Below are positions 1 to 64,000 of a stretch of DNA of 64,000 nucleotides, piece by piece. Position numbers and translations under genes: made by a program. The DNA is taken from contig MFBU01000007.1 in NCBI GenBank assembly GCA_001775055.1, positions 1,683 to 65,682 on the forward strand. The letters are read 5' to 3'. Origin of the DNA: Candidatus Curtissbacteria bacterium RIFCSPLOWO2_02_41_11. GTDB lineage: Bacteria; Patescibacteriota; Microgenomatia; Curtissbacterales; GWA2-41-24. The notes under the pieces are model-generated. The model saw only the letters and a program-made list of their open reading frames with translations. It had not been told where the DNA came from and did not search any database. Each line of letters starts with the position of its first letter. Within the stretch, counting starts at the first letter, position 1.

Positions 1-60
1 TTTATGAATTTTAGCCCTTGATACCCGTGGTACCCTTGGCACTTGTGGTACCCTTAAATC

Positions 61-582
61 ATGTATCGCTCCATCGCCATTTCCGGCCCCATTGCTGCCG
101 GATCAACTTCCACCGCCAAGTTGCTTAGCGAAAAACTCAAAATCCCCTATAAAGTTGCTGGCAATTTTTTTAGGGATTATATGCAAAAGCATAACATCCC
201 TTTGCCCGAGAAAGAAAAAGTCCCGGATGAAGTCGAAAGAAAAGTAGATTCAGAACTTTCCGATCTGATTGCCTCCAAAAAACCAATCATCATCGACGGC
301 CTTTACATCGCCTATTTTGCCCGCAATATGCCGCATGTTTTAAAGGTTTTACTAACCTGTGATCAAAAAGTCAGAATCAATCGCGCTCTTACCCGTACTC
401 ATACTCATGTGGAAACAGCAAAGGATGTCAGACGACGCGACCGCGCCCATGACGCCAAATTCCGCAAACTCTACGCCGATGAGGATTTTTTGGACCCGAA
501 GTTTTTTGATCTTGTGATTGACACTACTGATACGAAACCAGAAGAAGTAGTTGAAAAAATTTTGGATAAGTTTAAAAAATAA
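61..582 (+). CDS. P-loop NMP kinase, cytidylate kinase-like (archaeal-type Cmk / AAA_17-like)
   Basis: 173-aa ORF; N-terminal nucleotide-binding stretch 'IAISGPIAAGSTSTAKLL' resembles archaeal-type CMP kinases; size fits small NMP kinases. Confidence 0.45.
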   Translation: MYRSIAISGPIAAGSTSTAKLLSEKLKIPYKVAGNFFRDYMQKHNIPLPEKEKVPDEVERKVDSELSDLIASKKPIIIDGLYIAYFARNMPHVLKVLLTCDQKVRINRALTRTHTHVETAKDVRRRDRAHDAKFRKLYADEDFLDPKFFDLVIDTTDTKPEEVVEKILDKFKK

Positions 583-602
583 CCCCCATGATAAAAAAGA
601 AA

Positions 603-1412
603 TTAAGAAGCAAGTCTTCCTGAAAGTCCAAACTTCGCATTTAGTGCCTTCAAAAAATGACGCTGGTCAAAATAGCCAAACTTCACTCTATAATTACCTT
701 TGTATACTTTAATACTCTGTCCCTCTGTTACTTTCGTATGCTCTTGCCCATCAATAATTAGCGAAACATCATCGCCTTTGTGTACTTTAACCTCAATCTC
801 ACTTTCCGGTGATAATGCCACTGAAGGAATCGGCAGACCAATCGGGTTAATTGGCGTTATCAAAAAACAGTCAACCGCCGGATCAACAATTGCACCACCG
901 CTAGATAGTGAATAGGCTGTTGAGCCGGTTTGGGTGGAAACGATCACTCCATCACCGATAATCTCCAGAAACTTTTGTCCATTAACGTTAATCTCAAGCT
1001 TAATCACCCGATACATACCTTTCACTACCACCTCATTAAGCGCCCGATATCTAGTGCCTAGTGCCTGATGCCTAGTGCCTTGTTCAAGTACGGTCTCCAG
1101 TGTCATTCTTTCCGAAACAACATATTTGCCACTAATTAACTTATCAATCGCCTCTTGCCAATCGTCAATCTCCGCCGCCGTCAAAAAACCCAATGTCCCC
1201 ACATTAATACCAACGAACGGAACCTCCAATCCCACATTCTCGCAAGCCGCATGCAGAAGTGTCCCATCACCACCAAGAGTCAATATCAAATCAGACTTGG
1301 TCAAACCTTTATCTGACACATCATGGCCTTTTGACTTAAGATAATTTGTGATCTTATCAGCCAATCTTTCAGCTTGAGAATTTTCCTTCGCAACCACAAT
1401 CCCGAATTTCAT
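603..1412 (-). CDS. nadK: NAD+ kinase
   Basis: 269 aa; 'GGDGTLL' and 'NVGTLGFL' NAD-kinase signatures; convergent with upstream gene. Confidence 0.85.
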   Translation of the reverse strand: MKFGIVVAKENSQAERLADKITNYLKSKGHDVSDKGLTKSDLILTLGGDGTLLHAACENVGLEVPFVGINVGTLGFLTAAEIDDWQEAIDKLISGKYVVSERMTLETVLEQGTRHQALGTRYRALNEVVVKGMYRVIKLEINVNGQKFLEIIGDGVIVSTQTGSTAYSLSSGGAIVDPAVDCFLITPINPIGLPIPSVALSPESEIEVKVHKGDDVSLIIDGQEHTKVTEGQSIKVYKGNYRVKFGYFDQRHFLKALNAKFGLSGRLAS

Positions 1413-1454
1413 AAGTCCCTCCTATATGATAAAATTAGCTTCGATATCAAGACT

Positions 1455-1526
1455 GGGTCCATAGCTCAACGGCAGAGCACCACTCTTATAAAGTGGCGGT
1501 TCTTGGTTCGAATCCAAGTGGACCCA
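1455..1526 (+). tRNA. tRNA, anticodon UAU (reads AUA; Ile2-type) - identity from hand-folded cloverleaf
   Basis: 72-nt cloverleaf. Acceptor GGGTCCA/TGGACCC, D-stem GCTC/GAGC, anticodon stem CCACT/AGTGG with loop CTTATAA, T-stem CTTGG/CCAAG with GTTCGAATC loop. CCA not encoded. Confidence 0.8.
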
Positions 1527-1563
1527 CAAGTGACCAAATATTAGCACAATTTTGAAGGAAATT

Positions 1564-1590
1564 ATATCAGCCTCGCTTCGCTCCCCTATG
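1564..1590. repeat. partial copy of dispersed repeat ('tatatcagcctcgcttcgctcccc'), related to family-A TIR and the 'cgcttcgctt' elements
   Basis: shares 'tatatcag' terminus with the 4 family-A copies and 'cttcgcttcgct' with inserts in tkt and tsaD. Confidence 0.4.
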
Positions 1591-1609
1591 TAATTCTCAC
1601 GGGCTCGAA

Positions 1610-3973
1610 TTATAATCGCGCTCGGTGCACAATTTCCGCATCGACTACATTGACATCACGGCCGTAGCGAAGGCGTGAGAGTTGCTTGATCATCTCAGCA
1701 ATTCGCGGATCGCGCTCAATCTTAGCTAAATCGCGGGTTGTGTCCAGAGAAAACGGTTGCACCGGCTCATTGCGCACAATCGTCTTCACATAAGCCTGAA
1801 ACCTTTCGATATTGATTAAATCCGTTTCATTAAAAACCGGCGTAAACTCATGCTGCAGATAATTGGCATCGGTCACCCCAACTCTAAAATTAACCAAAGT
1901 TCCAACATTGCCAAAAACCGCATTTTTAACATCTTCCTCAATTTGGCCGATAAATTGGTTGGCAACAATTAGATTAAGCCTGAATTTTCTGGCCTCTGCC
2001 AAAATATCGGCGAAAGTTTCAGTGGCAAAATTCTGAAATTCGTCAACATAGAGGAAAAAGTCAGGCCGCTGCTCCTCCGGAACATCTTGTCGACTCATTG
2101 CGGCAACCAGAATTTTTGGCACCAGAACCAACCCTAAAAAGTTGGAATTTTCCTCGCCGACCCGACCCTTGGAAAGATTAACAATTAAAATCTTTTTATT
2201 GTCCATAATATCCCGCAAATTAAAGGCGGACTTTGACTGTCCAATAATATTTCTCATCATCCTGTTGGTCACAAATCTGCCGAATTTGGAAACGATGTAG
2301 TCCAAAACCTCACTTTTGTGAAAATCGGCCGTTTGGGCAATTTGATCTGTCCAATAGCGCCGCACCACCGGATCGGAAACTTTAGGCAACAGCTCCTGCA
2401 CAAAACGCGCATCGGTTAAAACCCGCACAACCTCAACGAAAGTGTTGCCGGGCTCACTCATCACCGTTAACATGGCGTTTCTGATGGCATGCTCAAAGCG
2501 CGGACCGATAATGCCGGTTTTGTGAGGGTCATAAAGTTTGTACATGAGTCCCACTATATAGGTTGCCACAAAATGCTTTTCCTGCTCAGTCTGGGCTTCT
2601 AACATATTCATGCCAAGCGGCCTCTCGCTATCAGCCGGATTAAAGTAAATAACATCTTCTGCCCGCTCCGGCGGAATTTGAGTTAAAATATCTTCCGCCG
2701 CATCGCCGTGGGGGTCAATAAAAGCCACTCCATGACCTGCAAGAATATCCTGCATCACCATGTATTTTAAAAGCTCGGTCTTGCCGGTACCGGTTTTGCC
2801 GACAATATAAACGTGGCGTCTGCGATCATCTTCACTAATATGGACTTCTTTAGTGCTCCCCCGATAAACGCTTTTTCCCAGATGAAGGCCGGAAGATGGA
2901 ATTTGCGCCGGTGCCGGAGCCCGTTTGGCATTAACCCAGAAAATTCCCGGAGTTTCCACCGTTTTATTGGGCAGGTGAAAAATACTGGCTAATTCCTCAC
3001 TATTTAAAACGCCGAAATTACCAAAAATAGGCATATAGCGGTAAACAAAATCTATTAAAAACTGTTTTTTGAAGCGGATATTGGCACCGGTAAACCCGTT
3101 GTACTCGCTAGTAAACTGGGCAAATGTCGACTTAATATTCTCAAGATGAATCTTGGCATCCTCATCGGTTTTGGCAGAAACAATAATTCTTACAACCACA
3201 TTAAAACCGACTTTGGCAACCTTATTTTCAATCGCCTCCATTTTCTTTGGATCAGGCGGTGTACGCTCCTCGGTCTTTGTCGAAAGTTCGGCTTGTTTAG
3301 TCTTGGTAACAAAGCGCTTGCCGGATGCCCTCCATTTGGCATCGGCCGGCGATGCCAAAATTTGAACAGCCGCTCCTTCCCCAGGCTGCATTTTGGCTAG
3401 TGCCGAAGTAATTTGACTTAAAGGGTCTGTACCTAGTTCCTTATAAGTTTTGACAGGATAATATTTGGCCTTATTAAGTTTTAAGGCCGCAAAAGCCAAC
3501 TTGCCTTCTTCGGAAAAAATATTATATTCTTCAACTTCCCGAACATCGGCCCCGGGATAAGCACCATGTATTTGTTTTTCGACTAAATCCTGCAGATTTT
3601 TGGGGCAGGAAATATAAAATTTAATTTCCTCAGGTAAAGCGACAATTTCAAATGAAAAATGGTCTTGAGGCCTAAGAAACGAAAGGGTTCCGCTTTTGTA
3701 AACTGAATATAAGGAAGAAAACATCTGCTCGGCCGCGTCAATCTTAATTTCGTTATCTCGTGGTACGGCAACTGAAAGCAAAACAAATTCCAGCGATCTC
3801 TCTTCCCTGTTTTTATTGCGCATCCATAGAAGCCAAATGTAACCGACAATAAGTGTCAAAATACCCAAAACCAAAAGAACCAGTGCCAAAAATCCCAGCG
3901 TCGAAAGTACCAGTTGAAAACCGGAAAGAGCATCAATTTGTCCGACCGTTTTTGAAGTTTCTTCAATCGGCAT
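1610..3973 (-). CDS. membrane-anchored VirD4/TraD/TraG-like coupling-type ATPase (DUF87/HerA-FtsK superfamily)
   Basis: 787 aa; N-terminal TM helices; Walker A 'VYIVGKTGTGKTELL', 'AFIDPHGD', Walker B-like 'FFLYVDEFQNF' typical of T4SS coupling proteins / HerA-like ATPases. Confidence 0.5.
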   Translation of the reverse strand: MPIEETSKTVGQIDALSGFQLVLSTLGFLALVLLVLGILTLIVGYIWLLWMRNKNREERSLEFVLLSVAVPRDNEIKIDAAEQMFSSLYSVYKSGTLSFLRPQDHFSFEIVALPEEIKFYISCPKNLQDLVEKQIHGAYPGADVREVEEYNIFSEEGKLAFAALKLNKAKYYPVKTYKELGTDPLSQITSALAKMQPGEGAAVQILASPADAKWRASGKRFVTKTKQAELSTKTEERTPPDPKKMEAIENKVAKVGFNVVVRIIVSAKTDEDAKIHLENIKSTFAQFTSEYNGFTGANIRFKKQFLIDFVYRYMPIFGNFGVLNSEELASIFHLPNKTVETPGIFWVNAKRAPAPAQIPSSGLHLGKSVYRGSTKEVHISEDDRRRHVYIVGKTGTGKTELLKYMVMQDILAGHGVAFIDPHGDAAEDILTQIPPERAEDVIYFNPADSERPLGMNMLEAQTEQEKHFVATYIVGLMYKLYDPHKTGIIGPRFEHAIRNAMLTVMSEPGNTFVEVVRVLTDARFVQELLPKVSDPVVRRYWTDQIAQTADFHKSEVLDYIVSKFGRFVTNRMMRNIIGQSKSAFNLRDIMDNKKILIVNLSKGRVGEENSNFLGLVLVPKILVAAMSRQDVPEEQRPDFFLYVDEFQNFATETFADILAEARKFRLNLIVANQFIGQIEEDVKNAVFGNVGTLVNFRVGVTDANYLQHEFTPVFNETDLINIERFQAYVKTIVRNEPVQPFSLDTTRDLAKIERDPRIAEMIKQLSRLRYGRDVNVVDAEIVHRARL

Positions 3974-3974
3974 A

Positions 3975-4008
3975 ATTTTAGTAACTAGTTACTAGTGGCT
4001 AGTTGCTA
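3975..4008. repeat. cluster of ACTAGT-containing short repeats ('gtaactagttactagtggctagttgctagtcaact')
   Basis: seen in sequence; similar 'actagtttttactagt' at 12420-12434. Confidence 0.4.
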
Positions 4009-4524
4009 GTCAACTCCTTTCTTAAATATCACTTTCATCGCATGCTTATGTGTCATTTTAATCAGTCTGCCAACCCAAGTGGCCAAGGCAAAAAAACTCG
4101 ATGTACCAACAACTACTTTATTGACGATAGTTCCCGCAACTTTTTGATGTAACCCTTTTTTATATTCATCTTCTGAAATTGGTAAGTTAATTGTGGTACC
4201 GCTTCTGACAACTTCATCAGCCTGCTCTTGAGGAACTTTTACCCCACTGTCTGCAACATCAGGGGCCAGTTTTGGCTCAGGCCTGGCAAGCCTTGCCTCT
4301 GATATTGCACTTTGAATTGCCTTTTCCGCCTGTTCGTCTGCTGCCTCGCTGGTTCTAATAACTTCTGAGAGGATTTTCCCCTCTTCGGCTTTAGTTTCCT
4401 GCGATGTTGGCTCCTGCTCTTTTGCCTTGACAGCACCCATCTTATCATCCGGCGGTTGTACCGGTTGGGCGGCAGTTGAGTCACCATCAGCCTGGCTCTT
4501 TAAATCTGTGGCAGTATCGGACAT
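4006..4524 (-). CDS. hypothetical acidic low-complexity protein with C-terminal hydrophobic segment
   Basis: 172-aa ORF directly upstream of the VirD4-like ATPase on same strand; no recognisable domain. Confidence 0.35.
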   Translation of the reverse strand: MSDTATDLKSQADGDSTAAQPVQPPDDKMGAVKAKEQEPTSQETKAEEGKILSEVIRTSEAADEQAEKAIQSAISEARLARPEPKLAPDVADSGVKVPQEQADEVVRSGTTINLPISEDEYKKGLHQKVAGTIVNKVVVGTSSFFALATWVGRLIKMTHKHAMKVIFKKGVD

Positions 4525-4554
4525 TGAAGTAATTATATCAAGAGCGGAGCGAAT

Positions 4555-4650
4555 GATACATCAGAGGAGCGCACTGAGTTTATCGCACTTCGACATTGCT
4601 CAGTGCGACTCTGAGCTAATCGAAGAGTCGAAGGGCGATCTGCTGATATA
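4555..4650. repeat. family-A MITE-like repeat, copy 1 (TIR 'atacatcagaggagcgc' ... 'ggcgatctgctgatata')
   Basis: terminal inverted repeats shared with copies at 9623-9686, 37171-37256, 46578-46636; internal hairpin 'gcactgag..ctcagtgc'. Confidence 0.7.
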
Positions 4651-4781
4651 AAATCAGTAAGATTTTGAGCTTTGCGAGAAAACTAAAATATATCAGAAGA
4701 AACTTAATATATCGAGGTAACTTCGGATAGTTAAAATAATTCCCAAATTTACTCAGCTTAATTTCAATGTAAAAAAATCTT

Positions 4782-5105
4782 TTAACGGATAAAAAAATAT
4801 GACAGAAACCCCGGCGCTAACATAATCATAAAAAAGACTGCTATTAGAAGCAATGTTAAACCAATTCCAATAAATAGTTTTTTAAAACCTTCTCTCCGAT
4901 TTTCACTTGTGTCGGGAGTTCGAAAGAAAAATGAATATATCCAGAAGATAATAAAGAAAACAAGTGTTAATATCGGAGAGAAAATTATAAAACGCAAACT
5001 GCAGAGTGAATCACTAGGTTCTCCGAAACAATTCAACCATGCAACTATGGAACCAATTATAAAACCTAGAACAACTGATATTATCGCATTGAAAAAAATA
5101 TTCAT
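4782..5105 (-). CDS. hypothetical small membrane protein
   Basis: 107 aa, 3 predicted TM helices. Confidence 0.3.
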   Translation of the reverse strand: MNIFFNAIISVVLGFIIGSIVAWLNCFGEPSDSLCSLRFIIFSPILTLVFFIIFWIYSFFFRTPDTSENRREGFKKLFIGIGLTLLLIAVFFMIMLAPGFLSYFFIR

Positions 5106-5149
5106 TTTATTAAATTTATCCTATATTATAGTCACAACACTATCGGAGT

Positions 5150-5890
5150 CTAACGAGCTCTAGCACTTTTTCTCAAAAACAAAAAGTCGTAAATTAAGCC
5201 AAAAATACTGCCGGTTGCCGGACCGATTATCCAAACAGCAAGATTGCTGTAAGATTGCGAAATAATCAAAGGCCCGAAAGCCCTTGCCGGATTAAGAGCT
5301 GCTCCAGTTAAAGAACCTGCAAAAATTGCAGAAACTGTCAGCACCAGACCAACAACCAAAGGACCAAAGCTAACCGCTCCTCGCTTATCAACCATTGTGG
5401 CAAAAACTGCCAATACTAAAATTGCCGTTAGTATTGCTTCAATAACTACCGCTATTTTTATACTCACTCCCGCCCCGATCACTGGTCCCCCCAGCGAAAA
5501 CTGGCGAGCATCAGGCCCGAATATCCAAAGCAATACCCCAGCGGCAGCCAAACTTGCCAAAAGCTGGGCTATTATATAAAAACTAGCTACTCCCCCATTG
5601 ATTTTTTGCGAAAACCATATAGCCAAAGTTACTGCCGGGTTTAAATGGCCGCCTGATAAATGAACAACGGCATAAATCATTGAAGTTAGCGCCAGTCCTG
5701 TCGCCAATGCCACTCCAACACCACCTATATCATTAAAGAAAATATTGGTAAGTGTTGCACCGGAAGCTATAAAAACGAAAACAAAGGTGCCTAAAAATTC
5801 TGCCAAATATGCCCGCCAAGGCGTAAACCAAGATTTCAAAAGAGATTTAACCATAATCAGATTAGAACACTCACCAGTAACAGTTGTCAA
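5150..5890 (-). CDS. aquaporin / MIP family channel (AqpZ/GlpF-like)
   Basis: two NPA motifs ('SGGHLNPAVT', 'GAALNPARAFGP'), 6-TM architecture; true start probably at the internal Met ~5854. Confidence 0.85.
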   Translation of the reverse strand: MTTVTGECSNLIMVKSLLKSWFTPWRAYLAEFLGTFVFVFIASGATLTNIFFNDIGGVGVALATGLALTSMIYAVVHLSGGHLNPAVTLAIWFSQKINGGVASFYIIAQLLASLAAAGVLLWIFGPDARQFSLGGPVIGAGVSIKIAVVIEAILTAILVLAVFATMVDKRGAVSFGPLVVGLVLTVSAIFAGSLTGAALNPARAFGPLIISQSYSNLAVWIIGPATGSIFGLIYDFLFLRKSARAR

Positions 5891-5908
5891 TGCTGATACA
5901 ATATTCTT

Positions 5909-6565
5909 ATGAAACTCTTCATCGACAGCGCCAATCCAGAAGAAGTTAAAAAGATGGCCGAACTTGGCATCATTGATGGGGTAACTACTAACCCTAGCTT
6001 AGCCACCAAAGCGGGGATTGACTATCGGAAGGCAGTTGACCAGATCTTGGCCACTGTCGATGGCAATGTCAGTCTGGAAGTTTTATCAACAGATGCCCAA
6101 GGTATGATGGGTGAAGCCAGAAACCTTTCTAAACTTCATAACAATGTGGTTGTTAAGTTACCAACTACTCCAGAAGGTCTTAAAGCCCTCAAAATTCTAA
6201 AAGCTGAAAAAATCAGGGTTAATATGACCTTGGTTTTCTCTGCCAACCAAGCACTTCTGGTTGCTAAACTCGGCGCCTATATTGTTTCTCCCTTTGCCGG
6301 CAGACTTGATGACATTGGCGCATCAGCCATTGATGTGATTTCCGAAATCCGCCAAATTTACGATAACTTCGCCTTTGAAACCCAGATTCTTTTTGCCTCG
6401 GTAAGATCGCCCCTTCATGTTAAACAGGCGGCACTTGCTGGTTGCGATATTGCAACCTGCCCGTATGAAGTTCTGGAAAAATTGGTTCATCATCCCTTAA
6501 CTGATGTTGGCCTCAAAAAATTTTTGAGTGATTTTAAAGAAAGCGGCCAAAAACCGCTAGTCTGA
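5909..6565 (+). CDS. tal: transaldolase / fructose-6-phosphate aldolase (short Tal/FSA subfamily)
   Basis: 218 aa; 'MKLFIDSANPEEV...DGVTTNPSL' signature, Schiff-base lysine region 'VVVKLP'. Confidence 0.85.
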   Translation: MKLFIDSANPEEVKKMAELGIIDGVTTNPSLATKAGIDYRKAVDQILATVDGNVSLEVLSTDAQGMMGEARNLSKLHNNVVVKLPTTPEGLKALKILKAEKIRVNMTLVFSANQALLVAKLGAYIVSPFAGRLDDIGASAIDVISEIRQIYDNFAFETQILFASVRSPLHVKQAALAGCDIATCPYEVLEKLVHHPLTDVGLKKFLSDFKESGQKPLV

Positions 6566-6610
6566 GTTAATTGTCAAATGTTAAATGTCAATTGTTAACT
6601 CGAAGTATTT

Positions 6611-6670
6611 TCCGGTCCGCGGTTGCGTTAGCCCCGCCATTTAAGAAATTTTGTTAAATCACCAACAAAA
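6611..6670. repeat. family-D repeat (left arm): 'ccggtccgcggttgcgttagccccgccatttaagaaattttgttaaa'
   Basis: inverted relative to copy at 7771-7821 (shared 'tttaacaaaattt', 'taacgcaa', 'ccgcgg'); the two arms flank genes 6698-7670. Confidence 0.5.
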
Positions 6671-6697
6671 TTTTTTAAATGAGGAGCGCAGGAATCG

Positions 6698-7252
6698 TTA
6701 GTCGGCCGTTTTCTCTGGTCCACGATTCCTATAGGTTTTGATAAAGGCTTCGATTTTATCGTAATCCGGCTGATCCATCGCCAATACCCTTCCCCAGGCA
6801 ACTAAGGCAATTTTGCTGTCATTTTGTTCTCTTGGCTCAAGCACCACTTTCCAGCTGTCTTTTCCGATAATTTCTTTTAATTTATTTTTAACTTCATCGA
6901 CAGTATCAGGTTTGTATGATATCCAGATGTGCCCATGCTCAAGATTATGGATTAACTGCTCATCAGGTAATTGCTGATCATAAACACCATTTCTGGCAGC
7001 GGCAGGCCAATGCGGACCGGAAGACGGCGGATTGGAATTATAACCGGAACCGGCAGTTCCTTGTGTAAGATGATCTCTACCAACGATACTATAATCAACC
7101 GTCCCTTCAACCGGCTTGGAAACGCCAGCGGCCTCGCCCAAAACTTGATTTTCGGGTACAGTCTGACTTTTGGATAAAAACCAAACGCCGGCTCCCACCA
7201 AAACAAAAGTCGGCAGCAAAAACCAGACTAAAAGCGGAATCCTTCGCAACAT
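6698..7252 (-). CDS. hypothetical membrane-anchored secreted protein (possibly DUF3105-like)
   Basis: 184 aa, N-terminal TM/signal anchor, 'HNLEHGHIWISYKPD' motif. Confidence 0.35.
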   Translation of the reverse strand: MLRRIPLLVWFLLPTFVLVGAGVWFLSKSQTVPENQVLGEAAGVSKPVEGTVDYSIVGRDHLTQGTAGSGYNSNPPSSGPHWPAAARNGVYDQQLPDEQLIHNLEHGHIWISYKPDTVDEVKNKLKEIIGKDSWKVVLEPREQNDSKIALVAWGRVLAMDQPDYDKIEAFIKTYRNRGPEKTAD

Positions 7253-7259
7253 AGAACGG

Positions 7260-7670
7260 TTATTCTACTACAATCTGCCCAGTTTGAGAAGCATTAAGGT
7301 GATTGTGATATTTATATGTTCCGGCTTTGGTAAAAGTAACCGATGTTGACTCGCCCAGTGCAATTACCCCAATATTAAGCTCAGGAAAAAGCTCATGGGT
7401 CGGATGGACAGCCGAATTAACCTGAACATTGCTATCGGAACTATTCTTAAATTCAACTGATTGACCCACTTTAACAGTCACTTGTGCCGGTGAGAATCCA
7501 CTGGCCGTATAGGAAATAACACCCGAAGCTGTCAATGGAGCTTGCTCCCCGCTTGTTTGTTGATTCTGATTATTCTTGCTAGATGGTGTTTTATAAAGAT
7601 TGCACGCCGAAAGAATCAAAGCCGAAGATGCAACTACTCCAATTGCAATTATCTTTTTCAAATTAATCAT
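7260..7670 (-). CDS. lipoprotein with cupredoxin-like domain
   Basis: 136 aa; lipobox 'LILSAC'; C-terminal 'GTYKYHNH...GQIVVE' cupredoxin-like beta-sandwich pattern (no canonical Cys copper ligand). Confidence 0.4.
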   Translation of the reverse strand: MINLKKIIAIGVVASSALILSACNLYKTPSSKNNQNQQTSGEQAPLTASGVISYTASGFSPAQVTVKVGQSVEFKNSSDSNVQVNSAVHPTHELFPELNIGVIALGESTSVTFTKAGTYKYHNHLNASQTGQIVVE

Positions 7671-7770
7671 TTCTTCCTAAATCACCTCCCTTGCCCTCCC
7701 GACTTGTCCGCCAAAACTTTAGTGTCGGCGGAAGCTTTATGCGAAGGAGGGTTTTTCCATAACCAATCAC

Positions 7771-7821
7771 TTTAACAAAATTTAAAAGGGTAACGCAAGG
7801 GTTTTTAAACACGGCCCGCGG
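7771..7821. repeat. family-D repeat (right arm)
   Basis: see 6611-6670; adjacent 7728-7760 also carries the 'gaagctttatgcgaagga' 18-mer shared with 44199-44216. Confidence 0.5.
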
Positions 7822-8689
7822 ATCCAAATACCTCAATTTTCGCCTCAACCACTGCCGCCACCGCCAAAATTACATCCGGCACAAGCTTATACATTGCGTA
7901 TTCATCAGGATTCTCAGCCATTTTCTCACTCAAAGCATCTTTATATTCCTGCCGCAGTTCCGTATTGACATTAATTTTGACAATTTTGCCAACCTCAATC
8001 GCGCGCCTGACTTGATCAGCCGATATCCCAGATCCGCCATGCAGCGAAAGAAAAGTATTAGGCAGTGACTTGCGAATTCTTGCCAAAAGGTCAAGATCTA
8101 AATCCGGTTGAGTTGGGAAAACTCCATGGACATTGCCAAAAACCGCAGCCATTATATCGACACCGGTTTGAGATACAAACCGCGCAGCCTTCAGCGGATC
8201 AGTATATGATTTATGAAGTGCCTCAAAATCAATCTCCTCATTATGAACCACACTTGAACCGGCAATTTTGTCAATCTCTCCTTCGACAAGAACCTGCCTG
8301 CCGGCAGGCAGGGCCTTTGCATGCGCCGCTTCAATTACTTTTTTGCAACCACTGATGTTCTCTGAAAACTCAAGTTCTGAACCATCAAAGTGGATTAGGT
8401 CGAAACTTGACTGATCAATTGCTTGCATACAATCTTCAACCTTTTTTGCATGGTCCAGATTTAAAAGAATCGGAATGCCGTATTCCTCTCTCGCGTTGAC
8501 TACCAGACTGACAATATTTTTTAATCCAAAATATTCCACCTCACCTGACGAAAATTCCACCATCACCGGCGATTTTTTGCGCTGAGCCGCCACACAAATC
8601 GCCTTAAAAATATCTAAATTATCCGCATTAAACGCCCCGATAGCAAAACCATCTTGTTGAGCTTTCTCAAACCATTCTCTTACAGTCAT
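7805..8689 (-). CDS. fba: class II fructose-bisphosphate aldolase
   Basis: 294 aa; 'FAIGAFNADNLD' N-terminus and 'HGGSG' zinc-site region typical of class II ketose-bisphosphate aldolases; carries palindrome 'cctgcctgccggcaggcagg' in-frame ('LPAGRQ'). Confidence 0.85.
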   Translation of the reverse strand: MTVREWFEKAQQDGFAIGAFNADNLDIFKAICVAAQRKKSPVMVEFSSGEVEYFGLKNIVSLVVNAREEYGIPILLNLDHAKKVEDCMQAIDQSSFDLIHFDGSELEFSENISGCKKVIEAAHAKALPAGRQVLVEGEIDKIAGSSVVHNEEIDFEALHKSYTDPLKAARFVSQTGVDIMAAVFGNVHGVFPTQPDLDLDLLARIRKSLPNTFLSLHGGSGISADQVRRAIEVGKIVKINVNTELRQEYKDALSEKMAENPDEYAMYKLVPDVILAVAAVVEAKIEVFGSAGRV

Positions 8690-9105
8690 ATCTTAGCCTT
8701 CCTCTCCCTTGCCTCCGAATAAATCTTCAAACCCCAAAAGCCGTTTATCGCTGCCATTAAAAGGTAGGGAATCCAGAAAACTGATTTTAAAGTCGTCGCT
8801 GTTCCTCCCAATTCAAAACCCTCCAGTACAAAAATCAAAATCATTGCAAATTCAAAAATCGAAATCAAAGTTACCAGTACTGTTGCGCGCATAGTCCTCA
8901 CCAGCCATAAAAAGGCAGCCGGTCCAAACATCAAAATTCCCAAAACCATCCCGTTTAAAACTTCCCGACTGATAACAAAATCCCAAAGATTAAGAAAAAT
9001 AATGATAAAAAGCAAATTAATCTTTACCAGATTTTTCTCAAACTTACCCTCAATTTTGAGATATTCAATTACTTTCATAGCCAAAACCAGCACATTTTTT
9101 GACAT
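8686..9105 (-). CDS. hypothetical multi-TM membrane protein
   Basis: ORF extends to 9327 but that overlaps rpiB by 200 bp; start most plausibly at an internal Met (~9105-9132). Confidence 0.3.
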   Translation of the reverse strand: MSKNVLVLAMKVIEYLKIEGKFEKNLVKINLLFIIIFLNLWDFVISREVLNGMVLGILMFGPAAFLWLVRTMRATVLVTLISIFEFAMILIFVLEGFELGGTATTLKSVFWIPYLLMAAINGFWGLKIYSEARERKAKI

Positions 9106-9121
9106 GTCATTTTTTTTGATG

Positions 9122-9601
9122 TTATCCTTCATTTTCGAACTTGGATATTTTGTCAACCCTTCTCTGATGGCGACCACTTTCAAACTTGGTATCAAGCCAG
9201 ACAGAAACTGCCTTTTTGGCATCATCTGCCGATAGAAACCTAGCACCAAGTGACAAGATATTTGCATCATTATGCTCGCGAGCAAGTCGAGGAATCGAAG
9301 ATCCTGAGCTTGTCGAAGGACCTCCATAATAAACCGCTGCTCTTATCCCTTTTACTTTATTGGCAGCAATTGCCTCCCCTTGACCGGAACCGCCAATGAC
9401 TATCCCCACATCATCGGGTTTACCCTGAGCGTGGCTTTCCGCCACGCGAAGGGCGCAAGGGATTACAAAATCTGGATAATCGTCATCTTCATTAAGCTCA
9501 AATGCCCCCATGTCCTCAACCTCCAAACCTTTGATCTTAAGATACTGGATCAACTGTTTTTTAAGATAAAATCCAGCATGATCGGCCGCAATGTAAATCA
9601 T
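9122..9601 (-). CDS. rpiB: ribose-5-phosphate isomerase B
   Basis: 159 aa; 'IYIAADHAGF', 'GIVIGGSGQGEAIAANK', 'LAREHNDANILSLGARF' RpiB/LacAB signatures; small repeat-like insert (~9270-9325, 'PSTSSGSSIP'). Confidence 0.85.
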   Translation of the reverse strand: MIYIAADHAGFYLKKQLIQYLKIKGLEVEDMGAFELNEDDDYPDFVIPCALRVAESHAQGKPDDVGIVIGGSGQGEAIAANKVKGIRAAVYYGGPSTSSGSSIPRLAREHNDANILSLGARFLSADDAKKAVSVWLDTKFESGRHQRRVDKISKFENEG

Positions 9602-9622
9602 CTATTTTGAGTATAACTGAAA

Positions 9623-9686
9623 ATATCAGAGGAGCGCCATTGACATGAAGAACCGAAGGTTCTGTGTCAAGGCGACCTGCTGATAT
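9623..9686. repeat. family-A MITE-like repeat, copy 2 ('atatcagaggagcgcc...ggcgacctgctgatat')
   Basis: near-perfect TIRs, internal hairpin 'gaaccgaaggttc'. Confidence 0.75.
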
Positions 9687-9736
9687 TCCAGATTACAAGG
9701 TTGGCGAAATATGCGCAAATTGACCAAAGTTAATTG

Positions 9737-11065
9737 TTAAGAAACTAGATTTTTGAGGTCAAAATTAGCGTCTGCAAGACTACCCTTATGGACAGAAATA
9801 TCAATCTTCCCTTTAACCGCCATCGTTAGAGGCCCGACTTCGGCAGGATTATTAATGACAGTTGCCCCGACAATCCGCGTAGTTCCGCTAATTTCCTTAA
9901 TAAAGATTCTTGTCATCTTTCCTTCCGCGACTGTTCCGCGTGTTACAACTTCATCGGCAAAACTCTCGTCTGTTACTCCGATAAACGAACAATGGCCGCC
10001 CGCCTCGACTCGCGGAGACTTAGCCGTTCCAGTCGACCGAGATGTATCGACGCGAGGCCGGTCAAAAAAATCAGCGCTGTATGAAGAAGCCGTTTCAAAA
10101 ACCGTTCTTACACCGGCAATTGTTTTACCAACCGCCAAGCCCTGGCTGGTCGCATTAGCCCAATTTCCCATTATATGCTGTCTTTTAAAAATCACATCCC
10201 AAAACTCGGCGCAATCGCCGGCCGCATAAATATCGGGTACATTGGTTTCCAGGTATTCATTGGTAACAATCCCCCGATTGACCTTAATGCCACTCCCCTT
10301 AAACCAATCAAGATCAGTTTTAATCCCAACCCCAATCCCAACAATATCCGCTTCAAAAGTCTTCCCAGACTTGGTAACTACCTCCCTAACAACTGGAGTC
10401 CGGTCTCTGATAGAGATTGAACTTCGCAGTTCTGCGACTTCTTCATTAGTCAAAACTTTGACACCATTTTTCTCTAAGGTTTTTTGTAAAACTTGGCTAG
10501 AGTCTCGATCTAATTTTCCCTGCCAATAATAATCCTCTATTACCAAAACCAATACATCCTCCACTCCATTTGCCCGAAAACACGTCGCAAAATCCAGACT
10601 GATAAAACCACCGCCAATAATAACTGCTTGTCTAGAATTAACAACTTGCGCCAGAATTGCATCCGCATCATCTAACGTCCGTAGATAAAAAACATTACCA
10701 AGATCATCTCCGGTAATCGGCAGTCTGATAACAGAACCGCCGGTGGTAATTAAAAGTTTCCCATATTGATACTCTCCACCAGTGGAAACTTTGACTCTGT
10801 GGCTTGCCGACTCTAAACTGTCGGCCTTTACACCCTTAACAAACTCTATATTCTTTTCTTGATACCAGCTTGGTTTCTTCAAAAATAATTTATCTCTTGC
10901 GATTTCGCCACGGAGATAGTTGGAAAGCAAAATTCGGGAATACTCCTCATAAGGTTCATCACTGACAATGGTAATTGAAGATTGAGGTTTTAATGATCGA
11001 AAAACTTCCGCCGCCGTTGTCCCTGCCGCTGAACCACCTACCACCAAAAGATCAACCGACTTCAT
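9737..11065 (-). CDS. FAD-dependent pyridine nucleotide-disulfide oxidoreductase (NADH-oxidase / ferredoxin-reductase-like) with C-terminal extension
   Basis: 442 aa; FAD-binding 'DLLVVGGSAAGTTAA', second Rossmann 'AVIIGGGFISLDFA', 'AAGDCAEF' motif. Confidence 0.7.
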   Translation of the reverse strand: MKSVDLLVVGGSAAGTTAAEVFRSLKPQSSITIVSDEPYEEYSRILLSNYLRGEIARDKLFLKKPSWYQEKNIEFVKGVKADSLESASHRVKVSTGGEYQYGKLLITTGGSVIRLPITGDDLGNVFYLRTLDDADAILAQVVNSRQAVIIGGGFISLDFATCFRANGVEDVLVLVIEDYYWQGKLDRDSSQVLQKTLEKNGVKVLTNEEVAELRSSISIRDRTPVVREVVTKSGKTFEADIVGIGVGIKTDLDWFKGSGIKVNRGIVTNEYLETNVPDIYAAGDCAEFWDVIFKRQHIMGNWANATSQGLAVGKTIAGVRTVFETASSYSADFFDRPRVDTSRSTGTAKSPRVEAGGHCSFIGVTDESFADEVVTRGTVAEGKMTRIFIKEISGTTRIVGATVINNPAEVGPLTMAVKGKIDISVHKGSLADANFDLKNLVS

Positions 11066-11787
11066 AAGGAAACTCCGGAAATCCCAAAGAAACGAAGCGC
11101 CTCACCGGCAATAAAGCCAATAGCTGCCGCTACTAACCCGATGACAATTGTTTCGGCAATTTTAGTTCCAAAACTGCCGCGATTAAGCCACCAGCGAATC
11201 GACCCGATAAATGTCATCACCAAAACAGAAACAAAAATTGACATCAAAAGTGCACGGGCAATCGGAGTAAAGAAGATAAATGGCAAAAGCGGCGGAATAC
11301 CTGCCAGAAGATAGAAAAAACCAATTAAAACACCGGCAATTCTTGGCGACTCTTCCTTTACAAGACCAAGTTCATCACGCATCATAACGCGGAGCCAAAG
11401 ATTGCGGTCGGCCGTTACTTTTTTGGTTAAAACCTCAACCGTATCCTTATCAAAACCATAATTTGTATAGATTTCGCGAATTTCATCGCGTTCGACATCC
11501 GGCTTATTATCTATTTCCCAATTTTCAATTTTCTCCATGGCATCGTAAAACTCCCTTTGGCTTTTAACCGCCAAGTAATTACCAAGAGCCATTGAGGCCG
11601 CACCGGCAATAATTGTTAGCGCACCGGCAATGACCACAATCCCCTGTTCGCTAACACTACCGGCAATCCCCACCAAAAAACCAATGGCCGTTACCACACC
11701 GTCATTGGCACCAAAAACAATATCTCTTAAAAACTGTCCGCTTGTTGGATGCTGCGGTTCTCTTTCTGCAATTGATTTTTCCTGCAT
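11062..11787 (-). CDS. VIT1/CCC1 family iron/manganese transporter
   Basis: 241 aa; 'FGANDGVVTAIGFLVGIAGS' VIT-family N-terminus, central soluble domain, 5 TM segments. Confidence 0.7.
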   Translation of the reverse strand: MQEKSIAEREPQHPTSGQFLRDIVFGANDGVVTAIGFLVGIAGSVSEQGIVVIAGALTIIAGAASMALGNYLAVKSQREFYDAMEKIENWEIDNKPDVERDEIREIYTNYGFDKDTVEVLTKKVTADRNLWLRVMMRDELGLVKEESPRIAGVLIGFFYLLAGIPPLLPFIFFTPIARALLMSIFVSVLVMTFIGSIRWWLNRGSFGTKIAETIVIGLVAAAIGFIAGEALRFFGISGVSL

Positions 11788-11847
11788 GAGATTATTCTAT
11801 CATGGAATTTTCGACTGAGATTTTGTACTTCATGGTAAAATACCTGC

Positions 11848-12147
11848 ATGGCTGAAAGAAGAATCAGGACCGTCCCTCGAATACAAACAGTCGAACCAGA
11901 CCAAATACCAAATACTGTTGTAACGCCAAAAAGGACCCGAACAGTACCATTAATACGAACGGTTGAGCCAAAAAATAGAAAAATTATGACTACAAATGAA
12001 GGGACACCCCATGAAGTTAAACGCGAACCATTTCCGGAAAATATCCCTGATGAAATCCTCGATGATCCTGATATGCTCAGACCTTTTGATCCTGTTGTCT
12101 CTCCACCAATAACTTTTCGTGAACTTCTGGAAAGTTTAAACAGTTAG
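11848..12147 (+). CDS. hypothetical protein with internal tandem repeat ('RTVPRIQTVEP'/'RTVPLIRTVEP')
   Basis: 99-aa ORF divergent from VIT gene; no known domain. Confidence 0.25.
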   Translation: MAERRIRTVPRIQTVEPDQIPNTVVTPKRTRTVPLIRTVEPKNRKIMTTNEGTPHEVKREPFPENIPDEILDDPDMLRPFDPVVSPPITFRELLESLNS

Positions 12148-12401
12148 GGGTACTCTTGTTCTCCGGTTCCAATATTTTCCAAAATTATCGCCTTAGTCGG
12201 GCAAGACTCGGCAGCCAGTTTTATTGATTCGGGAGGATCTCCCGCCTCATCCAAAACTACGGCTTTATTTTCGCTATCCAGCGCAAAAGTTTTCATTGCC
12301 AATGCCACGCAAGAAGCCGCGCCAATGCAAAGGTTGCGATCAACTTTAATACGATATTTCTTTGTTTGATTGCTTTGTGTACTTGATTGATTATTGACCA
12401 T
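12144..12401 (-). CDS. small ferredoxin-like Fe-S protein
   Basis: 85 aa; 'CIGAASC' and 'ESCP' cysteine motifs; last gene of suf cluster. Confidence 0.5.
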   Translation of the reverse strand: MVNNQSSTQSNQTKKYRIKVDRNLCIGAASCVALAMKTFALDSENKAVVLDEAGDPPESIKLAAESCPTKAIILENIGTGEQEYP

Positions 12402-12434
12402 ACCGGTGTCTAGTTAAATTCTAAAGGTAAAATA

Positions 12435-12803
12435 CTAGTTTTTACTAGTCGCCAATTTTTTAATTGCTTCAAGCGGCAAAAAGGCACACTTTAATCTGGC
12501 TGGTGCAACTGGACCACCGAGTAATCCTAAAACATCCTTACCAGTTAATTTTGCTAAAAAAGAAATCGGCCTCCCCTTAATAAACTCCGAAAGGATTGAC
12601 GCTGAAGCAATGGAAATCGCACATCCGTTGCCGACAAATGAAACGCCAGCTACCTTATTATTCTTAATTTTAAAGTAAAACCGCACCTCATCACCACATA
12701 ATGGATTAATCTGGTCAATAACCAAATCGGCATCAGGCATTTCCCCAAAATTCAAAGGATTTTGCCAATGCTCAAGAATTTCCTCCCTGTAGATATCTGT
12801 CAT
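12435..12803 (-). CDS. sufU: SUF Fe-S cluster assembly scaffold SufU (NifU/IscU-like)
   Basis: 122 aa; 'NPLCGDEV' and 'GNGCAIS' conserved Cys motifs. Confidence 0.85.
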   Translation of the reverse strand: MTDIYREEILEHWQNPLNFGEMPDADLVIDQINPLCGDEVRFYFKIKNNKVAGVSFVGNGCAISIASASILSEFIKGRPISFLAKLTGKDVLGLLGGPVAPARLKCAFLPLEAIKKLATSKN

Positions 12804-12860
12804 CCTAATTCATCCTAATTTTAATAGTCCAAATTTATTCGAATATTCGCTCATTCGCAT

Positions 12861-14198
12861 CTAAATCTTAAAAGTTTTCTTAACCTTTAAAATTCCCTCC
12901 ACCAACCGATCTATCTCCTCTTTCGTATTGTAAATATAAAAACTCGCTCGCGCAGCCGATGCTATTCCTAAAAACTCCATCAAAGGCTGGGCGCAGTGAT
13001 GACCGGAGCGAATGGCAACTCCTTCCGAATCAAGAATCGAAGCCACATCATGGGCATGAATGTTGCTGACGTTAAACGAGACGACTCCAGCTCTTTTGTC
13101 ATCATCAAAACCACCTCTCTTGTCATCGCGAGCAAAGCGAAGCGATCTATTCTCGCTATTTTTAGATTGCTTCGTCGTCCCGATTGAATCGGGGTTCCTC
13201 GCAATGACATTTGAACGTGGTCCATAAATAATTACATCCGGAATCTTCGACAGTCTCTCAATCGCATACTTCGTCAGCTCAATCTCATGCTTCCTTATAT
13301 TATCCATCCCCAAAGCTTGTAGATAATCCACTGCTGCCCCAAGCCCCACGACTCCGGCCACATCAGGGGTCCCAGCCTCAAATTTCCAAGGCAAATCATT
13401 CCAAGAAGATTCATCAAGGGTAACTTTTGAGATCATCTCTCCTCCAAACAAAAAGGGCGGCATCTTTTCTAAAAGTTCGCGCCTTGCCCATAGAACTCCG
13501 ACTCCAGTTGGCCCCAGCATTTTATGTCCTGTGAATACATAAAAATCACAGCCGATTGAGCCGATATCAACCGGCATATGAGGAACAGCTTGCGCACCGT
13601 CAATCAGGATTTTCGCCCTCGGTGATTGTCGACGGACTATAGTCGACAGACTATCGACCTGATTAATTGTTCCAAGAACGTTTGAAACATGGAAGAAAGT
13701 AACAAGCTTCGTCTTTTTAGTTAAAGCTTTCTTAAAAGCAACTAAATCCAGCTCTCCATTTTCATCAACGGGAATTATTTTAAGAACTGCGCCGTTTTCC
13801 GCCGCCAATTGCTGCCAGACCACAAAATTCGAATGGTGCTCGGCAACCGTCAACACGATCTCATCTTCCTTATTTATATTGAGTCTTCCCCAAGCATAAG
13901 CGACTAAATTAATTGCCTCGGTCGCATTGCGAACAAAAATAATTTCGCTAACATCCCCGACTCCCAGAAATTTCGCAATCTTAGCTCTTGCTGTCTCATA
14001 AGCCTCCGTCGCCTCAACGCTAAGAGTGTGAATTCCCCTATGCACATTGGCATTATGACTTCGATAATAGTTAGTAATCGCCTCAATTACCTGCCTCGGC
14101 TTCTGTGAAGTCGCCGCATTATCCAAATAAACCAACGGATGGCCATTGACCTTGCGGCTAAGAATCGGAAAATCCCTACGAATCTTTGCAATATTCAT
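12861..14198 (-). CDS. sufS: cysteine desulfurase SufS (carries ~90-bp in-frame repeat insertion)
   Basis: 445 aa; 'LDNAATSQKP', PLP-lysine 'FTGHKMLGPTGVG', active-site 'RSGHHCAQP'; ~35 aa longer than typical SufS. Confidence 0.85.
   Translation of the reverse strand: MNIAKIRRDFPILSRKVNGHPLVYLDNAATSQKPRQVIEAITNYYRSHNANVHRGIHTLSVEATEAYETARAKIAKFLGVGDVSEIIFVRNATEAINLVAYAWGRLNINKEDEIVLTVAEHHSNFVVWQQLAAENGAVLKIIPVDENGELDLVAFKKALTKKTKLVTFFHVSNVLGTINQVDSLSTIVRRQSPRAKILIDGAQAVPHMPVDIGSIGCDFYVFTGHKMLGPTGVGVLWARRELLEKMPPFLFGGEMISKVTLDESSWNDLPWKFEAGTPDVAGVVGLGAAVDYLQALGMDNIRKHEIELTKYAIERLSKIPDVIIYGPRSNVIARNPDSIGTTKQSKNSENRSLRFARDDKRGGFDDDKRAGVVSFNVSNIHAHDVASILDSEGVAIRSGHHCAQPLMEFLGIASAARASFYIYNTKEEIDRLVEGILKVKKTFKI
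13121..13210. repeat. TIR-bounded element inserted in-frame in sufS ('cttgtcatcgcgag...ctcgcaatgacat')
   Basis: 12-bp terminal inverted repeats; encodes 'IARNPDSIGTTKQSKNSENRSLRFARDDKRGGFDDDKR'; internal 'cgcgagcaaagcgaagcgatc' related to other repeat families. Confidence 0.6.
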
Positions 14199-14230
14199 AA
14201 ACTACTTTTAAACCACCAAATACGATAAGC

Positions 14231-14374
14231 AGGCTTGAGGCATCCAAAAACATGACGCAGCCAACTTAGAATACCCAATAAATCACCTCTGAGTTTCGAT
14301 GCTGGCGGAGGCTTGAGCGAGGCGAAAAGGTCCTGACAATCAAATCAATAATTAGCCGAGCGTTTTTTGGATGC
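14231..14374. repeat. intergenic composite repeat with IR 'aggcttgaggcatccaaaaa' / 'tttttggatgcaaaagactgc'
   Basis: inverted repeat plus internal 'ggcggaggcttgagcgaggcgaaaaggtcctgaca' resembling the sufC/tkt element. Confidence 0.45.
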
Positions 14375-14387
14375 AAAAGACTGCAAT

Positions 14388-14696
14388 TCATCCTTCTACA
14401 AAAACATCTTCCCCTTCAACCGAAACTTGATACGTCTTTAGAGGTTCGGTGGCCGGCGGCAAAACAACCGCTCCGGTTTTGACATTAAACTGCGAACCGT
14501 GGCAAGTGCACTCAACAACATCACCATGGATTACATTACTGACATCCAGTTCACAATGCGCATGAGTGCAAATGTTGCTGGTGGCAAAAATCTGGCCGGC
14601 AATCTTAAACAAAGCTACCGGCTCTCCATTAACATCAACTTTTTTAAGCCCACCTTCGGCAACATCATTTACATTTGCAACTTTAATCTTGGCCAT
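14388..14696 (-). CDS. Rieske [2Fe-2S] ferredoxin-like protein
   Basis: 102 aa; 'CTHAHC' ... 'CTCHGSQF' Rieske motifs. Confidence 0.75.
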   Translation of the reverse strand: MAKIKVANVNDVAEGGLKKVDVNGEPVALFKIAGQIFATSNICTHAHCELDVSNVIHGDVVECTCHGSQFNVKTGAVVLPPATEPLKTYQVSVEGEDVFVEG

Positions 14697-14724
14697 TAAT
14701 TATCAACCTCCTTTCGGTCGGTAT

Positions 14725-14795
14725 TAATTTTCAATGAAATTTAAATTTTTAAAAATTGATTGAAAATTTCAAATTTCAAATTAAAAATTTTGACC
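14725..14795. repeat. family-F AT-rich repeat ('aatttcaaatttcaaattaaaaattt') copy 1
   Basis: ~70 nt similar to 17643-17742 and, inverted, 30950-31010. Confidence 0.55.
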
Positions 14796-15312
14796 CCGAT
14801 TTTAACTTCTCCCGTATCGGGTTAATAAATCCCTCAATCAGCAATTTTTCAGCCTCTTTTCGGCTCAATCCGCGACTCATCAAATAAAACAACATCTGCT
14901 CATCGACTTTACCGATAGTGGCTGCGTGTCCAGCCTTGACATCCGGCTCCAAAATCTCCAGGGCCGGTGTATCATCACCCATTTTAGCCTCATCAAACAA
15001 CAGCGCGTCAGACCGTAAATACGCATCTGCCCCTTTTGCACCCTTTTCGATTTTGACATCACCGCGGAATGAAAATGTCGATCTCCCCCTCAAAACCGCC
15101 CGCACATTAACATTAGATTTGGTATTGGGCGCAGCATGGGTAATATAAGCCTCGAGTGCTTTCTCCTCAACTCCTTTACCTAAGATCAACCCCACAACCT
15201 CCACACACGCACCTTCTCCTGCCAAAACAACTTCAAGTTTTTCTTCTAGGGTAACCAATCGAAGCGGTACTAACTCAGTCTGATTCTTATATAGAACTAA
15301 TTTCATAATCAA
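14776..15312 (-). CDS. sufD: SufD-like protein (C-terminal beta-helix/dimerisation part only)
   Basis: 178 aa; aligns with SufB/SufD core ('[34 protein letters not shown]'); lacks the usual N-terminal domain. Confidence 0.7.
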   Translation of the reverse strand: MIMKLVLYKNQTELVPLRLVTLEEKLEVVLAGEGACVEVVGLILGKGVEEKALEAYITHAAPNTKSNVNVRAVLRGRSTFSFRGDVKIEKGAKGADAYLRSDALLFDEAKMGDDTPALEILEPDVKAGHAATIGKVDEQMLFYLMSRGLSRKEAEKLLIEGFINPIREKLKSGSKFLI

Positions 15313-15659
15313 CCTCCTGTTAACATTTTTCTAAAATTACCAAAATCGTAGTTCGCTACCCATAAACAATTAACCATTTCATATACTAAAGAACTTAAAA
15401 ATTCTGGATCTTCATCAGTCCCAGGAGTTGTTAAGATAAAAATTCCTATGTTCTCGTTACTCAGTGCCATAAGTTCGTCAAATATCAAACCCATTTCAGC
15501 AGCCCTATCTCGTAATAACTCAAGAGGAATTTCCAGAGGAATAAAACCAGCTCCCTCAACTTCACCTAACCTCTCCATCAATCTCCCAAATTCTGGATCT
15601 AGTTCAAAAAAAGTTTTACGCACTAAATGTACGTAACTCGGCGTACCCTCCAACGTCAT
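15309..15659 (-). CDS. hypothetical acidic protein embedded in suf operon
   Basis: 116 aa; start/stop overlaps (ATGA-type) with neighbours; no known domain. Confidence 0.4.
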   Translation of the reverse strand: MTLEGTPSYVHLVRKTFFELDPEFGRLMERLGEVEGAGFIPLEIPLELLRDRAAEMGLIFDELMALSNENIGIFILTTPGTDEDPEFLSSLVYEMVNCLWVANYDFGNFRKMLTGG

Positions 15660-16234
15660 CCCACCGCTCCTTTCCTCCGACTCAAGCCATCAATAATTCT
15701 CTTTATAATTGGTGGATTCTTTTTGACTCTTAGACAAGGATAATCAATAAGATAACCTAGATTAAGCCTTTCACGAGCGTCCTTTTCTAAAGCGTCCCAG
15801 AGAGTCTGATCGTCACTAACTGCATATTCACCACTCACTTCTAAAACCCTATACCGAAAATCTAGCTCGATATCCAGCGGTTCTATAGAAAACAAGAATT
15901 TCCCGCTTTCAATTTCCTCTACGTTAATATCAAGGTCTGCTTCATTTTTCAAAATACCTCTTCTTTTCAATAAACCCGCAAGACTCAAATATGATAAGGG
16001 GTGCAGGAGTCTGCCTTTTACCCCACGCTCCCTAAATTTGCTAACCTCTTCCCAAGAAGAAATCTCTTTAATATCCAAAAAATCCTCTGGTACCTCAAAA
16101 CAACTGTCAGCAATTCTTAACACAGGCGGCCTACCCCCCTGATCCTCCCGAAATTCGATTGCGGGAATAGATCCAAGATAATCTTCGTATCTTAACTCAC
16201 CAAGATATCCTTCTTGTCGATTCTCGACAGTCAT
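15656..16234 (-). CDS. hypothetical acidic protein embedded in suf operon
   Basis: 192 aa; stop overlaps start of downstream gene, start overlaps sufB stop; no known domain. Confidence 0.4.
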   Translation of the reverse strand: MTVENRQEGYLGELRYEDYLGSIPAIEFREDQGGRPPVLRIADSCFEVPEDFLDIKEISSWEEVSKFRERGVKGRLLHPLSYLSLAGLLKRRGILKNEADLDINVEEIESGKFLFSIEPLDIELDFRYRVLEVSGEYAVSDDQTLWDALEKDARERLNLGYLIDYPCLRVKKNPPIIKRIIDGLSRRKGAVG

Positions 16235-17634
16235 TATCCTACTGCTCCTTCCATATTAAGTTGAATCAATCTGTTTAACTCCACCGCATATTCTAAGGGC
16301 AACTCCTTCACAATCGGCTCGATAAAGCCGTTTATAATTAAGGAAGTTGCTTCAACTTCAGTTAACCCCCGGCTCATTAAATAAAATAACTGATCCGCAT
16401 TAATCTTTGAAACTGCTGCCTCATGGCCAATGGTCACATTATCCTCATCAACCTGCATGGTCGGATAAGTATCGGATCGGCTCTTCTCATCCAAAATCAG
16501 CGCATCACAACGTACATTGCATTTAACTCTCTCTGCGCTTTTAATTACTTTTACCAAACCTCTATATGAGGTTCGACCTCCGCTGTGACTGACTGATTTT
16601 GAGATAATCTCACCGCTTGTCTCCGGCGCCAGAAATACCAGTTTGCCGCCCGCATCCTGATGTTGATTTTCCCCTGCCAGTGCCAAAGACAAAATCTCAC
16701 CGCGTGCTCCTCGACCGGTCAAATAACAAGATGGATACTTCATGGTAATTTTGCTGCCGATATTGCCGTCCACCCACTCCATAATCCCTTCTTCCTCCAC
16801 AAATGCCCGTTTGGTAACTAAGTTATAGACGTTGCTGGACCAGTTTTGAATGGTGGTATAGCGGCAACGCCCACCACGCTTTACAAAAATCTCCACTACT
16901 GCCGCATGCAAAGAATCAGTTGAATAAACAGGGGCCGTACAACCCTCAACATAATGCACATAAGCCCCCTCATCAATAATAATTAGCGTCCTTTCAAACT
17001 GGCCCATGTTAGCGGCGTTAATGCGAAAGTAAGCCTGAAGCGGAATCTCAACCGAAATACCCGGTGGTACATAAATAAAGGAACCTCCTGACCAAACGGC
17101 ACTATTTAATGCCGCAAATTTATTATCAGCTGGAGGAATTGCTTTGCCAAAATATTGCTTCACCAAATCACCATACTCTCGCAATCCCGAATCCATATCC
17201 AAAAAGACAACTCCTTTATCTTCCCATTGTTTTTGGAAAGAATGATAAACCGACTCACTTTCATATTGCGCCGTCACTCCGGCCAAAAACTTGCGTTCCG
17301 CCTCCGGAATACCAATGGCATCATAAGTATCTTTGATCTCCTTTGGTAGTTCCCCCCAAGATTTGGCTTGTCGATCAGTCGGCCTGATGTAGTAGTAGAT
17401 ATCGTCAAAATTAATAGTAGATAAATCCGCCCCCCATATGGGCATCTGCTTTGATTGGAAAATCGAGAGGGCCCGCAGCCTTTGCTCCCTCATCCACTCC
17501 GGCTCATTCTTAAATCCGGATATCTGACGCACAACATCAGCATCCAAACCCTTCTTGCTCTTAAAAACATACCTCTCCGGTTTGGCAAAACCGTATTTGT
17601 AATTAGTAATTGGTATTGATGCTCCGTTGGCCAT
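16234..17634 (-). CDS. sufB: Fe-S cluster assembly protein SufB
   Basis: 466 aa; strong SufB identity throughout (e.g. '[16 protein letters not shown]', '[18 protein letters not shown]', '[16 protein letters not shown]'). Confidence 0.9.
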
Positions 17635-17642
17635 AGTTATTA

Positions 17643-17742
17643 AATTTTCAATTTATAATTCTCAATTTTCATTGAAATTCAAATGTTTAAATTTTAAAAA
17701 TTTAGTATTGATTAAAAATTTTAAATTTCAAATTAAAAATTT
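17643..17742. repeat. family-F AT-rich repeat copy 2
   Basis: see 14725-14795. Confidence 0.55.
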
Positions 17743-18635
17743 ATCGCTTGATAACCTTTATTTTCTATTTCCCTTGCAAGCGATAATCTTCCCGATTTAA
17801 CAATCTTCCCCTCCACCATCACATGCACAAAATCAGGTTTTAAGTATTTGAGGATTCGAGCGTAATGGGTTATTAGAAGGACGGATGAACGCGGATTATT
17901 AAATCTAAACTGATTAATCGCGGATGAGACAAGCTTAAGTCCATCAACATCAAGTCCAGAGTCAATTTCGTCCAAGATCACCAATTTCGGCGAAAGGGCC
18001 ATCATTTGCAAAATTTCACTTCTTTTTTTCTCTCCCCCGGAAAAACCTTCATTTAAAGAGCGCCGCAGGAAATCATCAGAAAGTCTTAAAGACGAAGCGT
18101 ATTCAAGTAGTTCCTGACGAAATGCTGAAAGACTGCGGGTGGCAGTGGCGGAGGGGGTCCCATCGAGCGCCCGCAGACCAACCAAGGATTGTTGATTGCG
18201 TTTCGAATTAGACTTGGTCGAGGACGTCGGATGGGACGAGCCGCTGACAGGACCCGAAATCGATTGCTTTGCTCTTCTTAAAACATTAAACACGCTGACC
18301 CCCGGCACCTCTACTGGATGCTGAAATCCCAAAAAAATCCCCAATTTTGCCCGTTTGTCCGGAGTTAATTTTGTAATATCCTCTCCGTTAAATGTTATCG
18401 GTGAACTGCTTGCCCCTCGAAGCTTTAGCGGAGTGGGGTCAATTGTGAATTGCGGGGCACCCGCAATTACCTGTGCCAGCGTGCTTTTGCCACTGCCATT
18501 TGGCCCCATCAACACATGAAGTTCGCCAGCCTTGACCTCAAGGTCAATCCCTTTTAAGATCTCCTGCTTGCCCGCCATAACTTTAGTGGAGGTGGAACCT
18601 TTGATTGAAACTTTTAAATTGTTAATTTTAAGCAC
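17733..18635 (-). CDS. sufC: Fe-S cluster assembly ATPase SufC (with ~128-bp in-frame repeat insertion)
   Basis: Walker A 'GPNGSGKST', ABC signature 'GFSGGEKKR', Walker B 'LVILDEIDSGLD', H-loop 'ITHY'; likely GTG start at 18635 preceded by AAGGAG (ORF track extends to 18695). Confidence 0.9.
   Translation of the reverse strand: MLKINNLKVSIKGSTSTKVMAGKQEILKGIDLEVKAGELHVLMGPNGSGKSTLAQVIAGAPQFTIDPTPLKLRGASSSPITFNGEDITKLTPDKRAKLGIFLGFQHPVEVPGVSVFNVLRRAKQSISGPVSGSSHPTSSTKSNSKRNQQSLVGLRALDGTPSATATRSLSAFRQELLEYASSLRLSDDFLRRSLNEGFSGGEKKRSEILQMMALSPKLVILDEIDSGLDVDGLKLVSSAINQFRFNNPRSSVLLITHYARILKYLKPDFVHVMVEGKIVKSGRLSLAREIENKGYQAINF
18133..18260. repeat. dispersed element inserted in-frame in sufC (same family and frame as 27346-27484 in tkt)
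   Basis: shares 'tgcgggtggcagtgg...gagg' start and 'ctgacaggacccgaaat' end with tkt copy; encodes 'ISGPVSGSSHPTSS...SATATRS'. Confidence 0.7.
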
Positions 18636-18811
18636 CTTCTCTCTCCTTTCCTTTACCTGCCTCTGCCCAAGCACGTGTTCCCTGAATTTCCGCAAGCGGA
18701 CGCAAAGTTAAACCCGTTCCTTCTTCAAGCCTGCGTCTTGACTGACCCCAAACCATTAAAGCTATCCGTCTCTGTGCCGCCTGTTGTTGACAAAGTGTAT
18801 TTTCAATTCTT

Positions 18812-19216
18812 CTATTCACCATCCACCCCCTTTGCACCTACCAAATCCGCCACTGTTTTCTTTCCTAAGGTTGCCTCCATTTGTTTTTTCATCTGCTGCC
18901 ACATTTCGCCGGCACCACAGGTGCACTCGTGACCTTCTTCAAAACATTTGCCTTCGATTAAGTCCCCTTCCAAAACCTTTAAAACATCAAGAAGTTTTAT
19001 TTCATCTGATTCCCTAGCCAAAGTGTAGCCCCCAGAAATACCTTCCTTAGAAGATAAAATTCCGGCCTTTTTAAGCTCATTGGCCACTTGGGATAAAAAT
19101 TTAGGGGATATTTGATTTTTCTGGGCTATTGCAGAAATTGGAATGAGTTTTTTTGATCGGGCAAGACTGGAAAGAAGCATCAATCCGTAATCAGCTTTTT
19201 GGGAAAGTCGAAACAT
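18812..19216 (-). CDS. Rrf2 family transcriptional regulator (IscR/SufR-like)
   Basis: 134 aa; N-terminal wHTH 'ADYGLMLLSSLAR', C-terminal Cys cluster 'CFEEGHECTCG'; directly upstream of sufCB.. Confidence 0.8.
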   Translation of the reverse strand: MFRLSQKADYGLMLLSSLARSKKLIPISAIAQKNQISPKFLSQVANELKKAGILSSKEGISGGYTLARESDEIKLLDVLKVLEGDLIEGKCFEEGHECTCGAGEMWQQMKKQMEATLGKKTVADLVGAKGVDGE

Positions 19217-19268
19217 AACTACTACTACTTTAGTGGAAGTTTAAAGGAAAAAAATACTGGTGTCAACT

Positions 19269-20327
19269 TTATTTTATGGGGACTTCTTTTCCCTTAAAAA
19301 CTTCATCATAGCCTTGTCTGAAAGAACAGACTAAAATTCCCGACTGCTCCCCCCTCGCTAAACCCGCATCTACATATCTACCCATCCAAACCATAGTATC
19401 TGCTGCTTCTATATAATCGGCTTCCCGCTCAATCCGCAATTCAATAGGTGAAACAGTATCCAGATCAACAATTCGACAATCCAAAGTTATGTTATGCGGT
19501 GTCAAATAACCATGCTTCAACCCCATGTTATGCATAGTCGCAACATTTTCTCCTAAAGTTTTACCAAACCACCCTAAAAATTCCTCGTTTGTAAACTCTC
19601 TTGCCTCCTCCGCCTCAACCATTCTCTTAGCATCGCTAACTAAGAGTCTATCCAAGAAAGGGTAATGATAAGGATCTTGAATCCTAGATCTAACTCCGAA
19701 GGCTCTCACCAAAATTACAGGTTTGAAACCGAAGTCTATAATATTATTTTCGATTGCCTCTACCAATTTCCAATTTTCTCGGTCAAGTCCTCTGTGAACA
19801 ACAAGTTCTTCCAAGCCAATAATTGCTAAGACTTTTGGAGTTCTAATACCAGCAAATAACAATTCCTCACTTACTTGCCATTCGTAAAATGCAGAATCTT
19901 CATCTAAAAGCCCTTCTCTTCTACCATCTTCTCTAATATGACCTGGGCCACTAACTCCCCATGGGCCGACAGAACCTATTCCTTTTAAATCAACATCCCT
20001 ATAAATTCTTCCTTGTTTATCACAAAATAGGACCCTGCCAAGAATCGCCGTACGGCCATGACCCTCGTAAGTTTCGAGATTCAAACAACCAGAAATTCTA
20101 CCAGAAGCATCGTGAACTAAACACCTGGCAAAAACTCCAAGGGTAGAAGCTTTTCCCTCCACCAGTGAAAAAGGGGTGTAAACATCCCCATTGACAGCTA
20201 GAACCTTATTTCTGACCGGAGTAAAGACAGTTAAATAATCGCCCAATCTTTGGGCAACAAGTTGTTCCAACTTTTGTCCTTCCCCTACAGGAAGCCTGTT
20301 AATTAATCCTATTTCAGATTCAACCAT
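19269..20327 (-). CDS. hypothetical protein with protein-kinase-like (RIO/Kdo-kinase/APH-like) C-terminal region, catalytic Asp replaced
   Basis: 352 aa; 'LKHGYLTPHNITL...RIVDLDT' resembles kinase catalytic loop 'HGDLxxxN' + 'IDF/DLD' metal-binding motif but with D->Y. Confidence 0.3.
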   Translation of the reverse strand: MVESEIGLINRLPVGEGQKLEQLVAQRLGDYLTVFTPVRNKVLAVNGDVYTPFSLVEGKASTLGVFARCLVHDASGRISGCLNLETYEGHGRTAILGRVLFCDKQGRIYRDVDLKGIGSVGPWGVSGPGHIREDGRREGLLDEDSAFYEWQVSEELLFAGIRTPKVLAIIGLEELVVHRGLDRENWKLVEAIENNIIDFGFKPVILVRAFGVRSRIQDPYHYPFLDRLLVSDAKRMVEAEEAREFTNEEFLGWFGKTLGENVATMHNMGLKHGYLTPHNITLDCRIVDLDTVSPIELRIEREADYIEAADTMVWMGRYVDAGLARGEQSGILVCSFRQGYDEVFKGKEVPIK

Positions 20328-20408
20328 AAATTTAAATGGAAATTATAGGATAATTTAGGAATTTAAGCAAATTCCTGTGCCTGAAGCCATTTCTCCGGTT
20401 CGACACTT

Positions 20409-20666
20409 TCAATACGTCTTTGAAGTGCGTCTCACTATCGAAGTAACAATCACCTTTTTTACCTCAATATAATAAAAAATCCGATAATCACCCACTCTTA
20501 GACGATAACCCTCTGTCAATTTTTTAATATGCTTGCCATCTGCTATATAGGGCTTGGTTGATAACTTGCCAAGCATTGATTCCAGAATTTTGTCTTGGAT
20601 TGATTTTGGAAATGATCTTAGCTGTTTTAAAGCGGATTTTTTGACAAAAACTTCAAACTTTTCCAC
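20409..20666 (-). CDS. type II toxin, RelE/ParE family
   Basis: 85 aa; 'YRLRVGDYRIFYYIE...VIVTSIVRRTSKTY' typical ParE/RelE; overlaps upstream antitoxin by 14 bp. Confidence 0.75.
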   Translation of the reverse strand: MEKFEVFVKKSALKQLRSFPKSIQDKILESMLGKLSTKPYIADGKHIKKLTEGYRLRVGDYRIFYYIEVKKVIVTSIVRRTSKTY

Positions 20667-20916
20667 TGATTATATCTTTGAGGAAAAAAGCTTTTTCTTT
20701 GGCAGTTCTCTTTTTTGATTTGGTCATTTCAAGCTCTTCCCATAGAGCCTCGTTTTCCTCCATTATCGATTGATAACGGTCTGGAGATAAAATGACAGAA
20801 ACTTTGTCGGTATTTTTGGTAACCAAAACGACTTCGTTTTTTCTGCGAATTTGATCAAATACTCTTTTGGCGTCGCGTCTTATATCGGTGATACTTTTCA
20901 AGACCGGTAATTGCAT
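20653..20916 (-). CDS. type II antitoxin, Phd/YefM family
   Basis: start taken at ATG 20916 (ORF-track Met at 20934 is TTG inside the promoter); 'DKVSVILSPDRYQSIMEENEAL' Phd/YefM-like. Confidence 0.7.
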   Translation of the reverse strand: MQLPVLKSITDIRRDAKRVFDQIRRKNEVVLVTKNTDKVSVILSPDRYQSIMEENEALWEELEMTKSKKRTAKEKAFFLKDIISGKV

Positions 20917-20924
20917 AACAAAAT

Positions 20925-20955
20925 TATTATACAAATTTATCTACAAATTTGTCAA
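20925..20955 (-). promoter_or_regulatory. sigma70-like promoter (TTGACA-17-TGTATAAT) for phd/parE, with direct/palindromic 'acaaatttgt' repeats (probable antitoxin operator)
   Basis: read on minus strand: 'attgacaaatttgtagataaatttgtataat'; near-leaderless ATG 9 nt downstream. Confidence 0.55.
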
Positions 20956-21075
20956 TAATTTAAGTCACTCCTGCACCTCAACCCCCTCCGAATCTTATCG
21001 CTCACCTTTCCACTATTATTCATAGACAGCTCCCGGAGCGATTTTTGGAGGGCAGGCACTTTTCCGCCTTTATAA

Positions 21076-22032
21076 TTACTCTTGACTTTCTATCCAACGT
21101 TCCGCCTCAAGGGCTGCCTGGCAACCATAGCCGGCAGCGGTCACTGCCTGGCGATAGTGGTAATCATGAACATCTCCGGCCACAAAAACACCTTCAACCG
21201 AAGTCATCATATTGTACTGATTTCGGATCTCGGATTTCGGATTTCGGATTTTTTTAACATATCCCTTCTCATCTAGCTCAATTTGCCCGCGAAAAATATC
21301 AGTCATCGGATGATGTCCGATGGCCACAAACATACCGTCAATAGCCAGCTCTCTGGCCGATCCGTCCTGCTTATTCTTAATCTTGATCCCCTCCACTTTG
21401 TCTTTCCCCAAAACATCCATAACCTCGCTATTTAATATAAAGGAAATCTTCTTGTTGGCGCGTGCCCGATCAAGCATGATTTTGGAAGCACGGAATTGTT
21501 CTCTCCTATGAACAATGGATACATCAGTTGCAAACTTAGTTAAAGTCAGCGCTTCCTCCATGGCGCTGTCTCCGCCACCAACCACTACTACCTTTTTGTC
21601 TTTAAAAAACCAAGCATCGCAGGGAGCACAGGAAGAAACCCCGCGGCCAATTAATTTTTGCTCATTTGGCAAACCTAACCAATTAGTTTCGGCACCGGTG
21701 GCAATAATGACAGCTCTTGCCTGATAAACTTTTTGGCCGACAGAGACTTTAAATGGCTTGGCCTTAAAGTCAACTTTGGAAACATCCTCATTCAAAATTT
21801 CGGCGCCGAATCTCTCTGCTTGTTTACGAAAAACAGTCATCAGCTCGGGTCCCAATATCCCATCAACAAAACCGGGATAATTTTCAACCTCGGTTGTCAG
21901 CATTAACTGCCCTCCCCATTTGACACCTGCCAAAACCAATGGTTTCAAATCCGCGCGCGCAGTGTACAAAGCAGCCGTTAATCCTGCCGGACCAGAGCCG
22001 ATGATGACGACATTGCGGATATCATTACTCAT
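21076..22032 (-). CDS. trxB: thioredoxin-disulfide reductase
   Basis: 318 aa; 'VVIIGSGPAGLTAALY', redox-active 'CAPCD', NADPH site 'VVVVGGGDSAMEEA'. Confidence 0.9.
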   Translation of the reverse strand: MSNDIRNVVIIGSGPAGLTAALYTARADLKPLVLAGVKWGGQLMLTTEVENYPGFVDGILGPELMTVFRKQAERFGAEILNEDVSKVDFKAKPFKVSVGQKVYQARAVIIATGAETNWLGLPNEQKLIGRGVSSCAPCDAWFFKDKKVVVVGGGDSAMEEALTLTKFATDVSIVHRREQFRASKIMLDRARANKKISFILNSEVMDVLGKDKVEGIKIKNKQDGSARELAIDGMFVAIGHHPMTDIFRGQIELDEKGYVKKIRNPKSEIRNQYNMMTSVEGVFVAGDVHDYHYRQAVTAAGYGCQAALEAERWIESQE

Positions 22033-22036
22033 AGTG

Positions 22037-22075
22037 ATTAAAAGGTATCACAGGTATCACAGGTATCACAAGTAT
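22037..22075. repeat. tandem 9-mer repeat (ggtatcaca)x4 immediately upstream of trxB start
   Basis: 'ggtatcacaggtatcacaggtatcacaagtatcacaagc'; related 'gtatcacgggtatcacgag' occurs inside tkt at 27318-27337. Confidence 0.7.
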
Positions 22076-22262
22076 CACAAGCGAAAAAATTTAGTGACAA
22101 AAATAAAATTGAAAATTATTCTAGAATTTCATTACCCGAATTTTTACCGAACCCGAATAATTGACGAAAAAAATAAAATTGATCACAATTTATACCCCGA
22201 TTTTAGCCTTTTTCGGGTAAAAATAAATCACTATTGACAGCTTTTAGTGCCCCTGACATAGA

Positions 22263-22889
22263 ATGTCACTCGTTATCATTATGCGTAAAATCGCAAAATA
22301 CTTTATCGCATCTTTTGCATTTTCTGTCCTTTTAACCACCGCAGTTCTTGCCCAAAATCCTGCTCCAATACTTGAGGTGGTTACACCCTCTGAGGGGCAA
22401 ACAATCTATGGAAATAAAGTTCCTATCCTTTTTTCTGTTGAAAATTTCCAACTGGTTGACTATCAAACAAATAAACTACTTCAAGCCGGACAAGGCCATA
22501 TCCATCTTTGGCTGGATGATTCAAATCCCACACCCGAATCGGCCGTCAAATTGACAAGTGACGAGTTTACTTTTTCCGATGTCGCCTACGGCAACCATAC
22601 ACTAAGAACCGAGCTGGTTAATAATAACCACACGTCACTTAACCCACCTTTTGTAACAACCGTCAGTTTTACAAATGAGGCGGTTGGCTCACCTTCACCG
22701 GTTGCTACTTCCGGCTTTGATAAAAACACGGCCTTGGTCATTCTGGTTGTCGTTGCTTTGGTAATTATTGCTGCTTGGTGGTACACGAAGGAAGAAGACG
22801 AAGAAACTAAGGCAGAGTCAAAGAGTCAAGGATCAAAGTCAAAAGTGACTAAGAAAAGAACAGTAAAAAAGTCTAAGGGTAATCGCTAA
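22263..22889 (+). CDS. hypothetical secreted protein with C-terminal TM helix and Lys-rich tail
   Basis: 208 aa, signal peptide, C-terminal 'ALVILVVVALVIIAAWWY' anchor; candidate promoter TTGACA...TAGAAT at 22236-22266. Confidence 0.35.
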   Translation: MSLVIIMRKIAKYFIASFAFSVLLTTAVLAQNPAPILEVVTPSEGQTIYGNKVPILFSVENFQLVDYQTNKLLQAGQGHIHLWLDDSNPTPESAVKLTSDEFTFSDVAYGNHTLRTELVNNNHTSLNPPFVTTVSFTNEAVGSPSPVATSGFDKNTALVILVVVALVIIAAWWYTKEEDEETKAESKSQGSKSKVTKKRTVKKSKGNR

Positions 22890-22910
22890 ACTCTTTAACA
22901 TTTGAATATC

Positions 22911-22954
22911 AAAAAAAACAGAAGCCCATCGCGTTTGACGTGGGCTTTTGTTTT
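22911..22954. terminator. bidirectional rho-independent terminator between convergent genes
   Basis: A8 run, hairpin 'agccca(tcgcgtttgacg)tgggct', then TTTTGTTTT. Confidence 0.65.
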
Positions 22955-22959
22955 GGGGA

Positions 22960-23535
22960 TCACAAAATGATTACGGTGGCAACAAGAAAATAAATTAATA
23001 AGCTAACAAAATCTTGTATTACTGTAGTAAACGGGCCTCCACCCAAAGCTGGGTCAATATTTTGTTTGAATAAAATCTCTGGAATAACTATGGCAACCAC
23101 AGGTGCAATAATTGTATTTATAAACATAGCAAAACCTACAGTTATAGCAGTTTCTGCTGACCTTAACCATATAAAAGCTGCTAAACCTAGTAATAAACTC
23201 AGAATAACACCCAAAAAACTCCCCACTAATATTTCTTTTGCCAAATATTTTGCGAAATTATCCTTAAAGGTGGACATATTTCTTATATAAATTGTTTCTG
23301 TTTGAGTCCCCACTGCATCACTTAAATAGACAATGACCGGTATAAAAAAGACAAGATAAAGGTTTGTAGACAGTACATTTTCAAACCTAGATACCAAAAA
23401 TGAAATAGCCAAACCGCCTATTAAACCCACAATTAGCCATGGCAGCCTTAAACGGACGAGAAGAACTGCCCGTTGATGAACATCATCAGTAATCGCAAAA
23501 TGCTTCGGACTCTTCATAACATTCCCTAAATCCAT
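22960..23535 (-). CDS. MgtE-family divalent cation transporter, membrane domain only
   Basis: 191 aa, 5 TM; C-terminal 'NIDPALGGGPFTTVIQDFVSLLIYFLVA' matches MgtE transmembrane-domain end. Confidence 0.5.
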   Translation of the reverse strand: MDLGNVMKSPKHFAITDDVHQRAVLLVRLRLPWLIVGLIGGLAISFLVSRFENVLSTNLYLVFFIPVIVYLSDAVGTQTETIYIRNMSTFKDNFAKYLAKEILVGSFLGVILSLLLGLAAFIWLRSAETAITVGFAMFINTIIAPVVAIVIPEILFKQNIDPALGGGPFTTVIQDFVSLLIYFLVATVIIL

Positions 23536-23592
23536 TTTATATTATTTAGACTTTGGAATTCGAACAGAATTAGGAGTGATTTTAATTCACTT

Positions 23593-24123
23593 TTAGACAT
23601 GCCTGTCGGCGACATGGCTTGCACCCCATGAAGCGGGCTTGGTGGCAACTTTAAAGCCGTTGGCCCTAATCATACCGACAATTTCGGCAATCATTGCGCG
23701 AGTTTCGCCATTTGGCCCAATGTCAACATGAATCTCCAGATTAATCCGCTCTGATTCTGCCTGTTCTGATTTGCCGGAGTTATTGTTAAACAAACCGATT
23801 TGGACAAAATCACCAACCAGTTTTTCAGCCAGAGTCAAAGAAATAATCGCCTCCTGCCAAATTCGCTGCCTCATTGAATGAAGATTGGTAATCTTTTGCC
23901 TGCCCCAAAAATAAATGCCGCCCCGACCTTTCTTGTGAACTACGACCGCCGAAACAAAATCGGCCAGCCCATTTTGAGCTTCCGAATCGGTACCGATTAT
24001 CACCTCATAAGAAGCCTTGGTATCGGCGCCTATAAAGGCAAGCATTTTTGAAAGGGCATCCTGCCAACTTAATTGGCCGTAAGTCGGACTATTAAAAGCT
24101 TCAGGTACAATTTTATTGGCCAT
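23593..24123 (-). CDS. hypothetical protein, possibly DUF458/YkuK RNase H-like family
   Basis: 176 aa; 'EVIIGTDSE' acidic motif and overall size reminiscent of YkuK-like proteins. Confidence 0.35.
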   Translation of the reverse strand: MANKIVPEAFNSPTYGQLSWQDALSKMLAFIGADTKASYEVIIGTDSEAQNGLADFVSAVVVHKKGRGGIYFWGRQKITNLHSMRQRIWQEAIISLTLAEKLVGDFVQIGLFNNNSGKSEQAESERINLEIHVDIGPNGETRAMIAEIVGMIRANGFKVATKPASWGASHVADRHV

Positions 24124-24139
24124 TTGGAAATGAATTGTA

Positions 24140-24215
24140 CTACCTCCACCTCGGGGGAGTCAAAGCCTGCCTACCGGCAGGCAGGTCCACCCCCAAGGTG
24201 ATTGCATATATGTAG
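24140..24215. repeat. GC-rich palindromic element ('cacctcggggg...gcctgcctaccggcaggcagg...cccccaaggtg')
   Basis: nested inverted repeats; the 'cctgcc..ggcagg' palindrome recurs at 8293, 35496, 51116. Confidence 0.5.
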
Positions 24216-24317
24216 GCTTAATACTAAAATCAAAATTGGATCTGGCGCGGCCTAGGCCAATTTTTTCCACTAAAGGAAGAGGAATACTAAGGGGAAACCT
24301 TGGTGTTCCCTTAGAGT

Positions 24318-24410
24318 AAAAAAAAAGACCCCATGTAGCATTGCGGGGTCTTTAAGAATACTGGCCAGTACTCAAACTGAAAGGGCTTTAGACCTAAAAA
24401 ATTAGGGTCT
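24318..24410 (-). ncRNA. candidate small RNA (~90 nt) with own promoter and intrinsic terminator
   Basis: minus-strand TTGACA(24440-24445)-17-CATAAT(24417-24422); internal hairpin 'gggttagacc...ggtctaaagccc'; terminator hairpin 'gaccccgcaatgctacatggggtc' + U9; no ORF. Confidence 0.4.
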
Positions 24411-24485
24411 AACCCATTATGAGCAAAGCTGAATTTAGATGTCAATATACAACAATAATCAAATGCTATAATAAAAAAGTAAAGT

Positions 24486-24752
24486 ATGCTTAAACCTCAG
24501 GCCTTGGCCAATAGCTTTGTTTTAACTACCGCCACTTTATACATTTTTTTATATTTGCTTAAACTTGTCGCTCCACCATTTTTCAGGCTTCTTATCAATA
24601 GTCAGTTTCTGGGAGCGGATATCGCCTCCCAAGTGCCAAAATTTAGCCTTGTAAACTTTGTGGGCATCTTAATTGCTGTTTGTGTAGTTGCTTGGGTATT
24701 TGGCTATCTTTTAGCTTCAATCTACAATCGTCTGGCTGAAAAAAAACCTTAG
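24486..24752 (+). CDS. hypothetical small membrane protein
   Basis: 88 aa, 2 TM; TATAAT at 24466. Confidence 0.3.
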   Translation: MLKPQALANSFVLTTATLYIFLYLLKLVAPPFFRLLINSQFLGADIASQVPKFSLVNFVGILIAVCVVAWVFGYLLASIYNRLAEKKP

Positions 24753-24809
24753 AATTTTGACCATTATCCCGCTATAAGTTATTGACAGTTCCCTTTTCAT
24801 ATGTTAAAC

Positions 24810-24858
24810 TTGACATCCTCGAATATTTGTATTAGAATTCTAATAGTTAGAATTCTAA
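24810..24858 (+). promoter_or_regulatory. MarR promoter (TTGACA-17-TAGAAT) overlapped by two 12-bp palindromes TTAGAATTCTAA (putative MarR operator)
   Basis: 'ttgacatcctcgaatatttgtattagaattctaatagttagaattctaa' followed by GGGAGG RBS and ATG 24878. Confidence 0.6.
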
Positions 24859-24877
24859 CTAATTGTGGGAGGCGGTT

Positions 24878-25348
24878 ATGGTAAAGCACACATTTGTCTT
24901 CCATGTAATCGGTCTTGCTAAAAAGATTCAGAAGGTTATTGGCTTTAAATCACCCCCCTTTTCTCTATCCTATTCCGAAGCCTCTGCCCTTTTGACTATT
25001 GACTCACAAAAAGATATCAATCAGCGGGAAATTGCCGCCAGACTCCACCTTGAACCTGCCTCCGTTGTCAGCCTAATTGATGAATTGGAAAAGGCAAATC
25101 TGGTCAAAAGAGAATCGCCAGACCAAGACCGCCGCAAATACCATATTGTTCTTACTGCCGCAGGAAGAAGAAAACTTCGGCAAATCAAAACTCGGGCCTT
25201 CCAACTCGACAACACCCTAAGAAGCAAACTTAAAGCTAAAGAAGTCGCTAGTTTCTTTGCAACTTTGGAAAAACTAATGGCCTATCTTGACGATTGGAAA
25301 GGAGGTGAAAATGAAATACCCGGCACTAAGCGACATTTGGCGCCTTGA
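24878..25348 (+). CDS. MarR family transcriptional regulator
   Basis: wHTH 'QREIAARLHLEPASVVSLIDELEKANLVKRESPDQDRRKYHIVLTAAG'. Confidence 0.8.
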   Translation: MVKHTFVFHVIGLAKKIQKVIGFKSPPFSLSYSEASALLTIDSQKDINQREIAARLHLEPASVVSLIDELEKANLVKRESPDQDRRKYHIVLTAAGRRKLRQIKTRAFQLDNTLRSKLKAKEVASFFATLEKLMAYLDDWKGGENEIPGTKRHLAP

Positions 25349-25775
25349 TTTTGTATCAAGACCCAAAACGGTAACGCAACATGCGCATAATGGTCAATCG
25401 CGTGTGCTTGCCCGTGTTCGCCAAATCTTCCCGCTGACGCTTTTTACAGACGAGCTAATTGTAGAGGAGTTAAGAATAATTTGGTTTAGAAGAAAGGGTC
25501 CATGGTCCAATGAGGTGATTTCAATTATGGCAACTGATATTGCCTGCGTGAATGCTTCAAGCGGCCCGTTTTTTGGTGAGATTCATATCAAAAGTTTAAC
25601 GGGCGGTCCAGAGATTATGGTAGACAACCTGCTAAGACGCGACGTCTACAAAATTAGAAGCTTAGTCGAGGGAATTGCCCTGTCGGCAAGAGAAGGCTTA
25701 ACAATTGAAGACACCAGTCTTGATGTTGAAAAGCAAAATTTGCTAAGGGCAGGCAACATTCCGCAAATGACCTAA
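25311..25775 (+). CDS. hypothetical protein (co-transcribed with MarR)
   Basis: ORF overlapping marR 3' end; no recognised domain. Confidence 0.3.
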   Translation: MKYPALSDIWRLDFVSRPKTVTQHAHNGQSRVLARVRQIFPLTLFTDELIVEELRIIWFRRKGPWSNEVISIMATDIACVNASSGPFFGEIHIKSLTGGPEIMVDNLLRRDVYKIRSLVEGIALSAREGLTIEDTSLDVEKQNLLRAGNIPQMT

Positions 25776-25841
25776 GGCTGTAAAATGAGCTTTGATCGTA
25801 ATAATGAGGTGTAAGACACCCTATATATATTTTGAAAAAAA

Positions 25842-27881
25842 TTACCCCAAAATTTCCCTAACTTTATTAATAATAGAAGAAGCAGAAATTCCTTCCCAGT
25901 CAAGTAATTGATCGGGTTTCCCCGACATCGGCAATTTGCCAACCGCCAGCTTATAAATTTTAACCTTTCCACTTTGGGCAAAAACATTTAAAACCGCATC
26001 GCCAAGACCCCCGTCAAAATAGTGATCCTCAACCGTAATAATCAAATTATTGGTTTGTTGGGCAGATTTTTTGAGGGTTTTCTCATCAATCGGTTTGATA
26101 CTGTAGGCATCAATTACTCTGACTCTAATTCCTTTTTTGGCAAGTTCATCGCAAGCTTTTATCGTCTCAATTAGAGTCACCCCACAGGCAACAATTGTCA
26201 GCTTATCATCTTTACTTGATCTGACAACTTTACTGCCACCGATTTTAAACTCTTCTTTCTGATCATAAATGACAGGTGTTGCTGGTCTGTTTGTGCGAAT
26301 GTAGAAAATGCCCTGATTTTCGGCAGCCAGCGCAACTAGCCGGACACAGGAAACAGCATCAGCCGGATATAAAATCGTACTGCCGAAAATTGAGCGAAAC
26401 ATTGCCAGATCCTCAAGCCCCATTTGTGAAGGGCCGTCTTCGCCGATTGAAACACCGGCATGCGAACCCACAAATTTGATATTGGCACCAGAAATCGCAC
26501 TTATTCTAATTTGATCGGCTGCCCTACTTAAAAAAGCCGCGAAAGTCGAGACAAAAGGAATTTTGCCGCGTTTAGAAAGACCAAGTGCCACACCAACCAT
26601 ATTTTGCTCGGCAATAAACATTTCAAAAAACCGCTCTGGGTATTTTTCTTTAAAAAGTTCAGAATATGTTGAATTCTTGACTTCCGCATCAAGACTGACT
26701 ATACGTGGATCAATCTCGCCAAGTGCAACTAATGCTTCCCCGTAGGCTTTGCGAGTCGGAACCATCTCGCCTAATTGATAATTAACTTTTAATTTTTGAT
26801 TTGTAATTTTGAATTTTGAATTTCCCGACCTCGTCTCGACTCGGTCGAGGACGGGTTGAATTTTGAATTTTTCTGTAGTTGGTTTCTTTATCTCGCTCTT
26901 GATCTCAAAATCAATCTCACCTAATTCTTTTACTGCCTCTTTAAATTGTTCTTCGGATAACGCCTTTCCATGCCAACCTTCCTTATCCTCCAAAAAGCTA
27001 ACACCTTTACCTTTAATTGTTTTAGCAATAATCATCTGGGGTTGACTCGATCCATCTGGCAACAAATCAAGAGTCCGCACAATAGACCTTAGATCGTGTC
27101 CATCTACAAGATGAGTTTGCCAACCAAAAGCCTCAATGCGCTCTTTATATTTATCAACGTCCCAACCAAGCATCGTCTGACCGCTTTGCCCAAGTCTGTT
27201 AATATCAATAATGCCCACCAAATTACCCAGTTTATAATAAGAAGCAAGCTCAACAGCTTCCCAAACTGATCCTTCGCTAGTCTCAGAATCACCCATCAGA
27301 ACGTACACTTTTGGAAGAGTATCACGGGTATCACGAGCTTGAGAATTGCGGGTGGCAGTGGTAGGAGGGTTCCCGACCCCACTTCGCTTCGCTTCGAGGG
27401 GCACAGCAGCGCTATCATCGCTGGCGGGCTTGCCCACCGAAGCTTTAGCGGAGGCGGGAGGGAAACCACTGACAGGACCCGAAATTCTCATCGCCAGTGC
27501 CATCCCAAGACCAATCGAAAGCCCCTGCCCTAAAGAACCGGTTGCCACATCCACATATTTAAAACGGGGAGTCGGATGCCCTTCAAGCGGACTTTCAAAC
27601 TTCCGATAGCCATCTAATTCTTTCTCTGTCAATACTCCAGCTGCAGCATAGAGTGCATAAAGCAGAGGTGAAGCATGGCCTTTGGAAAAAATCACCCTAT
27701 CATTAGCCGAATTTTGGGGATTTTCAAGATCAAATCGCAAGTGATTAAAGAAAAGGGCAACCATCAGATCGGTTGCCGAAAGCGAAGAGGTTGGATGTCC
27801 CGAGCCGGCCTTGGTAGTCATGCGCAAAATATAATAACGAACTAACTTCGCCAGCTTCTCAAGCTTAGCAATATCTGCCAT
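25842..27881 (-). CDS. tkt: transketolase (with two in-frame repeat insertions)
   Basis: 679 aa; ThDP motif 'GDSETSEGSVWEA', 'SHAGVSIGEDGPSQMGLEDLAMFR', N-terminal 'AGSGHPTSSLSATDL'. Confidence 0.85.
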   Translation of the reverse strand: MADIAKLEKLAKLVRYYILRMTTKAGSGHPTSSLSATDLMVALFFNHLRFDLENPQNSANDRVIFSKGHASPLLYALYAAAGVLTEKELDGYRKFESPLEGHPTPRFKYVDVATGSLGQGLSIGLGMALAMRISGPVSGFPPASAKASVGKPASDDSAAVPLEAKRSGVGNPPTTATRNSQARDTRDTLPKVYVLMGDSETSEGSVWEAVELASYYKLGNLVGIIDINRLGQSGQTMLGWDVDKYKERIEAFGWQTHLVDGHDLRSIVRTLDLLPDGSSQPQMIIAKTIKGKGVSFLEDKEGWHGKALSEEQFKEAVKELGEIDFEIKSEIKKPTTEKFKIQPVLDRVETRSGNSKFKITNQKLKVNYQLGEMVPTRKAYGEALVALGEIDPRIVSLDAEVKNSTYSELFKEKYPERFFEMFIAEQNMVGVALGLSKRGKIPFVSTFAAFLSRAADQIRISAISGANIKFVGSHAGVSIGEDGPSQMGLEDLAMFRSIFGSTILYPADAVSCVRLVALAAENQGIFYIRTNRPATPVIYDQKEEFKIGGSKVVRSSKDDKLTIVACGVTLIETIKACDELAKKGIRVRVIDAYSIKPIDEKTLKKSAQQTNNLIITVEDHYFDGGLGDAVLNVFAQSGKVKIYKLAVGKLPMSGKPDQLLDWEGISASSIINKVREILG
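26809..26870. repeat. hairpin element with 15-bp flanking direct repeats, in-frame in tkt
   Basis: 'ttgaattttgaattt' + 'cccgacctcgtctcgactcggtcgaggacggg' + 'ttgaattttgaattt' (TSD-like). Confidence 0.6.
27346..27484. repeat. dispersed element inserted in-frame in tkt (same family/frame as 18133-18260 in sufC)
   Basis: encodes 'ISGPVSGFPPASAKASVGKPASDDSAAVPLEAKRSGVGNPPTTATRNSQ'; also contains 'gaagctttagcgga' shared with 18415 and 7737/44199. Confidence 0.7.
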
Positions 27882-27946
27882 ATTCCAAGATTAGCACAAG
27901 AGAAAAGGCTGCGACTATTAGGAGAAAATAAGGTCAAGGGGAATTG

Positions 27947-28840
27947 TCAAGCCGCCAACCTATCAATCATTTCTTGGGAAACTTCTCGACCAGCCAGGCT
28001 AAAGGCGGTTATGATTTTCACCTTAGGATGAACTCCTAAGGCAGAGTGGCCAGTATTAACAAAATATGTACCTTGGAATTTGCCATTATCAAACTGACAG
28101 ACTTCGTTATTTTCGCTTTCAATAATTGTGTAACCAACCCCTTCTGGAACTCTGACTTCAACCTCATCACCATATTTGGCTCTAAGCCGAAAATCATCCC
28201 CATTAGAAATCGCCAAATAGATCAAGCCAACAGCCGAATTAAGCCGACACTTAACCGGAATGCCTACCAAATCCATATGGTTAACCATCTTTTTTACCTG
28301 CTGGGGATGTTCAAGTGCCGCCATCAAGGCCTCGAGCGTCGCTTTGCTCCAGAGCCACCAATTAACTCTTTTACCGGTCGCTCTAAAAACCTCTCGAGTC
28401 TTCTTAAGTAAAATCTGTTCTCTTTTTTTGATCTCCTCGCGATTGACTCCATACGGATACTCGGCGTAATAGACGTCGTAATCAAGACCCGAAAGCCAAT
28501 TACCCATTGGCTCAAGAGACCACTTGGAACCCAATAGGCCAGTTGCTAGAATCGTCGGTTGATCATGGCCACGGGGAATTCCTTCCGTTGAGAGGTGATT
28601 GTCAAAACGGTCTCTAAGAAACGCCAGTCCACCACGCTGCAAATCAATGCCTAATCCCCATAGATCAAAAGGTAAATCAAGAGGTGAGGCAAAAAGACTC
28701 CTCAAAAAATGCCTTCTAGTCCTTGGCAAATCTCCGATCTTAAAGAGTACTTGACCGTCCCCGTTACTTGAGACATCTTGCTCCGAGGGAGAAGTAACAC
28801 GCAGCCTTTCTACCATGGATAATAGACAGTCCAATCCCAT
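27947..28840 (-). CDS. hypothetical protein (possible alpha/beta-fold enzyme)
   Basis: 297 aa; weak 'ATGLLGSKW' nucleophile-elbow-like motif only. Confidence 0.3.
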   Translation of the reverse strand: MGLDCLLSMVERLRVTSPSEQDVSSNGDGQVLFKIGDLPRTRRHFLRSLFASPLDLPFDLWGLGIDLQRGGLAFLRDRFDNHLSTEGIPRGHDQPTILATGLLGSKWSLEPMGNWLSGLDYDVYYAEYPYGVNREEIKKREQILLKKTREVFRATGKRVNWWLWSKATLEALMAALEHPQQVKKMVNHMDLVGIPVKCRLNSAVGLIYLAISNGDDFRLRAKYGDEVEVRVPEGVGYTIIESENNEVCQFDNGKFQGTYFVNTGHSALGVHPKVKIITAFSLAGREVSQEMIDRLAA

Positions 28841-28896
28841 TCTTGCTCTTAAAATTTTTTAATGTCAAGAAAAGATGAATTAAAGGTGATAAGAAA

Positions 28897-29100
28897 TTAA
28901 AGCTTAACGCTGGTTTTTTTACTTTCCTGAAGTTCTCTCTTCTCGCGGATTTCGGCAAATTGGGCATCGACAACCTTTTGACAAGCGCTGTCCGGACAGA
29001 CAGTCTCAACATGAGTTATCGGCGTACCCCGATTTACTGTTTCTTTCCATGTGCGCTTAACAATTCTTGTCTTGCCACAACGGATGCAGGGAGTTTCCAT
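28897..29100 (-). CDS. small zinc-ribbon protein
   Basis: 67 aa; 'CIRCG...CPDSAC' CxxC...CxxxC. Confidence 0.3.
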   Translation of the reverse strand: METPCIRCGKTRIVKRTWKETVNRGTPITHVETVCPDSACQKVVDAQFAEIREKRELQESKKTSVKL

Positions 29101-29238
29101 TTTAAGACGAAATTTATTTTAACATTGAAGACTTTTAAAGTCAATTAAACTATGGGGTAAGTGCACTTGAAAAGTTGGGGACGATTTTCGAACTGATGGA
29201 GAATTGCAAAACATTTGAATATCCGCGATCGTGAAAGT

Positions 29239-29505
29239 TTAAGGGGTTTCCTTGGATCTACGAGTGAAGATTTTATATCCAGCGTACATTAAAAATCCAC
29301 CTATTACTAAATCTGTTAAACTATCAGCGGTTATCATCTTGTACATACCGATTGTGAACATGGTTGCTGCAGCAATTTTGACACCGGTATTTATTACCGT
29401 TTCCCTTGAAAGATTATGATTAAATTCGGCATTTTGGGGTTGAAAACTAAACCCCTTATCAACAGAATATGTACCTGTAAATGTAGGACTAATTTCTGGA
29501 CTCAT
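29239..29505 (-). CDS. hypothetical small membrane protein
   Basis: 88 aa, 2 TM. Confidence 0.25.
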   Translation of the reverse strand: MSPEISPTFTGTYSVDKGFSFQPQNAEFNHNLSRETVINTGVKIAAATMFTIGMYKMITADSLTDLVIGGFLMYAGYKIFTRRSKETP

Positions 29506-29591
29506 AACAAAAACGAATTATACTACACTATAGGATGTAAATCAACTTTTAAGAAACAAGAGTTTATTATCTGCTGGTATACTGTTTCTTA

Positions 29592-30935
29592 ATGTTTTCT
29601 TTAGCCCAAAATTATTTAACTCGTGGGTTTTGGGGTGATGAGGCCTGGACTTCCTTGATTTCCCAACTTCCCTATTTGCAAATGTTAAAGACCACTGCTG
29701 CCGACTTTCATCCTCCAGCCTACTACACAATCGTCGAGATCGTTTATAAATTTTTGCCGCCAACAGAAATAGTCACCCGTTCGATTTCGATCGTCTTCTA
29801 TTTGTTAACTATATTTCTTGTATATAAACTGGCCTCAGAAGTTAAAGGCCCCACCTCCGCTGAAGCTTCGGTGGGCAAGAAACTTTTTGGCATAATTTCG
29901 GCGCTGGTGGTTGCCGCCAATCCGATCTTTTTTATCTACGCTTTTGAAGCCCGAAATTACACCATGTTTGCCTTTGCGGCGACCGGATCCATTTATTTTC
30001 TAATTAAACTTTCTGAAAATTTTAGCTGGCGGGCTGCAGTTGGCTTTGTACTTTTTTCAACTTTGGGAATCTACACCCATTACTACATGTTTTTTATTTT
30101 GGCAGCCCAAGGTCTTTATTTAATTCTTTTTGACCGCAAGATTCTTTTAAAAGTAATCGGTCTTTACATAGTGGTAGCAATTTTATACTTGCCCTGGATT
30201 CCCTTTTTGGCAGGACAAGTTAAGTCAGCTGGTCAAAATTATTGGATCGGAGCAATCGACCAAAGAACTCATTTTGAAGCAATTTTGCGCATTTTTGGTG
30301 GAGAGTTTAAAAATGCTTTTCGACCATTTTTGTTTAGCCTGTCAGTAGCACTTTTGGTCATAGGGTTGATCCAACATGCACTGCGCCACAAGTTTGAGAA
30401 GCCGTATCTTCTAATTTGGCTCTGGGCAACTGTGCCCTTTATTTTGGCAAGCCTGCCTGGCTTGGCCATTGACGGATTAAAATTGCCTTTTCGCCCGATT
30501 TTTTTCTGGCGCTATCTAATCGGCGCGGCAGTTCCTCTTGCCATAGTGATGGTTCATACGAGTGAGAAATTGCCGAAGTATCTGTTTGTAATCTCAATTG
30601 CGGCAATAATCGCATTAAGTATTATCATTGACGCTTTAACTTTTAGCAGATATCCTTACACTTTTCGCCAGGCTTATCAGCAAAAAATATTGCCGAAAAT
30701 TTCCTCCCAAGATAAAATTGTGACGGTTCTGCCATCTTTTGCCGAAGTTGCCTATTATAGGCAGCGATTTGGGATTAAAAACGACTTGATTGTTCTACCG
30801 GAAGGCTTGGTGCAGTTTTCCGGCAAAAGCCTGCTTGACGCCTATGTCGAAAATCAAATAGTGACAATTGACGAAGCACCATCCGGAAATTATTTTGAAC
30901 TAAGACCGGGACCAAGTTTAGTGATTAGAGACTAG
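29592..30935 (+). CDS. GT39/ArnT-PMT-like membrane glycosyltransferase
   Basis: 447 aa, ~11 TM; N-terminal 'GFWGDEAWTS' + periplasmic loops typical of GT-C family 39 enzymes. Confidence 0.55.
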   Translation: MFSLAQNYLTRGFWGDEAWTSLISQLPYLQMLKTTAADFHPPAYYTIVEIVYKFLPPTEIVTRSISIVFYLLTIFLVYKLASEVKGPTSAEASVGKKLFGIISALVVAANPIFFIYAFEARNYTMFAFAATGSIYFLIKLSENFSWRAAVGFVLFSTLGIYTHYYMFFILAAQGLYLILFDRKILLKVIGLYIVVAILYLPWIPFLAGQVKSAGQNYWIGAIDQRTHFEAILRIFGGEFKNAFRPFLFSLSVALLVIGLIQHALRHKFEKPYLLIWLWATVPFILASLPGLAIDGLKLPFRPIFFWRYLIGAAVPLAIVMVHTSEKLPKYLFVISIAAIIALSIIIDALTFSRYPYTFRQAYQQKILPKISSQDKIVTVLPSFAEVAYYRQRFGIKNDLIVLPEGLVQFSGKSLLDAYVENQIVTIDEAPSGNYFELRPGPSLVIRD

Positions 30936-30949
30936 AGACTAGAGTTAAG

Positions 30950-31010
30950 AAAATTATAATTTGAAATTTGTAATTTTTAATGAAATCTTAATTTGAAAAT
31001 TTATCTGATT
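30950..31010. repeat. family-F AT-rich repeat, inverted copy ('taatttgaaatttgtaatttttaatgaaatcttaatttgaaaattt')
   Basis: reverse-complement similarity to 14725-14795/17643-17742. Confidence 0.4.
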
Positions 31011-32525
31011 CTGATGAAGAAACTTATAAATATCCATTATCTAATTCTAACTTTAATACTTTTCGTGATTTTTCTATTTCGTCTCCCCTCTCTATTTGAG
31101 CCCTATTGGTATGGCGATGAAGGCATCTTTGCGGCTGTTGCCGCCAATCTAAATCAAGGCGGCGTCCTTTATCAAACGGCTTGGGATAACAAACCGCCAA
31201 TGATTTATCTAACTTACGCGGCAATTTTTAAGCTCTTTGGCGTCTCCATGTTTTGGCTAAGACTTGTAACGCTGGCGCTAGTTTTGGCAACCGCTGTCGT
31301 TATCTATGAAATTGCCAAAAATATTTTAGGTGAAAAAAGGGCGCTTTTGGCCATCTTCATCTTTGGTTTTTTGACATCTTTAAGAATTGTCGAGGGCAAC
31401 TTGGCTCTGACTGAAATTTTTATGATTTTGCCAATTTCTGCGGCAATGATGATTGTAATCCTTCGCAAATTCGATCCTCTTTCGCTTTTTGCGGCCGGCA
31501 TGCTTTTTGCTATTGCTTCTCTTTACAAGCAGGTAGGAGCATTTGAGGCTGTGGCACTTGGCATCTTTCTTTTTTGGGCAAGCGAAAACTTTGGCAAGTT
31601 TATCAAAGGGGCAGTAGTCTTATCTTCTGGTTTTCTGATACCCCATCTTCTAACAATCGGCTATTTTGCTTCCAAAAATCTAATCGGTGATTATATTTTT
31701 GCTGCTTATACTTATTACCGGATTTATCTTGGGGAAAGCCCCAAATATGCGTTTCTTATTAATCTTCTCAAATTTATACCGATTATCACTGTCATCACTT
31801 ATGGATTTTGGCAAAAAACCAAAAAAGAAATCAGTACGTTTCACTTAATTTTGCTTTGGACGGCCTTTTCGTTTCTAGGGAGTTATTTTTCTGGCAGAAC
31901 CTACGGTCATTATTTAGTCCAGGCGATACCACCAACGTCATTATTGATAGCATCGATTTCATTTAAGCCGATCCTCAAAAGGGCTAGGGTAACTTTTGCA
32001 CTTTTCTTCTTTATCCCACTAATTTTTCTAACTAAACTTTTGTTTACTGATTTTCTCTCCGGCGGCCCAATTAATCAGATTAAATACTGGCAGAATTTTA
32101 TCCAGTTCACTCAAGGTCAAAAAAGTATCAATGCCTACAATGATTTTTTTGACAAAAATGTTAATTCCATAATGGGTTTGGCCGATTTCTTTAATACGCA
32201 AAAGAAGGAGAAAAATGTCTTAGGCCCGCAGGCGCAGCCAAGGACCGCAAGCTCTGCTTATATCTGGGGAGATTATCCTTGGCTCTACGCAATCGCTAAC
32301 CTTTACGATCCTACTCGCTATGTCACTTCTTTCCATGTCTTTGGGGTACCAAATGGCCAAGAGGAAGTAGCAGGTGCGCTAAGTAGCAATCTTCCCCAGT
32401 TTATTATTAAACCGCCAAGTTCAATTGGCTATTTTGAAGGTCTTGAGAAAATTTTAGCCAAAAAGTATAAAATAGTCGGCAAAATAGAAAACAGCCAGGT
32501 TTTTGAGAAAAAAGAAGAATTTTGA
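30993..32525 (+). CDS. GT39/ArnT-PMT-like membrane glycosyltransferase (second copy)
   Basis: 510 aa; 'PYWYGDEGIFAAVAANLNQGG...WDNKPP' N-terminal signature of ArnT/PMT-family GT-C enzymes. Confidence 0.55.
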   Translation: MKIYLILMKKLINIHYLILTLILFVIFLFRLPSLFEPYWYGDEGIFAAVAANLNQGGVLYQTAWDNKPPMIYLTYAAIFKLFGVSMFWLRLVTLALVLATAVVIYEIAKNILGEKRALLAIFIFGFLTSLRIVEGNLALTEIFMILPISAAMMIVILRKFDPLSLFAAGMLFAIASLYKQVGAFEAVALGIFLFWASENFGKFIKGAVVLSSGFLIPHLLTIGYFASKNLIGDYIFAAYTYYRIYLGESPKYAFLINLLKFIPIITVITYGFWQKTKKEISTFHLILLWTAFSFLGSYFSGRTYGHYLVQAIPPTSLLIASISFKPILKRARVTFALFFFIPLIFLTKLLFTDFLSGGPINQIKYWQNFIQFTQGQKSINAYNDFFDKNVNSIMGLADFFNTQKKEKNVLGPQAQPRTASSAYIWGDYPWLYAIANLYDPTRYVTSFHVFGVPNGQEEVAGALSSNLPQFIIKPPSSIGYFEGLEKILAKKYKIVGKIENSQVFEKKEEF

Positions 32526-32547
32526 GAAAAAAGAAGAAAGTTAATTT

Positions 32548-32919
32548 ATGCCTTTTGTCACCCTCAAAGATGAAGCCAGCCAAAGTTTGACTACTGACCG
32601 TTTTGCTTTTTCGATTTTAATCTTCTGCAGCCTTTCAATTTTGGCTCAAATATCATTAATTTTGGTTTCTTGGGGTAAACTCCCACCCGAACTGCCGCTT
32701 TTTTATTCAAGACCCTGGGGCGAGCCGATGCTAACTTCACCCCTATTTTTATGGATCTTGCCGTCAGTTGCTGCCCTCTTAACCATCGCCAATTTTTCAA
32801 TTGCCATTTTTTGGCTAAAAACCAATTATTTTCTTACCCGTGTTTTAATAATTTTTGCTGCCCTTGTCGCTTTTGCCACTCTTTATGACAGCGCCAAAAT
32901 AATTTCCCTTTTAACATGA
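32548..32919 (+). CDS. hypothetical membrane protein
   Basis: 123 aa, 3-4 TM. Confidence 0.3.
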   Translation: MPFVTLKDEASQSLTTDRFAFSILIFCSLSILAQISLILVSWGKLPPELPLFYSRPWGEPMLTSPLFLWILPSVAALLTIANFSIAIFWLKTNYFLTRVLIIFAALVAFATLYDSAKIISLLT

Positions 32920-34004
32920 CCGTTATTCTGTCTTTTCTATTGGCTTTGGGCCTTTCACTAATACTAACACCAGCAATAATTTCACTTGCTAAAAAATATA
33001 AACTAGTTGATGATCCTCGCCGCCGTCCTCATCCGGCAACCATCCATAAAAGAATCATTCCCCGGGCCGGAGGAGTTGCCATCTTTTTGGCATTTCTGAT
33101 AACGGCACTTCTAACCCTACCGATGTCTCAAAAGCTTTTGGGGGTCATTTTAGGCGGCTTAATTTTAATTGCCGTCGGTATCATTGACGATCGGCGTGAT
33201 TTAAAAAGTTATTGGAAAATCTTAGCTCAAATACTGGCAGCGCTTATAGTTGTCGGCTCGGGAATCGGCATCAGTTTTATCACCAACCCCTTCTCTCTAC
33301 TAGGACTGACCAACGCTTCAATGGATGTCATCAGACTTGACGAGTATCGCATTTTCTTTGACTTTTTTGGACCGCATTCGATAATCATTTTAGCTGATCT
33401 TTTTGCTCTTTTCTGGATTGTCTGGGTTATCAACATGGTTAATTTTTCAAGCGGGGTCGACGGCCAAATGCCCGGAATTGTTCTAATTACCTTAATGGTC
33501 ATCTTTGCGGCAAGTCTTAGGTTCCCGGGTGATCAAAGCCAAATGATTGTAAGTGCGCTTTCCCTAATTGGTGCCGGAGCAACCTTAGGATTTTTGTTCT
33601 ACAATTTTTATCCGGCTAAAATTTTCCCAGGCGATTCCGGCTCTTACTTTTTGGGATTTTTGGTGGCTACTCTGGCCATTCTTTCCGGCGCCAAAGTCGG
33701 CACCGCTATTTTGGTAATGGCTATTCCACTTTTGGATGGCGTTTTTACGGTGATTCGCCGACTTGCCGAGGGTAAATCACCCTTTGTTGGCGATCGCAAA
33801 CACTTGCATCACCGACTCTTGGAATTAGGCTGGGGCCAAAGACGAATTGCCTTGTTTTATTACCTGGTCTGTGCTATTTTGGGTGCGGCTGCACTGACTC
33901 TGCACTCCGCAGAAAAGCTGTTTGCCGCAGTAATTGTTGCTATTATTGTCTTAGGAGGCTTACTTTGGTTAAATATGACTTTACCAATCGAGGCCCGCAA
34001 ATAA
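32916..34004 (+). CDS. polyprenyl-phosphate N-acetylhexosamine-1-phosphate transferase (MraY/WecA family, GT4)
   Basis: 362 aa; 'IIDDRRDL', 'NMVNFSSGVDGQ', 'FPGDSGSYFLGF' MraY/WecA motifs. Confidence 0.8.
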   Translation: MTVILSFLLALGLSLILTPAIISLAKKYKLVDDPRRRPHPATIHKRIIPRAGGVAIFLAFLITALLTLPMSQKLLGVILGGLILIAVGIIDDRRDLKSYWKILAQILAALIVVGSGIGISFITNPFSLLGLTNASMDVIRLDEYRIFFDFFGPHSIIILADLFALFWIVWVINMVNFSSGVDGQMPGIVLITLMVIFAASLRFPGDQSQMIVSALSLIGAGATLGFLFYNFYPAKIFPGDSGSYFLGFLVATLAILSGAKVGTAILVMAIPLLDGVFTVIRRLAEGKSPFVGDRKHLHHRLLELGWGQRRIALFYYLVCAILGAAALTLHSAEKLFAAVIVAIIVLGGLLWLNMTLPIEARK

Positions 34005-34975
34005 TCTGGCTTCCCTTCTGGCTATTTGTTTCCGCACGGCCCCGTCAATGGCTTAAAAATCTGGCGCTTTATGCCACCATAGTTTTTGAAGGCGAGTTTT
34101 TCAATTTAGATAAGTTTTTATTGACCACTTTAGGTTTTGCGATTTTTTGCCTTGTCACTTCCGGAATTTATATTATCAATGATGTCATAGATCTTGAAAA
34201 AGACAAACATCACCCGTTTAAAAGCAAACGGCCGATTGCCGCCGGCAGAATCAACCCACAAATCGCTTTAGTCTTTGCCCTCATATTTCTGGCGACAGCC
34301 CTTTTTGCCTCGGTCAAAATCTCGGCATTCTTTACCTTTGCAACCACTTTTTATGCAATTCTGCAAATTATCTATTCACTTTTCCTAAGATCAATAATTT
34401 TATTGGATGTCATGACTATTGCCACCGGCTTTTTGCTTAGAGTTTACGCCGGGGCAGTTCTTATCGATGCTCATGTAACGGTCTGGTTTATTTTAACCGT
34501 AGCCTCACTGGCTCTCTTTTTGGCCATCGGCAAAAGAAGGTCAGAGCGAACTCTGCTTCTGGGATTAAAAGAAAAAAGCCTGGAAACACGCCGTATTCTT
34601 CTTCATTACCCCGAATCCTTACTTGACTCGTTAACCATGATGTTTGCAACTGCAACCTGGTTTTCCTATACGATGTTTACCTTTCTGCAGCCGCCATCAG
34701 GCGCCGGAGCCCAAGTTCTAGTTTTATTCGGCGACTTTTTACCCAGAACATTTTTGGCTTCCAAATGGCTGATGCTTTCCGTTCCTTTGGTTATTTATGG
34801 CGTCATGCGTTATTTATTCGTTATTTATGAGAAAAAAGAAGGCGAATCGCCAGAGCGGGTACTTTTATCCGACATCCCTCTTTTGTTTTCAGTTTTAGTC
34901 TGGGCAATTTTAGTCTTCTTTGTAATCTACGGCAGCGATATTTTGCCGACAAGACTTATTAGATATCTGCAGTAA
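33965..34975 (+). CDS. UbiA-family prenyltransferase, decaprenyl-phosphate phosphoribosyltransferase-like
   Basis: 336 aa; 'ARPRQWLKN', 'NDVIDLEKDKHHP...KRPIAAGRI' DPPR-synthase-type motifs. Confidence 0.7.
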   Translation: MVKYDFTNRGPQIIWLPFWLFVSARPRQWLKNLALYATIVFEGEFFNLDKFLLTTLGFAIFCLVTSGIYIINDVIDLEKDKHHPFKSKRPIAAGRINPQIALVFALIFLATALFASVKISAFFTFATTFYAILQIIYSLFLRSIILLDVMTIATGFLLRVYAGAVLIDAHVTVWFILTVASLALFLAIGKRRSERTLLLGLKEKSLETRRILLHYPESLLDSLTMMFATATWFSYTMFTFLQPPSGAGAQVLVLFGDFLPRTFLASKWLMLSVPLVIYGVMRYLFVIYEKKEGESPERVLLSDIPLLFSVLVWAILVFFVIYGSDILPTRLIRYLQ

Positions 34976-34992
34976 TAAATCCCTAAAAGATA

Positions 34993-35448
34993 CTATTTAA
35001 CCTCCACTTTAAACTCGACTGCTTGAGTTATGTCGAGTGAAGCCTCCTGAGTTGAGATCAGACTAATGGAAACTGAAGCTTGGCTTGGAATAGAAATCGA
35101 GGTTGACTGATTGTTTAAATCCTCGCCCCAAAAAAGTTTGGTATCGCCCGAAGTTCTCCTAAGTAAGTATGTTTGGGTTCTATCAGTCGGATTATTAATT
35201 ATCAAAATACCAAGATACGCCTGGGAAGGACCCTGTTTGCTAAAGGAAATTCGGTAACTATCCGCGTCTTGAGAAAATTCCATCCCCGGAAATTTTTCAA
35301 CCTGAGATACCACTAAAAACTGACTCTGGCTTTTAACACCGGCCACGCGGGCAAAATTCTTAGCAAAGAAAAAAGGCGTGGCTATTAAACCAACAAGTAA
35401 AACTACAGCCATGAAATTCAGAGTAATTTTCAGAAAATGATTATTCAT
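34993..35448 (-). CDS. hypothetical secreted/anchored protein
   Basis: 151 aa, N-terminal TM. Confidence 0.3.
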   Translation of the reverse strand: MNNHFLKITLNFMAVVLLVGLIATPFFFAKNFARVAGVKSQSQFLVVSQVEKFPGMEFSQDADSYRISFSKQGPSQAYLGILIINNPTDRTQTYLLRRTSGDTKLFWGEDLNNQSTSISIPSQASVSISLISTQEASLDITQAVEFKVEVK

Positions 35449-35464
35449 ACTAATCTATCGTTTA

Positions 35465-36290
35465 GCGTTAATCGGTTACGAAGCCAGTTTCGTTTACCTG
35501 CCTGCCAAGCAGGCAGGGCGGTTACGTTTTACGTCTGACGCCTCACGATACGGGCGTCGTCACCCTAACCGTCTGACCTTAACCCGCGCTCCTTGCTATC
35601 TCTACCTCTTTTTCAATATCAACGGCAAAAACCCAGGAAAAGTTGGCCGCCACCACAAAAGCTATAATGGCAATCTGCGCATAGGTTACTCCCAGAATCG
35701 TCGAGATAACTAAAAAAGCCACAGAAAGCCAAAGGAAAACGAGCCAAATGGCCGCCTGATGATAAAGGTGGTAACTTGGAGCAACTAAGCTTTCCAAATT
35801 GAGTCGAACTAGTCTGGCATGAAGAGTTGGATGGATGTGGCTTTCATGAAAAAAGTGGGCACGCACCAAAACTATAATTGTGCCCAGGGCGGCTATTGAA
35901 AACATCGCTAAATTCGAATAATTTTCGGCAATAGTGTAATTGGCCAAATCGGTAAAGTGAACAGATGGCAACACCTTAAAAATTTGGCCATTGACAAGAG
36001 TTATGGGCATTTTTAAAAAATAGATGACCAGAAAAAGCCCGAGCATTTTACCAAAGATCAAGGCTGCAGCCGGCATGATCGCCTCATCAATTAACTTGGC
36101 TAGCGATTTGGTGATCATACTCTAAATATAGCAGATTCCGGAAAGCAGATGGTTACGGTGACGATACCCGTTTCGTGAGGCGTTTTGGGTCTTACGTGTT
36201 TATTGGTTTTTACGATTAACGTAACCGATAAACGATACGAGCATCGTGACCCTTCAGCTCTAAACGAAACCCAGGCAAACTGACTTCGCC
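35465..36290. mobile_element. candidate non-autonomous cassette: ~100-bp imperfect inverted repeats flanking one membrane-protein gene
   Basis: left arm 35531-35575 'acgtctgacgcctcacgatacgggcgtcgtcaccctaaccgtctg' is reverse-complement-similar to right arm 36146-36197; outer segments also match ('cgaag(c/t)cagttt', 'cggttacg'). Confidence 0.5.
35579..36118 (-). CDS. hypothetical 5-TM membrane protein (cargo of IR-flanked cassette)
   Basis: 179 aa; no known domain. Confidence 0.35.
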   Translation of the reverse strand: MITKSLAKLIDEAIMPAAALIFGKMLGLFLVIYFLKMPITLVNGQIFKVLPSVHFTDLANYTIAENYSNLAMFSIAALGTIIVLVRAHFFHESHIHPTLHARLVRLNLESLVAPSYHLYHQAAIWLVFLWLSVAFLVISTILGVTYAQIAIIAFVVAANFSWVFAVDIEKEVEIARSAG

Positions 36291-36315
36291 ATATCTCACC
36301 CTTTACATTTTAAAC

Positions 36316-37152
36316 TCATGGTAATTTTTTAGCATACTGGCTGGAAATCCAGCCTTGTTTATCCTCAAATTTAACCTTGACCCAATCTTTCGTCTCCTGA
36401 ATAATTTCCAGCTCGTCTCCCGTCTTGACCCTGCCAATTTCCGGTGAGTCGAGTGAGGCTTCTTTGCGCACTCTCAAAAACCCTGTCGGAGTAGCTAAAA
36501 TCCGCACTTTTTGAACTGATAGTGCAGGAACCGGTGAAGGTTGAACTTGGGGATTTTTGGCTATTTCCGAGGCCAAAGTGACATCGGCAACTACCTGATA
36601 TTTATTTGAGGCTTTAACAGCAAACTCACGATTAATATAACCAGCCTTAGTAAGGGTAATTTTATGTTCGCCTTCTTCAAGTTTTTCGACTAAATATGGA
36701 GTTTTGCCGACTAACTTACCGTCCATAGTAATCTCCACTTCACTCGGCATTGATGAAACAAAAAGACCCCTTTTACCACTTTCAAGCCAAAGAGTCTCAC
36801 CAGACTCGGCCAAAAAATTATTGGCAAGCTCCCGGTTAACGACCGTTAAAGTTCCACCGCTCAAAGTTATTTTTTCGACAAAACTAGCCTCACCAGCCGT
36901 AATTTTTAGCAAATATTCGCCAACTTTAAGCTGATCGGAAAAAAACGGGGTTTTGCCAAGGTGCTTACCATCAAGAAAAACCGAAGCCTCGGGAATAGAA
37001 GTAATCTGAAGCGCTGCCGGTTTGGTCGTACCGATGGCACTGCAACCGAAAAAAATAGTAGCTAGTAGCAGGTAGCTGGTAGCTGGTAGCAAGACTTTTA
37101 GGACTTTAGCTTTAGTCGTTAAATGTTTAGCTTTTGACGATATGAAAGGCAT
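36316..37152 (-). CDS. lipoprotein with PEGA domains and C-terminal SH3b domain
   Basis: PEGA-like 'ITSIPEASVFLDGKHLGKTP' and 'EITMDGKLVGKTPY'; C-terminal 'GDELEIIQETKDWVKVKFEDKQGWI' SH3b-like; start set at internal Met so the ORF does not run over repeat copy 3. Confidence 0.5.
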   Translation of the reverse strand: MPFISSKAKHLTTKAKVLKVLLPATSYLLLATIFFGCSAIGTTKPAALQITSIPEASVFLDGKHLGKTPFFSDQLKVGEYLLKITAGEASFVEKITLSGGTLTVVNRELANNFLAESGETLWLESGKRGLFVSSMPSEVEITMDGKLVGKTPYLVEKLEEGEHKITLTKAGYINREFAVKASNKYQVVADVTLASEIAKNPQVQPSPVPALSVQKVRILATPTGFLRVRKEASLDSPEIGRVKTGDELEIIQETKDWVKVKFEDKQGWISSQYAKKLP

Positions 37153-37170
37153 TGGACTTAAGTTAACACT

Positions 37171-37256
37171 TTGACTTCGCTCAGTGCAAGATCCTGCTTC
37201 GCAGGATTTTACTATATCAGCAGGTCGCTGAGTCTGACTCGGCGCTCCTCTCATAT
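37171..37256. repeat. family-A MITE-like repeat, copy 3 (reverse orientation)
   Basis: 'tatatcagcaggtcgc...ggcgctcctctcatata' plus upstream 'gacttcgctcagtgc' related to copy 1 interior. Confidence 0.7.
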
Positions 37257-37386
37257 AATTTTCTCACTCCGTTCAAATATTATGGGATTTGACATTTGGG
37301 TCTGACTGTGTTACACTTTCCGCTCGTAAATTCTCCACTATGGGTTAAAGGCCCAAGGTCCCCAGAAATCTTAATGTGGACTTCTT

Positions 37387-38088
37387 GTGGAGAAAAATAT
37401 GAAAAAATTAAAACGAAAAATTAAAAAAATTGCAAGACAATTAAAAACCTTAGCTCGCCTTGAGGTGTCTTTGGCCATACGGTTTGCTCTAAAATTTCTG
37501 CATCTTCAGCTTAAAATCAGGCCGAGAATCAGACTGTTTACCAAAGTTCTCTTGGTGTTAACGCTAGCCTTTTTTGCCTCTCATCAAGCAGTTGCTTATC
37601 TTAAACCGAAAGAGGCAGAAATTAAGATAGGCGGCCAGCCTATTTTGGTAGCCGATAGCAAAGAATCAACCGAGCCGAAGACAGAAGCTGGAATTGATTT
37701 CGCAATCGCCTCAAGAAGGTCCCCGTTTGAATTCAAAAAGCCGGTTGAAGCTGGCTATCTTTCCCAGGGCTACAGCTCATATCACCGAGCTTTCGACATT
37801 GCGACCGACTTTAATTCACCAATTCGTCCTTTAGGACCAGGTATTGTTGAATTTGCGGGCAGACTGGCGGATGGTAAAGGTAATGTGGTGATTGTTGACC
37901 ATGGAGATGGCCTTAAATCTCTTTATGCCCACATGAATAGAATTGATGTCGGTGTGGGCAATATGGTCAATGCCAGCATGATAATCGGTACTGTAGGATT
38001 AACCGGCCGAACCACCGGCCCGCACGTCCATATCGAAATTATTGACAACGGCATTCAGGTTGATCCTGCCAGTGTTCTGCCTGACTAA
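37387..38088 (+). CDS. M23 family metallopeptidase
   Basis: 'HRAFDIA', 'VDHGDGLKSLYAHM', 'GPHVHIEI' LytM-type zinc motifs. Confidence 0.8.
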   Translation: MEKNMKKLKRKIKKIARQLKTLARLEVSLAIRFALKFLHLQLKIRPRIRLFTKVLLVLTLAFFASHQAVAYLKPKEAEIKIGGQPILVADSKESTEPKTEAGIDFAIASRRSPFEFKKPVEAGYLSQGYSSYHRAFDIATDFNSPIRPLGPGIVEFAGRLADGKGNVVIVDHGDGLKSLYAHMNRIDVGVGNMVNASMIIGTVGLTGRTTGPHVHIEIIDNGIQVDPASVLPD

Positions 38089-38105
38089 AAAACCGCTCAG
38101 CCTAG

Positions 38106-38708
38106 CTAAGCAGAAAGTGACCGAAGTTTAACTTCTCCTGAATCACTATCCCCCTCTTCAGTTTCCTCAAGTTTTTGAGTCAATTCCTCAAGAAGAATTT
38201 TAAATTCGACGGGATTACCGATATTTTCGATGACGATTTCCCTCTGGTCAAAACCGGCTGTAATAATGATCATGTCGCCGCAGCTAAATATGTAACGCTT
38301 AAAAAAAGTCTGCTCAACAGTAATATGGGTAATTCGATCAAGCGGGGCAGTCACAATCTTTCGGGAAAAAAGTCCTCTAACTATCAAGAACCGACGATTA
38401 GTCAAGGCATAAATGTAGGATTGTCTCATTCGAATAAGATGACCCCATTTGGGCATGTTATAGAAAACGATGATTAAACCGAAAATCCAAAGGTATTTAA
38501 GCCAGGAAAGGCCCGGGATTTTAAATATGTCCAAGAATAAAAACATTGAAATTAAAGATATTGCAAACGGTAGAATTAAAAGAAGAGAAAGCAAAATCCA
38601 GAAGTAGCGATCACCAATAGAAGTAACAAGAACAACCTCTTCTCCCTTGCCTAGAAGTTTGGCTAATTTCTTTTTTTGGCCTTTGGTCGGAAACTTATGG
38701 CTAACCAC
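38106..38708 (-). CDS. membrane protein with bacterial PH (YdbS/YdbT-like) domain
   Basis: 200 aa; two TM helices followed by PH-like domain. Confidence 0.4.
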   Translation of the reverse strand: MVSHKFPTKGQKKKLAKLLGKGEEVVLVTSIGDRYFWILLSLLLILPFAISLISMFLFLDIFKIPGLSWLKYLWIFGLIIVFYNMPKWGHLIRMRQSYIYALTNRRFLIVRGLFSRKIVTAPLDRITHITVEQTFFKRYIFSCGDMIIITAGFDQREIVIENIGNPVEFKILLEELTQKLEETEEGDSDSGEVKLRSLSA

Positions 38709-38781
38709 TTCATTAATTAGTTTAGCACTTCGGTAAACTCAGTACGAGCCCTTCGACAAGCTCAGGGCAAGCCCGAGAAGT

Positions 38782-39489
38782 ATGGACCTTGTTTCTGCTA
38801 ATATTGGGGTAGTGGAGCAATCTTTATTTTCCAGAATTTTGACTAAAATCGGCATTGCTATTCTGGCTATTGCCCTATTTGATCTGCTTTTTGTTAACTG
38901 GTGGATATTAAAAAAATCAAAAGTTAGTAAAGATGAGGCAAATCCAGCCAGTCAAGTAGTCAATAAGGCTGATTCCGATACAATCAGAGAAATAACTTCA
39001 ACACCATCGCCAACACCTTCTACCTCACCAACCAGTTCTTCAAAATCAACCACCCAGTCTTCACCAATTGTCAAAACAGAAACGGTTATCGAAAAACAAA
39101 CACAGACCATTGTCCAAACTGCCCAGAAAGAAATTTTTGTACCGCTGGGCCAAGGTTCAACCAACAGCTCTTCCTTTGCCGATCTTTTGGGAACAGATGT
39201 CACTATCGACACCTCAAAGTATTCGGCCATTGACTCTGTGGTTTTTGAAGCCTCGATTTGGCCGGAAGGCGGCAATGGCCGTGCCTATGCCCAGATAAAA
39301 AATGTGACTGACAATAATCCCTTGTTTGAAAGCCAGATATCAAATAGTAGCGCAAGTGGCGTTGTCAAGACATCAAGCAAAATACCAATTTCAACAGGAG
39401 CTAAAACTTATCGAGTTCAAGCCAAAACCGACATCACCAATTTCGTAGCTCATGTGGAGAATGCACGCATTAAAATTACCTTGCGGTAA
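38782..39489 (+). CDS. hypothetical secreted Ser/Thr-rich protein
   Basis: 235 aa, N-terminal TM, S/T/P-rich linker. Confidence 0.3.
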   Translation: MDLVSANIGVVEQSLFSRILTKIGIAILAIALFDLLFVNWWILKKSKVSKDEANPASQVVNKADSDTIREITSTPSPTPSTSPTSSSKSTTQSSPIVKTETVIEKQTQTIVQTAQKEIFVPLGQGSTNSSSFADLLGTDVTIDTSKYSAIDSVVFEASIWPEGGNGRAYAQIKNVTDNNPLFESQISNSSASGVVKTSSKIPISTGAKTYRVQAKTDITNFVAHVENARIKITLR

Positions 39490-39492
39490 TTT

Positions 39493-39572
39493 AGTTGGTA
39501 GTTCATAGATAATAGTTCGTAGTAAAATACTGACTACGGCCTACAAACTACAAACTAAAAACTGCGACTAAA
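39493..39572. repeat. family-C repeat ('agttcgtagtaa...ctacaaactacaaactaaaaactgcgac')
   Basis: shares 'aaactacaaactac' / 'ttactacgaact' with in-frame inserts in tsaD (50858-50912) and the NTase gene (45857-45895). Confidence 0.5.
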
Positions 39573-39582
39573 AGGAGCATCA

Positions 39583-39822
39583 ATGGCTACGAAATTCCAA
39601 AAAGAATTACTAAAACAATTAGTTACTCTTTCAACCTCCGGCTTTGGTTTGGTGGCTGCACTAGCCTGGAACGAGGCTATTCAGGCGTTTGTCAAGGAGT
39701 ATATTGACCAATATATTTCGGTAGGATCGGGAATCATCTCAAGGTTTATTTATGCGATTATTATTACGGCACTAGCCGTCTTGATCACCTATCAGCTGAC
39801 GAAAATTGTCAAAGAAGATTAA
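39583..39822 (+). CDS. small conserved-looking membrane protein
   Basis: 79 aa, 2 TM. Confidence 0.3.
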   Translation: MATKFQKELLKQLVTLSTSGFGLVAALAWNEAIQAFVKEYIDQYISVGSGIISRFIYAIIITALAVLITYQLTKIVKED

Positions 39823-39852
39823 GGCTAGGCTTATGAATTTCCCCTTGCAATT

Positions 39853-40197
39853 TTAAATAGGCTTCGAGGGAGCTCTGTGTCGAATTTCGACATACCGACG
39901 AGTTAAACTCGAAGTTATAACTAACCTTTGCCCAGTTGAAACCCTGATCGGTCTTGTAAGTTCTTTTGCAGAAAGATCTCGATCTTCTAAATTATCAATA
40001 AATGTCGCCTCGATACCTTGTATATTCCCACTGATGCTGACCTGGCCAAAAGCATCTTTGGGAGAACAACTAATATCTAAAATGGCTAGGGAAAGCTTGA
40101 TTCTCTTTTTTTGACGGCGGAAAGTTATGACTAAGGGACCTGCTTTTTCTTGTCCGTAATTATCTAAATGAAAACGCTGGTGTTCAACTGGGGTCAT
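39853..40197 (-). CDS. hypothetical protein
   Basis: 114-aa ORF downstream of groEL. Confidence 0.25.
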   Translation of the reverse strand: MTPVEHQRFHLDNYGQEKAGPLVITFRRQKKRIKLSLAILDISCSPKDAFGQVSISGNIQGIEATFIDNLEDRDLSAKELTRPIRVSTGQRLVITSSLTRRYVEIRHRAPSKPI

Positions 40198-40237
40198 GAC
40201 TGGCAGATTCTACTGCCAAAGACTGCGGAAAGTCAAA

Positions 40238-41866
40238 TTAATATTCACCCATGCCGCCCGGGGGCATCGCCGGCATAGACTTTTCTTTTTCGGGAATGTC
40301 GGTAATTAAAGCTTCGGTTGTTAAAATCATCATGGCAACGGAGGCGGCATTCTGAAGCGCCGAGCGGGCAACCTTGAAAGGATCAATAATGCCGGCAACA
40401 ACCAAATCCTTAAACTGGCCGTCGAGTGCATCCAAACCGACATTTTGCTCTTTGGCTTTTTCGACTTCTTTAACAGCCCAACCGGCATCAACACCGGCAT
40501 TTTCGGCAATTTTTTCAATAGGTTTTTGCAATGCTTTATTGACTATTTCAATACCGATTCTCTCATCAGTTGGTCCACTTAACCCTAATTTGTCCAAAGC
40601 CTTGCGGGCTCGAATAAAGGCCACTCCGCCGCCGACTACGTAACCTTCTTCAACAGCGGCTTTGGTGGCATGGACCGCATCATCAACTCGTTCCTTTTTC
40701 TCCTTAAGCTCTATTTCAGTAGCCGCACCAACATTAATAACAGCCACCCCGCCGGAAAGTTTGGCCAGCCTTTCCTCAAGCTTCTCTTTGTCAAAGTCAC
40801 TATCGGTTGTCGAAAGCTCATTTCTGATCTGTTTAATTCGCCCATCCAGTGCTACCTTTGCGCCTTTTCCGCCGACAATAATCGTATTTTCTTTATCGGA
40901 AATTACCCGATCGGCTTGCCCTAAATCCTCAACAGTAACCGACTCCAGTTTTCTACCCATGTCCTCGGAAATAACCACGCCGCCGGTTAAAGCGGCAATA
41001 TCCTCAAGCATTTCCTTGCGTCTGTCGCCAAAACCCGGAGCCTTAATCGCCAAAACATTAAAGGTACCACGAAGCTTGTTAACCACCAGTGTCGCCAAAG
41101 CTTCACCTTCAACCTCGTCGGCAATAATTACCAAGTTTTTGGAAACTTTGACAAAGTTTTCTAAAAATTGGAGAAGATCATTTAAAGAGGCAATCTTTTG
41201 GTCGGTAATTAGGATATTAGCATCCTCAACGACAGCCTGCATTTTGTCAGGATCGGTCACAAAATAAGGGGAGATAAAGCCCCTATCGAATTCCATCCCT
41301 TCTTTGTATTCAACAGAGAGTTCAAGACCTTTACCCTCCTCAACGGTGACAACTCCATCTGGGCCGACTTTTTGGAGTGCTTCACCAATCATTTTGCCGA
41401 TCGCAGGATCAGCTGCCGAAATAGTGGCAATTTTTTCGATTTCGTCCTGGCCGGCAACTTTTTTGGCCATTTTTTTAAGTTCGGCAACAATTGTCTCGGT
41501 AGCCATTTCAACACCTCGTTTAAGAATCATCGGGTTGGCACCGGCAGTAATATTTTTGAGGCCTTCTTGGACCATGGCCTGGGCCAAAACCGTGGCTGTG
41601 GTAGTACCGTCGCCAGCTACATCACTGGTTTTAGAAGCAGCTTCACGAACGAGTGCAGCACCCATATTTTCAAACGGGTCCTCAAGCTCGATTTCTTTGG
41701 CAACAGCCACACCATCGTGGACAACGTTGGGAGCGCCCCACTTCTTATCAAGGGCGACATTTCTGCCTTTGGGACCCAAAGTTGTAGCCACAGCATTGGC
41801 CAGCTTATCGACACCGGCCTTTAATTTGGTCCTGGCTTCTTCTGCGTATAAAAGTTGTTTAGCCAT
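40238..41866 (-). CDS. groEL: chaperonin GroEL
   Basis: 542 aa; '[17 protein letters not shown]', '[11 protein letters not shown]', C-terminal 'GGMGEY'. Confidence 0.95.
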
Positions 41867-41923
41867 TTTTATCGCTAATTTAAGCTAATTGTAAGCAAAT
41901 GTTAGCTAATGAGCGAATTCGCT

Positions 41924-41943
41924 CATTCGTTTAAATTCGCTTA
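41924..41943. repeat. perfect 20-bp palindrome AATGAGCGAATTCGCTCATT between groES and groEL
   Basis: similar 'attcgctcattcg' at 12845-12860 between sufS and sufU. Confidence 0.6.
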
Positions 41944-41967
41944 AAATTCGTTCCTATTCGCAAGTAA

Positions 41968-42252
41968 TCACTTTGTGATTACAGCCATTAGATCCTCAAA
42001 TTTGATTAACAAAAGTTCCTTGCCTTCTACCTTAATTTCGTTACCGCCCCATTTTTTATAAACGACTTTATCGCCGACTTTGACAGGACATTTGATTGTT
42101 TTACCCTCTTCAATTAAATCCTCACCGCAGGCCAAGACCTTTCCTTCTTGAGGTTTTTCTTCGGCAGACTCGGGAAGAACAATTCCTGAAGCGGTTTTGG
42201 TTTCTTTGGGAGCAGGTTCGATCAAAACGTATCCGGCGAGTGGTTTTAACAT
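41968..42252 (-). CDS. groES: co-chaperonin GroES
   Basis: 94 aa; 'LKPLAGYVLIE...GIVLPE...GKVLACG' GroES pattern. Confidence 0.9.
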   Translation of the reverse strand: MLKPLAGYVLIEPAPKETKTASGIVLPESAEEKPQEGKVLACGEDLIEEGKTIKCPVKVGDKVVYKKWGGNEIKVEGKELLLIKFEDLMAVITK

Positions 42253-42309
42253 TTTTGTCTAAGGTCTAACGACTAAGGACTAAAGCTTTAGACATTGGTC
42301 TTTAGTCGC

Positions 42310-42388
42310 TTGCGATTTTTGTGTAAAAATCGCGAGCACTTTCTGTCCGCGACTGCTAATATTTTAACAATGATTTTTAATTTGTCAA
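42310..42388 (-). promoter_or_regulatory. groES promoter (TTGACA-16-TAAAAT) followed by degenerate CIRCE-like element and an 11-bp inverted repeat
   Basis: minus strand: 'ttgacaaattaaaaatcattgttaaaat' then 'ttagcagtc-N9-aagtgctcg' then 'tcgcgattttt-acac-aaaaatcgcaa'. Confidence 0.45.
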
Positions 42389-42485
42389 GCCCCGAACTTT
42401 TTAGTTCTGGGCGCAGACCCCGTAGAATCGCACTTTGAGCCGTATATGGATAATATTGGAAAGGCGAGAAGTAAGATTAGTCGGG

Positions 42486-44126
42486 TCAAGAGGGTAAATG
42501 GAAGGTTTTAACTTTGCTGACTTCCTGCATGAAGGCAAGATATAAAGGGTGGGGGCGAAGGGGACGGGATTTGAGTTCCGGATGAAACTGGACGCCGACG
42601 AAAAATGGGTGATTTTTAAGCTCTATGGCTTCAACTAATTTGCCGTTTTTGGTGGTGGCAGCAATAGTCATGCCTTTTTCTTGGAAAATCTTGCGATAAT
42701 CGTTATTGAATTCATAACGATGACGGTGGCGCTCGGAACCGGCAGTGGTTCCATAGGCACGAGCTAGAAGCGTACCTCGTTTAGCCTTAAAATCCCAGGC
42801 GCCGAGTCTCATGGTTCCCCCCAGCTCTTTCTTGGCGACTCTTTCTTTTTGCGACTCCATCACATGAATTATGGGATGTTTGGTGTCAGGATTAATCTCA
42901 GTAGTATGGGCATCGCGGTATGCACAAACATGTCTGGCAAATTCAACGGCGCAAAGTTGCATGCCAAAACAAAGCCCAAAATAGGGAATTTTATTTTCGC
43001 GTGCATATTTAATTGCCGAAATAATCCCCTCAACTGCCCGGCCACCGAAACCGCCGGGAACAATGATGCCACTAAAACCCTTAAGAATTTTTACCCCTTC
43101 TTTTTCAATCTGGGTTGAATCTATCCAAGTCATTTTAGGTTTAATGTTGCAAAATGCGGCAGCATGCTTAATCGACTCGATCACCGAAAGATAGGCATCA
43201 GATAAAGTAAAATCGCCGGTTGCAAAATATTTGCCGACCATGGCGATTTTAGCTTTCCCCTTTGCGGTTAACGCCCGATTGACCATCACTTTCCAGTCGG
43301 CAAGGTTACTTTTTCGAGGTTTGACAAATAATTTTTGGAGAATTTTGGTTGAGAGATTTTGGTTTTCGAAGTTAAGGGGAATCTGATAGATATTTTCAAC
43401 ATCCGGGGCAGAGATAATATCCTCTGGATTAAGACCGCAGGCAATGGCAATTTTTTCTTTTCTTTTATCATCAACGGCGACGCTTGACCTTGCTAAGACA
43501 AAATCGGCGATAATGCCGGAGGAGGCCAGCTGTTGGATAGACATTTGGGCCGGTTTGGACTTCATTTCGCCAATTGAAGTTGGGATTGGTAGGTAAGTTA
43601 AGTGGATATGTAAAACATCCCGTGGCCGCTCAAGTTTTAAGAGGCGGTTGGCTTCTAAAAAGAGCAGGTTTTGGAACTCACCGACAGTACCACCAACTTC
43701 AAAAAGAACGATTTCGGCACGGTTCTTTTTGGCACAGTCAATGATTCTTTTGATGATTTCGCGGGGCGGATCCTGGAAAAATTCGACGGTTTTGCCTTCA
43801 TAGCCTAAGGCTCGTTCGCGGTCAATAATTGATTTGAAAACCTGACCGGTGGTCGTATAGTTGGTAGCGTTGAGATTTTGATCTAAGAAGCGTTCGTAAT
43901 TACCCAAATCCTGATCGCATTCCATACCGTCATCCAAAACAAAAACCTCACCATGTTCGATTGGGTTAAGGGTGCCGGCATCAACGTTTAAATAGGGATC
44001 AGCTTTAATGGCGGTGACTGTGAACCCGCGGGATTTTAAGATTAAGGCGATAGATGAGGTGGCCACGCCTTTGCCGATACCGGAAATAACACCGCCTGAG
44101 ACAAAGATAAATTTGGTTCTTAACAT
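42486..44126 (-). CDS. pyrG: CTP synthase
   Basis: 546 aa; 'FVSGGVISGIGKG', glutaminase 'GLCFGMQ', 'RHRYEFN'. Confidence 0.9.
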   Translation of the reverse strand: MLRTKFIFVSGGVISGIGKGVATSSIALILKSRGFTVTAIKADPYLNVDAGTLNPIEHGEVFVLDDGMECDQDLGNYERFLDQNLNATNYTTTGQVFKSIIDRERALGYEGKTVEFFQDPPREIIKRIIDCAKKNRAEIVLFEVGGTVGEFQNLLFLEANRLLKLERPRDVLHIHLTYLPIPTSIGEMKSKPAQMSIQQLASSGIIADFVLARSSVAVDDKRKEKIAIACGLNPEDIISAPDVENIYQIPLNFENQNLSTKILQKLFVKPRKSNLADWKVMVNRALTAKGKAKIAMVGKYFATGDFTLSDAYLSVIESIKHAAAFCNIKPKMTWIDSTQIEKEGVKILKGFSGIIVPGGFGGRAVEGIISAIKYARENKIPYFGLCFGMQLCAVEFARHVCAYRDAHTTEINPDTKHPIIHVMESQKERVAKKELGGTMRLGAWDFKAKRGTLLARAYGTTAGSERHRHRYEFNNDYRKIFQEKGMTIAATTKNGKLVEAIELKNHPFFVGVQFHPELKSRPLRPHPLYLAFMQEVSKVKTFHLPS

Positions 44127-44139
44127 TAAAAAATCCCTC

Positions 44140-44225
44140 CTTCGCCAAGGCTACGGAGGGTAAACCCCCTTCGCCACAACTATTGGAGGGCTCGCTCTCC
44201 GAAGCTTTATGCGAAGGAGAGCCCG
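44140..44225. repeat. pyrG-leader hairpin repeats ('ccctcc...ggaggg', 'gctctccgaagctttatgcgaaggagagc')
   Basis: 18-mer 'gaagctttatgcgaagga' identical to 7737-7754. Confidence 0.55.
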
Positions 44226-44361
44226 CCAATATTCTCTCAAAGCCAAGTTTGGCTTGTCAACCCCGAACAAAGTTTGGTCGTAAAGTTTTTTTCCTTAAAT
44301 ATCGTTGTTGAGATTAGATTCGGAGTTAGACGACTGTTTGATTACTATACTTTGTACGGGG

Positions 44362-44802
44362 TCAAGAAGCTTGTTGTTGAGATAATTCTGCGCTCAGTTG
44401 ATTGATTGCCTTAACGTATCCTAATGCCTTATCAAGACGCAATCTAAAACTGTGGCCATGGTCTCGAATTTCACCACTGTAAGTTTCCTCGCCATTTCTA
44501 ACTTTTCTCTTAACGCGTAGCCACTCGTCTAATCCTTCAACGCGCATCCAGACTGAGCGAGCTTTTCGCAAATTAGCTCCTGCCATTAATGAAACTCTAA
44601 CAGGAGGTTCTTGTGAATTAACGTTATAGGTTAAAACTCGATAAATTACGAAGGGATTATAAGAGGGAATCCACTGGATTTTCCCTTTATCTTTCAAAAG
44701 CCGAATGGCACTATTAAATATTACCTCACAGCCAAAACCAATCTGCCCTCTTTCTTGTAGATTTTGTCTTCCTATTTCTATAAGGGATTCAGGATATGCC
44801 AT
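44362..44802 (-). CDS. hypothetical protein (possible partner of upstream nucleotidyltransferase module)
   Basis: 146 aa; basic; 'EIRDHGHSF' only weakly HEPN-like. Confidence 0.25.
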   Translation of the reverse strand: MAYPESLIEIGRQNLQERGQIGFGCEVIFNSAIRLLKDKGKIQWIPSYNPFVIYRVLTYNVNSQEPPVRVSLMAGANLRKARSVWMRVEGLDEWLRVKRKVRNGEETYSGEIRDHGHSFRLRLDKALGYVKAINQLSAELSQQQAS

Positions 44803-44857
44803 TTGGCTGAATTATACTATGAGATGCTAGAATGTCAAGTTTAGCTTCTTAATCCTC

Positions 44858-44940
44858 TTTTGATACTCCCCCATCACCCACTCCTGAGTATCTTGCGGGT
44901 GGAACAAGAGTTGGTGGTCCCCTATTTTTTCGGGTGGTGA
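44858..44940 (-). pseudogene. orphan duplicated 3'-end fragment of the nucleotidyltransferase gene (45677-46564)
   Basis: ~85 nt ~80% identical to 45728-45812; translates to 'EKIGDHQLLFHPQDTQEWVMGEYQKR' vs 'EKIGKHQLFFHPQNTGEWVMEEYQKR'. Confidence 0.5.
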
Positions 44941-45396
44941 TTATTGAGGTCTTAACAACTGTATTGGCAATTGTTTAAAGCTTTTCAATCGGCGATCGCT
45001 GGTTACAAACACGTCAGCTCGTGCCTGAAGGGCCGTTGCCAGTTGAATGGAATCAGCTAGGGAAAATTGATATTTGCGCCTTATGTCTGCTGTCGTTATT
45101 GCAATGTTGTTATCAACAGGAACAATGACAAGAAAAGAAATTGCCAGAAATTCTTCTTGGAGGTGACTTCTTAGGACAGGTGCTTTGTTGGTAGCAAGTA
45201 ATTCTGCCAAGGTAATGGCACTGGTCACTACAGTCGTTCGCTCAAGGGAAAACTTGCGGAATAACTCTCTGACTATTGGTCCAAAGCGAGGATGTTTTTG
45301 GAAAAAGTAAATGAAGATATTGGTATCTATGGCAACTGTATGGAAGCTATTTACTAAAGCTCTTTTCAAATTTCTGGAGTTTTTCTTCCCACTCAT
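44941..45396 (-). CDS. vapC: PIN-domain toxin VapC
   Basis: 151 aa; 'VAIDTNIFIYFF', 'TSAITLAEL', 'FVTSDRRL' PIN acidic residues. Confidence 0.75.
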   Translation of the reverse strand: MSGKKNSRNLKRALVNSFHTVAIDTNIFIYFFQKHPRFGPIVRELFRKFSLERTTVVTSAITLAELLATNKAPVLRSHLQEEFLAISFLVIVPVDNNIAITTADIRRKYQFSLADSIQLATALQARADVFVTSDRRLKSFKQLPIQLLRPQ

Positions 45397-45622
45397 TTCT
45401 CATTTTTTTCACTTCGCGAATTGGATCAATGCCTTTCCAAGCCTCAGTCATCATGCCATAAAGCCGATCTACCCATGCCGTGGGATCTGTTTTGATCGTA
45501 ACAGTATCTTCATTTATAGAACTGATAGTAACCTTACTACCCGGAGAAATCCCTTTGATCTTTTTTCTAACTTCTTTGGGGATAACTACTTGATATTTAG
45601 TACCGACTGTTACTTGTTGCAT
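45347..45622 (-). CDS. vapB: AbrB/MazE/SpoVT-type antitoxin VapB
   Basis: 91 aa; swapped-hairpin motif 'GTKYQVVIPKEVRKKIKGISPGSKV'; overlaps vapC by 50 bp. Confidence 0.7.
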   Translation of the reverse strand: MQQVTVGTKYQVVIPKEVRKKIKGISPGSKVTISSINEDTVTIKTDPTAWVDRLYGMMTEAWKGIDPIREVKKMRNEWEEKLQKFEKSFSK

Positions 45623-45629
45623 AGTATCA

Positions 45630-45680
45630 CCAAGTCAGACTTGGTATGACAATACTACCAATTTTTGTCATACCTGTCAA
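45630..45680 (-). promoter_or_regulatory. vapBC promoter (TTGACA-17-TAGTAT) with 10-bp inverted repeat GGTATGACAA/TTGTCATACC and 'ccaagtcagacttgg' palindrome
   Basis: seen in sequence directly upstream of vapB ATG. Confidence 0.5.
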
Positions 45681-46564
45681 TTAGGAATAACTGCATTATT
45701 TTTTAGTTTAAGCTTAATCAGCCGCTTTTGATACTCCTCCATCACCCACTCTCCAGTATTTTGCGGGTGGAAGAAAAGTTGGTGTTTGCCGATTTTTTCA
45801 GTGGTGATTTTGGGGTGCATATACCAGAGTTGAAAGTTTTTGAGAAAACTTTCAACAGTTCGTAGTAAGTAGTTAGTAGTTGGTAGTTTCTTTTTCTCTG
45901 ATCTATGATCTACAACCCCAAAATTAACTTGCCAATTCGGAAGGAATTTATATATCCATTTATTAGCATCGATAAATCGTCGGTAAGTCTTGTCCCGATC
46001 CCAAATTGGTTTCATTTGACAAATTTCGTGGGCAAGATAGAGATTTTGGGGACTGATTTTAAGGTCTGATTCGTCGATAAGGACATTAAGGCAAGCTCGA
46101 TCTGCAACTTTTTGACCCTTGACATCTCTTTTAAACGGCACGAGCAAAATGTTTGCCACAAAACGGGTTGTCCAGAGAGTATTTTGGGAGGTTATTAAAA
46201 CCAAATCAATATCATCATTTTTGTGACTGTTTTGCATGGCCAAAGCACCTGATATCGCCATCAACTTTAAAGTCGGAATGATTTTCAGAACTTTAGCAAA
46301 AAAAAGGGCTTTTTTGAATTTGAACTTTGAATATTTTTGCCTTTGCTTGCGCAGGCTGACGATTTGTATTCGACCCTTGAGAAAATAATATTGGCCTTTT
46401 TGGCCAATTTTTGATGACTTCGTCAAAATCAATAATTCTTTGGCGACTGCATCGAGTTTGCTCCTCTTCCCTATTAAATATTGATGGACTTCTTGAACAG
46501 TCAGTGGATAATCGAAAATGTCATGGTAGGCGAAAGTGGCTAGGATTGACTGCGACAAGGTCAT
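45677..46564 (-). CDS. Pol-beta-superfamily nucleotidyltransferase (GS-x10-DxD motif), function unknown
   Basis: 295 aa; 'ISGALAMQNSHKNDDIDLVLI' (G[SA]...DhD) and downstream 'LNVLIDESD'; carries family-C repeat in-frame (45857-45895). Confidence 0.5.
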   Translation of the reverse strand: MTLSQSILATFAYHDIFDYPLTVQEVHQYLIGKRSKLDAVAKELLILTKSSKIGQKGQYYFLKGRIQIVSLRKQRQKYSKFKFKKALFFAKVLKIIPTLKLMAISGALAMQNSHKNDDIDLVLITSQNTLWTTRFVANILLVPFKRDVKGQKVADRACLNVLIDESDLKISPQNLYLAHEICQMKPIWDRDKTYRRFIDANKWIYKFLPNWQVNFGVVDHRSEKKKLPTTNYLLRTVESFLKNFQLWYMHPKITTEKIGKHQLFFHPQNTGEWVMEEYQKRLIKLKLKNNAVIPN

Positions 46565-46577
46565 GCAAGTGCCAATA

Positions 46578-46636
46578 ATATCAGCAGGTCGCCTTGGCTA
46601 CAAGCCAATGGCGCTCCTCTGATATATCATAATCAC
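46578..46636. repeat. family-A MITE-like repeat, copy 4
   Basis: 'atatcagcaggtcgcc ttggctacaagccaa ggcgctcctctgatat'. Confidence 0.75.
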
Positions 46637-46685
46637 TGTGTGATTAGATATAAACCAGAAACTGGAAACTGTAAACTGGTAGTGC

Positions 46686-48008
46686 CTAATTGGCGCCAAA
46701 GCGCGCCAAAATTTGGGCTACATTTTTGGCTGTGGTCTCGAGGGCTGACTTAGCAGGAGCTCCATTAACAACACTGTTCACAGCATCCTCGTAAGCCTTA
46801 ATGATTTGGTCATTAAGCCCATTATCAAAAGTGCGTGAGGCCATCGGGAAAGAACGCATATAAGGAGCATCCTTAATATAGGCCCCAACAATCGGATCTG
46901 ATACTAGTTGTGCTGCCAAAGGAACCTTAGGATATGGTTCACCAAAGAATCGCCCGGGTGTCCTGGAGGCTTCACTATAAAGCTTAACCAGATTTTCGTC
47001 CTCCTGCATAAATTTAATAAACTCCCAAGCCTCTTTCTTATGAGCACTTTTGGCTGAAACGCCCTCTGCCCAATAACTTGCCCAGGTTACTTGACTACCT
47101 TCAAGTTGTGGAACCGGAGCAACTTGAAAGTTTAAAAGAGGATTAACTTGCTTAATCTCCATCGCCCGCCAGCTCGGGGCAAAATACATCGCCAGATTTC
47201 CTCCGGCAAAGGCGATAGTTGATGGCGGCATTGTTTCATCCCAAACATGGTCTGGGCCCTTGGCAAAATTAGCAAAGTATTCCAAAGCATCTGCCGACTG
47301 TTTATCAGTCGGTGATTTTAAATCTCCGCCGTTTTGCAAAATCATCAAAGCCAAAATATCTGAAAAGTGATCTACATTTGAGGCGCTACCCAAAGCAACT
47401 CCTGCGGTTCTGATATTGCCGGCCGTGTCGCGAACTGTAAGTTGAGCAGCTGTCTGGGCAAGCTCGGTCCACGTTGCAGGAGGTCTACCAATCCCGGCAG
47501 CTTTAAAAATATCCTCGTTCCAGAATAAACCAAGACCGTCAATTTCTAAGGGCACGCCGACAAATTTATTCTCACTATTTCTTAAATCAAAAAATACTGT
47601 CGGATAAAAGTTTTTCTTAAAATCAGACGTCGAAACAAGATCCGACGGCACAACATCAAGTTCGTTCTTCAAAACCGGCGTCCAAGTATTATGGAAACGG
47701 AAAAGATCAGGGCCTTTTCCTGCCTCAATCTGATTTTGCAGGCTTTCCCGATATTGCTGGGGACTCTTCTTCTCATAGACAATATTGACATTAGGCTTAA
47801 GTTTTTTGTAGTCATTAACTACCTGATTAATAGTATCGGCGTTTTCCCAAAGACCCCAATATTTAAGGGTAACAGCTTCCGGTTCTTTTCCGCCCGGAAG
47901 CAGTGAACAACCCGCCAAAATTATACCGATGACTGCAAGCGATACCGTTAAAAGAATTCTCTTTCTTAATAATTGGAAATTATTCACTAACGGAGTTAAT
48001 TTAGGCAT
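46686..48008 (-). CDS. ABC transporter substrate-binding lipoprotein (family 1, sugar-type), orphan
   Basis: 440 aa; lipobox 'LAGCS'; MalE-like fold pattern; no adjacent permease genes. Confidence 0.65.
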   Translation of the reverse strand: MPKLTPLVNNFQLLRKRILLTVSLAVIGIILAGCSLLPGGKEPEAVTLKYWGLWENADTINQVVNDYKKLKPNVNIVYEKKSPQQYRESLQNQIEAGKGPDLFRFHNTWTPVLKNELDVVPSDLVSTSDFKKNFYPTVFFDLRNSENKFVGVPLEIDGLGLFWNEDIFKAAGIGRPPATWTELAQTAAQLTVRDTAGNIRTAGVALGSASNVDHFSDILALMILQNGGDLKSPTDKQSADALEYFANFAKGPDHVWDETMPPSTIAFAGGNLAMYFAPSWRAMEIKQVNPLLNFQVAPVPQLEGSQVTWASYWAEGVSAKSAHKKEAWEFIKFMQEDENLVKLYSEASRTPGRFFGEPYPKVPLAAQLVSDPIVGAYIKDAPYMRSFPMASRTFDNGLNDQIIKAYEDAVNSVVNGAPAKSALETTAKNVAQILARFGAN

Positions 48009-48043
48009 TTTTAAGATTCATCTCTATGATATCATAATAAAGC

Positions 48044-49921
48044 TTGATTCGAATAAACCTCAAATCCCTGATGATAAAGTCTAAATTCAACTTTAAAAAA
48101 AGTTCTTTTTCGTTAACTTTTATTTTTATTTTACTGCTATTTTATTTCGGCTACACCTTAGTCTACCTCAATAAAACGCCGCCCAATACCTATTTTGCAA
48201 ATCAGCCTTTTCCTGCTACGACTCAAGACCAATTAATTGAAAAAATCAGCCAGAAAATAGATTCATTTGAAAATTCTAAAATTATTTTTGAAGTTAACGA
48301 TCAAAAAATTGAGGCAGACCCAAAAACATTGGGAATTAACTTCGACAAGGCTAAAACTATCGATAATATTTGGCTTAAGACAAAATCCGCAAATTTTAAA
48401 GACGAGCAAATGCGAAAAATTAAATCCTTATTTATTAAAACTTATATTGCTCCAAATTACCAAGTTGATTTTTCAAAACAATCAAGCAGTTTGGATTCCT
48501 TATTTGGCAAATATGAGACTAAGGCCAAAGATGCGACCATCAACTTTAAATTAGGAAAAATTGAAGTTAACGATGAGGCTGTAGGTAAAGTAGTCGACAA
48601 GGGTGATTTGTATTTGGCCCTTAAAGATCGCTTAGATAATTTATCAACTCAGCCAATCAATGTTGCTCTAATAGAAGATGCCCCAAAAATTCGCACTTCC
48701 GGCGCAAAACAAGCGCAAGATAAAGTCGAAACCCTTAATAACCAAAGAATTGTCCTTACATTTGGCAGTGACGCTTGGAAACTTTCAGGCAACTCGCTAC
48801 TTTCAATTTTAAAATTTCATCCATATGGGCTTGAAGATGCCTACATTATAGAGTTTAAATTCGGCCAAAATCCGCTCATCATCACCTGGATAAAGCTTGC
48901 CGACTCACAAGAACCCAAACTTAATGTCAGCTTAGATAATGAAAAACTCAATGATTTAATTGACGAAATTGCCAGTTCCATCGAACAAAATACAGTAAAT
49001 GCTACTCTTAGATTCGAAAACGGCAAGGTTACTGAATTTACACCTGCTCGTGACGGCCAAAAACTTGATAAGACACAAACTAAAAAATTAATTGCAGACA
49101 AAGTTTCCATTGATAGTGTTAGTGGAGAAAAGGATATTAACATTGCCCTTCCAGTAGTGGTCACTAAGGCAAAAATAGCCAATGAAGAAATCAATAATCT
49201 GGGGATAAAAGAACTTTTAGGCAGGGGTGTTTCTTATTTTGCAGGCTCAATTGCAAATAGAATTTATAATATTTCTCTAGGTTCTCAAAGAATAAATGGC
49301 ACATTAGTTAAACCACAAGAAACATTTTCCTTTAACGGGACAGTTGGCGAAGTTAGTAGTGCCACCGGTTATAGGCAGGCATACGTTATTTCTTCTGGCA
49401 GAACTGTCCTTGATGACGGCGGCGGAATTTGTCAGGTTTCAACAACTGTTTTTAGGGCGGCTCTAAATGCCGGCCTGCCGATTGTAAAGCGCACAGCCCA
49501 TGCCTATCGCGTCGCCTATTACGAGCAACGTGGGTTTAAACCCGGACTGGATGCTACCGTTTGGGCACCGGCGGTTGATCTTGTATTTAAAAATGACACT
49601 ACAAACCATATCTTAGTGCAGGCAATTTTCGATGCAGCCAGTTCCAAGCTTGAAGTTGATATCTACGGAACAAGTGACGGCAGACAAGTTAAACTAACAG
49701 ATCCGATTATTTCCAATGTTAAACCACCGCCACCTGATAAATATCAGGAAGACCCAACTTTACCAAAAGGCACAACCAAACAGGTTGATTTTGCTGCCTG
49801 GGGAGCAACATCCGTATTCACCAGAAAAGTCTTTAAGAATGACCAATTGATAATTGATGATACCTTCAAATCTTATTTTAAGCCTTGGCAAGCAGTATAC
49901 TTAGTGGGGACAGGTGGCTGA
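48044..49921 (+). CDS. VanW-domain protein with C-terminal G5 domain
   Basis: 625 aa; VanW region 'QETFSFNGTVGEVSSATGYRQAYVI...GGGICQVSTTVFRAALNAGLPIV'; G5-like C-terminus. Confidence 0.7.
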   Translation: MIRINLKSLMIKSKFNFKKSSFSLTFIFILLLFYFGYTLVYLNKTPPNTYFANQPFPATTQDQLIEKISQKIDSFENSKIIFEVNDQKIEADPKTLGINFDKAKTIDNIWLKTKSANFKDEQMRKIKSLFIKTYIAPNYQVDFSKQSSSLDSLFGKYETKAKDATINFKLGKIEVNDEAVGKVVDKGDLYLALKDRLDNLSTQPINVALIEDAPKIRTSGAKQAQDKVETLNNQRIVLTFGSDAWKLSGNSLLSILKFHPYGLEDAYIIEFKFGQNPLIITWIKLADSQEPKLNVSLDNEKLNDLIDEIASSIEQNTVNATLRFENGKVTEFTPARDGQKLDKTQTKKLIADKVSIDSVSGEKDINIALPVVVTKAKIANEEINNLGIKELLGRGVSYFAGSIANRIYNISLGSQRINGTLVKPQETFSFNGTVGEVSSATGYRQAYVISSGRTVLDDGGGICQVSTTVFRAALNAGLPIVKRTAHAYRVAYYEQRGFKPGLDATVWAPAVDLVFKNDTTNHILVQAIFDAASSKLEVDIYGTSDGRQVKLTDPIISNVKPPPPDKYQEDPTLPKGTTKQVDFAAWGATSVFTRKVFKNDQLIIDDTFKSYFKPWQAVYLVGTGG

Positions 49922-50424
49922 TAGTGAAGAAGGATTTAGCGATAATTTTTGGCTTATTTCTTTTGATTGCAATCCTTTTAATATTCGGTAAAGGCATCTC
50001 TACCATTAGTTACCTCCCACAAAACCAATCTCAGACTCAAAAGGGAAACGAACTACCCGCAATCTCAGTCAAAAGTCTAAACATTAAAGCAAAAGTTGCT
50101 TCAAAACCTGATGAGCGCAAAAATGGACTTTCAAAACAAGAGTCAATGCCGCTTGATGAAGGCATGCTTTTTGTTTTTGAAAACCCGGGTCTTTTTGGCA
50201 TTTGGATGAAAGATATGAAGTTTGCCATTGATATTATTTGGATTGACGAAAATAAAAAGATTGTTGATATTGCAGCTAATACTCCGCCGGAACCTAGTAA
50301 AAAAGAAAAAGAGCTGACAATTTACCGCCCGACAAGCAACGCAAAGTATGTGTTGGAGATTAATGCCGGACTTTCTACACTTAATAACCTTCAGATCGGT
50401 GATCAAGTTAATTTTGAATTATAA
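49885..50424 (+). CDS. DUF192 family protein
   Basis: 179 aa; 'MPLDEGMLFVFE...IWMKDMKFAIDIIWID' DUF192 pattern. Confidence 0.6.
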   Translation: MASSILSGDRWLIVKKDLAIIFGLFLLIAILLIFGKGISTISYLPQNQSQTQKGNELPAISVKSLNIKAKVASKPDERKNGLSKQESMPLDEGMLFVFENPGLFGIWMKDMKFAIDIIWIDENKKIVDIAANTPPEPSKKEKELTIYRPTSNAKYVLEINAGLSTLNNLQIGDQVNFEL

Positions 50425-50427
50425 CCC

Positions 50428-51621
50428 ATGATAATTTTAGGGATTGAATCCACCTGTGACGAGACCGGAGTAGCAATTGTTGAGTGGGATCCTTCTCAAG
50501 ACTCGGGACTAAAGGTTTTAGCTAATGTCATCGCCTCCTCGGTTGAATTGCATAAAAAGTATAGCGGTGTTGTTCCGGAGGTTGCAGCACGCGAGCAAGT
50601 AAGAGTAATTATCCCCGTGGTCAATGAGGCTTTGACAAGAGCATTCGGATCAATTCGCAGTAATAATTCGTACAAATTTGGATGCCAAATTGATGCCATT
50701 GCAGTTGCTCACGGTCCGGGACTAGTCGGCTCACTTTTGATCGGTGTCGAAACTGCCAAGGCTCTAGCTTTAGTCTGGAATAAGCCATTGATCCCGATTA
50801 ATCACCTGATGGGTCATGTCTATGCCAATTGGCTTCAACCAGTTGGTAGTATTGAGTCGGTAGCTGGTAGTAAAAATAAAAAAACTAAAAACTACAAACT
50901 ACGAACTCCAGACTTTCCTTTAGTCGCCCTAGTCGTCTCCGGTGGACATACGGATTTAATATTGATGACCGATCATAACAAATATCGATGGCTTGGCGGA
51001 ACTTTGGATGATGCAGCCGGCGAAGCGTTCGATAAAGTGGCTCGAATTTTGGGATTAGGATATCCTGGAGGGCCGGAGATTGAGCGAGCAGCTCAACAAC
51101 TGACAACTGACAATGGGCCTGCCTTACCGGCAGGCAGGCAATTGACATTTAAATTACCTCGGCCGCTGATTAACTCGACCAGCTTTGATTTCTCATTCTC
51201 GGGGCTTAAGACTGCCGTTGTTCATTATTCTAGTCAAATGTCAGATACTCGCCTCGCTTCGCTTGCGAAGCGGGTCAAAGGTCCCGGCGCCGTCAAAACT
51301 TTAGCAGGCAGGCAAGTGTCTGCGATAGCGCATGAGTTTCAGCAGGCAGTATGCGATATTCTAGTAACAAAAACCTTAAGAGCCGCCAAAAAATATCAAG
51401 TGGAATCAATTGTTGTCGGTGGAGGAGTAGCAGCAAATCAACGGTTGCGTTCACTGTTAACGGTTAATGGATCACGGTTGGGAATTCCTGTTTTCTTTCC
51501 AGAGAAAAATCTTTCAACTGACAATGGGGCAATGATTGCCGCAGCAGCGTTCTTTCATCCGTATCAAATTAATCCTCTGAAACTTTCTGCAGTTCCCGGC
51601 CTTTATTTCGATCAAACTTGA
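50428..51621 (+). CDS. tsaD: tRNA N6-adenosine threonylcarbamoyltransferase TsaD (with three repeat-derived in-frame insertions)
   Basis: 397 aa (~55 aa longer than typical); 'ILGIESTCDETGVAIV', 'VAHGPGLVGSLLIGV', 'VSGGHT', 'GGGVAANQRLR'. Confidence 0.85.
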   Translation: MIILGIESTCDETGVAIVEWDPSQDSGLKVLANVIASSVELHKKYSGVVPEVAAREQVRVIIPVVNEALTRAFGSIRSNNSYKFGCQIDAIAVAHGPGLVGSLLIGVETAKALALVWNKPLIPINHLMGHVYANWLQPVGSIESVAGSKNKKTKNYKLRTPDFPLVALVVSGGHTDLILMTDHNKYRWLGGTLDDAAGEAFDKVARILGLGYPGGPEIERAAQQLTTDNGPALPAGRQLTFKLPRPLINSTSFDFSFSGLKTAVVHYSSQMSDTRLASLAKRVKGPGAVKTLAGRQVSAIAHEFQQAVCDILVTKTLRAAKKYQVESIVVGGGVAANQRLRSLLTVNGSRLGIPVFFPEKNLSTDNGAMIAAAAFFHPYQINPLKLSAVPGLYFDQT

Positions 51622-51635
51622 CACTACATCGTTTT

Positions 51636-51662
51636 TTGATCTTTAATAAGATCAATTTATTA
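51636..51662 (+). terminator. putative terminator hairpin after tsaD ('accagaggttcgccctctggt' + TTTATT)
   Basis: 8-bp stem; second similar hairpin 'cagaggattaccctctg' at 51726-51742. Confidence 0.4.
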
Positions 51663-52073
51663 CCAGAGGTTCGCCCTCTGGTTTATTAGTGGTCAATGGA
51701 GAGAGAAGATTCAACCGCTTATAGTCAGAGGATTACCCTCTGTTATACATCAAGAGTTTGGGAAGAGTTACCTGCAGGCTTAACCGCATCTATCGACTTT
51801 GTAATTGAAGAAAACTCAGCAAGGCGTTTACAAGTTTGCAGCCAAGAGGGGACAGTTAAAACTCTTGATAGTCGCAGAAGAGGAGTCAACATATTAATGG
51901 ATTTTGATCCAACACTAGACAATGTCCCTTTACCTAAAAAAGCATTACGAGAAAATTAGCCCAAGTTTCCAATTATCTTTCTTTCTGCAATAATATAAAG
52001 GTCGAAATACTTACTTTACACGTGGGGGTAAAATTAGAGTCCGCGGCCACATGAAAAGAAATTACTGACTCTC

Positions 52074-54248
52074 ATGAAATTTAAAAACGAAAATGATATC
52101 TATGCTTTTTGGAAAAAGTCCGGCTTTTTTAAAGCCGACCCGACTTCTACCAATAAACCTTATTCCCTGTTAATCCCCCCTCCAAATTTAACTGGCGAAC
52201 TTCACTTGGGTCATGCCATGCAGCATTCTATTTTAGATGCAATCGCCCGCTTTAAAAGGTTACAAGGATTAGATGTTTTACTTTTGCCCGGAGTCGATCA
52301 TGCCGGAATTTTGTTTGAGGCGACATTTGAGAAAGAACTTGAAAAAGAAAATTTATCTAAGGAAAAACTCGGGCGTGAAGAATGGCTAAAAAAAGCCTGG
52401 CAATTCAAAGAAAAAATTTATCAATCAGTTTCCTCGACTTGGCGATTTATGGGACTTTCCGCAGATTGGTCAAGAGAAGTTTTTACATTAGATCCCGATC
52501 CTCAAAAAGCGGTCTTTGAAGAATTTAAAACCTATTTTGAAAAAGGCTTAATTTACAAAGGTCCTTACATTGTTCAATGGTGCCCTGGATGCAATACGGC
52601 CATTGAGGATGTGGAGGTGGAATACGATGAGAGAAAAGAAAAATTATATTACCTCAAATATGGTCCATTAATCTTGGCAACTGCCCGACCAGAAACAAAG
52701 TTCGGTGACACGGCAATGGCCGTCAATCCGCAGGACAAGCGTTACCAAAAATATGTCAGTTGCGAATTTGAAATCGAAACTCTCGCAGGAAAAAGGGGAA
52801 TGAAAGTTATCGCTGATGAGGCGGTTGATCCAAAATTTGGGACTGGGGTGATTAAAGTAACTCCGGGTCACGATTTTGCGGATTATGAAATTGGCAAGAG
52901 ACATAATCTACCAATCATCCAAGTGATTAACAAAGAAGGTAGACTGACCAAGGCAGCTGGTAAATATGCAGGGATGAAAGTTGATGAAGCAAGAAGAGCG
53001 ATGATCCCAGAGCTTAAAAAAAGAGGACTCTTAGTTAAAGTGGAAGACTATACTCATTCGGTTGCAGTCTGCGAAAGATGTAAAAGTGTAGTTGAACCTT
53101 TAATTTCCGAAGAGTGGTTTGTCAAAGTCAAAGATATGGCAAAAGAAGCAGTCAAAGTAATAAAGGCGGGAAAGATTGAATTTTTGCCAAATAACTATGG
53201 CAAAATCCTGATTGACTGGTTTGCTAACATTCACGATTGGTGCATTTCAAGATCTCTTTGGTGGGGACATCGAATACCCGTTTGGTATCCTTCAACTCGC
53301 TCAGCTCACTCAGGACAAGTCGAAAAGATGAGGGTCTCTTTAGAATCACCAGGAGACGGATGGATACAAGACGAGCAGGTTTTAGATACCTGGTTCTCTT
53401 CCGGGCTTTGGCCAATGTCAACTTTAGGATGGGTCGGAATAAGTCAAAGTGAAAAGTCAAAGTGGAAAGAAATGTCCAAGTATTTCCCCTGGGATTTTGA
53501 AATCTCGGCACCGGAAATTAAGTTTTTGTGGATTGCTAGGATGATTATGATCAGTAAATATTTTACAGACGAAATTCCATTTAAAACTATGTTTTTTCAT
53601 GGGATGCTTCGAGATCTTTTGGGTCGAAAGTTTTCCAAATCGCTGGGAAACGGCATCGAACCAACTTATCTAATTGAAAAATGGGGCGTTGATGCTACTC
53701 GTATGGCTCTTTATACCTACAGTATTCCTAGCCGCGATGGCCGGGTTTCAAAAGAAATAATGGACGAGCGAGGTAAAAATTACCGCAATTTTGCAACCAA
53801 AGTTAGAAATATAGCCAGGTTTATTTACGAACTCAAACCAGATTCCTCCTCCGAGGTGAAGTCTAGTCAACATCAAGAGAGCACCTCGGAGGTGGAGCAT
53901 GCGGATGACAAGTGGATTTTGGGTGAACTTGAGAAAACTATCAAATCAGTAACTAAAAATCTAGAAGAAATCAAGCTTCACTTGGCATCTGAGGCAATTT
54001 ACGATTTTATCTGGCACAAATTTGCCGACATTTATCTTGAAAAAAGCAAAGCAAGGAGAGAAGAGGCCCAACCGGTTCTGGAATATGTTTTAAAGACCAG
54101 TTTAATAATTCTACATCCATTTATGCCGTTTACGACCGAGGAAATTTATCAGAAATTTGCAGACAGGAAGAAGTCGATCATGTTGGAAGAATGGTCTATC
54201 ATTAAGTTGTCGAATGCTAGAAGACTAACGACTAACGCAAAAGGTTAG
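52074..54248 (+). CDS. valS: valyl-tRNA synthetase
   Basis: 724 aa; HIGH 'PPPNLTGELHLGHA', KMSKS 'KFSKSLGN', editing domain; short C-terminus; palindromic in-frame insert at 53846-53893. Confidence 0.9.
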   Translation: MKFKNENDIYAFWKKSGFFKADPTSTNKPYSLLIPPPNLTGELHLGHAMQHSILDAIARFKRLQGLDVLLLPGVDHAGILFEATFEKELEKENLSKEKLGREEWLKKAWQFKEKIYQSVSSTWRFMGLSADWSREVFTLDPDPQKAVFEEFKTYFEKGLIYKGPYIVQWCPGCNTAIEDVEVEYDERKEKLYYLKYGPLILATARPETKFGDTAMAVNPQDKRYQKYVSCEFEIETLAGKRGMKVIADEAVDPKFGTGVIKVTPGHDFADYEIGKRHNLPIIQVINKEGRLTKAAGKYAGMKVDEARRAMIPELKKRGLLVKVEDYTHSVAVCERCKSVVEPLISEEWFVKVKDMAKEAVKVIKAGKIEFLPNNYGKILIDWFANIHDWCISRSLWWGHRIPVWYPSTRSAHSGQVEKMRVSLESPGDGWIQDEQVLDTWFSSGLWPMSTLGWVGISQSEKSKWKEMSKYFPWDFEISAPEIKFLWIARMIMISKYFTDEIPFKTMFFHGMLRDLLGRKFSKSLGNGIEPTYLIEKWGVDATRMALYTYSIPSRDGRVSKEIMDERGKNYRNFATKVRNIARFIYELKPDSSSEVKSSQHQESTSEVEHADDKWILGELEKTIKSVTKNLEEIKLHLASEAIYDFIWHKFADIYLEKSKARREEAQPVLEYVLKTSLIILHPFMPFTTEEIYQKFADRKKSIMLEEWSIIKLSNARRLTTNAKG

Positions 54249-54281
54249 AAAGCTTTAGTCGTTGAGCTTTAAGCGTTAAGC

Positions 54282-54797
54282 ATGATTTTACCGCATAATC
54301 TCCGCAATATTTCCCGCAAACTCTTAAATTATCACCTTTGGTTAAGATTAACAGCAACTTTCACAATTTTTGGATTTTTGACAATTGTCATTACCAAATC
54401 CCATTATCAAACTTCACTGAAACAACCTATCTCAACAAAACCATTAACAAGTAAATCAGTCAACACTAATTCACATGTAATCTATGCCTCAAGGCTAATT
54501 AATGAATTTAGGAAAAGTCAAAACCCACAAAATCTAAACTTAGCCAGGGAAGAGTTAAAAATAGCCCTAACCGTAAGTCCCAAAAATACTTATGCCCTAA
54601 AGCAGCTTTTAATAGTCAATAAATTGGAAACTCCCAATATCCAAAAAGAAATCGCCAAAACCCAAGAAATACTCAAAACAAGGCCGGATTATAGCGCCGC
54701 TTGGCTAAGACTTAGCATTCTTTATGATCAACTCGGAGAAAAGGACTTGGCAAAAGAGGCAAAAGACAATGCCATAAAGTTTAATTCGAATTTGTAA
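54282..54797 (+). CDS. membrane-anchored TPR-like protein
   Basis: 171 aa; N-terminal TM, helical repeats. Confidence 0.3.
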   Translation: MILPHNLRNISRKLLNYHLWLRLTATFTIFGFLTIVITKSHYQTSLKQPISTKPLTSKSVNTNSHVIYASRLINEFRKSQNPQNLNLAREELKIALTVSPKNTYALKQLLIVNKLETPNIQKEIAKTQEILKTRPDYSAAWLRLSILYDQLGEKDLAKEAKDNAIKFNSNL

Positions 54798-55568
54798 TTA
54801 CGAGGCTTTTTCTTCCGTCTTTTGGTCTGGTAATTTTTCGGTAGGTTCTTTAGCTTGTTCTTCCTTGGTTTTGGCCTCGACTTCTCCCGCTTTAGCTTCT
54901 TCGGGAGGAACAGCTTCAGGGGTAGCTTCGGCAGCAGCTTCCGGCGCGGCTTCAGCCACGGCTTCGGCCTTTTCGGCTTCAATTTCTGCTTCAACTGCTT
55001 CCATTTCCTTGGTAACAAGTTCACCAATTTGGGTAACAACTAGTTCTTCATCTTGAAGAATTGCTATTTTCGCTCGGTCAACCTTAAGATCCTTAATCTT
55101 AATTTCGTCTCCGACATTTTCCAATTTTGAAACATCGACTTCGATTTTTTCCGGTAAATCGGCAGGCAGGGCTTCAACCTCGATTTCCGATACAGGGGTT
55201 AAAAGAAGACCAATTTTCTTTTCAACAGCAGGTGCTTCGCCAACAACCTCTAAAGGAACATTTACCTTGACTTTTTCTGCTAAGTTAACCTGATAAAAAT
55301 CGATGTGCAACGGTTCATCTGTAACTGGATGAACTTGAACATTACGAATTAAAACCGGCTTCTTTTGGCTATCAATTGCCAAATCAACAATACCGGTTTC
55401 GCCAGCTTTTTCAAAAACTTTGGCAAAGTCACCTACTTTAACTTGAATATGCTCGGTTTTGACTTTGTGACCAAAAACATGGGCCGGAATAAGGCCATCT
55501 TTGCGAAGGTTTTTAACTTTACGCCCTAAAATTGTCCTTTTCTGGGCAGTCAGCGGTATTTGTTCCAT
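54798..55568 (-). CDS. rplY: 50S ribosomal protein bL25 (Ctc form) with long Glu/Ala/Lys-rich C-terminal tail
   Basis: start at 'MEQIPLTAQKRTILGRK'; L25 fold region 'GLIPAHVFGHKV'; low-complexity acidic tail. Confidence 0.8.
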   Translation of the reverse strand: MEQIPLTAQKRTILGRKVKNLRKDGLIPAHVFGHKVKTEHIQVKVGDFAKVFEKAGETGIVDLAIDSQKKPVLIRNVQVHPVTDEPLHIDFYQVNLAEKVKVNVPLEVVGEAPAVEKKIGLLLTPVSEIEVEALPADLPEKIEVDVSKLENVGDEIKIKDLKVDRAKIAILQDEELVVTQIGELVTKEMEAVEAEIEAEKAEAVAEAAPEAAAEATPEAVPPEEAKAGEVEAKTKEEQAKEPTEKLPDQKTEEKAS

Positions 55569-55597
55569 GTTGAGAAATACTAACAAATAGCGCCTCC

Positions 55598-55632
55598 TTT
55601 GGTCAAGCTATCTGGGGTTGCTTGACTTCGAT
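55598..55632 (+). promoter_or_regulatory. promoter TTGACT-17-CATAAT for operon 55660-58601
   Basis: 'ttgacttcgatagtttctcaatcccataatgg'. Confidence 0.45.
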
Positions 55633-55659
55633 AGTTTCTCAATCCCATAATGGATGTAG

Positions 55660-56028
55660 ATGGATCAGCCTGCACCATCTATCAAAACGCGTATTGAAAA
55701 AGAAGTTTTAGATGTTATCATCGACGGTTTGAGAAGTGGAGATCTTTCAGTTGATAACGCCCGGGAAGTCGCTCACCAAACTCTCACAACTTTAGAGCGT
55801 ATCGAAAAGCACGAAGAGTCTCTTATTGACTTTTACAAAAACCTCGCCCAAAAATACCCAGTCTTCAGCTTATTGTATACTAGAATTAAGGATGAAATTG
55901 TCAAAGCAAAAGAGCTAGGTGCCCATCGGCAAGCCTTGGCTGCAATCGATGCCGGCAATATAGATGAAGCGCACAAAATTGCCAGCATGGCCATAAATCA
56001 GTCCGCCCATGAAGCAACTAACAATTGA
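55660..56028 (+). CDS. hypothetical protein (first of 3-gene operon)
   Basis: 122 aa, helical, no known domain. Confidence 0.3.
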   Translation: MDQPAPSIKTRIEKEVLDVIIDGLRSGDLSVDNAREVAHQTLTTLERIEKHEESLIDFYKNLAQKYPVFSLLYTRIKDEIVKAKELGAHRQALAAIDAGNIDEAHKIASMAINQSAHEATNN

Positions 56029-56455
56029 CCAAGTTCTTGAAGCTTTAGGTGACGAGCCGAAATCAATCGGCGACAGGCTCACCTCTCTTGGTTTTACAAA
56101 AGAAGAGATCAAGGATAAATTCTCTTCCGATGTTTTAAACACCGCAGTTTACGGTTCGAGTTTTCTCAAATTCATTCAGGATAATAAACAAATCCTAGCC
56201 GACCTCGATCGCGGCATCCCAGCAAAAGAATTACCAGCCGATTTCAAAAACCCTTTTGATGGTGAACAAAGGACTCTTGCCCAACGACTTGACGAACTTG
56301 GAATTAGTCAAAAAGAACTAAAGGGTTTGTTTGCCGACGATACTCTTGGACTAAATCTCAACGGCGAGGAATTCCAAGATTTTATTGTTCAAAATCAGGA
56401 TAAATTTTTAGGCAGACTTGGAAAACTGGCAATGAAAGGAACAAAACATGGCTGA
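56009..56455 (+). CDS. hypothetical protein (second of 3-gene operon)
   Basis: 148 aa, overlaps neighbours by 20 and 8 bp. Confidence 0.3.
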   Translation: MKQLTIDQVLEALGDEPKSIGDRLTSLGFTKEEIKDKFSSDVLNTAVYGSSFLKFIQDNKQILADLDRGIPAKELPADFKNPFDGEQRTLAQRLDELGISQKELKGLFADDTLGLNLNGEEFQDFIVQNQDKFLGRLGKLAMKGTKHG

Positions 56456-58601
56456 TGGACTACCACCTGGCGAAGGACCAGAGACTCCACCGCAAGTTGG
56501 ACCAGAAGCGCCTGGATCGCCTACGCCTCCAGTAGAACGACAGGAAACTTTTCAGCAACTTCAAGCTCGACTGGCAGCAGAGCGTACCGCAAAGGCCGCA
56601 CAGGAAAGAGGACCAGGAGAAGCCCTTGAAGAATTAGCGGAAGACGCTCCGTTAAAAGCCCCGCCAGCGGAAGGGGCTAAGGCAGAGGGACCAACCGAGG
56701 GAAATTTAACTCCAGAACAAATTGACGAGATTGCAAAGAGATTAAACGAGCCAAATGCGGATAGAACTTTAATACTGGGCGGTTTACCTGACAACCAACT
56801 AGAGGCAGTTATGAGTCGAGTAAAGGAATTAAGATATGGCCCTTCTCCAGAAATTCCACCTGCGATCCGTGTAGAACCGATGGACTTAAAAGCTGTAGAG
56901 GCTAGCGTGGCAGAAGCAAAAACTCGAAGACTCGCTAGAGAAGCAGCTGCCGGAGGTGCCACTGGCAAAGGACAAATACCCGAACCGGAAGCGGCGGCCG
57001 CTGGTGGCGCAGAAGCAGAGGGTGGCGGAGCAGCACCAGACGCAGCTGAAGCTCCAACGGAAGAACCAGTTGGTGGACCCGCAGCAGAAGCTGCAGCCGC
57101 CGGCGGTGAAGGGGCTGGAGGAACGCCTCCCACCGAAGTTGACGGACCTGAACCAGGAGCTGAAGAACCAGAAGGCCCTCGGCCGGGGCAACCCCCAGAG
57201 GAGGTTGGTGGAGTGGATCAACTAGGTCGACAAATTACTCAAGAAGCGACTAGGGAAGCTGCAAAACTGGAGAGGATCTCAAGAATGTCAGAGCCTCAAA
57301 GAGAACGGCAGCTAAATATACTCAATAGTACTTTAGACAGGATTATGCAAAGACAGGCATTGACGCTAGACCAGAATGAAATCGACGCTCTTGAAGTCTT
57401 AGCTGACAGAACAAGAAACGAGATTAATCTAATCGAATCGGCACCACCTCCAACCGAAGGCCCGACTCAAAGAAGAACAACCAGAGTGACTGCCGAACAA
57501 CTTGCTGAAGCAGACCGAAAGTTGAAGGCTAATCTTGAGGACTTAACTAATCTTTCCAAAAAGTCTGCGGAAGAGTTGGGGGTTGAACGTACTTCAGAGG
57601 AAGGCAAATTGGAAGCACTTAAAAGGATGCAGTCTGGTCCGCTCACCGCTGCTGAAAGTATGGCAGTTGAAACTCAGATCAGAGATTCGGAAGCAAGAGT
57701 AGATGCCATTGATAAGTTGAAGACCAAAAAAGAACCATTGGAGCAAAAGACAAAAGAGGAGACAGAAGCTAAACTGCGGGCAACCGAGCTTCAGGAGCTG
57801 CAGGGCAAAGTTGGTCCGGTGGCTGAAATACAAGGAATCGTAGATGCTCATCAAGGGCAAGTTAATAATTTAAAGGCCGAACTAAAGAAAAATGCCCAGG
57901 AGCTAGCGGAAGAGACTGACGAGGCAGCTATCGAAAGGCTTAAAAATGATCGTCGGGATTTGGAGAAAAGATTAGTAGAAGTCGGGAATAGACTAGTAAG
58001 TGAAAAAGAGGCGCTAGCAGTAGCGCAAAAGAGAGAACGCGAAGAAAAGGGGCTTGAGCAGATGGCTACACCAGAAACTGTCAGTATAATGTCGGTTGAA
58101 GAATTTAATAAGTTATCACCGGCGGAACAAACTAAATATTTTATAGAACTTGGTAACGCTTTCCAAAAGCCAATTGGAACTGAATATACAGCAATTAAAA
58201 TAAAGCTGATAAACGGACAGAACTTAAGCTTCAAAGAGGCAGGGCAATTAGTCAGAGAACTGAGTGAATCGTTATTAGACAAAGCTAAGGTTAAGGAAGC
58301 TGCCAAGATTCTAAAACAGGCTGGTAATTATTCGACTGAACTTGCCCAGGCTGTTTTGGATCGAGTAACGGCAAGGGAAGATTTCCAAAAGGCTTTAAGC
58401 GAAAAATATCCAAATGATTGGCAGAGAATATTGCGCTTTGCAAAAAAACATAGCGGTTGGTTGATGATTCTGTTGTTGATCATTGCAGCGGGTGCAGCAA
58501 CTGCAGGAGCAGCTGTAGCGCCTCTGGCTGGTGCGGGTGTAGGCGTGGTAGGAACGGGCGCAGGTGCTGGTGGTGTATTCGGACTAGGTAGAAGGGTGTA
58601 G
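56448..58601 (+). CDS. 717-aa Pro/Ala/Glu-rich coiled-coil protein with C-terminal Gly/Ala-rich tail anchor
   Basis: N-terminal PxxP-rich segment, >400 aa of predicted coiled coil, single C-terminal TM 'WLMILLLIIAAGAATAGAAVAPLAGAGVGVV'; locally GC-rich. Confidence 0.4.
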   Translation: MADGLPPGEGPETPPQVGPEAPGSPTPPVERQETFQQLQARLAAERTAKAAQERGPGEALEELAEDAPLKAPPAEGAKAEGPTEGNLTPEQIDEIAKRLNEPNADRTLILGGLPDNQLEAVMSRVKELRYGPSPEIPPAIRVEPMDLKAVEASVAEAKTRRLAREAAAGGATGKGQIPEPEAAAAGGAEAEGGGAAPDAAEAPTEEPVGGPAAEAAAAGGEGAGGTPPTEVDGPEPGAEEPEGPRPGQPPEEVGGVDQLGRQITQEATREAAKLERISRMSEPQRERQLNILNSTLDRIMQRQALTLDQNEIDALEVLADRTRNEINLIESAPPPTEGPTQRRTTRVTAEQLAEADRKLKANLEDLTNLSKKSAEELGVERTSEEGKLEALKRMQSGPLTAAESMAVETQIRDSEARVDAIDKLKTKKEPLEQKTKEETEAKLRATELQELQGKVGPVAEIQGIVDAHQGQVNNLKAELKKNAQELAEETDEAAIERLKNDRRDLEKRLVEVGNRLVSEKEALAVAQKREREEKGLEQMATPETVSIMSVEEFNKLSPAEQTKYFIELGNAFQKPIGTEYTAIKIKLINGQNLSFKEAGQLVRELSESLLDKAKVKEAAKILKQAGNYSTELAQAVLDRVTAREDFQKALSEKYPNDWQRILRFAKKHSGWLMILLLIIAAGAATAGAAVAPLAGAGVGVVGTGAGAGGVFGLGRRV

Positions 58602-58616
58602 TAATTATTTTTAGAT

Positions 58617-61535
58617 TTACCTCTTGGCAACTTCAATTTCAAACTGCCTATCTGTTGCTAAGTCTGTTTGCAGGAGCAAATTTTGTTTGCCCTCCTGCTC
58701 ATCGCTTCCGTTAACCGATTTGACGGTTAGATAAGCGGGTAAATTGAATTTAAATTCAAAAGGGTCTTTTTCGGTTCCTGCTTGCTTTTGAACATACAAA
58801 TGGTAATAAGGCGCTTTTTCAAGTTTGATATTTTTGGGAATTCGATAGCTAAAAACAACCTCGCGTGTTGATTTTATCGGCACTTCAACCATCGTCGAAA
58901 AAACCGTTAAATTACCTTGCGTCGTAACCTCAACCTCCCCAACATCTTTTTTGTCGGCATTCTGGTATTCAAAAAGACTAGCGCCAAGTGGTACATAAAC
59001 TCGCAAAAAATTGACATATTTGCCTGCAGGCCAAGTGTCGGCTTGACTCTTATTAGTGTAAGTAATTGTCAGCTTTGCGACCAAATCGGCATCTCGACCA
59101 ATGGTTACATCATAGGCAATTTTCCTTTCCAAAAATCGGTTAACCTTATTTGCTCCAAGATTAGCCTCAACCAGTGCTAAAAAATCACGAGATTCGACAG
59201 AATCATCAGCGGGATTAAAAGAAGCAGGCGGCAGGGGAAAATCCCAACCGCCAGAGCGTACAAATGAGGATAAAATCGGGCTGTCAAAAGTTAGCATCAG
59301 ATCTTTCCGGGCCAAAGCATCGCTGCCAACCTCAAGAAGCGCCAGCCAAGGTACGACTCCTGAGTTTTTTTTAGCTGATTGGTTAAAACTGTCAATAATT
59401 TGCGAAATAATTGCTCGACTCAAAGCCCCAAAGAAATCCTTTTTTTGGGTTGAACCAGGAAATGAACCAATTTCGCTGTAGTATTCGCCGCGCTCGAAAA
59501 GATTTTGGGCGCTAATTTCCTCGCCATAATCTGTTAGTTTAACAGGCCCCATTTTAGCCAAAACATTTTGGATAGAGTTCAAATTTATGGCAATTACCCC
59601 ATCAACATTTTTGCCGGTTTCTTTTTTATAAAAATCACGGGCAGTGGCGGCATTTATCTCAAAATCTCCGCTCCAGTTGGAATCGCGAAGGTAAAAGCGC
59701 TCAATACCAAGAGTTTTTAAAAGCTGTGCCGGTGGCTCGATTTCCTCCTGAAGCTGACCGTCAATTGTATAAATATCTTCAACACTGATTCCCTTAAGGT
59801 GACTATTCTCAAACTCGATAAGCCCAAAATTGCCGATAAAACCGCCACCTGGGCGAAGTTCGCTGTTATTCTGAAGAAGAACTAAATAGGTCCTTGGTTT
59901 ACCATTGCCGCTAAAATCACCAACTAAGTTCACTAAGTCCAAAGCAGATTGCGAAAGACTATTAAGCGAAAGCATTGCGCTTTGGGAAGCAGCAATCTTT
60001 GATTTAAAAATCCCGCCTTCTTGTGCAAGGTTTAATAACCCACCAGCCCAAGAAGATAAAAAGTATGCTCGCCTAAAATCGACAGCAGGCGTTTCCAAAT
60101 CAAGTCCCTCTGTCTTGCCGTCTTTTGATGTAATTACCTCTAGATCTTTAACCAACCCCCGACTGCCCCTGACAAAATAATTAACCGAATCTGCACCGAC
60201 AGCCATTCCTGAAAGTGCCAAATTAATGCTTTGGTATTTTGAGGGGAATATTAAAGAAACAGGAAAAAGCAGAATTTTAGTTTGCCCCGCTGCACTATTA
60301 AAGGATTTTAAGGCAACTTTGGCTTCTACCTCTGCTTCCTGAAGATTACCTAAAACAAGCGCTTTTTGGGCATTTTTAAGACTGGTTGCTCCCCGATATA
60401 AATCAAACCCGTCTTTAACCAAAGTTAAGAACAAAATAGCCAAAATAAAAAACAGGCCAGTTTTTAGACGCGCTTTAAAAGCAGCCTTCGGCAACTTGGC
60501 GGTCAAACGGCTGATTCGATCTTTGATCTTACTATCCCTTTTTAGATCAGCTATTTCATCCAGCCTGCTAGCTGAAATTGTCTGGCTGTCGGCAGGTTCC
60601 CTAGCCGGTAGATGGCTACCAGGTCTAAAATAAGCCTTAGGTTGAGATTCTAAATTTTGATTTGCGAAATATTCAAAAGTTTGCTTTAAGCCTTCCGCAA
60701 GGTGAACTTTTGGCGAAAAACCAAGATCACCTGTTGCTATAGTAGGTTCTACTTCTACTCTATGTTGCGGCTCACTTCCGGCAAAAAAAAGTGCCAGTTC
60801 TTTGCCTAAAATTAACCTCGCCGCATTTTGAATTTCATAGGCAACCGAAAGAGCGGTTTTTGGAGCCTCCGAAACAATAACACGAATATATTCCTCTTGA
60901 TGCTGGGCTTCTTCAAAGACAAATTTATCAATAGCCAAGGTCACATCCGCAATATAGGTTGGATAAATCATCTGCAGGCCTTCCTTTTCCAAGATTACTT
61001 TATCGTCTGTCATAGCTTGAACAATTAGATCAGCAAGCCTATTTGGAGCTTGAGGTGTTTTTGCAGCCTCAAGCGGCATGGCCGGTCCGTAAATATCTCC
61101 TACAAGATAAAGCTTCAAAAATTTTCTTAAGTCTTGACCCTGGGCCAAATACTCATAAATTTGCTCATCAATGGTAATTGGCGCCATTACCAAAACCCTC
61201 GATCTACCATCTCTGGCAAGAGAAACAATGTTATTCGTAGCCAAAGGCAAATTGGGCAAAGTGGAAAACTGCCTCTTAAAATTGCCAAATAAGAGATCTG
61301 GATAAAAAACCAAATCAAAATTTGGTAAATAATCAGGCAAGGGCTGGTTTAAATTAAACTCCAGAAGTGTAAAATCATGATCTTTCAAAAGCTCTTTGAA
61401 AAAAGGCGGATTGCCAACTGCATAAACTAAACAATTTCGCGAAAGCAAGAATTTAGCAAGCGAGGCGCCTAAAAAAGAATCAACATGGGTGATTAAGACG
61501 GTTGGTCTGTTATTATTTTGGGCAGATTGATCCAT
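58617..61535 (-). CDS. 972-aa membrane protein: N-terminal degenerate SDR/epimerase-like cytoplasmic domain, one TM, extracytoplasmic DUF4012-like domain
   Basis: 'VLITHVDSFLGASLAKFL' Rossmann-like start without intact GxxGxxG; TM 'LFFILAILFLTLV'; 'YLVLLQNNSELRPGGGFIGNFG' DUF4012 hallmark. Confidence 0.5.
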   Translation of the reverse strand: MDQSAQNNNRPTVLITHVDSFLGASLAKFLLSRNCLVYAVGNPPFFKELLKDHDFTLLEFNLNQPLPDYLPNFDLVFYPDLLFGNFKRQFSTLPNLPLATNNIVSLARDGRSRVLVMAPITIDEQIYEYLAQGQDLRKFLKLYLVGDIYGPAMPLEAAKTPQAPNRLADLIVQAMTDDKVILEKEGLQMIYPTYIADVTLAIDKFVFEEAQHQEEYIRVIVSEAPKTALSVAYEIQNAARLILGKELALFFAGSEPQHRVEVEPTIATGDLGFSPKVHLAEGLKQTFEYFANQNLESQPKAYFRPGSHLPAREPADSQTISASRLDEIADLKRDSKIKDRISRLTAKLPKAAFKARLKTGLFFILAILFLTLVKDGFDLYRGATSLKNAQKALVLGNLQEAEVEAKVALKSFNSAAGQTKILLFPVSLIFPSKYQSINLALSGMAVGADSVNYFVRGSRGLVKDLEVITSKDGKTEGLDLETPAVDFRRAYFLSSWAGGLLNLAQEGGIFKSKIAASQSAMLSLNSLSQSALDLVNLVGDFSGNGKPRTYLVLLQNNSELRPGGGFIGNFGLIEFENSHLKGISVEDIYTIDGQLQEEIEPPAQLLKTLGIERFYLRDSNWSGDFEINAATARDFYKKETGKNVDGVIAINLNSIQNVLAKMGPVKLTDYGEEISAQNLFERGEYYSEIGSFPGSTQKKDFFGALSRAIISQIIDSFNQSAKKNSGVVPWLALLEVGSDALARKDLMLTFDSPILSSFVRSGGWDFPLPPASFNPADDSVESRDFLALVEANLGANKVNRFLERKIAYDVTIGRDADLVAKLTITYTNKSQADTWPAGKYVNFLRVYVPLGASLFEYQNADKKDVGEVEVTTQGNLTVFSTMVEVPIKSTREVVFSYRIPKNIKLEKAPYYHLYVQKQAGTEKDPFEFKFNLPAYLTVKSVNGSDEQEGKQNLLLQTDLATDRQFEIEVAKR

Positions 61536-61537
61536 AG

Positions 61538-62104
61538 TTAAACTTTAAAATAAACCTTAAGTCCGACTACCAGGATCCCGAAGATAAAACCCAAGCTTCC
61601 CCCAAAAACGCCCAAAATTTTTTTGTTCGGTGAGGAAAAATAGCTTGGCTGGGCTTTACCGATAGGCTTTATCTGAAGAGCCGGATCGTAACCGGCAAGA
61701 TTTACCAGCTTGGCGTTAAAACTTTGGCTGATTTTCTCAATTGCATCATTTGCCTCTTGGGGATCTTTAGCCACAACCGTCAGTCTTAAAACTTGAGGAG
61801 CTACTTTGCGTACGGATAAGCTTACCGGTAAAATACCGACTTCAGAGATAAAATCAGCACTTTCTAAAATAGCCACCGCCGTATCGGTAAAATCGCGCGC
61901 CTTCTGTTGGACATAATAGCCCTCATAATCATAATTTGTTTGGGGAGTAGTCTTCTCGCTTGCAATATAAAATAAGCGAGTTTGGCTGTAGCCTGACGGC
62001 AGTTTGTAGGTAATCATAAGCGCCAGAACCACCCCTAAAACCACCAAAAGCAATAAAACGCCAATATTTTTTTTAAAAATTTTAATATATTCTTTAAACT
62101 CCAT
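61538..62104 (-). CDS. Wzz/YveK-like polysaccharide chain-length determinant family protein (short)
   Basis: 188 aa; N-terminal TM after 'IKIFKKNIG', periplasmic domain, C-terminal TM. Confidence 0.45.
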   Translation of the reverse strand: MEFKEYIKIFKKNIGVLLLLVVLGVVLALMITYKLPSGYSQTRLFYIASEKTTPQTNYDYEGYYVQQKARDFTDTAVAILESADFISEVGILPVSLSVRKVAPQVLRLTVVAKDPQEANDAIEKISQSFNAKLVNLAGYDPALQIKPIGKAQPSYFSSPNKKILGVFGGSLGFIFGILVVGLKVYFKV

Positions 62105-62106
62105 AA

Positions 62107-62511
62107 TTAATTTCCAAGTTGTCCATCAAGCGCCAGATTAACTAGTCTGTCAGCCTGCTTGTTTTTTTCTCTTGGTATGTGTTTGTAATTAACTTGTCCA
62201 AAATTAGACTCAAGAGTTCTAATCTTAAATACAAGATCCCGAATATTTGAATTTTTAACTTTATAAATTCCTGAAAGCTGGGAAACTACCAGCTCTGAGT
62301 CCAAATAAAATGTTAAGTTGACTTTTGGATAACTTGACTCAAGCAAAATTAAAGCCTCGATGACGGCAGTATACTCGGCCACATTATTTGTTGCAATCCC
62401 GATATAACCATTACCGCTTTTGACAATCTGGCCGTCTTTTTTAACAACATATCCGAAAGCCGCCGGCCCCGGATTACCACGGGCACCTCCGTCTGCGAAG
62501 ACCTCTATCAT
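62107..62511 (-). CDS. rnhA: ribonuclease HI
   Basis: 134 aa; 'VFADGGARGNPGPAAFGYV', 'TNNVAEYTAVIEAL', 'YLDSELVV' catalytic DEDD context. Confidence 0.75.
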   Translation of the reverse strand: MIEVFADGGARGNPGPAAFGYVVKKDGQIVKSGNGYIGIATNNVAEYTAVIEALILLESSYPKVNLTFYLDSELVVSQLSGIYKVKNSNIRDLVFKIRTLESNFGQVNYKHIPREKNKQADRLVNLALDGQLGN

Positions 62512-62580
62512 AATTTCATTTATTTACCATTTTCCAATTTCCATTTATTGAACAATTGGTCAATCACTCAATTGAAAAAT

Positions 62581-63840
62581 TCACGTTGGTTCACTTTGGT
62601 AATTTTTAGTGTAATGGATTGCCATAAACAACAGAAAAGTAATCAGCGCTTCTGATACAACGGTAATGGTAGCTGCAGCCAAATAACCGTAAATTGGAAT
62701 AAAAATTAAGTTGGCGATTAAGTTAATAACGGCACCAACTCCATAAATGTAAATTAAAAGTTTTTGCTTGCCGTAAATAATCAAAAGATGCCAAAACAGG
62801 GCACTAATAAAGAAAAATGGAATCCCGATTGCCAGAATCTGAAGAGCCAAAACCGAACCGCCAAAGCGCTTATCATAAATAAACGGAATAAAATACGAAA
62901 TGGCAATAAGTGCAATTACCAAAAGTAGGGAAACCGCCGTCAAAATTTTTAGCCAAGAGACGACCTGTTTTTTAAATTCGGCAAGGTTTACCTGATAAAT
63001 CCCATTTAATATCGGATAAAGGGCATTGGCAAAGAAAATCGGAATCGAAAGTGATGCCTCAAAAAATTGGTAAGCCAAACCGTATAAACCTACTTCCTCA
63101 CTTGAGCGCCAATTGGCAAGTATCAAAACATCTATTCGAAAATATAAAAGATTAAAAATCAAAGCGACCCCGATTGGCCAAGAGTGGGAAAGCAATTTTA
63201 AGGATCTTTGTTTTGAAAAAACAGGCAAAATAATCTTCCCGAGCTTTTTAAAAATTAAAAAATAGGCCATAGCAATGAAAGTTATTCCACCAAGCACGTA
63301 GGCAACAACATAACCAAGAAATGGACCATTGGAAAAAGTGACAAAGGCAGAACCGCTAAGAATAACCACTGATCCAAAAAAAACGGCCACGGTTGAAAAG
63401 TCATAGCGCAGGATTTTTTGAAAATAGGCATTGGCAGTCGTCAGTAAAGCTTGGGTTACGATGGTCGCCGAAGCAATGATAATTCCAACTTTAACGAGTG
63501 GACTAAAGCCGATACCGGTTTGAGGGTTAAAAGGTAATATAAAACTTATCAATATGGCCAGTATGGCAAAGCTAAAAGCCAGTATGATTCGCAAACCGAT
63601 TAAGGATTTCAAAAGACCCGGCAGATTTTCTTCTTTGGCAAACTTAACAAAAATCGTGTTTAAGCCAAAATCAACAAAGGTGTAAAAATAGCCCACAAAC
63701 ACAAAAATTTTGGTGAATTGACCAAAGCCCGCCGGCCCAAGAGAGCGCCCGATCAAAACGGTTACCAAAAGAGTAGTTGAAGCGGAAATGACCTTGCCGA
63801 CAATCTGCGAGCCGGTATTGTAGAGAACTTTTTTAAACAC
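62581..63840 (-). CDS. polysaccharide biosynthesis / oligosaccharide flippase (Wzx-like, MOP superfamily)
   Basis: 419 aa, ~12 TM, N-terminal 'KVISASTTLLVTVLIGRSLGPAGFG' typical of Wzx-like flippases. Confidence 0.6.
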   Translation of the reverse strand: MFKKVLYNTGSQIVGKVISASTTLLVTVLIGRSLGPAGFGQFTKIFVFVGYFYTFVDFGLNTIFVKFAKEENLPGLLKSLIGLRIILAFSFAILAILISFILPFNPQTGIGFSPLVKVGIIIASATIVTQALLTTANAYFQKILRYDFSTVAVFFGSVVILSGSAFVTFSNGPFLGYVVAYVLGGITFIAMAYFLIFKKLGKIILPVFSKQRSLKLLSHSWPIGVALIFNLLYFRIDVLILANWRSSEEVGLYGLAYQFFEASLSIPIFFANALYPILNGIYQVNLAEFKKQVVSWLKILTAVSLLLVIALIAISYFIPFIYDKRFGGSVLALQILAIGIPFFFISALFWHLLIIYGKQKLLIYIYGVGAVINLIANLIFIPIYGYLAAATITVVSEALITFLLFMAIHYTKNYQSEPT

Positions 63841-63887
63841 TTTCCCGTTAAATATAGCAGCTTGGGCTTAGTTTTGGAAACTTATAA

Positions 63888-63916
63888 ATTTTGACTAGTC
63901 GTGCTTTAAGTTATAT
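63888..63916 (+). promoter_or_regulatory. promoter TTGACT-17-TATAAT for a gene starting near 63940 and running off the window
   Basis: 'ttgactagtcgtgctttaagttatataat'. Confidence 0.4.
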
Positions 63917-64000
63917 AATTCCTCTCAATAATCAACCTGGATGTCATCTGAATCAGAACCAACCGGTAAAACCTTAACATTTGAACAAATGAATAGCCGT

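Follow-up and report, generated by a model that had tools for sequence, protein, structure and literature searches.

A dispersed hairpin repeat, putatively non-autonomous, in Candidatus Curtissbacteria and related CPR bacteria

We identified a family of small intergenic repeats, family A, in which a 16-nt A-end (ATATCAGAGGAGCGCC) and a 16-nt B-end (GGCGACCTGCTGATAT) enclose a hairpin core of 11-60 nt, and we collected at least about 190 copies of it from CPR genomes and groundwater metagenomes. We judge the chances to be roughly even that family A, in Candidatus Curtissbacteria and related CPR/Patescibacteria, is a dispersed repeat that forms hairpins, is non-autonomous and depends on a trans-acting protein, and that it is REPIN-like or an unusual MITE. 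The analysis started from four copies in a 64,000-nt stretch of contig MFBU01000007.1 of Candidatus Curtissbacteria bacterium RIFCSPLOWO2_02_41_11, referred to below as the window.

Results and discussion

Family-A elements of the window

A sequence-only reading of the window had proposed four intergenic copies with common termini, and this proposal was borne out. When up to two mismatches were allowed, the end pattern ATATCAGMRGRKCGCC matched eight times in the window, as against 0.25 matches expected, a number that none of 100 shuffled sequences reached, and the eight matches paired into four elements with one A-end and one B-end apiece. A covariance model that was built from relatives and run with filters off returned exactly four family-A matches in the window, with scores of 72.1 bits for copy 2, 71.4 bits for copy 4, 38.6 bits for copy 3 and 18.7 bits for the remaining copy. 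The extents of the elements (Table 1) needed some revision. Copy 2 was exact as first given, while copy 1, first given as 4555-4650, kept its location but not its extent. Copy 3 (37171-37256) kept its right edge and lost its left one, as 37171-37213 proved to be flanking DNA with other small hairpins, and copy 4 (46578-46636) kept its left edge and lost its right one. Because of these corrected extents, the core length initially put at 30-70 nt becomes 11-60 nt.

Table 1. Family-A elements and related hairpins located in the window.
Feature	Position	Strand	Ends or type	Core or other detail
Family-A copy 1	4558-4649	+	degenerate ends ACATCAGAGGAGCGCA / GGCGATCTGCTGATAT	core 60 nt
Family-A copy 2	9623-9686	+	canonical ends	core 32 nt, ATTGACATGAAG-AACCGAAGGTT-CTGTGTCAA
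Family-A copy 3	37214-37256	-	slightly decayed ends ATATGAGAGGAGCGCC / AGCGACCTGCTGATAT	core 11 nt, GAGTCAGACTC
Family-A copy 4	46578-46625	-	canonical ends	core 16 nt, ATTGGCTTGTAGCCAA
Mini-hairpin beside copy 3	37188-37207	-	perfect ATCCTGC-GAA-GCAGGAT	19-nt indel; missing from otherwise alignable L075 flank
Short-class hairpin, apparently decayed	1564-1590	+	ATATCAG-CC-hairpin-CCCTGATAT type	37 nt after tRNA-Ile(TAT)

Spaced at intervals of 5-27 kb, and found in both orientations amid housekeeping genes, the four copies are all intergenic, as had been claimed. Three are found upstream of minus-strand gene starts: ORF 4006-4524(-) starts 33 nt from copy 1, rpiB (start at 9601) 21 nt from copy 2, which follows the stop of a Pyr_redox gene by 50 nt, and ORF 45677-46564(-) 13 nt from copy 4, which is 60 nt past the stop of a solute-binding-protein gene. 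Copy 3 is located between divergent genes, 61 nt upstream of the start (~37152) of a PEGA/SH3 gene and 130 nt away from a M23 peptidase gene; the longest ORF at 36316-37254 extends into this copy. In copy 1, the core combines three CTGAG-N4-5-TCGAAG modules that are nested or adjacent, and the core of copy 3 is the inner portion of a recurrent mini-hairpin module, TCGAGTCAGACTCGA. A partial fifth copy that had been suggested at 1564-1590 was discarded, having only ATATCAG in common with family A and lacking AGGAGCGCC; its sequence suggests instead a decayed copy from a shorter, related class, known in relatives (Table 1).

Hairpin structure and compensatory changes

Terminal inverted repeats were present in all four window copies, as 16-nt inverted end pairs. 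The simple complementarity first attributed to them, however, did not hold, as the A-end and the reverse-complemented B-end differ by fixed indels, and the inverted pair formed by ATATCAG-AGGAGCGCC at the A-end and ATATCAGCAGG-TCGCC at the B-end is thus imperfect in a fixed way. The association of one A-end with one B-end was invariant in genome and metagenome copies, none of which had two A-ends or two B-ends. The elements fold into a single hairpin on either strand, with folding z-scores of -2.8 to -7.1 (-6.4 for copy 2). From its base upwards, the stem consists of a (T)ATATCAG/CTGATAT(A) outer stem, a bulged G, AGG/CCT, a 2x1 internal loop (AG opposite A), CGCC/GGCG and a bulged A, beyond which, in most copies, TTG.../...CAA opens a stem of variable sequence and length that usually closes in a C-GAA-G or GAAA loop. 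In the smallest element (L177), the core is 'gaa' alone.

The variable stem is kept paired. In an alignment of 44 sequences, 95.6% of cells were paired and 73 cells contained double changes, compared with 17.7 in shuffles, a signal that was lost when the partners were slid against each other. One inner pair in this alignment varied as GC16/CG9/AU8/UA4, and even within single subfamilies one pair was seen as G-C, A-T and T-A; a G.A intermediate was also observed (attgGcac...gtgAcaa). The inner-stem changes are genuine compensatory changes, beyond mere differing palindromes; like a REPIN, family A is an inverted doublet that folds into a long hairpin and whose variable spacer stays paired through compensatory changes.

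One strand of the hairpin is distinguished from the other. Read from A to B, 107 distinct cores contained the loop CGAAG 50 times versus CTTCG 3 times, and TGAAA 14 times versus TTTCA twice, and the covariance model scored 72 bits on the A-to-B strand. The opposite strand scored just 18-20 bits, and the structure is therefore strongly asymmetric. The strand argument now rests on these loop motifs and covariance-model scores. Strand choice by type of mismatch was rejected when an initial 29 versus 6 G.U pairs fell to 21 G.T versus 12 A.C, with 11 of the 21 G.T mismatches derived from one column of one subfamily.

Several known structural motifs were considered and rejected. The internal loop has no G.A/A.G tandem adjoining a 3-nt bulge on either strand, as a K-turn would, and the 3-4-3 geometry of a bulge-helix-bulge splicing motif is absent. 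SRP RNA, Y RNA, ribozymes and other Rfam families gave zero matches: in a search of the window against Rfam 15, only tRNA reached its gathering threshold, and the best sub-threshold match, to mir-216 (20.8 bits; threshold 53.5), is a chance hairpin match.

Mini-hairpins nested in apical loops

Several long cores were found to consist of a known shorter core plus an apical-loop insertion that is flanked by a duplication of the loop. The nested mini-hairpins are 15-22 nt long and come with a 5-nt duplication. In L141, for example, ...gacCGAAGggtg... has become ...gacCGAAG[tcgagtcaaactcga]CGAAGggtg..., and further copies of this 15-nt module sit in L140 and L151 (flanked by CGAAG repeats), in L111 (by two TGAAA) and, outside any family-A element, in L181 (by CTTTG repeats). 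Similarly, L143 contains a 22-nt hairpin between two CGAAG, and its base form is L161. Judging from these sequences, the apical part of family A appears to be a landing pad for still smaller units, and the uptake of such units by apical loops would account for both the range of core lengths and the fast change of the cores.

Occurrence in genomes and metagenomes

One genome per species was scanned with a two-ended pattern, which found 55 loci, 53 of them real family-A elements. Nearly all of these loci were in CPR/Patescibacteria assemblies, mostly of Curtissbacteria; other records that contained family A were labelled Daviesbacteria, Uhrbacteria and Saccharimonadales, and some family-A MAGs bore the label 'uncultured Gammaproteobacteria', although their proteins were 66-83% identical to those of other loci. 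A metagenome scan with a 15-mer pattern added at least 68 full family-A copies, mostly from groundwater samples. Because the 15-mer was too short, 52 of the 120 metagenome matches listed were 'orphan' matches, which represent chance occurrences in coding DNA (such as the YQRSAD motif of ThyA), decayed copies or cuts at contig ends. Two grounds had been named on which the initial proposal could be refuted, confinement of the copies to the window and termini that do not recur in the genome; since family A recurs widely elsewhere (53 genome loci and at least 68 metagenome copies), both fail. Viral contigs yielded zero real family-A copies, and carriage by phage was rejected on this basis. The RpiB encoded beside copy 2 has a counterpart with 100% identity in Candidatus Curtissbacteria bacterium RIFCSPHIGHO2_12_41_11.

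As exact-match end patterns were used to gather the copies, part of the end conservation in this set follows from the way it was assembled. Shared position and orientation at orthologous sites, described below, are not forced by this mode of collection. A literature search retrieved no account of such repeats in CPR, and the end sequences were absent from it in any relevant context.

Genomic neighbourhood

The genes flanking 59 copies, each read from A to B, were arranged -/- in 18 cases, +/+ in 14, divergently in 14 and convergently in 2. There is no preference of orientation relative to transcription (18 vs 14), but convergent spacers are clearly avoided. Element ends faced gene starts 69 times and gene stops 39 times, often at a distance of 8-40 nt, and the ends facing upstream stops comprised 16 A-ends and 19 B-ends. 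The neighbouring genes included rpiB, dnaK, pth, miaA, pilM, an Xer-like gene and genes for an oxidoreductase, a PEGA/SH3 protein, an M23 peptidase and a solute-binding protein. These neighbours are functionally unrelated and both orientations occur, and we rejected a riboswitch or gene-specific cis-regulator on these grounds.

The further suggestion that the copies could act as terminators was not sustained. A terminator scan called none of the four window copies, their orientation is random, and family A lies nearer to gene starts than to gene ends; the G+C-rich, gene-oriented hairpin with a T-run that identifies a Rho-independent terminator does not describe these elements. An element end together with its flank often reads TGATATAAT, which resembles an extended -10 and is suggestive in individual cases, but a promoter scan left this sequence uncalled. 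It was rejected as an extended -10 promoter because T at position +3 was found in 20 of 51 start-facing and 8 of 35 stop-facing flanks, a difference that was not significant.

Three other candidate roles were also rejected. The two arms are different motifs, and their density is merely ~1 per 8 kb, neither of which fits a DNA uptake sequence. About 10% of copies lie 35 nt or less from a tRNA, which is near the expectation from the number of tRNA-flanking spacers. An oriC near 48 kb was hinted at by a GC-skew minimum, but the neighbouring gene there encodes a solute-binding protein and is not dnaA. A different relationship to tRNA was seen in L027, where long stems that end in ATATCAG/CTGATAT enclose tRNA genes; a tRNA-Met gene lies within an ATATCAG...CTGATAT hairpin.

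Orthologous sites

We compared the four window sites with those of relatives. At the copy-2 site, ten strain-level contigs were identical, and strain-level polymorphism of this copy was rejected (10/10). The same site was empty in L070, in which RpiB is 85% identical and the spacer is 57 nt long, as well as in the 80% relatives L071 and L072, while a 78% relative had other small hairpins there. Copy 4 was present in relatives L075 and L076 with one substitution. The copy-3 site was occupied in the same orientation in L075, where a 28-nt core was wholly unlike the 11 nt found in the window, and the copy-1 site was occupied in L197 (83% protein identity), again in the same orientation, by an element with canonical ends and a rearranged core. 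In this last comparison, the ends were identical at 29 of 32 positions (~91%), whereas the intergenic surroundings were largely unalignable.

Both spread and persistence were seen at other sites. Three loci of genome MFCA01 had near-identical cores, and one 56-nt element was identical in four genomes at unrelated sites. Family A also abuts the short class head-to-tail, with precise junctions that have exactly 'AT' in common, and S - M - A arrays occur in which M is a third small hairpin. At the grpE|dnaK site, four genomes (GrpE 55-69% identical) had an element 35-38 nt before dnaK, while a fifth (L048) had an empty site. At the pth site, the element lay 19 nt upstream in three genomes (Pth ~51% identical) and was flipped in a fourth, and in four genomes an element was located 71-516 nt upstream of an Xer-like tyrosine recombinase gene. 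The deep occupancy at grpE|dnaK and pth, with fixed orientation and spacing although the proteins are 50-70% identical, fits equally a selected cis-element and a long-lived selfish one.

It is in this light that a cis-acting functional element has to be weighed, which we consider unlikely. The 'clamp' of conserved asymmetric sequence would be a host-protein site on DNA or RNA, such as an mRNA processing or stability hairpin between cistrons (stability elements had been mentioned early on) or a promoter-proximal or nucleoid site; copies would be under purifying selection locus by locus, and copy number would reflect function and not mobility. The retention of site, orientation and near-identical spacing between genomes whose flanking proteins are 50-83% identical (grpE|dnaK, pth, Xer-like) is consistent with such a role, as is the greater conservation of the ends than of the surrounding intergenic DNA in comparisons that were found through proteins. 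The depletion of convergent regions (2 vs 14 divergent), the excess of ends that face starts (69) over stops (39), and the tRNA genes enclosed by long ATATCAG/CTGATAT stems, which recall processing stems, point in the same direction. However, the orientation relative to flanking transcription is random (18 vs 14) although the structure is strongly asymmetric, and the flanking genes share nothing. Site 2 is occupied in the window and empty in close relatives, the grpE|dnaK site is empty in L048, and a nested and tandem 'junk' architecture is common. Finally, the lack of any Rfam match or terminator call and the non-significant extended -10 also argue against a cis-acting function.

The replacement of entire cores at orthologous sites, with retention of the ends, suggested another possibility by analogy, namely a folded-hairpin recombination site comparable to attC or the CTX attP, at which a tyrosine recombinase would exchange cores, even tRNAs, as cassettes. 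In attC sites, a conserved outer stem is followed by an unpaired spacer, an inner stem, extrahelical bases and a terminal structure that varies, and one folded strand is functional. Family A has a parallel architecture: a conserved outer stem of 7 bp leads to an unpaired spacer and another short stem, and both extrahelical bases and a variable terminal structure are present. The tRNA-Met gene inside an ATATCAG...CTGATAT hairpin and the presence of an element upstream of the Xer-like recombinase gene in four genomes could be read in the same way. In contrast, its ATATCAG/CTGATAT outer stem is unlike the R''/R' core sites of attC (RYYYAAC / GTTRRRY) and unlike dif. Its copies are dispersed singly, with no cassette arrays, integron integrase (intI) or attI; adjacency to the recombinase gene is no commoner than the conserved dnaK or pth sites, and nested insertion and deletion can also yield the differences between cores. 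We therefore regard exchange of this kind as improbable.

Ends, flanks and the search for an enzyme

As had been stated at the outset, no transposase is encoded in the window: none was found when its ~50 ORFs were scanned against Pfam, nor did they include an integrase or HUH protein. Elements of the IS type with the same ends and a transposase were found neither in the window nor in 55 genome loci and 118 metagenome loci, and a tblastn search with an approximate IS200 TnpA query sequence was negative. An A-end followed by a gene or coding cargo was absent among the metagenome matches listed. All-vs-all clustering of ORFs from 121 element-bearing loci identified no recurring adjacent family besides orthologous neighbours, and ~1.2 Mb of element-bearing DNA held no recurrent neighbouring protein or autonomous partner.

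In the flanks of the elements, T was found at -1 in 49 of 59 cases and A at +1 in 44 of 58, so that the ends read T|ATATCAG...CTGATAT|A. Because ATAT/TATA is palindromic, a target site duplication (TSD) and the terminal inverted repeat (TIR) are inseparable at these ends. The sole empty site that was compared (L070: ...ctggaAT|aggaATG) did not present a cleanly restored junction.

These observations bear on the original designation of the copies as MITE-like. A classical MITE is marked by identical TIRs, a TSD and a cognate IS. Family A is indeed multi-copy, non-coding, intergenic and insertion-polymorphic, but its ends are consistently unequal; no clean TSD can be read at them, and no autonomous partner was seen in ~1.2 Mb of element-bearing DNA. 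As a classical MITE, family A would have arisen by deletion from an IS that carries a DDE transposase (IS630/Tc1-like or similar), and its cut-and-paste movement would have duplicated TA, AT or TATA. The TIR-like ends, the flanks that yield TATA|TCAG...CTGA|TATA, the exact 'AT' shared at junctions between neighbouring elements, and the small size, intergenic location and insertion polymorphism of family A are all what such an origin predicts. On the other side, fixed indels separate the two ends in every copy, and a transposase that binds double-stranded TIRs would require neither the covarying interior nor the strand-fixed loops. In ~1.2 Mb around at least about 190 elements there was no long copy, cargo-bearing orphan end or transposase; a TSD is inseparable from the palindromic ATAT, and the sole empty site was not clean. 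We consider a classical MITE rather unlikely.

The reading that we favour, at roughly even odds, is instead that a single trans-acting protein, whose gene lies at another place in the genome, recognises the conserved asymmetric clamp and would act on the element folded as a hairpin in one DNA strand, the A-to-B strand. Only copies that still fold would be propagated or homogenised, and this proposed restriction would explain how the ends remain identical and the stems paired even though the core can change freely. The most plausible enzyme would be of the HUH/Y1 type or the tyrosine-recombinase type, acting on folded single strands. Effects on neighbouring genes, from a hairpin 8-40 nt before their starts or from the possible -10-like TGATATAAT, would be side-effects and not the cause of conservation. 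Several findings stand against this explanation. No cognate enzyme was seen in the window or in the element-bearing loci, mismatch types do not clearly favour one strand, the empty/filled comparison lacks a clean junction, the deep occupancy at grpE|dnaK and pth fits a cis-element equally well, and end conservation is partly a product of the collection method. There is also no orientation bias relative to flanking genes (18 vs 14), used as a proxy for the direction of replication. As such a bias is expected from IS200/IS605-type single-strand transposition, its absence counts against that mechanism.

Comparison with known small repeats

REPINs have two conserved inverted ends and a variable spacer with compensatory changes, and insert into or next to each other (PMC3116915). 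Family A resembles the REPIN/RAYT system in its conserved inverted ends, its pairing-constrained spacer, its extragenic and non-coding nature and its long persistence (PMC3116915), as well as in forming clusters by insertion of elements into or beside one another. TnpA_REP needs a bulged hairpin in single-stranded DNA, and the bulged imperfect hairpin of family A is, by comparison, the likely recognition feature (PMC8266576). A REP, however, is defined as a short imperfect palindrome with a preceding GTAG or CGTC tag (PMC3733652, PMC8266576), whereas the family-A arm ATATCAGAGGAGCGCC has no internal hairpin, and so is not a REP, and has neither tag. Family A also differs in its CPR host and its unrelated sequence, and no RAYT (Y1 HUH) gene, which in that system is single-copy and bordered by the repeats, was seen in the window or in the element-bearing loci. 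By this analogy, REPINs are the closest behavioural match to family A, which nevertheless appears to lie outside the REPINs proper.

In the Correia repeat enclosed elements (CREE) of Neisseria, which are bacterial MITEs, the core is conserved, the TIRs fall into defined types and TA is duplicated (PMC2649163). Like CREE, family A is short and intergenic, has inverted-repeat ends that fold in transcripts, lies near gene starts, and has ends that may make promoter-like sequence (PMC2649163). Unlike CREE, it has a hypervariable core and unequal ends, with no clean TSD readable at them and no promoter call.

Among small nested hairpins, the mini-hairpins described here also invite comparison with the small dispersed repeats (SDR) of Nostoc. 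Elhai et al. (2008, Genome Research; cited in PMC3116915) reportedly described these as tiny hairpin units with compensatory changes, which are said to be nested in other repeats and in their own copies and to have been argued to rank among the smallest mobile elements. The likeness lies in very small, nested hairpins and is offered as a lead only. The modules differ from Nostoc SDR in being 15-22 nt long, in landing in C-GAA-G or U-GAA-A loops with a 5-nt duplication, and in their sequences and phylum.

A bolder extension of our preferred reading is possible, though doubtful: CPR genomes of ~1 Mb would harbour hierarchical hairpin replicators, in which the clamp of family A and its short sister class is spread as a folded single strand by a dedicated enzyme, C-GAA-G loops are specific targets for mini-hairpins of 15-22 nt with a 5-nt duplication, and the clamp can enclose cargo such as a tRNA gene. 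If this were true, the mini-hairpins would be among the smallest mobile DNA units described. We rate the hairpin-forming small dispersed repeat as a known kind of element, and see new variation on it in the clamp, in its host range and in the mini-insertions that target loops and bring a 5-nt duplication.

Conclusions

The genomes of CPR/Patescibacteria are regarded as streamlined and poor in mobile DNA. Family A reaches a density of ~1 copy per 16 kb in the window and is found in many Curtissbacteria and other CPR assemblies, and its ends are conserved at divergences where the rest of the intergenic DNA can no longer be aligned. At GAA loops, the 5-nt duplication provides a concrete molecular footprint. 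In practical terms, family A is usable as a marker for the binning and strain typing of CPR metagenomes, and its hairpins can mislead gene callers, as the ORF that runs into copy 3 illustrates. If it is functional, family A would represent a lineage-wide protein-binding hairpin just upstream of many start codons. If it is selfish, it would imply an unrecognised hairpin-specific enzyme in CPR bacteria, and would offer a tractable system in which to study how very small replicators persist in minimal genomes.

Palindromic repeats within and between genes

Protein-coding genes of the window contain, apparently in frame, a second family of palindromic repeats (CTTGCCCACCGAAGCTTTAGCGGAGGCGGG and TGCGGGTGGCAGTGG...), and the peptide stretches that it adds include GPTSAEASVGK, PPASAKASVGKP and TPLKLRGASS. 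This family is reminiscent of the ORF-inserting palindromic elements known from Rickettsia. Four places in the window carry a third hairpin repeat, CCTGCCTGCC-loop-GGCAGGCAGG. Perfect hairpins with a stem of at least 6 bp numbered 127 in the window versus 53 in shuffled sequence, an approximately twofold difference.

Positions of the second palindromic family and the third hairpin repeat in the window
Repeat	Positions	Location
Second palindromic family	18134-18161, 18397-18438, 18555-18602	SufC-like ABC ATPase gene
Second palindromic family	27347-27464	transketolase gene
Second palindromic family	29850-29879	PMT_2 gene
Second palindromic family (further copies)	7703-7738, 44184-44209, 44894-44921	
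Third hairpin repeat	8293-8312, 24165-24182, 35497-35517, 51117-51135	

We also observed a recurrent composite array, in which a short-class hairpin (ATATCAG-CC-hairpin) is followed by another small hairpin (GTCGCTCTGC-loop-GCAGAGGAAGAC) and then by an element of family A, the dispersed hairpin repeat, at loci L032, L059, L102, L120/L129, L123 and L179 of related genomes and metagenomes; the family-A element of the array was inverted in one genome.

Gene calls and gene neighborhoods

For the PEGA/SH3 gene, the longest ORF (36316-37254, minus strand) traverses the third family-A copy of the window, and comparison with a 278-aa ortholog in L075 placed the true start at approximately 37152; hairpin repeats can therefore lengthen ORF calls. 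Inverted repeats of 38 nt, 87% complementary, at 35538-35575 and 36146-36183 flank an ORF (35579-36118, minus strand) whose 179-aa product had no Pfam match and whose ortholog in L038 is 71% identical. In the Suf operon (14776-17634), two ORFs that had no Pfam match stand between a SufBD-core fragment (176 aa), which comes first, and a full SufB-like ORF; sufD may be split or interrupted here.

tRNA genes next to or inside hairpins

The window carries a tRNA-Ile gene (1455-1527) with the anticodon TAT (UAU), which is uncommon in bacteria; this tRNA was also found in the relative L042. There, at 3040-3271 (minus strand), in the region syntenic to window positions 1412-1610, two tRNA gene halves (GGATCCGTAGTTTAACGGTAAAACGGGACTCTTAAAT ... 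AGGTCTTGTCGATGGTTCGACTCCATCCGGATCCA) lie approximately 190 nt apart, separated by the complete tRNA-Ile(TAT) within an 8-bp stem and by a family-A element. Once the halves were joined in silico, their cloverleaf was accepted by ARAGORN, and the split tRNA is either a disrupted gene or a gene with a very large intervening sequence.

At L027 (6357-6478), a 19-bp stem with the base ATATCAG/CTGATAT encloses a complete tRNA-Met gene. Because this tRNA lies inside the stem, the clamp, the conserved asymmetric stem base of family A, can enclose cargo or act as a processing stem.

What the first reader, a model, noticed from the sequence alone, without database searches (positions are those of the whole stretch)
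13121..13210. TIR-bounded 90-bp element inserted in-frame in cysteine desulfurase sufS
SufS here is ~35 aa longer than usual. The extra segment ('IARNPDSIGTTKQSKNSENRSLRFARDDKRGGFDDDKR') lies between the conserved 'IYGP' and 'GVVSFN' blocks.

At the DNA level it is bounded by 12-bp inverted repeats ('cttgtcatcgcgag' ... 'ctcgcaatgacat'). It contains 'cgcgagcaaagcgaagcgatc', related to 'ctcgcgagcaagtcgaggaatcgaagatc' in rpiB (9258-9290) and to the 'cgcttcgctt' motif family.
Basis: seen in the sequence. Interest (0 to 1): 0.7.

Follow-up and report, generated by a model that had tools for sequence, protein, structure and literature searches.

The report
Palindromic repeat inserted in-frame in sufS

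Summary
The sufS gene (12861-14198, minus strand, 445 aa) carries 36-39 extra residues between IYGP and GVVSFN. The DNA at 13121-13209 is a nested inverted repeat that folds strongly (z = -5.1).

The element is an inverted doublet of a 27-45 nt unit, GTCATYGCGAG-x-CGAAGCRATCT. One unit carries a nested mini-hairpin. A 17-nt direct repeat next to the element adds 8 more codons.

It is mostly intergenic, shows no target-site duplication, and also sits in-frame in KsgA and GcvT elsewhere. I found no Rfam family and no paper for it.

Among 121 Curtissbacteria-like SufS sequences, 62 carry in-frame inserts of at least 10 aa, at 7 internal sites. Site 328 holds 29 inserts, which fall into several unrelated-looking sequence types.

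AlphaFold2 keeps the SufS fold (TM-score 0.94) and gives the insert pLDDT below 50, between two strands.

The claimed relation to rpiB rests on a 10-nt chance match. rpiB does carry a different short repeat in-frame.

Verdict: a Rickettsia-palindromic-element-like passenger with REPIN-like anatomy. It is a new member of a known kind. How it moves is unknown.

The parts
12861..14198 (-). sufS (type II cysteine desulfurase), 445 aa. The ORF is intact. K226 and H383 are invariant and C402 and R397 nearly invariant (at least 90%) in the homologue alignment, and the query carries all four.
13121..13209 (-). The whole palindromic element. The core is 13122-13208 (87 nt, encoding V331-D359), plus one extra T/A pair at each end.
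   Evidence: The four conserved blocks match the family found.
13164..13208 (-). Unit 1 (T/A type): GTCATTGCGAG-[GAACCCCGATTCAATCGGGACGA]-CGAAGCAATCT
13178..13193 (.). Mini-hairpin nested in the variable slot of unit 1 (CCCGATTGAATCGGGG). A similar hairpin occupies the same slot in an unrelated genome (L032).
13149..13163 (.). Spacer, which forms the loop between the two inverted units
13122..13148 (+). Unit 2 (C/G type), inverted relative to unit 1: GTCATCGCGAG-CAAAG-CGAAGCGATCT
13087..13127 (-). Two copies of a 17-nt direct repeat (13111-13127 and 13087-13103, 15 of 17 identical, 24 nt apart). It includes the last 7 nt of the element. It adds 8 codons, giving DDKRGGF followed by DDDKRAGV.

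Best explanation
**What it is.** The segment is a copy of a small, non-autonomous, hairpin-forming repeat. It is an inverted doublet of a 27-45 nt unit, GTCATYGCGAG-variable-CGAAGCRATCT. It has landed inside the sufS coding sequence, at the turn between two beta-strands of the C-terminal domain.

**Why the gene survives.** The conserved blocks contain a stop codon in only one of the three frames. The net added length is a multiple of three. The reading frame therefore stays open, and the element is translated as about 29 residues. With 8 duplicated codons this makes a 36-39 residue, charged, disordered surface loop that the enzyme tolerates. Selection acts only as a filter: insertions persist where SufS has loops or termini. 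It is a passenger, not an adaptation.

**Shown:** the anatomy, family membership, the intact ORF, the gap in orthologues, the loop position in the secondary structure, and recurrence at the same sites in relatives.

**Inferred:**
- That the element is translated and harmless.
- That it was inserted fairly recently. All four blocks are perfect, and neither the nearest relative (P0003) nor the closest insert-free relative (P0008) carries it.
- That it is mobilised in trans. Given the hairpin doublet and the absence of target duplications, the likeliest agent is a single-strand (HUH/Y1, RAYT-like) enzyme, as for REPINs. This last step is the weakest.
For: **In-frame insert relative to orthologues**
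- The insert sits in-frame relative to orthologues and to solved SufS structures.
- Removing the 87-nt core and one repeat copy leaves 6 residues between GP and GV. Orthologues have 7.

**A real repeat family**
- In the loci examined, 82 full elements (the three searched blocks plus the fourth) carry the fourth block, CTCGCRATGAC, exactly. That block was not part of the search pattern.

**Mostly intergenic elsewhere, but sometimes inside genes**
- In L053, three copies lie between ordinary genes.
- Only 10 of 78 copies lie in long open frames.
- At least two of those sit inside Pfam domains: KsgA in L091 and GcvT in L098.

**The same doublet in other SufS genes**
- The same doublet, in the same orientation, sits at the same sufS site in L001 and L004.
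- Those copies have a different nested piece and a different loop.

**SufS relatives are full of inserts**
- 62 of 121 carry an insert of at least 10 aa.
- The inserts fall at 7 internal sites plus both termini.
- Every site lies between secondary-structure elements of the model.

**Structure**
- pLDDT is below 50 for residues 330-363, which are coil, between strands 322-325 and 372-377.
- The core matches SufS with target-normalised TM-score 0.94.

**Other genes in the window**
- Transketolase, TsaD, a class I tRNA synthetase, fructose-bisphosphate aldolase and RpiB also carry short repeat or hairpin segments in-frame.
Against: - There is only one copy in 64 kb, so multi-copy status in this genome is unproven.
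- No transposase was identified. A tblastn search with an IS200 TnpA sequence recalled from memory found nothing in 1.8 Mb. This is a weak negative.
- There is no target-site duplication and no empty-site polymorphism, so mobility is inferred from distribution only.
- The blocks are identical between lineages whose sufS third codon positions are only 45% identical. That could mean nucleotide-level function rather than recent insertion.
- 26 of 29 insert-bearing alleles have [RK]A before GV, against 3 of 80 insert-free ones. This association is not explained by a purely neutral passenger model.
- Translation and enzyme activity were not tested.
Confidence: 0.78

Rival explanations
1. The hairpin is kept by selection at the nucleotide level. 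It would act in cis on the suf operon as a structured RNA or DNA site, for example an RNase III or other nuclease site, a pause site, or a protein-binding cruciform. Its translation would be a side effect.
For: - The blocks are about 100% identical between the query and L001, while the sufS flanks are 67.7% identical and third positions 45% identical.
- The four blocks are conserved across many named bacterial groups.
- The position just outside the blocks covaries: Y on the left, R on the right, complementary in 55 of 78 against about 34 expected.
- The fold is strong.
Against: - The conservation is equally well explained by new copies being made from intact masters.
- The variable slots and loops are unconstrained.
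- Neither the nearest relative (P0003) nor the closest insert-free relative (P0008) carries the element.
- Unrelated sequences occupy the same site in other orthologues.
- No Rfam family matches at E up to 10.
- Elsewhere the copies sit in arbitrary intergenic places.
Confidence: 0.1
2. The insert is an adaptive, lineage-specific protein loop, for example for partner docking, and its DNA palindromy is incidental.
For: - The frame is kept open.
- Insert-bearing alleles share an R-A-G motif at the protein level, using different codons: AGA GCT in the query against CGG GCG in L001.
- By my own numbering, the site-378 insertion hot spot lies next to the conserved His (H383, equivalent to B. subtilis H342). 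From memory of the SufS-SufU literature, that His contacts SufU.
Against: - The same DNA occurs intergenically and in other reading frames in unrelated genomes.
- pLDDT is 33-36, with no predicted structure.
- Orthologues carry inserts of several unrelated-looking sequence types, or none, at this site.
Confidence: 0.06
3. The insert is an intervening sequence removed after transcription or translation (an intron or a mini-intein), so mature SufS has normal length.
For: It is a discrete insert in a conserved gene, and it forms a strong RNA structure.
Against: - At 87 nt it is far too short for a group I or group II intron, and there is no Rfam hit.
- The 29-39 aa lack intein splice-junction residues and are far shorter than any intein (sequence).
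- Every such insert seen here is in-frame and stop-free. Splicing would not require that.
Confidence: 0.03
4. The insert is an assembly or sequencing artefact, or a local slippage product that is not a dispersed element.
For: There is a single copy in the window. A neighbouring 17-nt direct repeat shows that local duplication does occur here.
Against: - An independent assembly has the identical insert.
- Related elements sit at the same site in four other assemblies.
- The family is present in isolate genomes of Pedobacter, Sphingobacterium and a Chitinophagaceae bacterium.
Confidence: 0.03

Closest known systems
Rickettsia palindromic elements (RPE; Ogata et al. 2000 Science 290:347, as summarised in PMC10969869 and PMC3184786)
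   Same: - Both are short palindromic repeats inserted in-frame in unrelated housekeeping genes and translated as extra peptide segments compatible with the protein fold.
- Both occur in small-genome bacteria.
- Both also occur outside genes.
   Different: - RPEs are about 105-150 bp and are Rickettsia-specific families. This element is 60-110 bp.
- Its conserved blocks are shared across many named bacterial groups.
- It is built as an inverted doublet of a smaller unit with nested mini-hairpins.
- In SufS relatives, inserts of several unrelated-looking sequence types share the same loop.
- Sequence similarity to RPEs was not tested.
REP / REPIN elements mobilised by RAYT transposases (Bertels and Rainey 2011, PMC3116915; Nunvar 2010)
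   Same: - Both are two short imperfect palindromes in inverted orientation, separated by a spacer, that form a long hairpin.
- Neither shows a target-site duplication.
- Both are mainly intergenic and dispersed.
- In both, singlets and doublets coexist.
   Different: - By established knowledge, REP sequences are species-specific and begin with GTAG. This family begins with YGTCAT and is shared across many bacterial groups.
- No RAYT was identified.
- This copy is intragenic and translated.
Enterobacterial small mobile sequences (RU-1, RU-2, RU-3 and ERIC) with open reading frames (Delihas 2007, PMC2759123) and pneumococcal BOX/RUP/SPRITE repeats (Croucher 2011, cited in PMC3184786)
   Same: Both are MITE-like repeats found fused in-frame to genes, either internally or as 3' extensions. 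The unit at the sufC 3' end in L004 is such an extension.
   Different: Those repeats are larger (100-170 bp), restricted to a genus or family, and often have target duplications and terminal inverted repeats related to an insertion sequence.
Small dispersed repeats of cyanobacteria (Elhai et al. 2008, Genome Res; cited from my own knowledge, not read here)
   Same: Both are very small (about 21-27 nt) hairpin units that are found nested inside other repeats.
   Different: They were described in Nostoc and its relatives. Neither sequence relation nor in-frame colonisation of genes was tested here.

Membership tests
MITE (miniature inverted-repeat transposable element) | Terminal inverted repeats | tested here: met
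   The arms are 15 nt long and 87% complementary. The 12-nt YGTCATTGCGAG ends are conserved in 78 copies.
MITE (miniature inverted-repeat transposable element) | Small size with no transposase gene inside | tested here: met
   The element is 87-89 nt and lies entirely within the sufS frame.
MITE (miniature inverted-repeat transposable element) | Target-site duplication flanking the element | tested here: not met
   The distribution of flank direct-repeat lengths in 78 copies equals that of the shuffled control. The 17-nt repeat in sufS lies on one side only.
MITE (miniature inverted-repeat transposable element) | Many copies in the same genome | tested here: inconclusive
   One copy in 64 kb. 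The whole genome is not available. Other genomes hold several copies per 8 kb (L053, L046).
MITE (miniature inverted-repeat transposable element) | A parent insertion sequence with matching terminal repeats | not tested
   No insertion sequence with these ends was looked for beyond the L053 neighbourhood, which holds ordinary genes.
REPIN (REP doublet forming a hairpin) | Two inverted copies of a short imperfect palindrome separated by a spacer | tested here: met
   Units lie at 13164-13208 and 13122-13148 with a spacer at 13149-13163. In 78 copies the variable positions covary within a unit (77 of 78), not across the arms.
REPIN (REP doublet forming a hairpin) | A cognate RAYT (Y1 HUH transposase) in the genome | tested here: inconclusive
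   tblastn with an IS200 TnpA sequence recalled from memory gave no hit in 1.8 Mb. The query sequence is unverified, and RAYTs are distant from IS200 TnpA.
REPIN (REP doublet forming a hairpin) | Extragenic location and species-specific sequence with a conserved GTAG head | tested here: not met
   This copy is intragenic. The head is YGTCAT. The blocks are shared across many named bacterial groups.
Rickettsia palindromic element (RPE) | Palindromic repeat inserted in-frame in protein genes at positions compatible with the fold | tested here: met
Rickettsia palindromic element (RPE) | Sequence belongs to one of the RPE families of Rickettsia | not tested
   No RPE sequences were available to compare. 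Host, length and architecture all differ, so membership is not claimed.
Intein or self-splicing intron | Splicing motifs, or a catalytic RNA fold of adequate size | tested here: not met
   The insert is 29-39 aa without intein junction residues. There is no Rfam match at E up to 10.
SufS (type II cysteine desulfurase), the host gene | Aminotransferase class V fold with the PLP lysine and the catalytic cysteine loop | tested here: met
   - Pfam PF00266 matches with E = 1e-149.
- The best PDB hit is SufS with E = 1e-144.
- Foldseek gives TM-score 0.94 to SufS structures.
- K226 and H383 are invariant and C402 is nearly invariant.

The most novel reading that the evidence does not exclude
The four-block palindrome (YGTCATTGCGAG ... 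CGAAGCAATCT ... AGATTGCTTCG ... CTCGCAATGACR) and its 27-45 nt unit may be an undescribed, pan-bacterial class of tiny modular mobile DNA.
- Its blocks are kept identical across many bacterial groups.
- Other mini-hairpins nest in its two variable slots.
- It moves without target duplication by an unidentified mechanism.
- In CPR bacteria, it and similar short repeats colonise loops of essential enzymes on a large scale. Half of the SufS orthologues and about 6 genes in this 64-kb window are affected, which would make such repeats a major source of protein length variation in these reduced genomes.
Probability: 0.3. Interest if true: 0.75.

Novelty: new member of a known kind. Interest (0 to 1): 0.55.

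Why it matters
- **A second large-scale case.** In-frame colonisation of essential genes by palindromic repeats is best known from Rickettsia. Here the same thing appears in a free-standing CPR lineage, and much more densely. SufS orthologues carry inserts at 7 internal sites, and half of them are affected.
- **Practical consequences.** This explains much of the odd length variation of CPR proteins. It warns annotators and structure predictors that such segments are repeat-derived.
- **A natural map of tolerant sites.** The inserts show where SufS accepts insertions.
- **An open question about the repeat family.** The family is shared across many named bacterial groups and is absent from Rfam and from the searchable literature. 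What keeps its blocks identical, and what moves it, are open questions that can be tested.

Tried and rejected
- **Relation to rpiB 9258-9290 and to 'cgcttcgctt' sites.** These are only 10-11 nt matches at chance level. I rejected the link. rpiB instead holds an unrelated 17-mer repeat.
- **Second copy in the window.** blastn-short and a two-block search allowing 2 mismatches per block found none.
- **Rfam.** Nothing at E up to 10.
- **Literature.** Searches by DNA blocks, by translated peptides, and by 'Patescibacteria + MITE' found nothing relevant.
- **Plasmid collection.** One partial hit only.
- **Protein search with the insert peptide.** The first query was too short, and the second found no candidates. 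One search was wasted.
- **Metagenome scan for SufS loci.** Only 7 close relatives came back, all insert-free at this site. DNA-level comparison of the other insert types at site 328 was therefore not possible.
- **Insert-bearing alleles as one clade.** I rejected this. They are scattered in the neighbour-joining tree, and the nearest neighbour also bears an insert in 14 of 29 cases against 7.5 expected.
- **The element as terminal repeat of a larger transposon (L053).** I rejected this, because ordinary genes lie between the copies.
- **Transposase search.** The IS200-type search was negative but weak.
- **3-D distance to the PLP site.** This was not obtainable, because the tool returns no coordinates.
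Full report
**1. The observation**

The minus-strand ORF 12861-14198 encodes a 445-aa protein. It is a class V aminotransferase (PF00266, E = 1e-149), and the Pfam match is split into two stretches.

Its best solved relatives are SufS of Bacillus subtilis and E. coli, with E around 1e-144 to 1e-130. phmmer aligns residues 1-328 and 368-443 and leaves 329-367 unaligned, exactly between 'YGPE' and 'ERAGLVTFN' of 5j8q. Of the 120 closest database homologues, 79 have exactly seven residues between G[PS] and GV, typically K-D-A-K-K-R-G. The query has 43. The insert is real and is 36-39 residues long.

At the DNA level there are nested inverted repeats:
- 13121-13135 with 13195-13209 (15 nt, 87% complementary);
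- 13138-13149 with 13163-13174 (12 nt, 92%);
- a small internal hairpin at 13178-13193.

The 111-nt region folds at -45.2 kcal/mol as RNA (z = -5.1; 1 of 200 shuffles as good) and at z = -4.6 as DNA.

An independent metagenome assembly (L005) is 99.77% identical over 7.4 kb and has the identical insert. It is therefore not an assembly artefact.

**2. Anatomy**

Read on the sense strand of sufS, the element is:

T-GTCATTGCGAG-[GAA CCCCGATTCAATCGGG ACGA]-CGAAGCAATCT-[AAAAATAGCGAGAAT]-AGATCGCTTCG-[CTTTG]-CTCGCGATGAC-A.

It is therefore an inverted doublet of one unit, GTCATYGCGAG-variable-CGAAGCRATCT. The first unit is the T/A variant and carries a nested mini-hairpin. The second is the C/G variant. 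The 87-nt core encodes V331-D359.

Immediately downstream, a 17-nt direct repeat (13111-13127 and 13087-13103, 15 of 17 identical, 24 nt apart) includes the last 7 nt of the element and adds eight codons, giving DDKRGGF followed by DDDKRAGV. By my estimate, a chance match of this quality within the 231-nt region has a probability of about 0.002. The most likely origin is a slippage duplication after insertion, but the 7 nt between the two copies do not match, so the origin is unresolved.

**3. It belongs to a widespread family**

- **Which organisms.** The hits come from Chloroflexota, Bacteroidota (including isolates of Pedobacter, Sphingobacterium and Chitinophagaceae), Omnitrophota, Planctomycetota, Gemmatimonadota, Zixibacteria, Thermoanaerobaculia, Alpha-, Gamma- and Deltaproteobacteria, Methylomirabilota, Peregrinibacteria and others.
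- **The fourth block.** In 82 full elements the fourth block, CTCGCRATGAC, which was not part of the pattern, is present exactly.

Across 78 copies with adequate flanks:
- The palindrome extends by one covarying pair (Y on the left, R on the right), complementary in 55 of 78 against about 34 expected.
- There is no target-site duplication; the distribution equals the shuffled control.
- The two variable slots are rarely complementary to each other (3 of 78). Each is its own mini-hairpin in about 60% of cases where it is at least 9 nt long.
- The Y/R variable positions covary within a unit (77 of 78), not across the arms. The unit is therefore the evolutionary module.

Elsewhere the elements are mostly intergenic. 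In L053, three copies lie between ordinary genes. Ten of 78 copies lie in long open frames, and at least two are inside Pfam domains of real genes: KsgA/RrnaAD in L091 and GcvT in L098.

No Rfam family matches. No paper in the searchable library contains the blocks or their translations.

**4. SufS relatives are riddled with in-frame inserts**

The best-named homologues are Candidatus Curtissbacteria (CPR/Patescibacteria), and lengths range from 388 to 506 aa. In a MAFFT alignment of 121 sequences, 62 carry at least one internal insert of 10 aa or more. These fall at seven internal sites, plus extensions at the N and C termini. Every site lies between secondary-structure elements of the model.

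Site 328 holds 29 inserts, which by inspection fall into several unrelated-looking sequence types:
- VIAR..TKQSK..RSLRxxRDD (the query's type);
- AHLRGV..AHLGG;
- RHSELDSESRSRNEFGMT;
- SFTPGV..TPGV;
- RSFASAQDD;
- others.

The query's type occurs at the same site and in the same orientation in P0106 (L001-L003) and P0082 (L004). There it has a different loop, and in L004 a different nested hairpin. Single units also occur at the sufC 3' end in L004 and inside sufD in L001.

Insert-bearing alleles do not form one clade. The nearest neighbour also bears an insert in 14 of 29 cases, against 7.5 expected. The query's nearest relative, P0003, carries a different insert at this site, and its closest insert-free relative, P0008, has the short native loop. 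Neither has this element.

**5. Age and constraint**

- **Query against L001.** The sufS flanks are 67.7% identical at the nucleotide level, and third codon positions are 45% identical. The four blocks of the element are identical, and there is no elevated similarity in the adjacent flanks.
- **L001 against L004.** The element plus about 30 nt on each side is 93-98% identical, against 77% overall.

Because the blocks are identical across many bacterial groups anyway, their identity here does not date the insertion. The element is absent from the closest relatives examined, and all four blocks are perfect. The simplest reading is a relatively recent insertion of an intact copy. Nucleotide-level constraint is the alternative.

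Recombination within sufS does occur in this population. All 17 differences between the window and L005 fall within nt 342-480 of sufS.

**6. Structure**

AlphaFold2 with a 50-sequence alignment gives mean pLDDT 81.5 and pTM 0.83. Residues 330-363 have pLDDT below 50 and are coil, lying between strands 322-325 and 372-377. The model superposes on SufS structures with target-normalised TM-score 0.94 over about 405 residues. K226 (PLP lysine) and H383 are invariant in the alignment, C402 (catalytic cysteine) and R397 are nearly invariant, and the query has all four.

The insert is therefore an extra disordered loop at a beta-hairpin turn of the small C-terminal domain. I could not measure its distance to the active site because coordinates are not returned. 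From the secondary structure, it lies at the opposite end of strand 372-377 from the H383 loop. This is an inference.

**7. Why the frame survives**

Reading the blocks directly, GTCATTGCGAG, CGAAGCAATCT and AGATTGCTTCG have no stop codon in any frame. CTCGCRATGAC has a TGA in one frame only. Because the element is palindromic, the same holds in both orientations. A copy that adds a multiple of three nucleotides therefore has roughly a two-in-three chance of being stop-free. In compact CPR genomes with little intergenic space, insertions often land in genes, and only those in loops of essential proteins survive.

**8. Mechanism**

- **Shown.** The segment is a member of a dispersed palindromic repeat family. 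It is inserted in-frame at a tolerant loop, and the gene and fold are intact.
- **Inferred.** It is translated and roughly neutral.
- **Mobilisation is unknown.** The doublet-of-hairpins anatomy and the lack of target duplication resemble REPINs, which are moved by RAYT (Y1/HUH) enzymes acting on single-stranded DNA. However, the head sequence differs, the family is not species-specific, and no such enzyme was found. That last result is a weak negative.

**9. Comparison with what is known**

In behaviour the element matches Rickettsia palindromic elements (reviewed in PMC10969869 and PMC3184786) and other repeats that fuse in-frame with genes (Delihas 2007, PMC2759123). In anatomy it matches REPINs (PMC3116915). 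It is not shown to be a member of any of these families. As a MITE it fails the target-duplication criterion. As a REP it fails the criteria of extragenic location, species specificity and GTAG head.

**10. Unexplained**

Twenty-six of 29 insert-bearing alleles have [RK]-A before GV, against 3 of 80 insert-free alleles, which mostly have R-G. The codons differ between lineages (AGA GCT against CGG GCG), so this is a protein-level association. Possible causes are:
- relaxation of a glycine needed for the tight native turn;
- a permissive pre-existing allele (P0042 has the short loop with A);
- spread of the region by recombination.

**Verdict**

The phenomenon is of a known kind, but it involves a new, very widespread repeat family in a new host group. 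Interest is moderate.

Noticed in passing
window 27371-27462 (ORF 25845-27890, minus strand): This is the strongest hairpin in the window (-52.8 kcal/mol per 100 nt). It lies in-frame in transketolase (peptide FPPASAKASVGKPASDDSAAVPLEAKRSGVGN) and splits the Transketolase_N Pfam match into two stretches. It is a different palindrome family that contains CTTCGCTTCGCTTCG.
   Followed up: partly
window 53842-53898 (ORF 52038-54245, plus strand): A 15-nt inverted repeat, TCCTCCTCCGAGGTG / CACCTCGGAGGTGGA, lies in-frame in a class I tRNA synthetase (peptide DSSSEVKSSQHQESTSEVEH). It sits in the linker between the catalytic and anticodon-binding domains. It resembles the AHLRGV..AHLGG inserts of SufS relatives read in another frame.
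   Followed up: partly
window 9303-9319 (rpiB, minus strand) and 38750-38766 (intergenic, plus strand): There are two exact copies of the 17-mer CCTTCGACAAGCTCAGG, against 0.1 expected. The rpiB copy is in-frame as PSTSSGSS. Similar PSTSSG-type peptides occupy site 378 of several SufS relatives. This is a different, non-palindromic short repeat family.
   Followed up: partly
window 51250-51320 (TsaD, ORF 50425-51618) and 8285-8320 (fructose-bisphosphate aldolase, ORF 7808-8692): Short palindromes lie in-frame in both genes: CGCTTCGCTTGCGAAGCG in TsaD and CCTGCCTGCC/GGCAGGCAGG in the aldolase. The TsaD Pfam match spans 343 residues for 263 profile positions, and the aldolase match about 15 extra residues, which suggests inserts.
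   Followed up: partly
window 4561-4625, 24146-24200, 35495-35520, 44137-44220: Further strong hairpins (at or below -38 kcal/mol per 100 nt) lie outside long ORFs. Several contain CCTGCCTRCC..GGCAGGCAGG or CCTTCGC..GCGAAGG cores. They are probably intergenic copies of the same kinds of short repeats.
   Followed up: no
window 13719-13857 (sufS nt 342-480) compared with L005: All 17 nucleotide differences between the window and the independent assembly L005 (7415 nt aligned) fall within this 139-nt stretch of sufS. The stretch spans the site-142 insertion hot spot. It looks like a recombination patch from a diverged allele.
   Followed up: partly
SufS homologues P0001-P0120, site 328: Insert-bearing alleles have [RK]-A before GV in 26 of 29 cases. 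Insert-free alleles have it in 3 of 80 cases and mostly have R-G. The codons differ between lineages. No explanation so far accounts for this.
   Followed up: partly
L233 2695-2819 (viral contig IMGVR_UViG_3300002446_000392): Four copies of the 26-nt unit lie head to tail with a 33-nt period. This is a tandem array of the same unit that forms the sufS element.
   Followed up: no
L001 11300-11395 and L004 11140-11232 (3' end of sufS): The two loci share a 24-aa C-terminal extension, GKWDGRRKNKNDNLHTHHPIILST, encoded by a strong hairpin (z = -4 to -6). It is 90-100% identical between loci whose sufS is 77% identical overall. It looks like a terminator-like repeat read through as coding sequence. 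48 of 120 homologues have C-terminal extensions.
   Followed up: partly
window 41874-41961, 42266-42337, 54213-54277: Intergenic inverted repeats are built from CTAACGACTAAGGACTAAAGC-like motifs. This is another dispersed repeat in the window.
   Followed up: no

What the first reader, a model, noticed from the sequence alone, without database searches (positions are those of the whole stretch)
15309..16234. Two unknown, translationally coupled genes wedged between sufB and sufD
The suf locus order (minus strand) is Rrf2 regulator, sufC, sufB, ORF192, ORF116, sufD (truncated, 178 aa), Rieske protein, sufS, sufU, ferredoxin.

ORF192 and ORF116 overlap their neighbours by 1-4 bp (ATGA/TGA-ATG coupling). 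Both are acidic, Cys-poor, and match no SUF component I recognise (not SufA, SufT or SufE).

SufD here lacks its N-terminal domain, so one or both ORFs could be a split or replaced SufD N-domain, a lineage-specific Fe-S assembly accessory, or a selfish insert riding an essential operon.
Basis: partly seen in the sequence, partly recalled or inferred. Interest (0 to 1): 0.6.

Follow-up and report, generated by a model that had tools for sequence, protein, structure and literature searches.

The report
Variable gene cassettes between sufB and sufD
The two unknown genes are real, but they are not missing pieces of SufD: they are two interchangeable gene cassettes at an insertion hotspot at the sufB/sufD junction, which related Curtissbacteria leave empty or fill with quite different genes.

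Summary
ORF192 (15656-16234, minus strand) and ORF116 (15309-15659, minus strand) lie between sufB and a short sufD. They join their neighbours by TAATG and ATGA overlaps. Both are acidic and Cys-poor and match no Pfam, NCBIfam, PHROG, PADLOC or PDB entry.

The window is from a Candidatus Curtissbacteria genome. I compared 41 non-identical relatives of this locus.
- The ~176-aa SufD is conserved in all of them, including five where sufB runs straight into sufD.
- The sufB-to-sufD gap ranges from -3 to 2535 bp.
- It holds 0-6 co-oriented, mostly ATGA-coupled ORFs from at least 35 unrelated families, including AHSA1, an alpha/beta hydrolase and a GIY-YIG nuclease.
- ORF192 belongs to a small family (six divergent lineages) seen only in this gap.
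- ORF116 occurs only in this strain and is a probable distant member of a second gap-only family.

Cassettes carry copies of the flanking gene ends. A G[AST]VG* ending occurs in 32/40 sufB, 16/80 gap ORFs and 0/925 other ORFs. ORF192's last 18 nt match the sufB end at 14/18.

The split-SufD reading is rejected (hhalign probability 0.3% or less; alpha/beta model). The best reading is mobile cargo inserted with duplication of gene ends, which preserves translational coupling. The proteins' biochemical function is unknown.

The parts
16234..17634 (-). sufB (466 aa, no intein). Its last codons ...NMEGAVG plus TAA form the left edge of the slot.
   Evidence: TIGR01980 E 5e-213. PF01458 and PF19295.
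16234..16254 (-). sufB 3' joint (ATGGAAGGAGCAGTAGGA TAA, overlapping the ORF192 ATG). This is the sequence that recurs at the ends of cassettes.
   Evidence: Sequence read. Motif statistics.
15656..16234 (-). ORF192, cassette 1. It belongs to a small family found only in this slot (six divergent lineages).
   Evidence: define the family. Searches show that every member with readable context sits between sufB and sufD. AF2 model: pLDDT 70.8, pTM 0.70. No fold or sequence match. dN/dS below 1. GC3 0.337.
15656..15676 (-). Copy of the sufB 3' end at the end of ORF192 (AGGAAAGGAGCGGTGGGA TGA, coding ...RKGAVG*). It supplies the Shine-Dalgarno sequence and the ATGA start for the next gene.
   Evidence: 14/18 nt identical to the sufB end, against a maximum of 12 among 1582 other ORF ends. 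In the window, only sufB and ORF192 of 174 ORFs end in G[AST]VG.
15309..15659 (-). ORF116, cassette 2. It is strain-specific and a probable distant member of the small 'WV.D....F..lF' slot family (cluster c3).
   Evidence: No homologue besides itself in 5.8 billion clusters. Absent from the nearest relative, L001/L050, which has sufB, ORF193, sufD. hhalign to c3: probability 88%, E 3e-6. An HMM built without ORF116 ranks it first of 404 window ORFs, E 0.0045. GC3 0.282.
14776..15306 (-). Short sufD (176 aa from ATG 15306), the right edge of the slot. It keeps only the C-terminal part of the SufBD core.
   Evidence: PF01458 positions 95-232 of 232, E 1e-44. TIGR01981 positions 122-267. The same short form is present in all related loci.
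17733..19216 (-). Upstream operon members: sufC (17733-18695) and the Rrf2 regulator (18812-19216).
12144..14696 (-). Downstream operon members: Rieske protein (14388-14696), sufS (12861-14198), sufU (12435-12803) and ferredoxin (12144-12401).

Best explanation
ORF192 and ORF116 are two independent accessory gene cassettes. They occupy a hypervariable insertion slot that exists in Curtissbacteria exactly at the translationally coupled sufB-ATGA-sufD joint. They are neither fragments of SufD nor conserved parts of the SUF machine.

Shown:
- The ancestral or empty state is sufB abutting a short sufD.
- Relatives carry 0-6 co-oriented ORFs there, from many unrelated families in shuffled combinations.
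- Cassettes carry copies of the sufB 3' end (...GGAGCGGTGGGATGA, coding ...GAVG*) or of the first ~38 nt of sufD.
- ORF192 ends in such a copy, and ORF116 sits immediately after it.

Inferred:
- Cassettes enter by recombination inside the last codons of sufB or the first codons of sufD, with duplication or replacement of the gene end. This resembles endonuclease-associated mobile ORFs in fungal mitochondria. In some relatives a GIY-YIG nuclease gene sits first in the slot with a recoded sufB end in front of it.
- The duplicated end gives each cassette a portable Shine-Dalgarno plus ATGA module. Every insertion therefore keeps sufD translationally coupled, and only such insertions survive in an essential operon.
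- ORF192 encodes a folded protein under purifying selection whose biochemical function is unknown. ORF116 is a very recent, AT-rich addition with less evidence of constraint.
For: Slot census.
- 55 loci have both slot edges, giving 41 non-identical slots.
- Slot length runs from -3 to 2535 bp. Five slots are empty and 36 are occupied.
- The 80 slot ORFs fall into at least 35 clusters.
- Families include AHSA1 (PF08327), an alpha/beta hydrolase and a GIY-YIG nuclease.
- 91% of occupied slot DNA is operon-sense ORF, and 40/80 ORF starts are ATGA overlaps.

Copies of gene ends.
- A G[AST]VG* terminus occurs in 32/40 sufB, 16/80 slot ORFs and 0/925 other ORFs.
- The nucleotide motif of the sufB end occurs at 0.56 per kb inside slots against 0.01 per kb outside.
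- The sufD 5' motif occurs at 0.37 per kb inside against 0.006 per kb outside.
- Explicit triple copies of the sufD 5' end are present in L019 and L026.
- The ORF192 end matches the sufB end at 14/18 nt, against a background maximum of 12 in 1582 ORF ends.

ORF192 family.
- Five hits among 1.84 billion representatives.
- Every member with readable context lies between sufB and sufD, with different neighbours each time.

ORF116.
- Absent from all other loci.
- An indel relative to the closest relative.

Composition: GC3 is 0.337 for ORF192 and 0.282 for ORF116, against 0.43-0.44 for sufB, sufD and sufS.

Selection, window versus L050: ORF192 dN 0.39, dS 3.15; sufB dN 0.077, dS 1.22.

GIY-YIG loci: sufB ends are recoded (IALNMENSVG), while the nuclease ORF ends in the native ...REGSVG*.

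Mechanistic precedent: C-terminal duplications made by mobile endonuclease ORFs (PMC3630166).
Against: - No nuclease, integrase or transposase is present in the window's own slot, and no GIY-YIG gene occurs anywhere in the 64 kb.
- The three GIY-YIG elements are as diverged from one another as the sufB genes next to them. Recent homing is therefore not shown, and the nuclease may not drive most insertions.
- The end copies are no closer to the resident sufB than to sufB of other genomes. They could be old, or partly maintained by selection for the Shine-Dalgarno and coupling signal rather than being pure insertion footprints.
- Families restricted to this slot, translated within an essential Fe-S operon and under purifying selection, are also what a fast-evolving SUF-associated factor would look like.
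- The proteins' functions remain untested. The ORF116 model was unusable (pLDDT 49.8).
Confidence: 0.75

Rival explanations
1. Split or replaced SufD N-terminal domain: ORF192 and/or ORF116 supply in trans the part that the 176-aa SufD lacks.
For: - The lengths add up: 192 + 116 + 176 = 484 aa, close to the 454-codon full-length SufD reading frame recovered from L020.
- The genes lie directly upstream of sufD and are translationally coupled to it.
Against: - The short SufD is conserved in all 55 loci, five of them with nothing between sufB and sufD.
- hhalign of both families against SufB and a full-length SufD gives probability 0.3% or less.
- There is no PF19295 or PF01458 hit at E<=1.
- The ORF192 model is alpha/beta with long helices, not a beta-helix.
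- The position holds unrelated families in other genomes.
Confidence: 0.03
2. Fast-evolving, lineage-specific SUF accessory or modulator proteins. The slot families (ORF192 family, c3/ORF116 family, c0) would act on the SufBC2D scaffold, for example by docking through the SufB-like ...GAVG C-terminal tail, and strains would swap variants.
For: - The ORF192 and c3 families are found only in this slot.
- The genes are co-transcribed with, and translationally coupled inside, the suf operon.
- ORF192 is under purifying selection.
- 16/80 slot proteins share the SufB C-terminal residues.
Against: - Five genomes have an empty slot.
- The content includes genes with no plausible SUF role: a GIY-YIG nuclease, an alpha/beta hydrolase, a membrane protein and AHSA1.
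- Restriction to the slot is equally expected from a site-specific insertion mechanism.
- GC3 is atypical for the operon.
- The shared tail is conserved at the DNA level together with the stop and start joint, which points to a DNA footprint.
Confidence: 0.15
3. Spacer ORFs with no protein function. The inserted DNA would merely be kept open and coupled so that ribosomes reach sufD, and the products would be irrelevant. This is most plausible for ORF116.
For: - ORF116 has no homologue, the lowest GC3 (0.282) and a low-confidence fold.
- Decayed cassettes and pseudogene fragments exist in other slots: L005, L008 and L011, L044.
Against: - The ORF192 family keeps 16 invariant residues at 27-52% identity and gives a pTM 0.70 model, with dN/dS below 1.
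- ORF116 aligns over 73-78 residues to the c3 family, including its C-terminal W..D..F..F motif.
Confidence: 0.1
4. Conflict-system cargo: immunity, antitoxin or anti-phage genes accumulating in a variable island, as in polyimmunity loci.
For: - The slot shows hypervariable, combinatorial arrays of small acidic proteins.
- A nuclease gene is present in some slots.
Against: - Five slot proteins tested (ORF192, ORF116 and one representative each of the c0, c3 and c4 families) gave no PADLOC hit and no significant PHROG hit.
- Pfam scans found no SUKH/SMI1 or other immunity family.
- The ORF192 and ORF116 scans of viral contigs found no relatives.
- Pfam scans of the suf operon genes in the window found no toxin domain.
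Confidence: 0.07

Closest known systems
Mobile endonuclease ORFs (mORFs) of fungal mitochondria that insert at the 3' end of atp6, atp9, cox2 or nad3 with a carboxy-terminal duplication (Allomyces macrogynus atp6; Glomus sp.; PMC3630166)
   Same: - Insertion occurs inside the last codons of a conserved essential gene.
- The host gene keeps an intact, recoded end, and the displaced native end persists downstream.
- In the three GIY-YIG loci the nuclease ORF follows the recoded sufB end and itself finishes with the native ...EGSVG*.
   Different: - This is a bacterial chromosome, and the duplication is only about 12-21 nt.
- Most slots, including the window's, hold non-nuclease cargo and no endonuclease.
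- Cassettes stack into arrays.
- The 5' end of the downstream gene is duplicated as well.
- Mobility is not demonstrated.
Free-standing homing endonuclease genes of T4-like phages (seg and mob genes; intronless homing between conserved genes; PMC2988022, PMC2790892)
   Same: - Optional genes are wedged between conserved genes.
- Spread would occur by double-strand-break repair with co-conversion of flanking DNA.
- Variation is presence or absence among close relatives.
   Different: - ORF192 and ORF116 have no nuclease domain.
- No cleavage site has been mapped.
- The host is a cellular CPR genome, not a phage.
Integron gene-cassette arrays
   Same: - One fixed site accumulates a co-oriented, promoterless, shuffled array of small unrelated ORFs.
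- The ORFs are expressed from an upstream promoter, and each is bounded by a recurring short sequence.
   Different: - No IntI-type integrase lies in the suf operon genes, and I saw no attC-like imperfect palindromes. The rest of the window was not scanned for an integrase.
- The recurring boundary is a copy of the host gene's end.
- The array sits inside an essential operon and must transmit translation to sufD.
Genomic islands that integrate into the 3' end of tRNA or tmRNA genes and bring a replacement 3' end (own knowledge)
   Same: The element restores the target gene's end and leaves the displaced end as a direct repeat at the far side.
   Different: - The target here is a protein-coding gene.
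- The cassettes are single genes rather than islands.
- No tyrosine or serine recombinase was seen.
Canonical SufBC2D scaffold with full-length SufD (about 420-440 aa; TIGR01981, PF01458, PF19295)
   Same: The operon context and the C-terminal core of SufD are conserved.
   Different: - SufD here is 176 aa and lacks the N-terminal two-thirds in the whole clade.
- The extra ORFs do not resemble that missing part.

Membership tests
SufD / SufB N-terminal region (PF19295 SufBD_N; N-terminal turns of PF01458) | Sequence or profile similarity to the N-terminal region or beta-helix of SufB or SufD | tested here: not met
   No Pfam or NCBIfam hit at E<=1. hhalign against the SufB alignment and a full-length SufD gives probability 0.3% or less.
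SufD / SufB N-terminal region (PF19295 SufBD_N; N-terminal turns of PF01458) | Right-handed parallel beta-helix fold | tested here: not met
   The ORF192 AF2 model (pTM 0.70) is mixed alpha/beta with 8 helices. No Foldseek match to any PDB chain (best E 0.23). The ORF116 model was too poor to judge.
SufD / SufB N-terminal region (PF19295 SufBD_N; N-terminal turns of PF01458) | Conserved co-occurrence with the short SufD across the clade | tested here: not met
   The short SufD is present in all 55 loci. The ORF192 family is in a handful of them and ORF116 in none besides this strain. Five slots are empty.
Known SUF accessory proteins (SufA, SufE, SufT/DUF59, SufU) | Match to the corresponding Pfam or NCBIfam models | tested here: not met
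   No hits for ORF192 or ORF116 at E<=1. SufU is encoded separately at 12435-12803.
Homing endonuclease genes (GIY-YIG, LAGLIDADG, HNH) | Nuclease catalytic domain in the ORF itself | tested here: not met
   No nuclease domain in ORF192 or ORF116. GIY-YIG (PF01541, E 1.6e-14) is present in the same slot of L035, L043 and L060 only. None was found in the window.
mORF-type insertion with host-gene terminal duplication | Insertion at the end of a conserved gene, with a second copy of that gene's terminus downstream of the insert | tested here: met
   ORF192 ends in ...KGAVG* and matches the sufB end at 14/18 nt. Duplicated sufD 5' ends are shown.
mORF-type insertion with host-gene terminal duplication | Endonuclease encoded by the element and responsible for its mobility | tested here: not met
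   Absent from the window's slot. Present in 3 of 41 related slots, plus one remnant. Cleavage activity cannot be tested with these tools.
Integron cassette array | IntI integrase next to attI, and attC imperfect inverted repeats bounding each cassette | tested here: not met
   The operon genes are all assigned and none is an integrase. No attC-like inverted repeat lies at the cassette ends in 14300-17700. The rest of the window was not scanned for integrases.
ORF192 family (this work, cluster c1) | About 190-207 aa with a conserved core (Y16, Y19, G21, R35, P49, L76, H78-P79, L85, F113, G135, L145-W146, L149-E150), located between sufB and sufD | tested here: met
   hmmsearch E-values of 3e-13 to 2e-6 for four distant members. 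Alignment. Genomic contexts.
c3 slot family (this work; about 80-113 aa, C-terminal 'WV.D.E..KF..LF') | Profile similarity across the alpha/beta core and the C-terminal motif | tested here: inconclusive
   hhalign probability 88%, E 3e-6, 73 columns. An independent HMM ranks ORF116 first of 404 window ORFs, but at only 12.3 bits, E 0.0045.
Anti-phage defence or immunity protein families | Match to PADLOC or PHROG models, or to Pfam immunity families | tested here: not met
   No PADLOC or PHROG hit for ORF192 or ORF116. No Pfam hit.

The most novel reading that the evidence does not exclude
The sufB/sufD joint of Curtissbacteria would be a previously undescribed kind of integrase-free cassette-capture site embedded in an essential operon. 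Mobile single-gene cassettes would home to a translationally coupled stop-start joint and carry a portable copy of the upstream gene's last codons (Shine-Dalgarno, GAVG and ATGA). This would let them stack indefinitely without breaking sufD expression. In the boldest form, the shared SufB-like C-terminal tail would also let some cassette proteins, including ORF192, dock on the SUF complex and tune Fe-S assembly strain by strain.
Probability: 0.2. Interest if true: 0.8.

Novelty: new variant of a known kind. Interest (0 to 1): 0.55.

Why it matters
It replaces an attractive but wrong idea, a split SufD, with a testable one. An essential and otherwise highly conserved Fe-S operon in a genome-reduced CPR bacterium tolerates, and repeatedly acquires, foreign genes at one precise stop-start joint.

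The duplicated gene ends show how an insertion can be neutral for an operon that depends on translational coupling. They also give a simple sequence signature (...GGAGCGGTGGGATGA and ATGAACCAGATTAT) for finding such slots elsewhere.

With the SufB inteins and the GIY-YIG genes in relatives, sufB emerges as a magnet for homing-type elements in this clade.

The slot is also a source of compact protein families that occur nowhere else and whose function is open.

Finally, annotators should treat the 176-aa SufD as the native form in this lineage, not as a truncation artefact.

Tried and rejected
- Pfam, NCBIfam, PHROG and PADLOC scans of both ORFs gave nothing.
- PDB sequence profiles gave nothing better than E 0.42.
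- Foldseek of the ORF192 model against PDB and BFVD gave nothing better than E 0.09, TM <=0.29.
- The ORF116 AF2 model had pLDDT 49.8 and was not searched.
- Viral contig scans found no relatives.
- Rfam found no RNA family at 12000-19500.
- Promoter and terminator scans were not above the shuffled expectation.
- Split SufD was rejected by hhalign and by the locus census.
- Recent homing of the GIY-YIG element was tested and not supported. The three copies are about 75-80% identical, the same as the adjacent sufB.
- Fresh local duplication of the resident sufB end was tested and not supported. The copies are no closer to their own sufB than to foreign ones.
- No paper on a CPR sufB/sufD slot was found.
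Full report
**1. What is in the window**

The minus strand of 12144-19216 carries a complete suf operon. The order is Rrf2 regulator, sufC, sufB (16234-17634), ORF192 (15656-16234), ORF116 (15309-15659), a short sufD, a Rieske protein, sufS, sufU and a ferredoxin (ORFs; Pfam; NCBIfam).

The junctions read directly from the sequence:
- sufB stop to ORF192 start is TAATG, a 1-nt overlap.
- ORF192 stop to ORF116 start is ATGA, a 4-nt overlap.
- The ORF116 stop TGA is followed 2 nt later by the sufD ATG at 15306, which has an AGGAGG 6 nt upstream.

SufD matches only positions 95-232 of the 232-position SUFBD_core model.

ORF192 has pI 4.94 and 2 Cys. ORF116 has pI 4.25 and 1 Cys. Neither hits any Pfam or NCBIfam model.

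The proteins are recorded in public data as hypothetical proteins of Candidatus Curtissbacteria bacterium RIFCSPHIGHO2_12_41_11.

**2. Homologues**

ORF192 has one close relative, P0002, at 52% identity. A full HMMER pass over 1.84 billion representatives found four more distant relatives of about 200 aa, at E 3e-13 to 2e-6.

ORF116 has no relative at all by direct search.

Every ORF192 relative with readable context lies in the same place:
- L001/L050: sufB, ORF193, sufD, with no ORF116.
- L025/L054: sufB, P0007, AHSA1.
- L026/L027: P0005 is the fifth of six ORFs between sufB and sufD.
- L024: P0004 is preceded by ...EAVG* and followed by a sufD-like MKQIILGK.
- L028: P0006 is followed by sufD.

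**3. The slot**

I used the short SufD to fetch related loci from genomes and metagenomes. This gave 55 loci with both the sufB end and the sufD start, and 41 non-identical slots.
- The ~170-216-aa SufD is present in all of them.
- The distance from the sufB end to the sufD start ranges from -3 bp (L032) and 3 bp (L051) to 2535 bp (L026). In L051 the sufB stop and sufD start share an ATGA; in L032 they share a TTGA.
- Five slots are empty and 36 hold one to six ORFs.
- 91% of occupied slot DNA is operon-sense ORF.
- 40 of 80 ORF starts are ATGA overlaps with the preceding stop.

The 80 ORFs fall into at least 35 sequence clusters:
- a helical family of about 150 aa, c0, with 17 members;
- the ORF192 family;
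- AHSA1/SRPBCC (PF08327);
- a small alpha/beta family, c3;
- a 220-284-aa family, c4;
- a GIY-YIG nuclease (PF01541, E 1.6e-14);
- an alpha/beta hydrolase;
- a membrane protein and many singletons.

Families recur in different orders and with different neighbours, so the units are modular.

ORF116 aligns to the c3 family. hhalign gives probability 88%, E 3e-6, over 73 columns. An HMM built without ORF116 ranks it first of 404 window ORFs, at E 0.0045. I treat it as a probable but not proven member. All c3 members with known context are also in the slot.

**4. Copies of the flanking gene ends**

Many cassette ORFs end like sufB itself. The terminus G[AST]VG* occurs in 32/40 sufB genes, 16/80 slot ORFs and 0/925 other ORFs of the same loci. 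In the window it occurs only in sufB and ORF192, out of 174 ORFs.

At the nucleotide level:
- GGAGCGGTGGGATGA (3 mismatches or fewer) occurs at 0.56 per kb in slots against 0.01 per kb outside.
- The sufD start ATGAACCAGATTAT (2 mismatches or fewer) occurs at 0.37 per kb in slots against 0.006 per kb outside.

L019 and L026 each hold three copies of the first ~38 nt of sufD. Two follow cassettes and the third begins the real gene. L016 keeps seven sufB-terminal residues...LNMEGAV*.

ORF192's last 18 nt match the sufB end at 14/18. The maximum among 1582 other ORF ends is 12.

In the nearest relative, ORF193 ends ...KAVG* and runs straight into sufD. In the window, ORF116 sits exactly at that joint and is a clean indel in the pairwise alignment.

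These copies are no closer to the resident sufB than to foreign ones. They are therefore either old or travel with the cassettes.

**5. Link to homing elements**

In L035, L043 and L060 a ~100-aa GIY-YIG gene is the first slot gene. There the otherwise invariant sufB end IQLNMEG[AS]VG is recoded to IALNMENSVG or IALNMDNAIG, and the nuclease ORF itself ends with the native ...REGSVG*.

L044 has an NMENAVG end and a decayed GIY-YIG gene. L048 (NMENAVG) and L010/L045 (NMEDAIG) also have altered ends, but I did not check them for GIY-YIG remnants.

This is the architecture described for mobile endonuclease ORFs in fungal mitochondria: an inserted C-terminus, then the endonuclease, then the displaced native C-terminus (PMC3630166).

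SufB of relatives also carries one or two inteins with LAGLIDADG domains.

However, the three GIY-YIG copies are as diverged as their sufB neighbours. The window has no GIY-YIG gene. A nuclease-driven mechanism is therefore an inference, not a demonstration.

**6. What the two proteins are not, and what can be said of them**

Profile-profile comparison with SufB and with a full-length SufD gives probability 0.3% or less.

The ORF192 model was built from a 6-sequence alignment and has pLDDT 70.8 and pTM 0.70. It is alpha/beta, not a beta-helix. It has no match in PDB or BFVD. PDB sequence profiles, PHROGs and PADLOC give nothing. Scans of viral contigs found no relatives.

ORF192 is a real protein under constraint. 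It keeps 16 invariant residues across 27-52% identity. Against L050, dN is 0.39 and dS is at least 1.2-3.2. That is about five times faster than sufB at non-synonymous sites.

GC3 is 0.337 for ORF192 and 0.282 for ORF116, against 0.43-0.44 for the suf genes. This is consistent with foreign or young DNA.

The ORF116 model was unusable (pLDDT 49.8).

**7. Interpretation**

The best-supported account is that the sufB-ATGA-sufD joint is a cassette hotspot, and that ORF192 and ORF116 are two of its many interchangeable occupants.

The duplicated sufB end gives each cassette the same Shine-Dalgarno, spacer and ATGA module that couples sufB to sufD. Insertions therefore do not interrupt translation of sufD. 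This step is inferred from the anatomy.

The split-SufD idea is rejected. A SUF-modulating role is not excluded, because the families are slot-specific, selected and co-expressed with suf. It is less likely given the empty slots and the heterogeneous cargo.

The biochemical function of both proteins remains unknown.

**8. Novelty**

I found no paper describing this slot. The mechanism resembles fungal mORFs, free-standing phage homing endonuclease genes (one search lists PMC2988022 and PMC2790892) and, formally, integron arrays. What appears not to be described is the combination of:
- a bacterial chromosome;
- a target that is a stop-start joint;
- both flanking gene ends duplicated;
- stacked non-nuclease cargo inside an essential operon.

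I rate it a new variant of a known kind and of moderate interest.

Noticed in passing
L006 2697-5261; L011 1686-5348; L013 2685-5144: SufB of related Curtissbacteria carries one intein (L006, and L013 by its length of 819 aa) or two (L011, 1221 aa), with Hint/Intein_splicing and LAGLIDADG_3 domains. They lie at about residues 225-232 and 293 of the window's numbering. The window's SufB has no intein.
   Followed up: partly
L035 1467-1772; L043 1207-1509; L060 229-567; remnant at L044 414-521: Small GIY-YIG nuclease genes lie immediately after sufB, with a recoded sufB C-terminus in front (IALNMENSVG or IALNMDNAIG). The native ...REGSVG* forms the nuclease's own end. None was found in the window.
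   Followed up: yes
window 13060-13210 (minus strand, inside sufS): SufS carries an in-frame, charged, low-complexity insert (...NPDSIGTTKQSKNSENRSLRFARDDKRGGFDDDKRAG...) that splits the Aminotran_5 match into two stretches. It looks like the repeat-derived in-frame inserts common in CPR genes. No second long copy occurs in the window.
   Followed up: partly
window 17733-18695 (minus strand, sufC): SufC has a Ser/Thr-rich insert of about 45 aa (...SGPVSGSSHPTSSTKSNSKRNQQSLVGLRALDGTPSATATRSLSAF...) inside the ABC domain. Its start is uncertain: gene callers give 300 aa plus a separate 63-aa ORF upstream, against 320 aa from a TTG.
   Followed up: no
L071 26-2443; L026 60-1511: Other suf junctions also vary between relatives. 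Extra genes (Sod_Fe_C, RNase_H_2-like, EVE-domain and unknown ORFs) lie between Rrf2 and sufC. L014 and L015 have two tandem Rieske genes after sufD.
   Followed up: no
L019 4797, 5253, 5887; L026 4978, 5434, 7052; L060 1387-1518: The first ~38-130 nt of sufD (ATGAACCAnATTATTTTACAAAAAGACGA...) are repeated after individual cassettes. Some insertions therefore occurred inside the sufD 5' end, not at the sufB end.
   Followed up: yes
window 15309-15330; L019 5242-5256; L026 5423-5437: ORF116 ends ...KMLTGG*, and two c0-family cassettes end ...EMLTGI*, with similar DNA (ATGYTWACAGGR). This may be a second type of boundary remnant or a coincidence.
   Followed up: no
window 15616-15636 (minus strand): A terminator-like hairpin followed by a T-run lies just inside the 5' end of ORF116. 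Terminator-like sites in the region are not significantly above the shuffled expectation (12 against 7.0 +/- 3.0).
   Followed up: no
window 20409-20934 (minus strand): A small overlapping gene pair lies upstream of the suf operon. One member matches PhdYeFM_antitox, and the pair looks like a type II toxin-antitoxin module.
   Followed up: no
15 related loci, e.g. L036 4513-4989; L017 3113-3586; L034 2301-2861: The commonest slot family (c0, 17 members, about 140-190 aa, sequence looks mainly helical) has no Pfam hit. Of the PHROG and PADLOC libraries, only the L036 member was scanned, also without a hit. Like the ORF192 family, it was seen only in this slot.
   Followed up: partly
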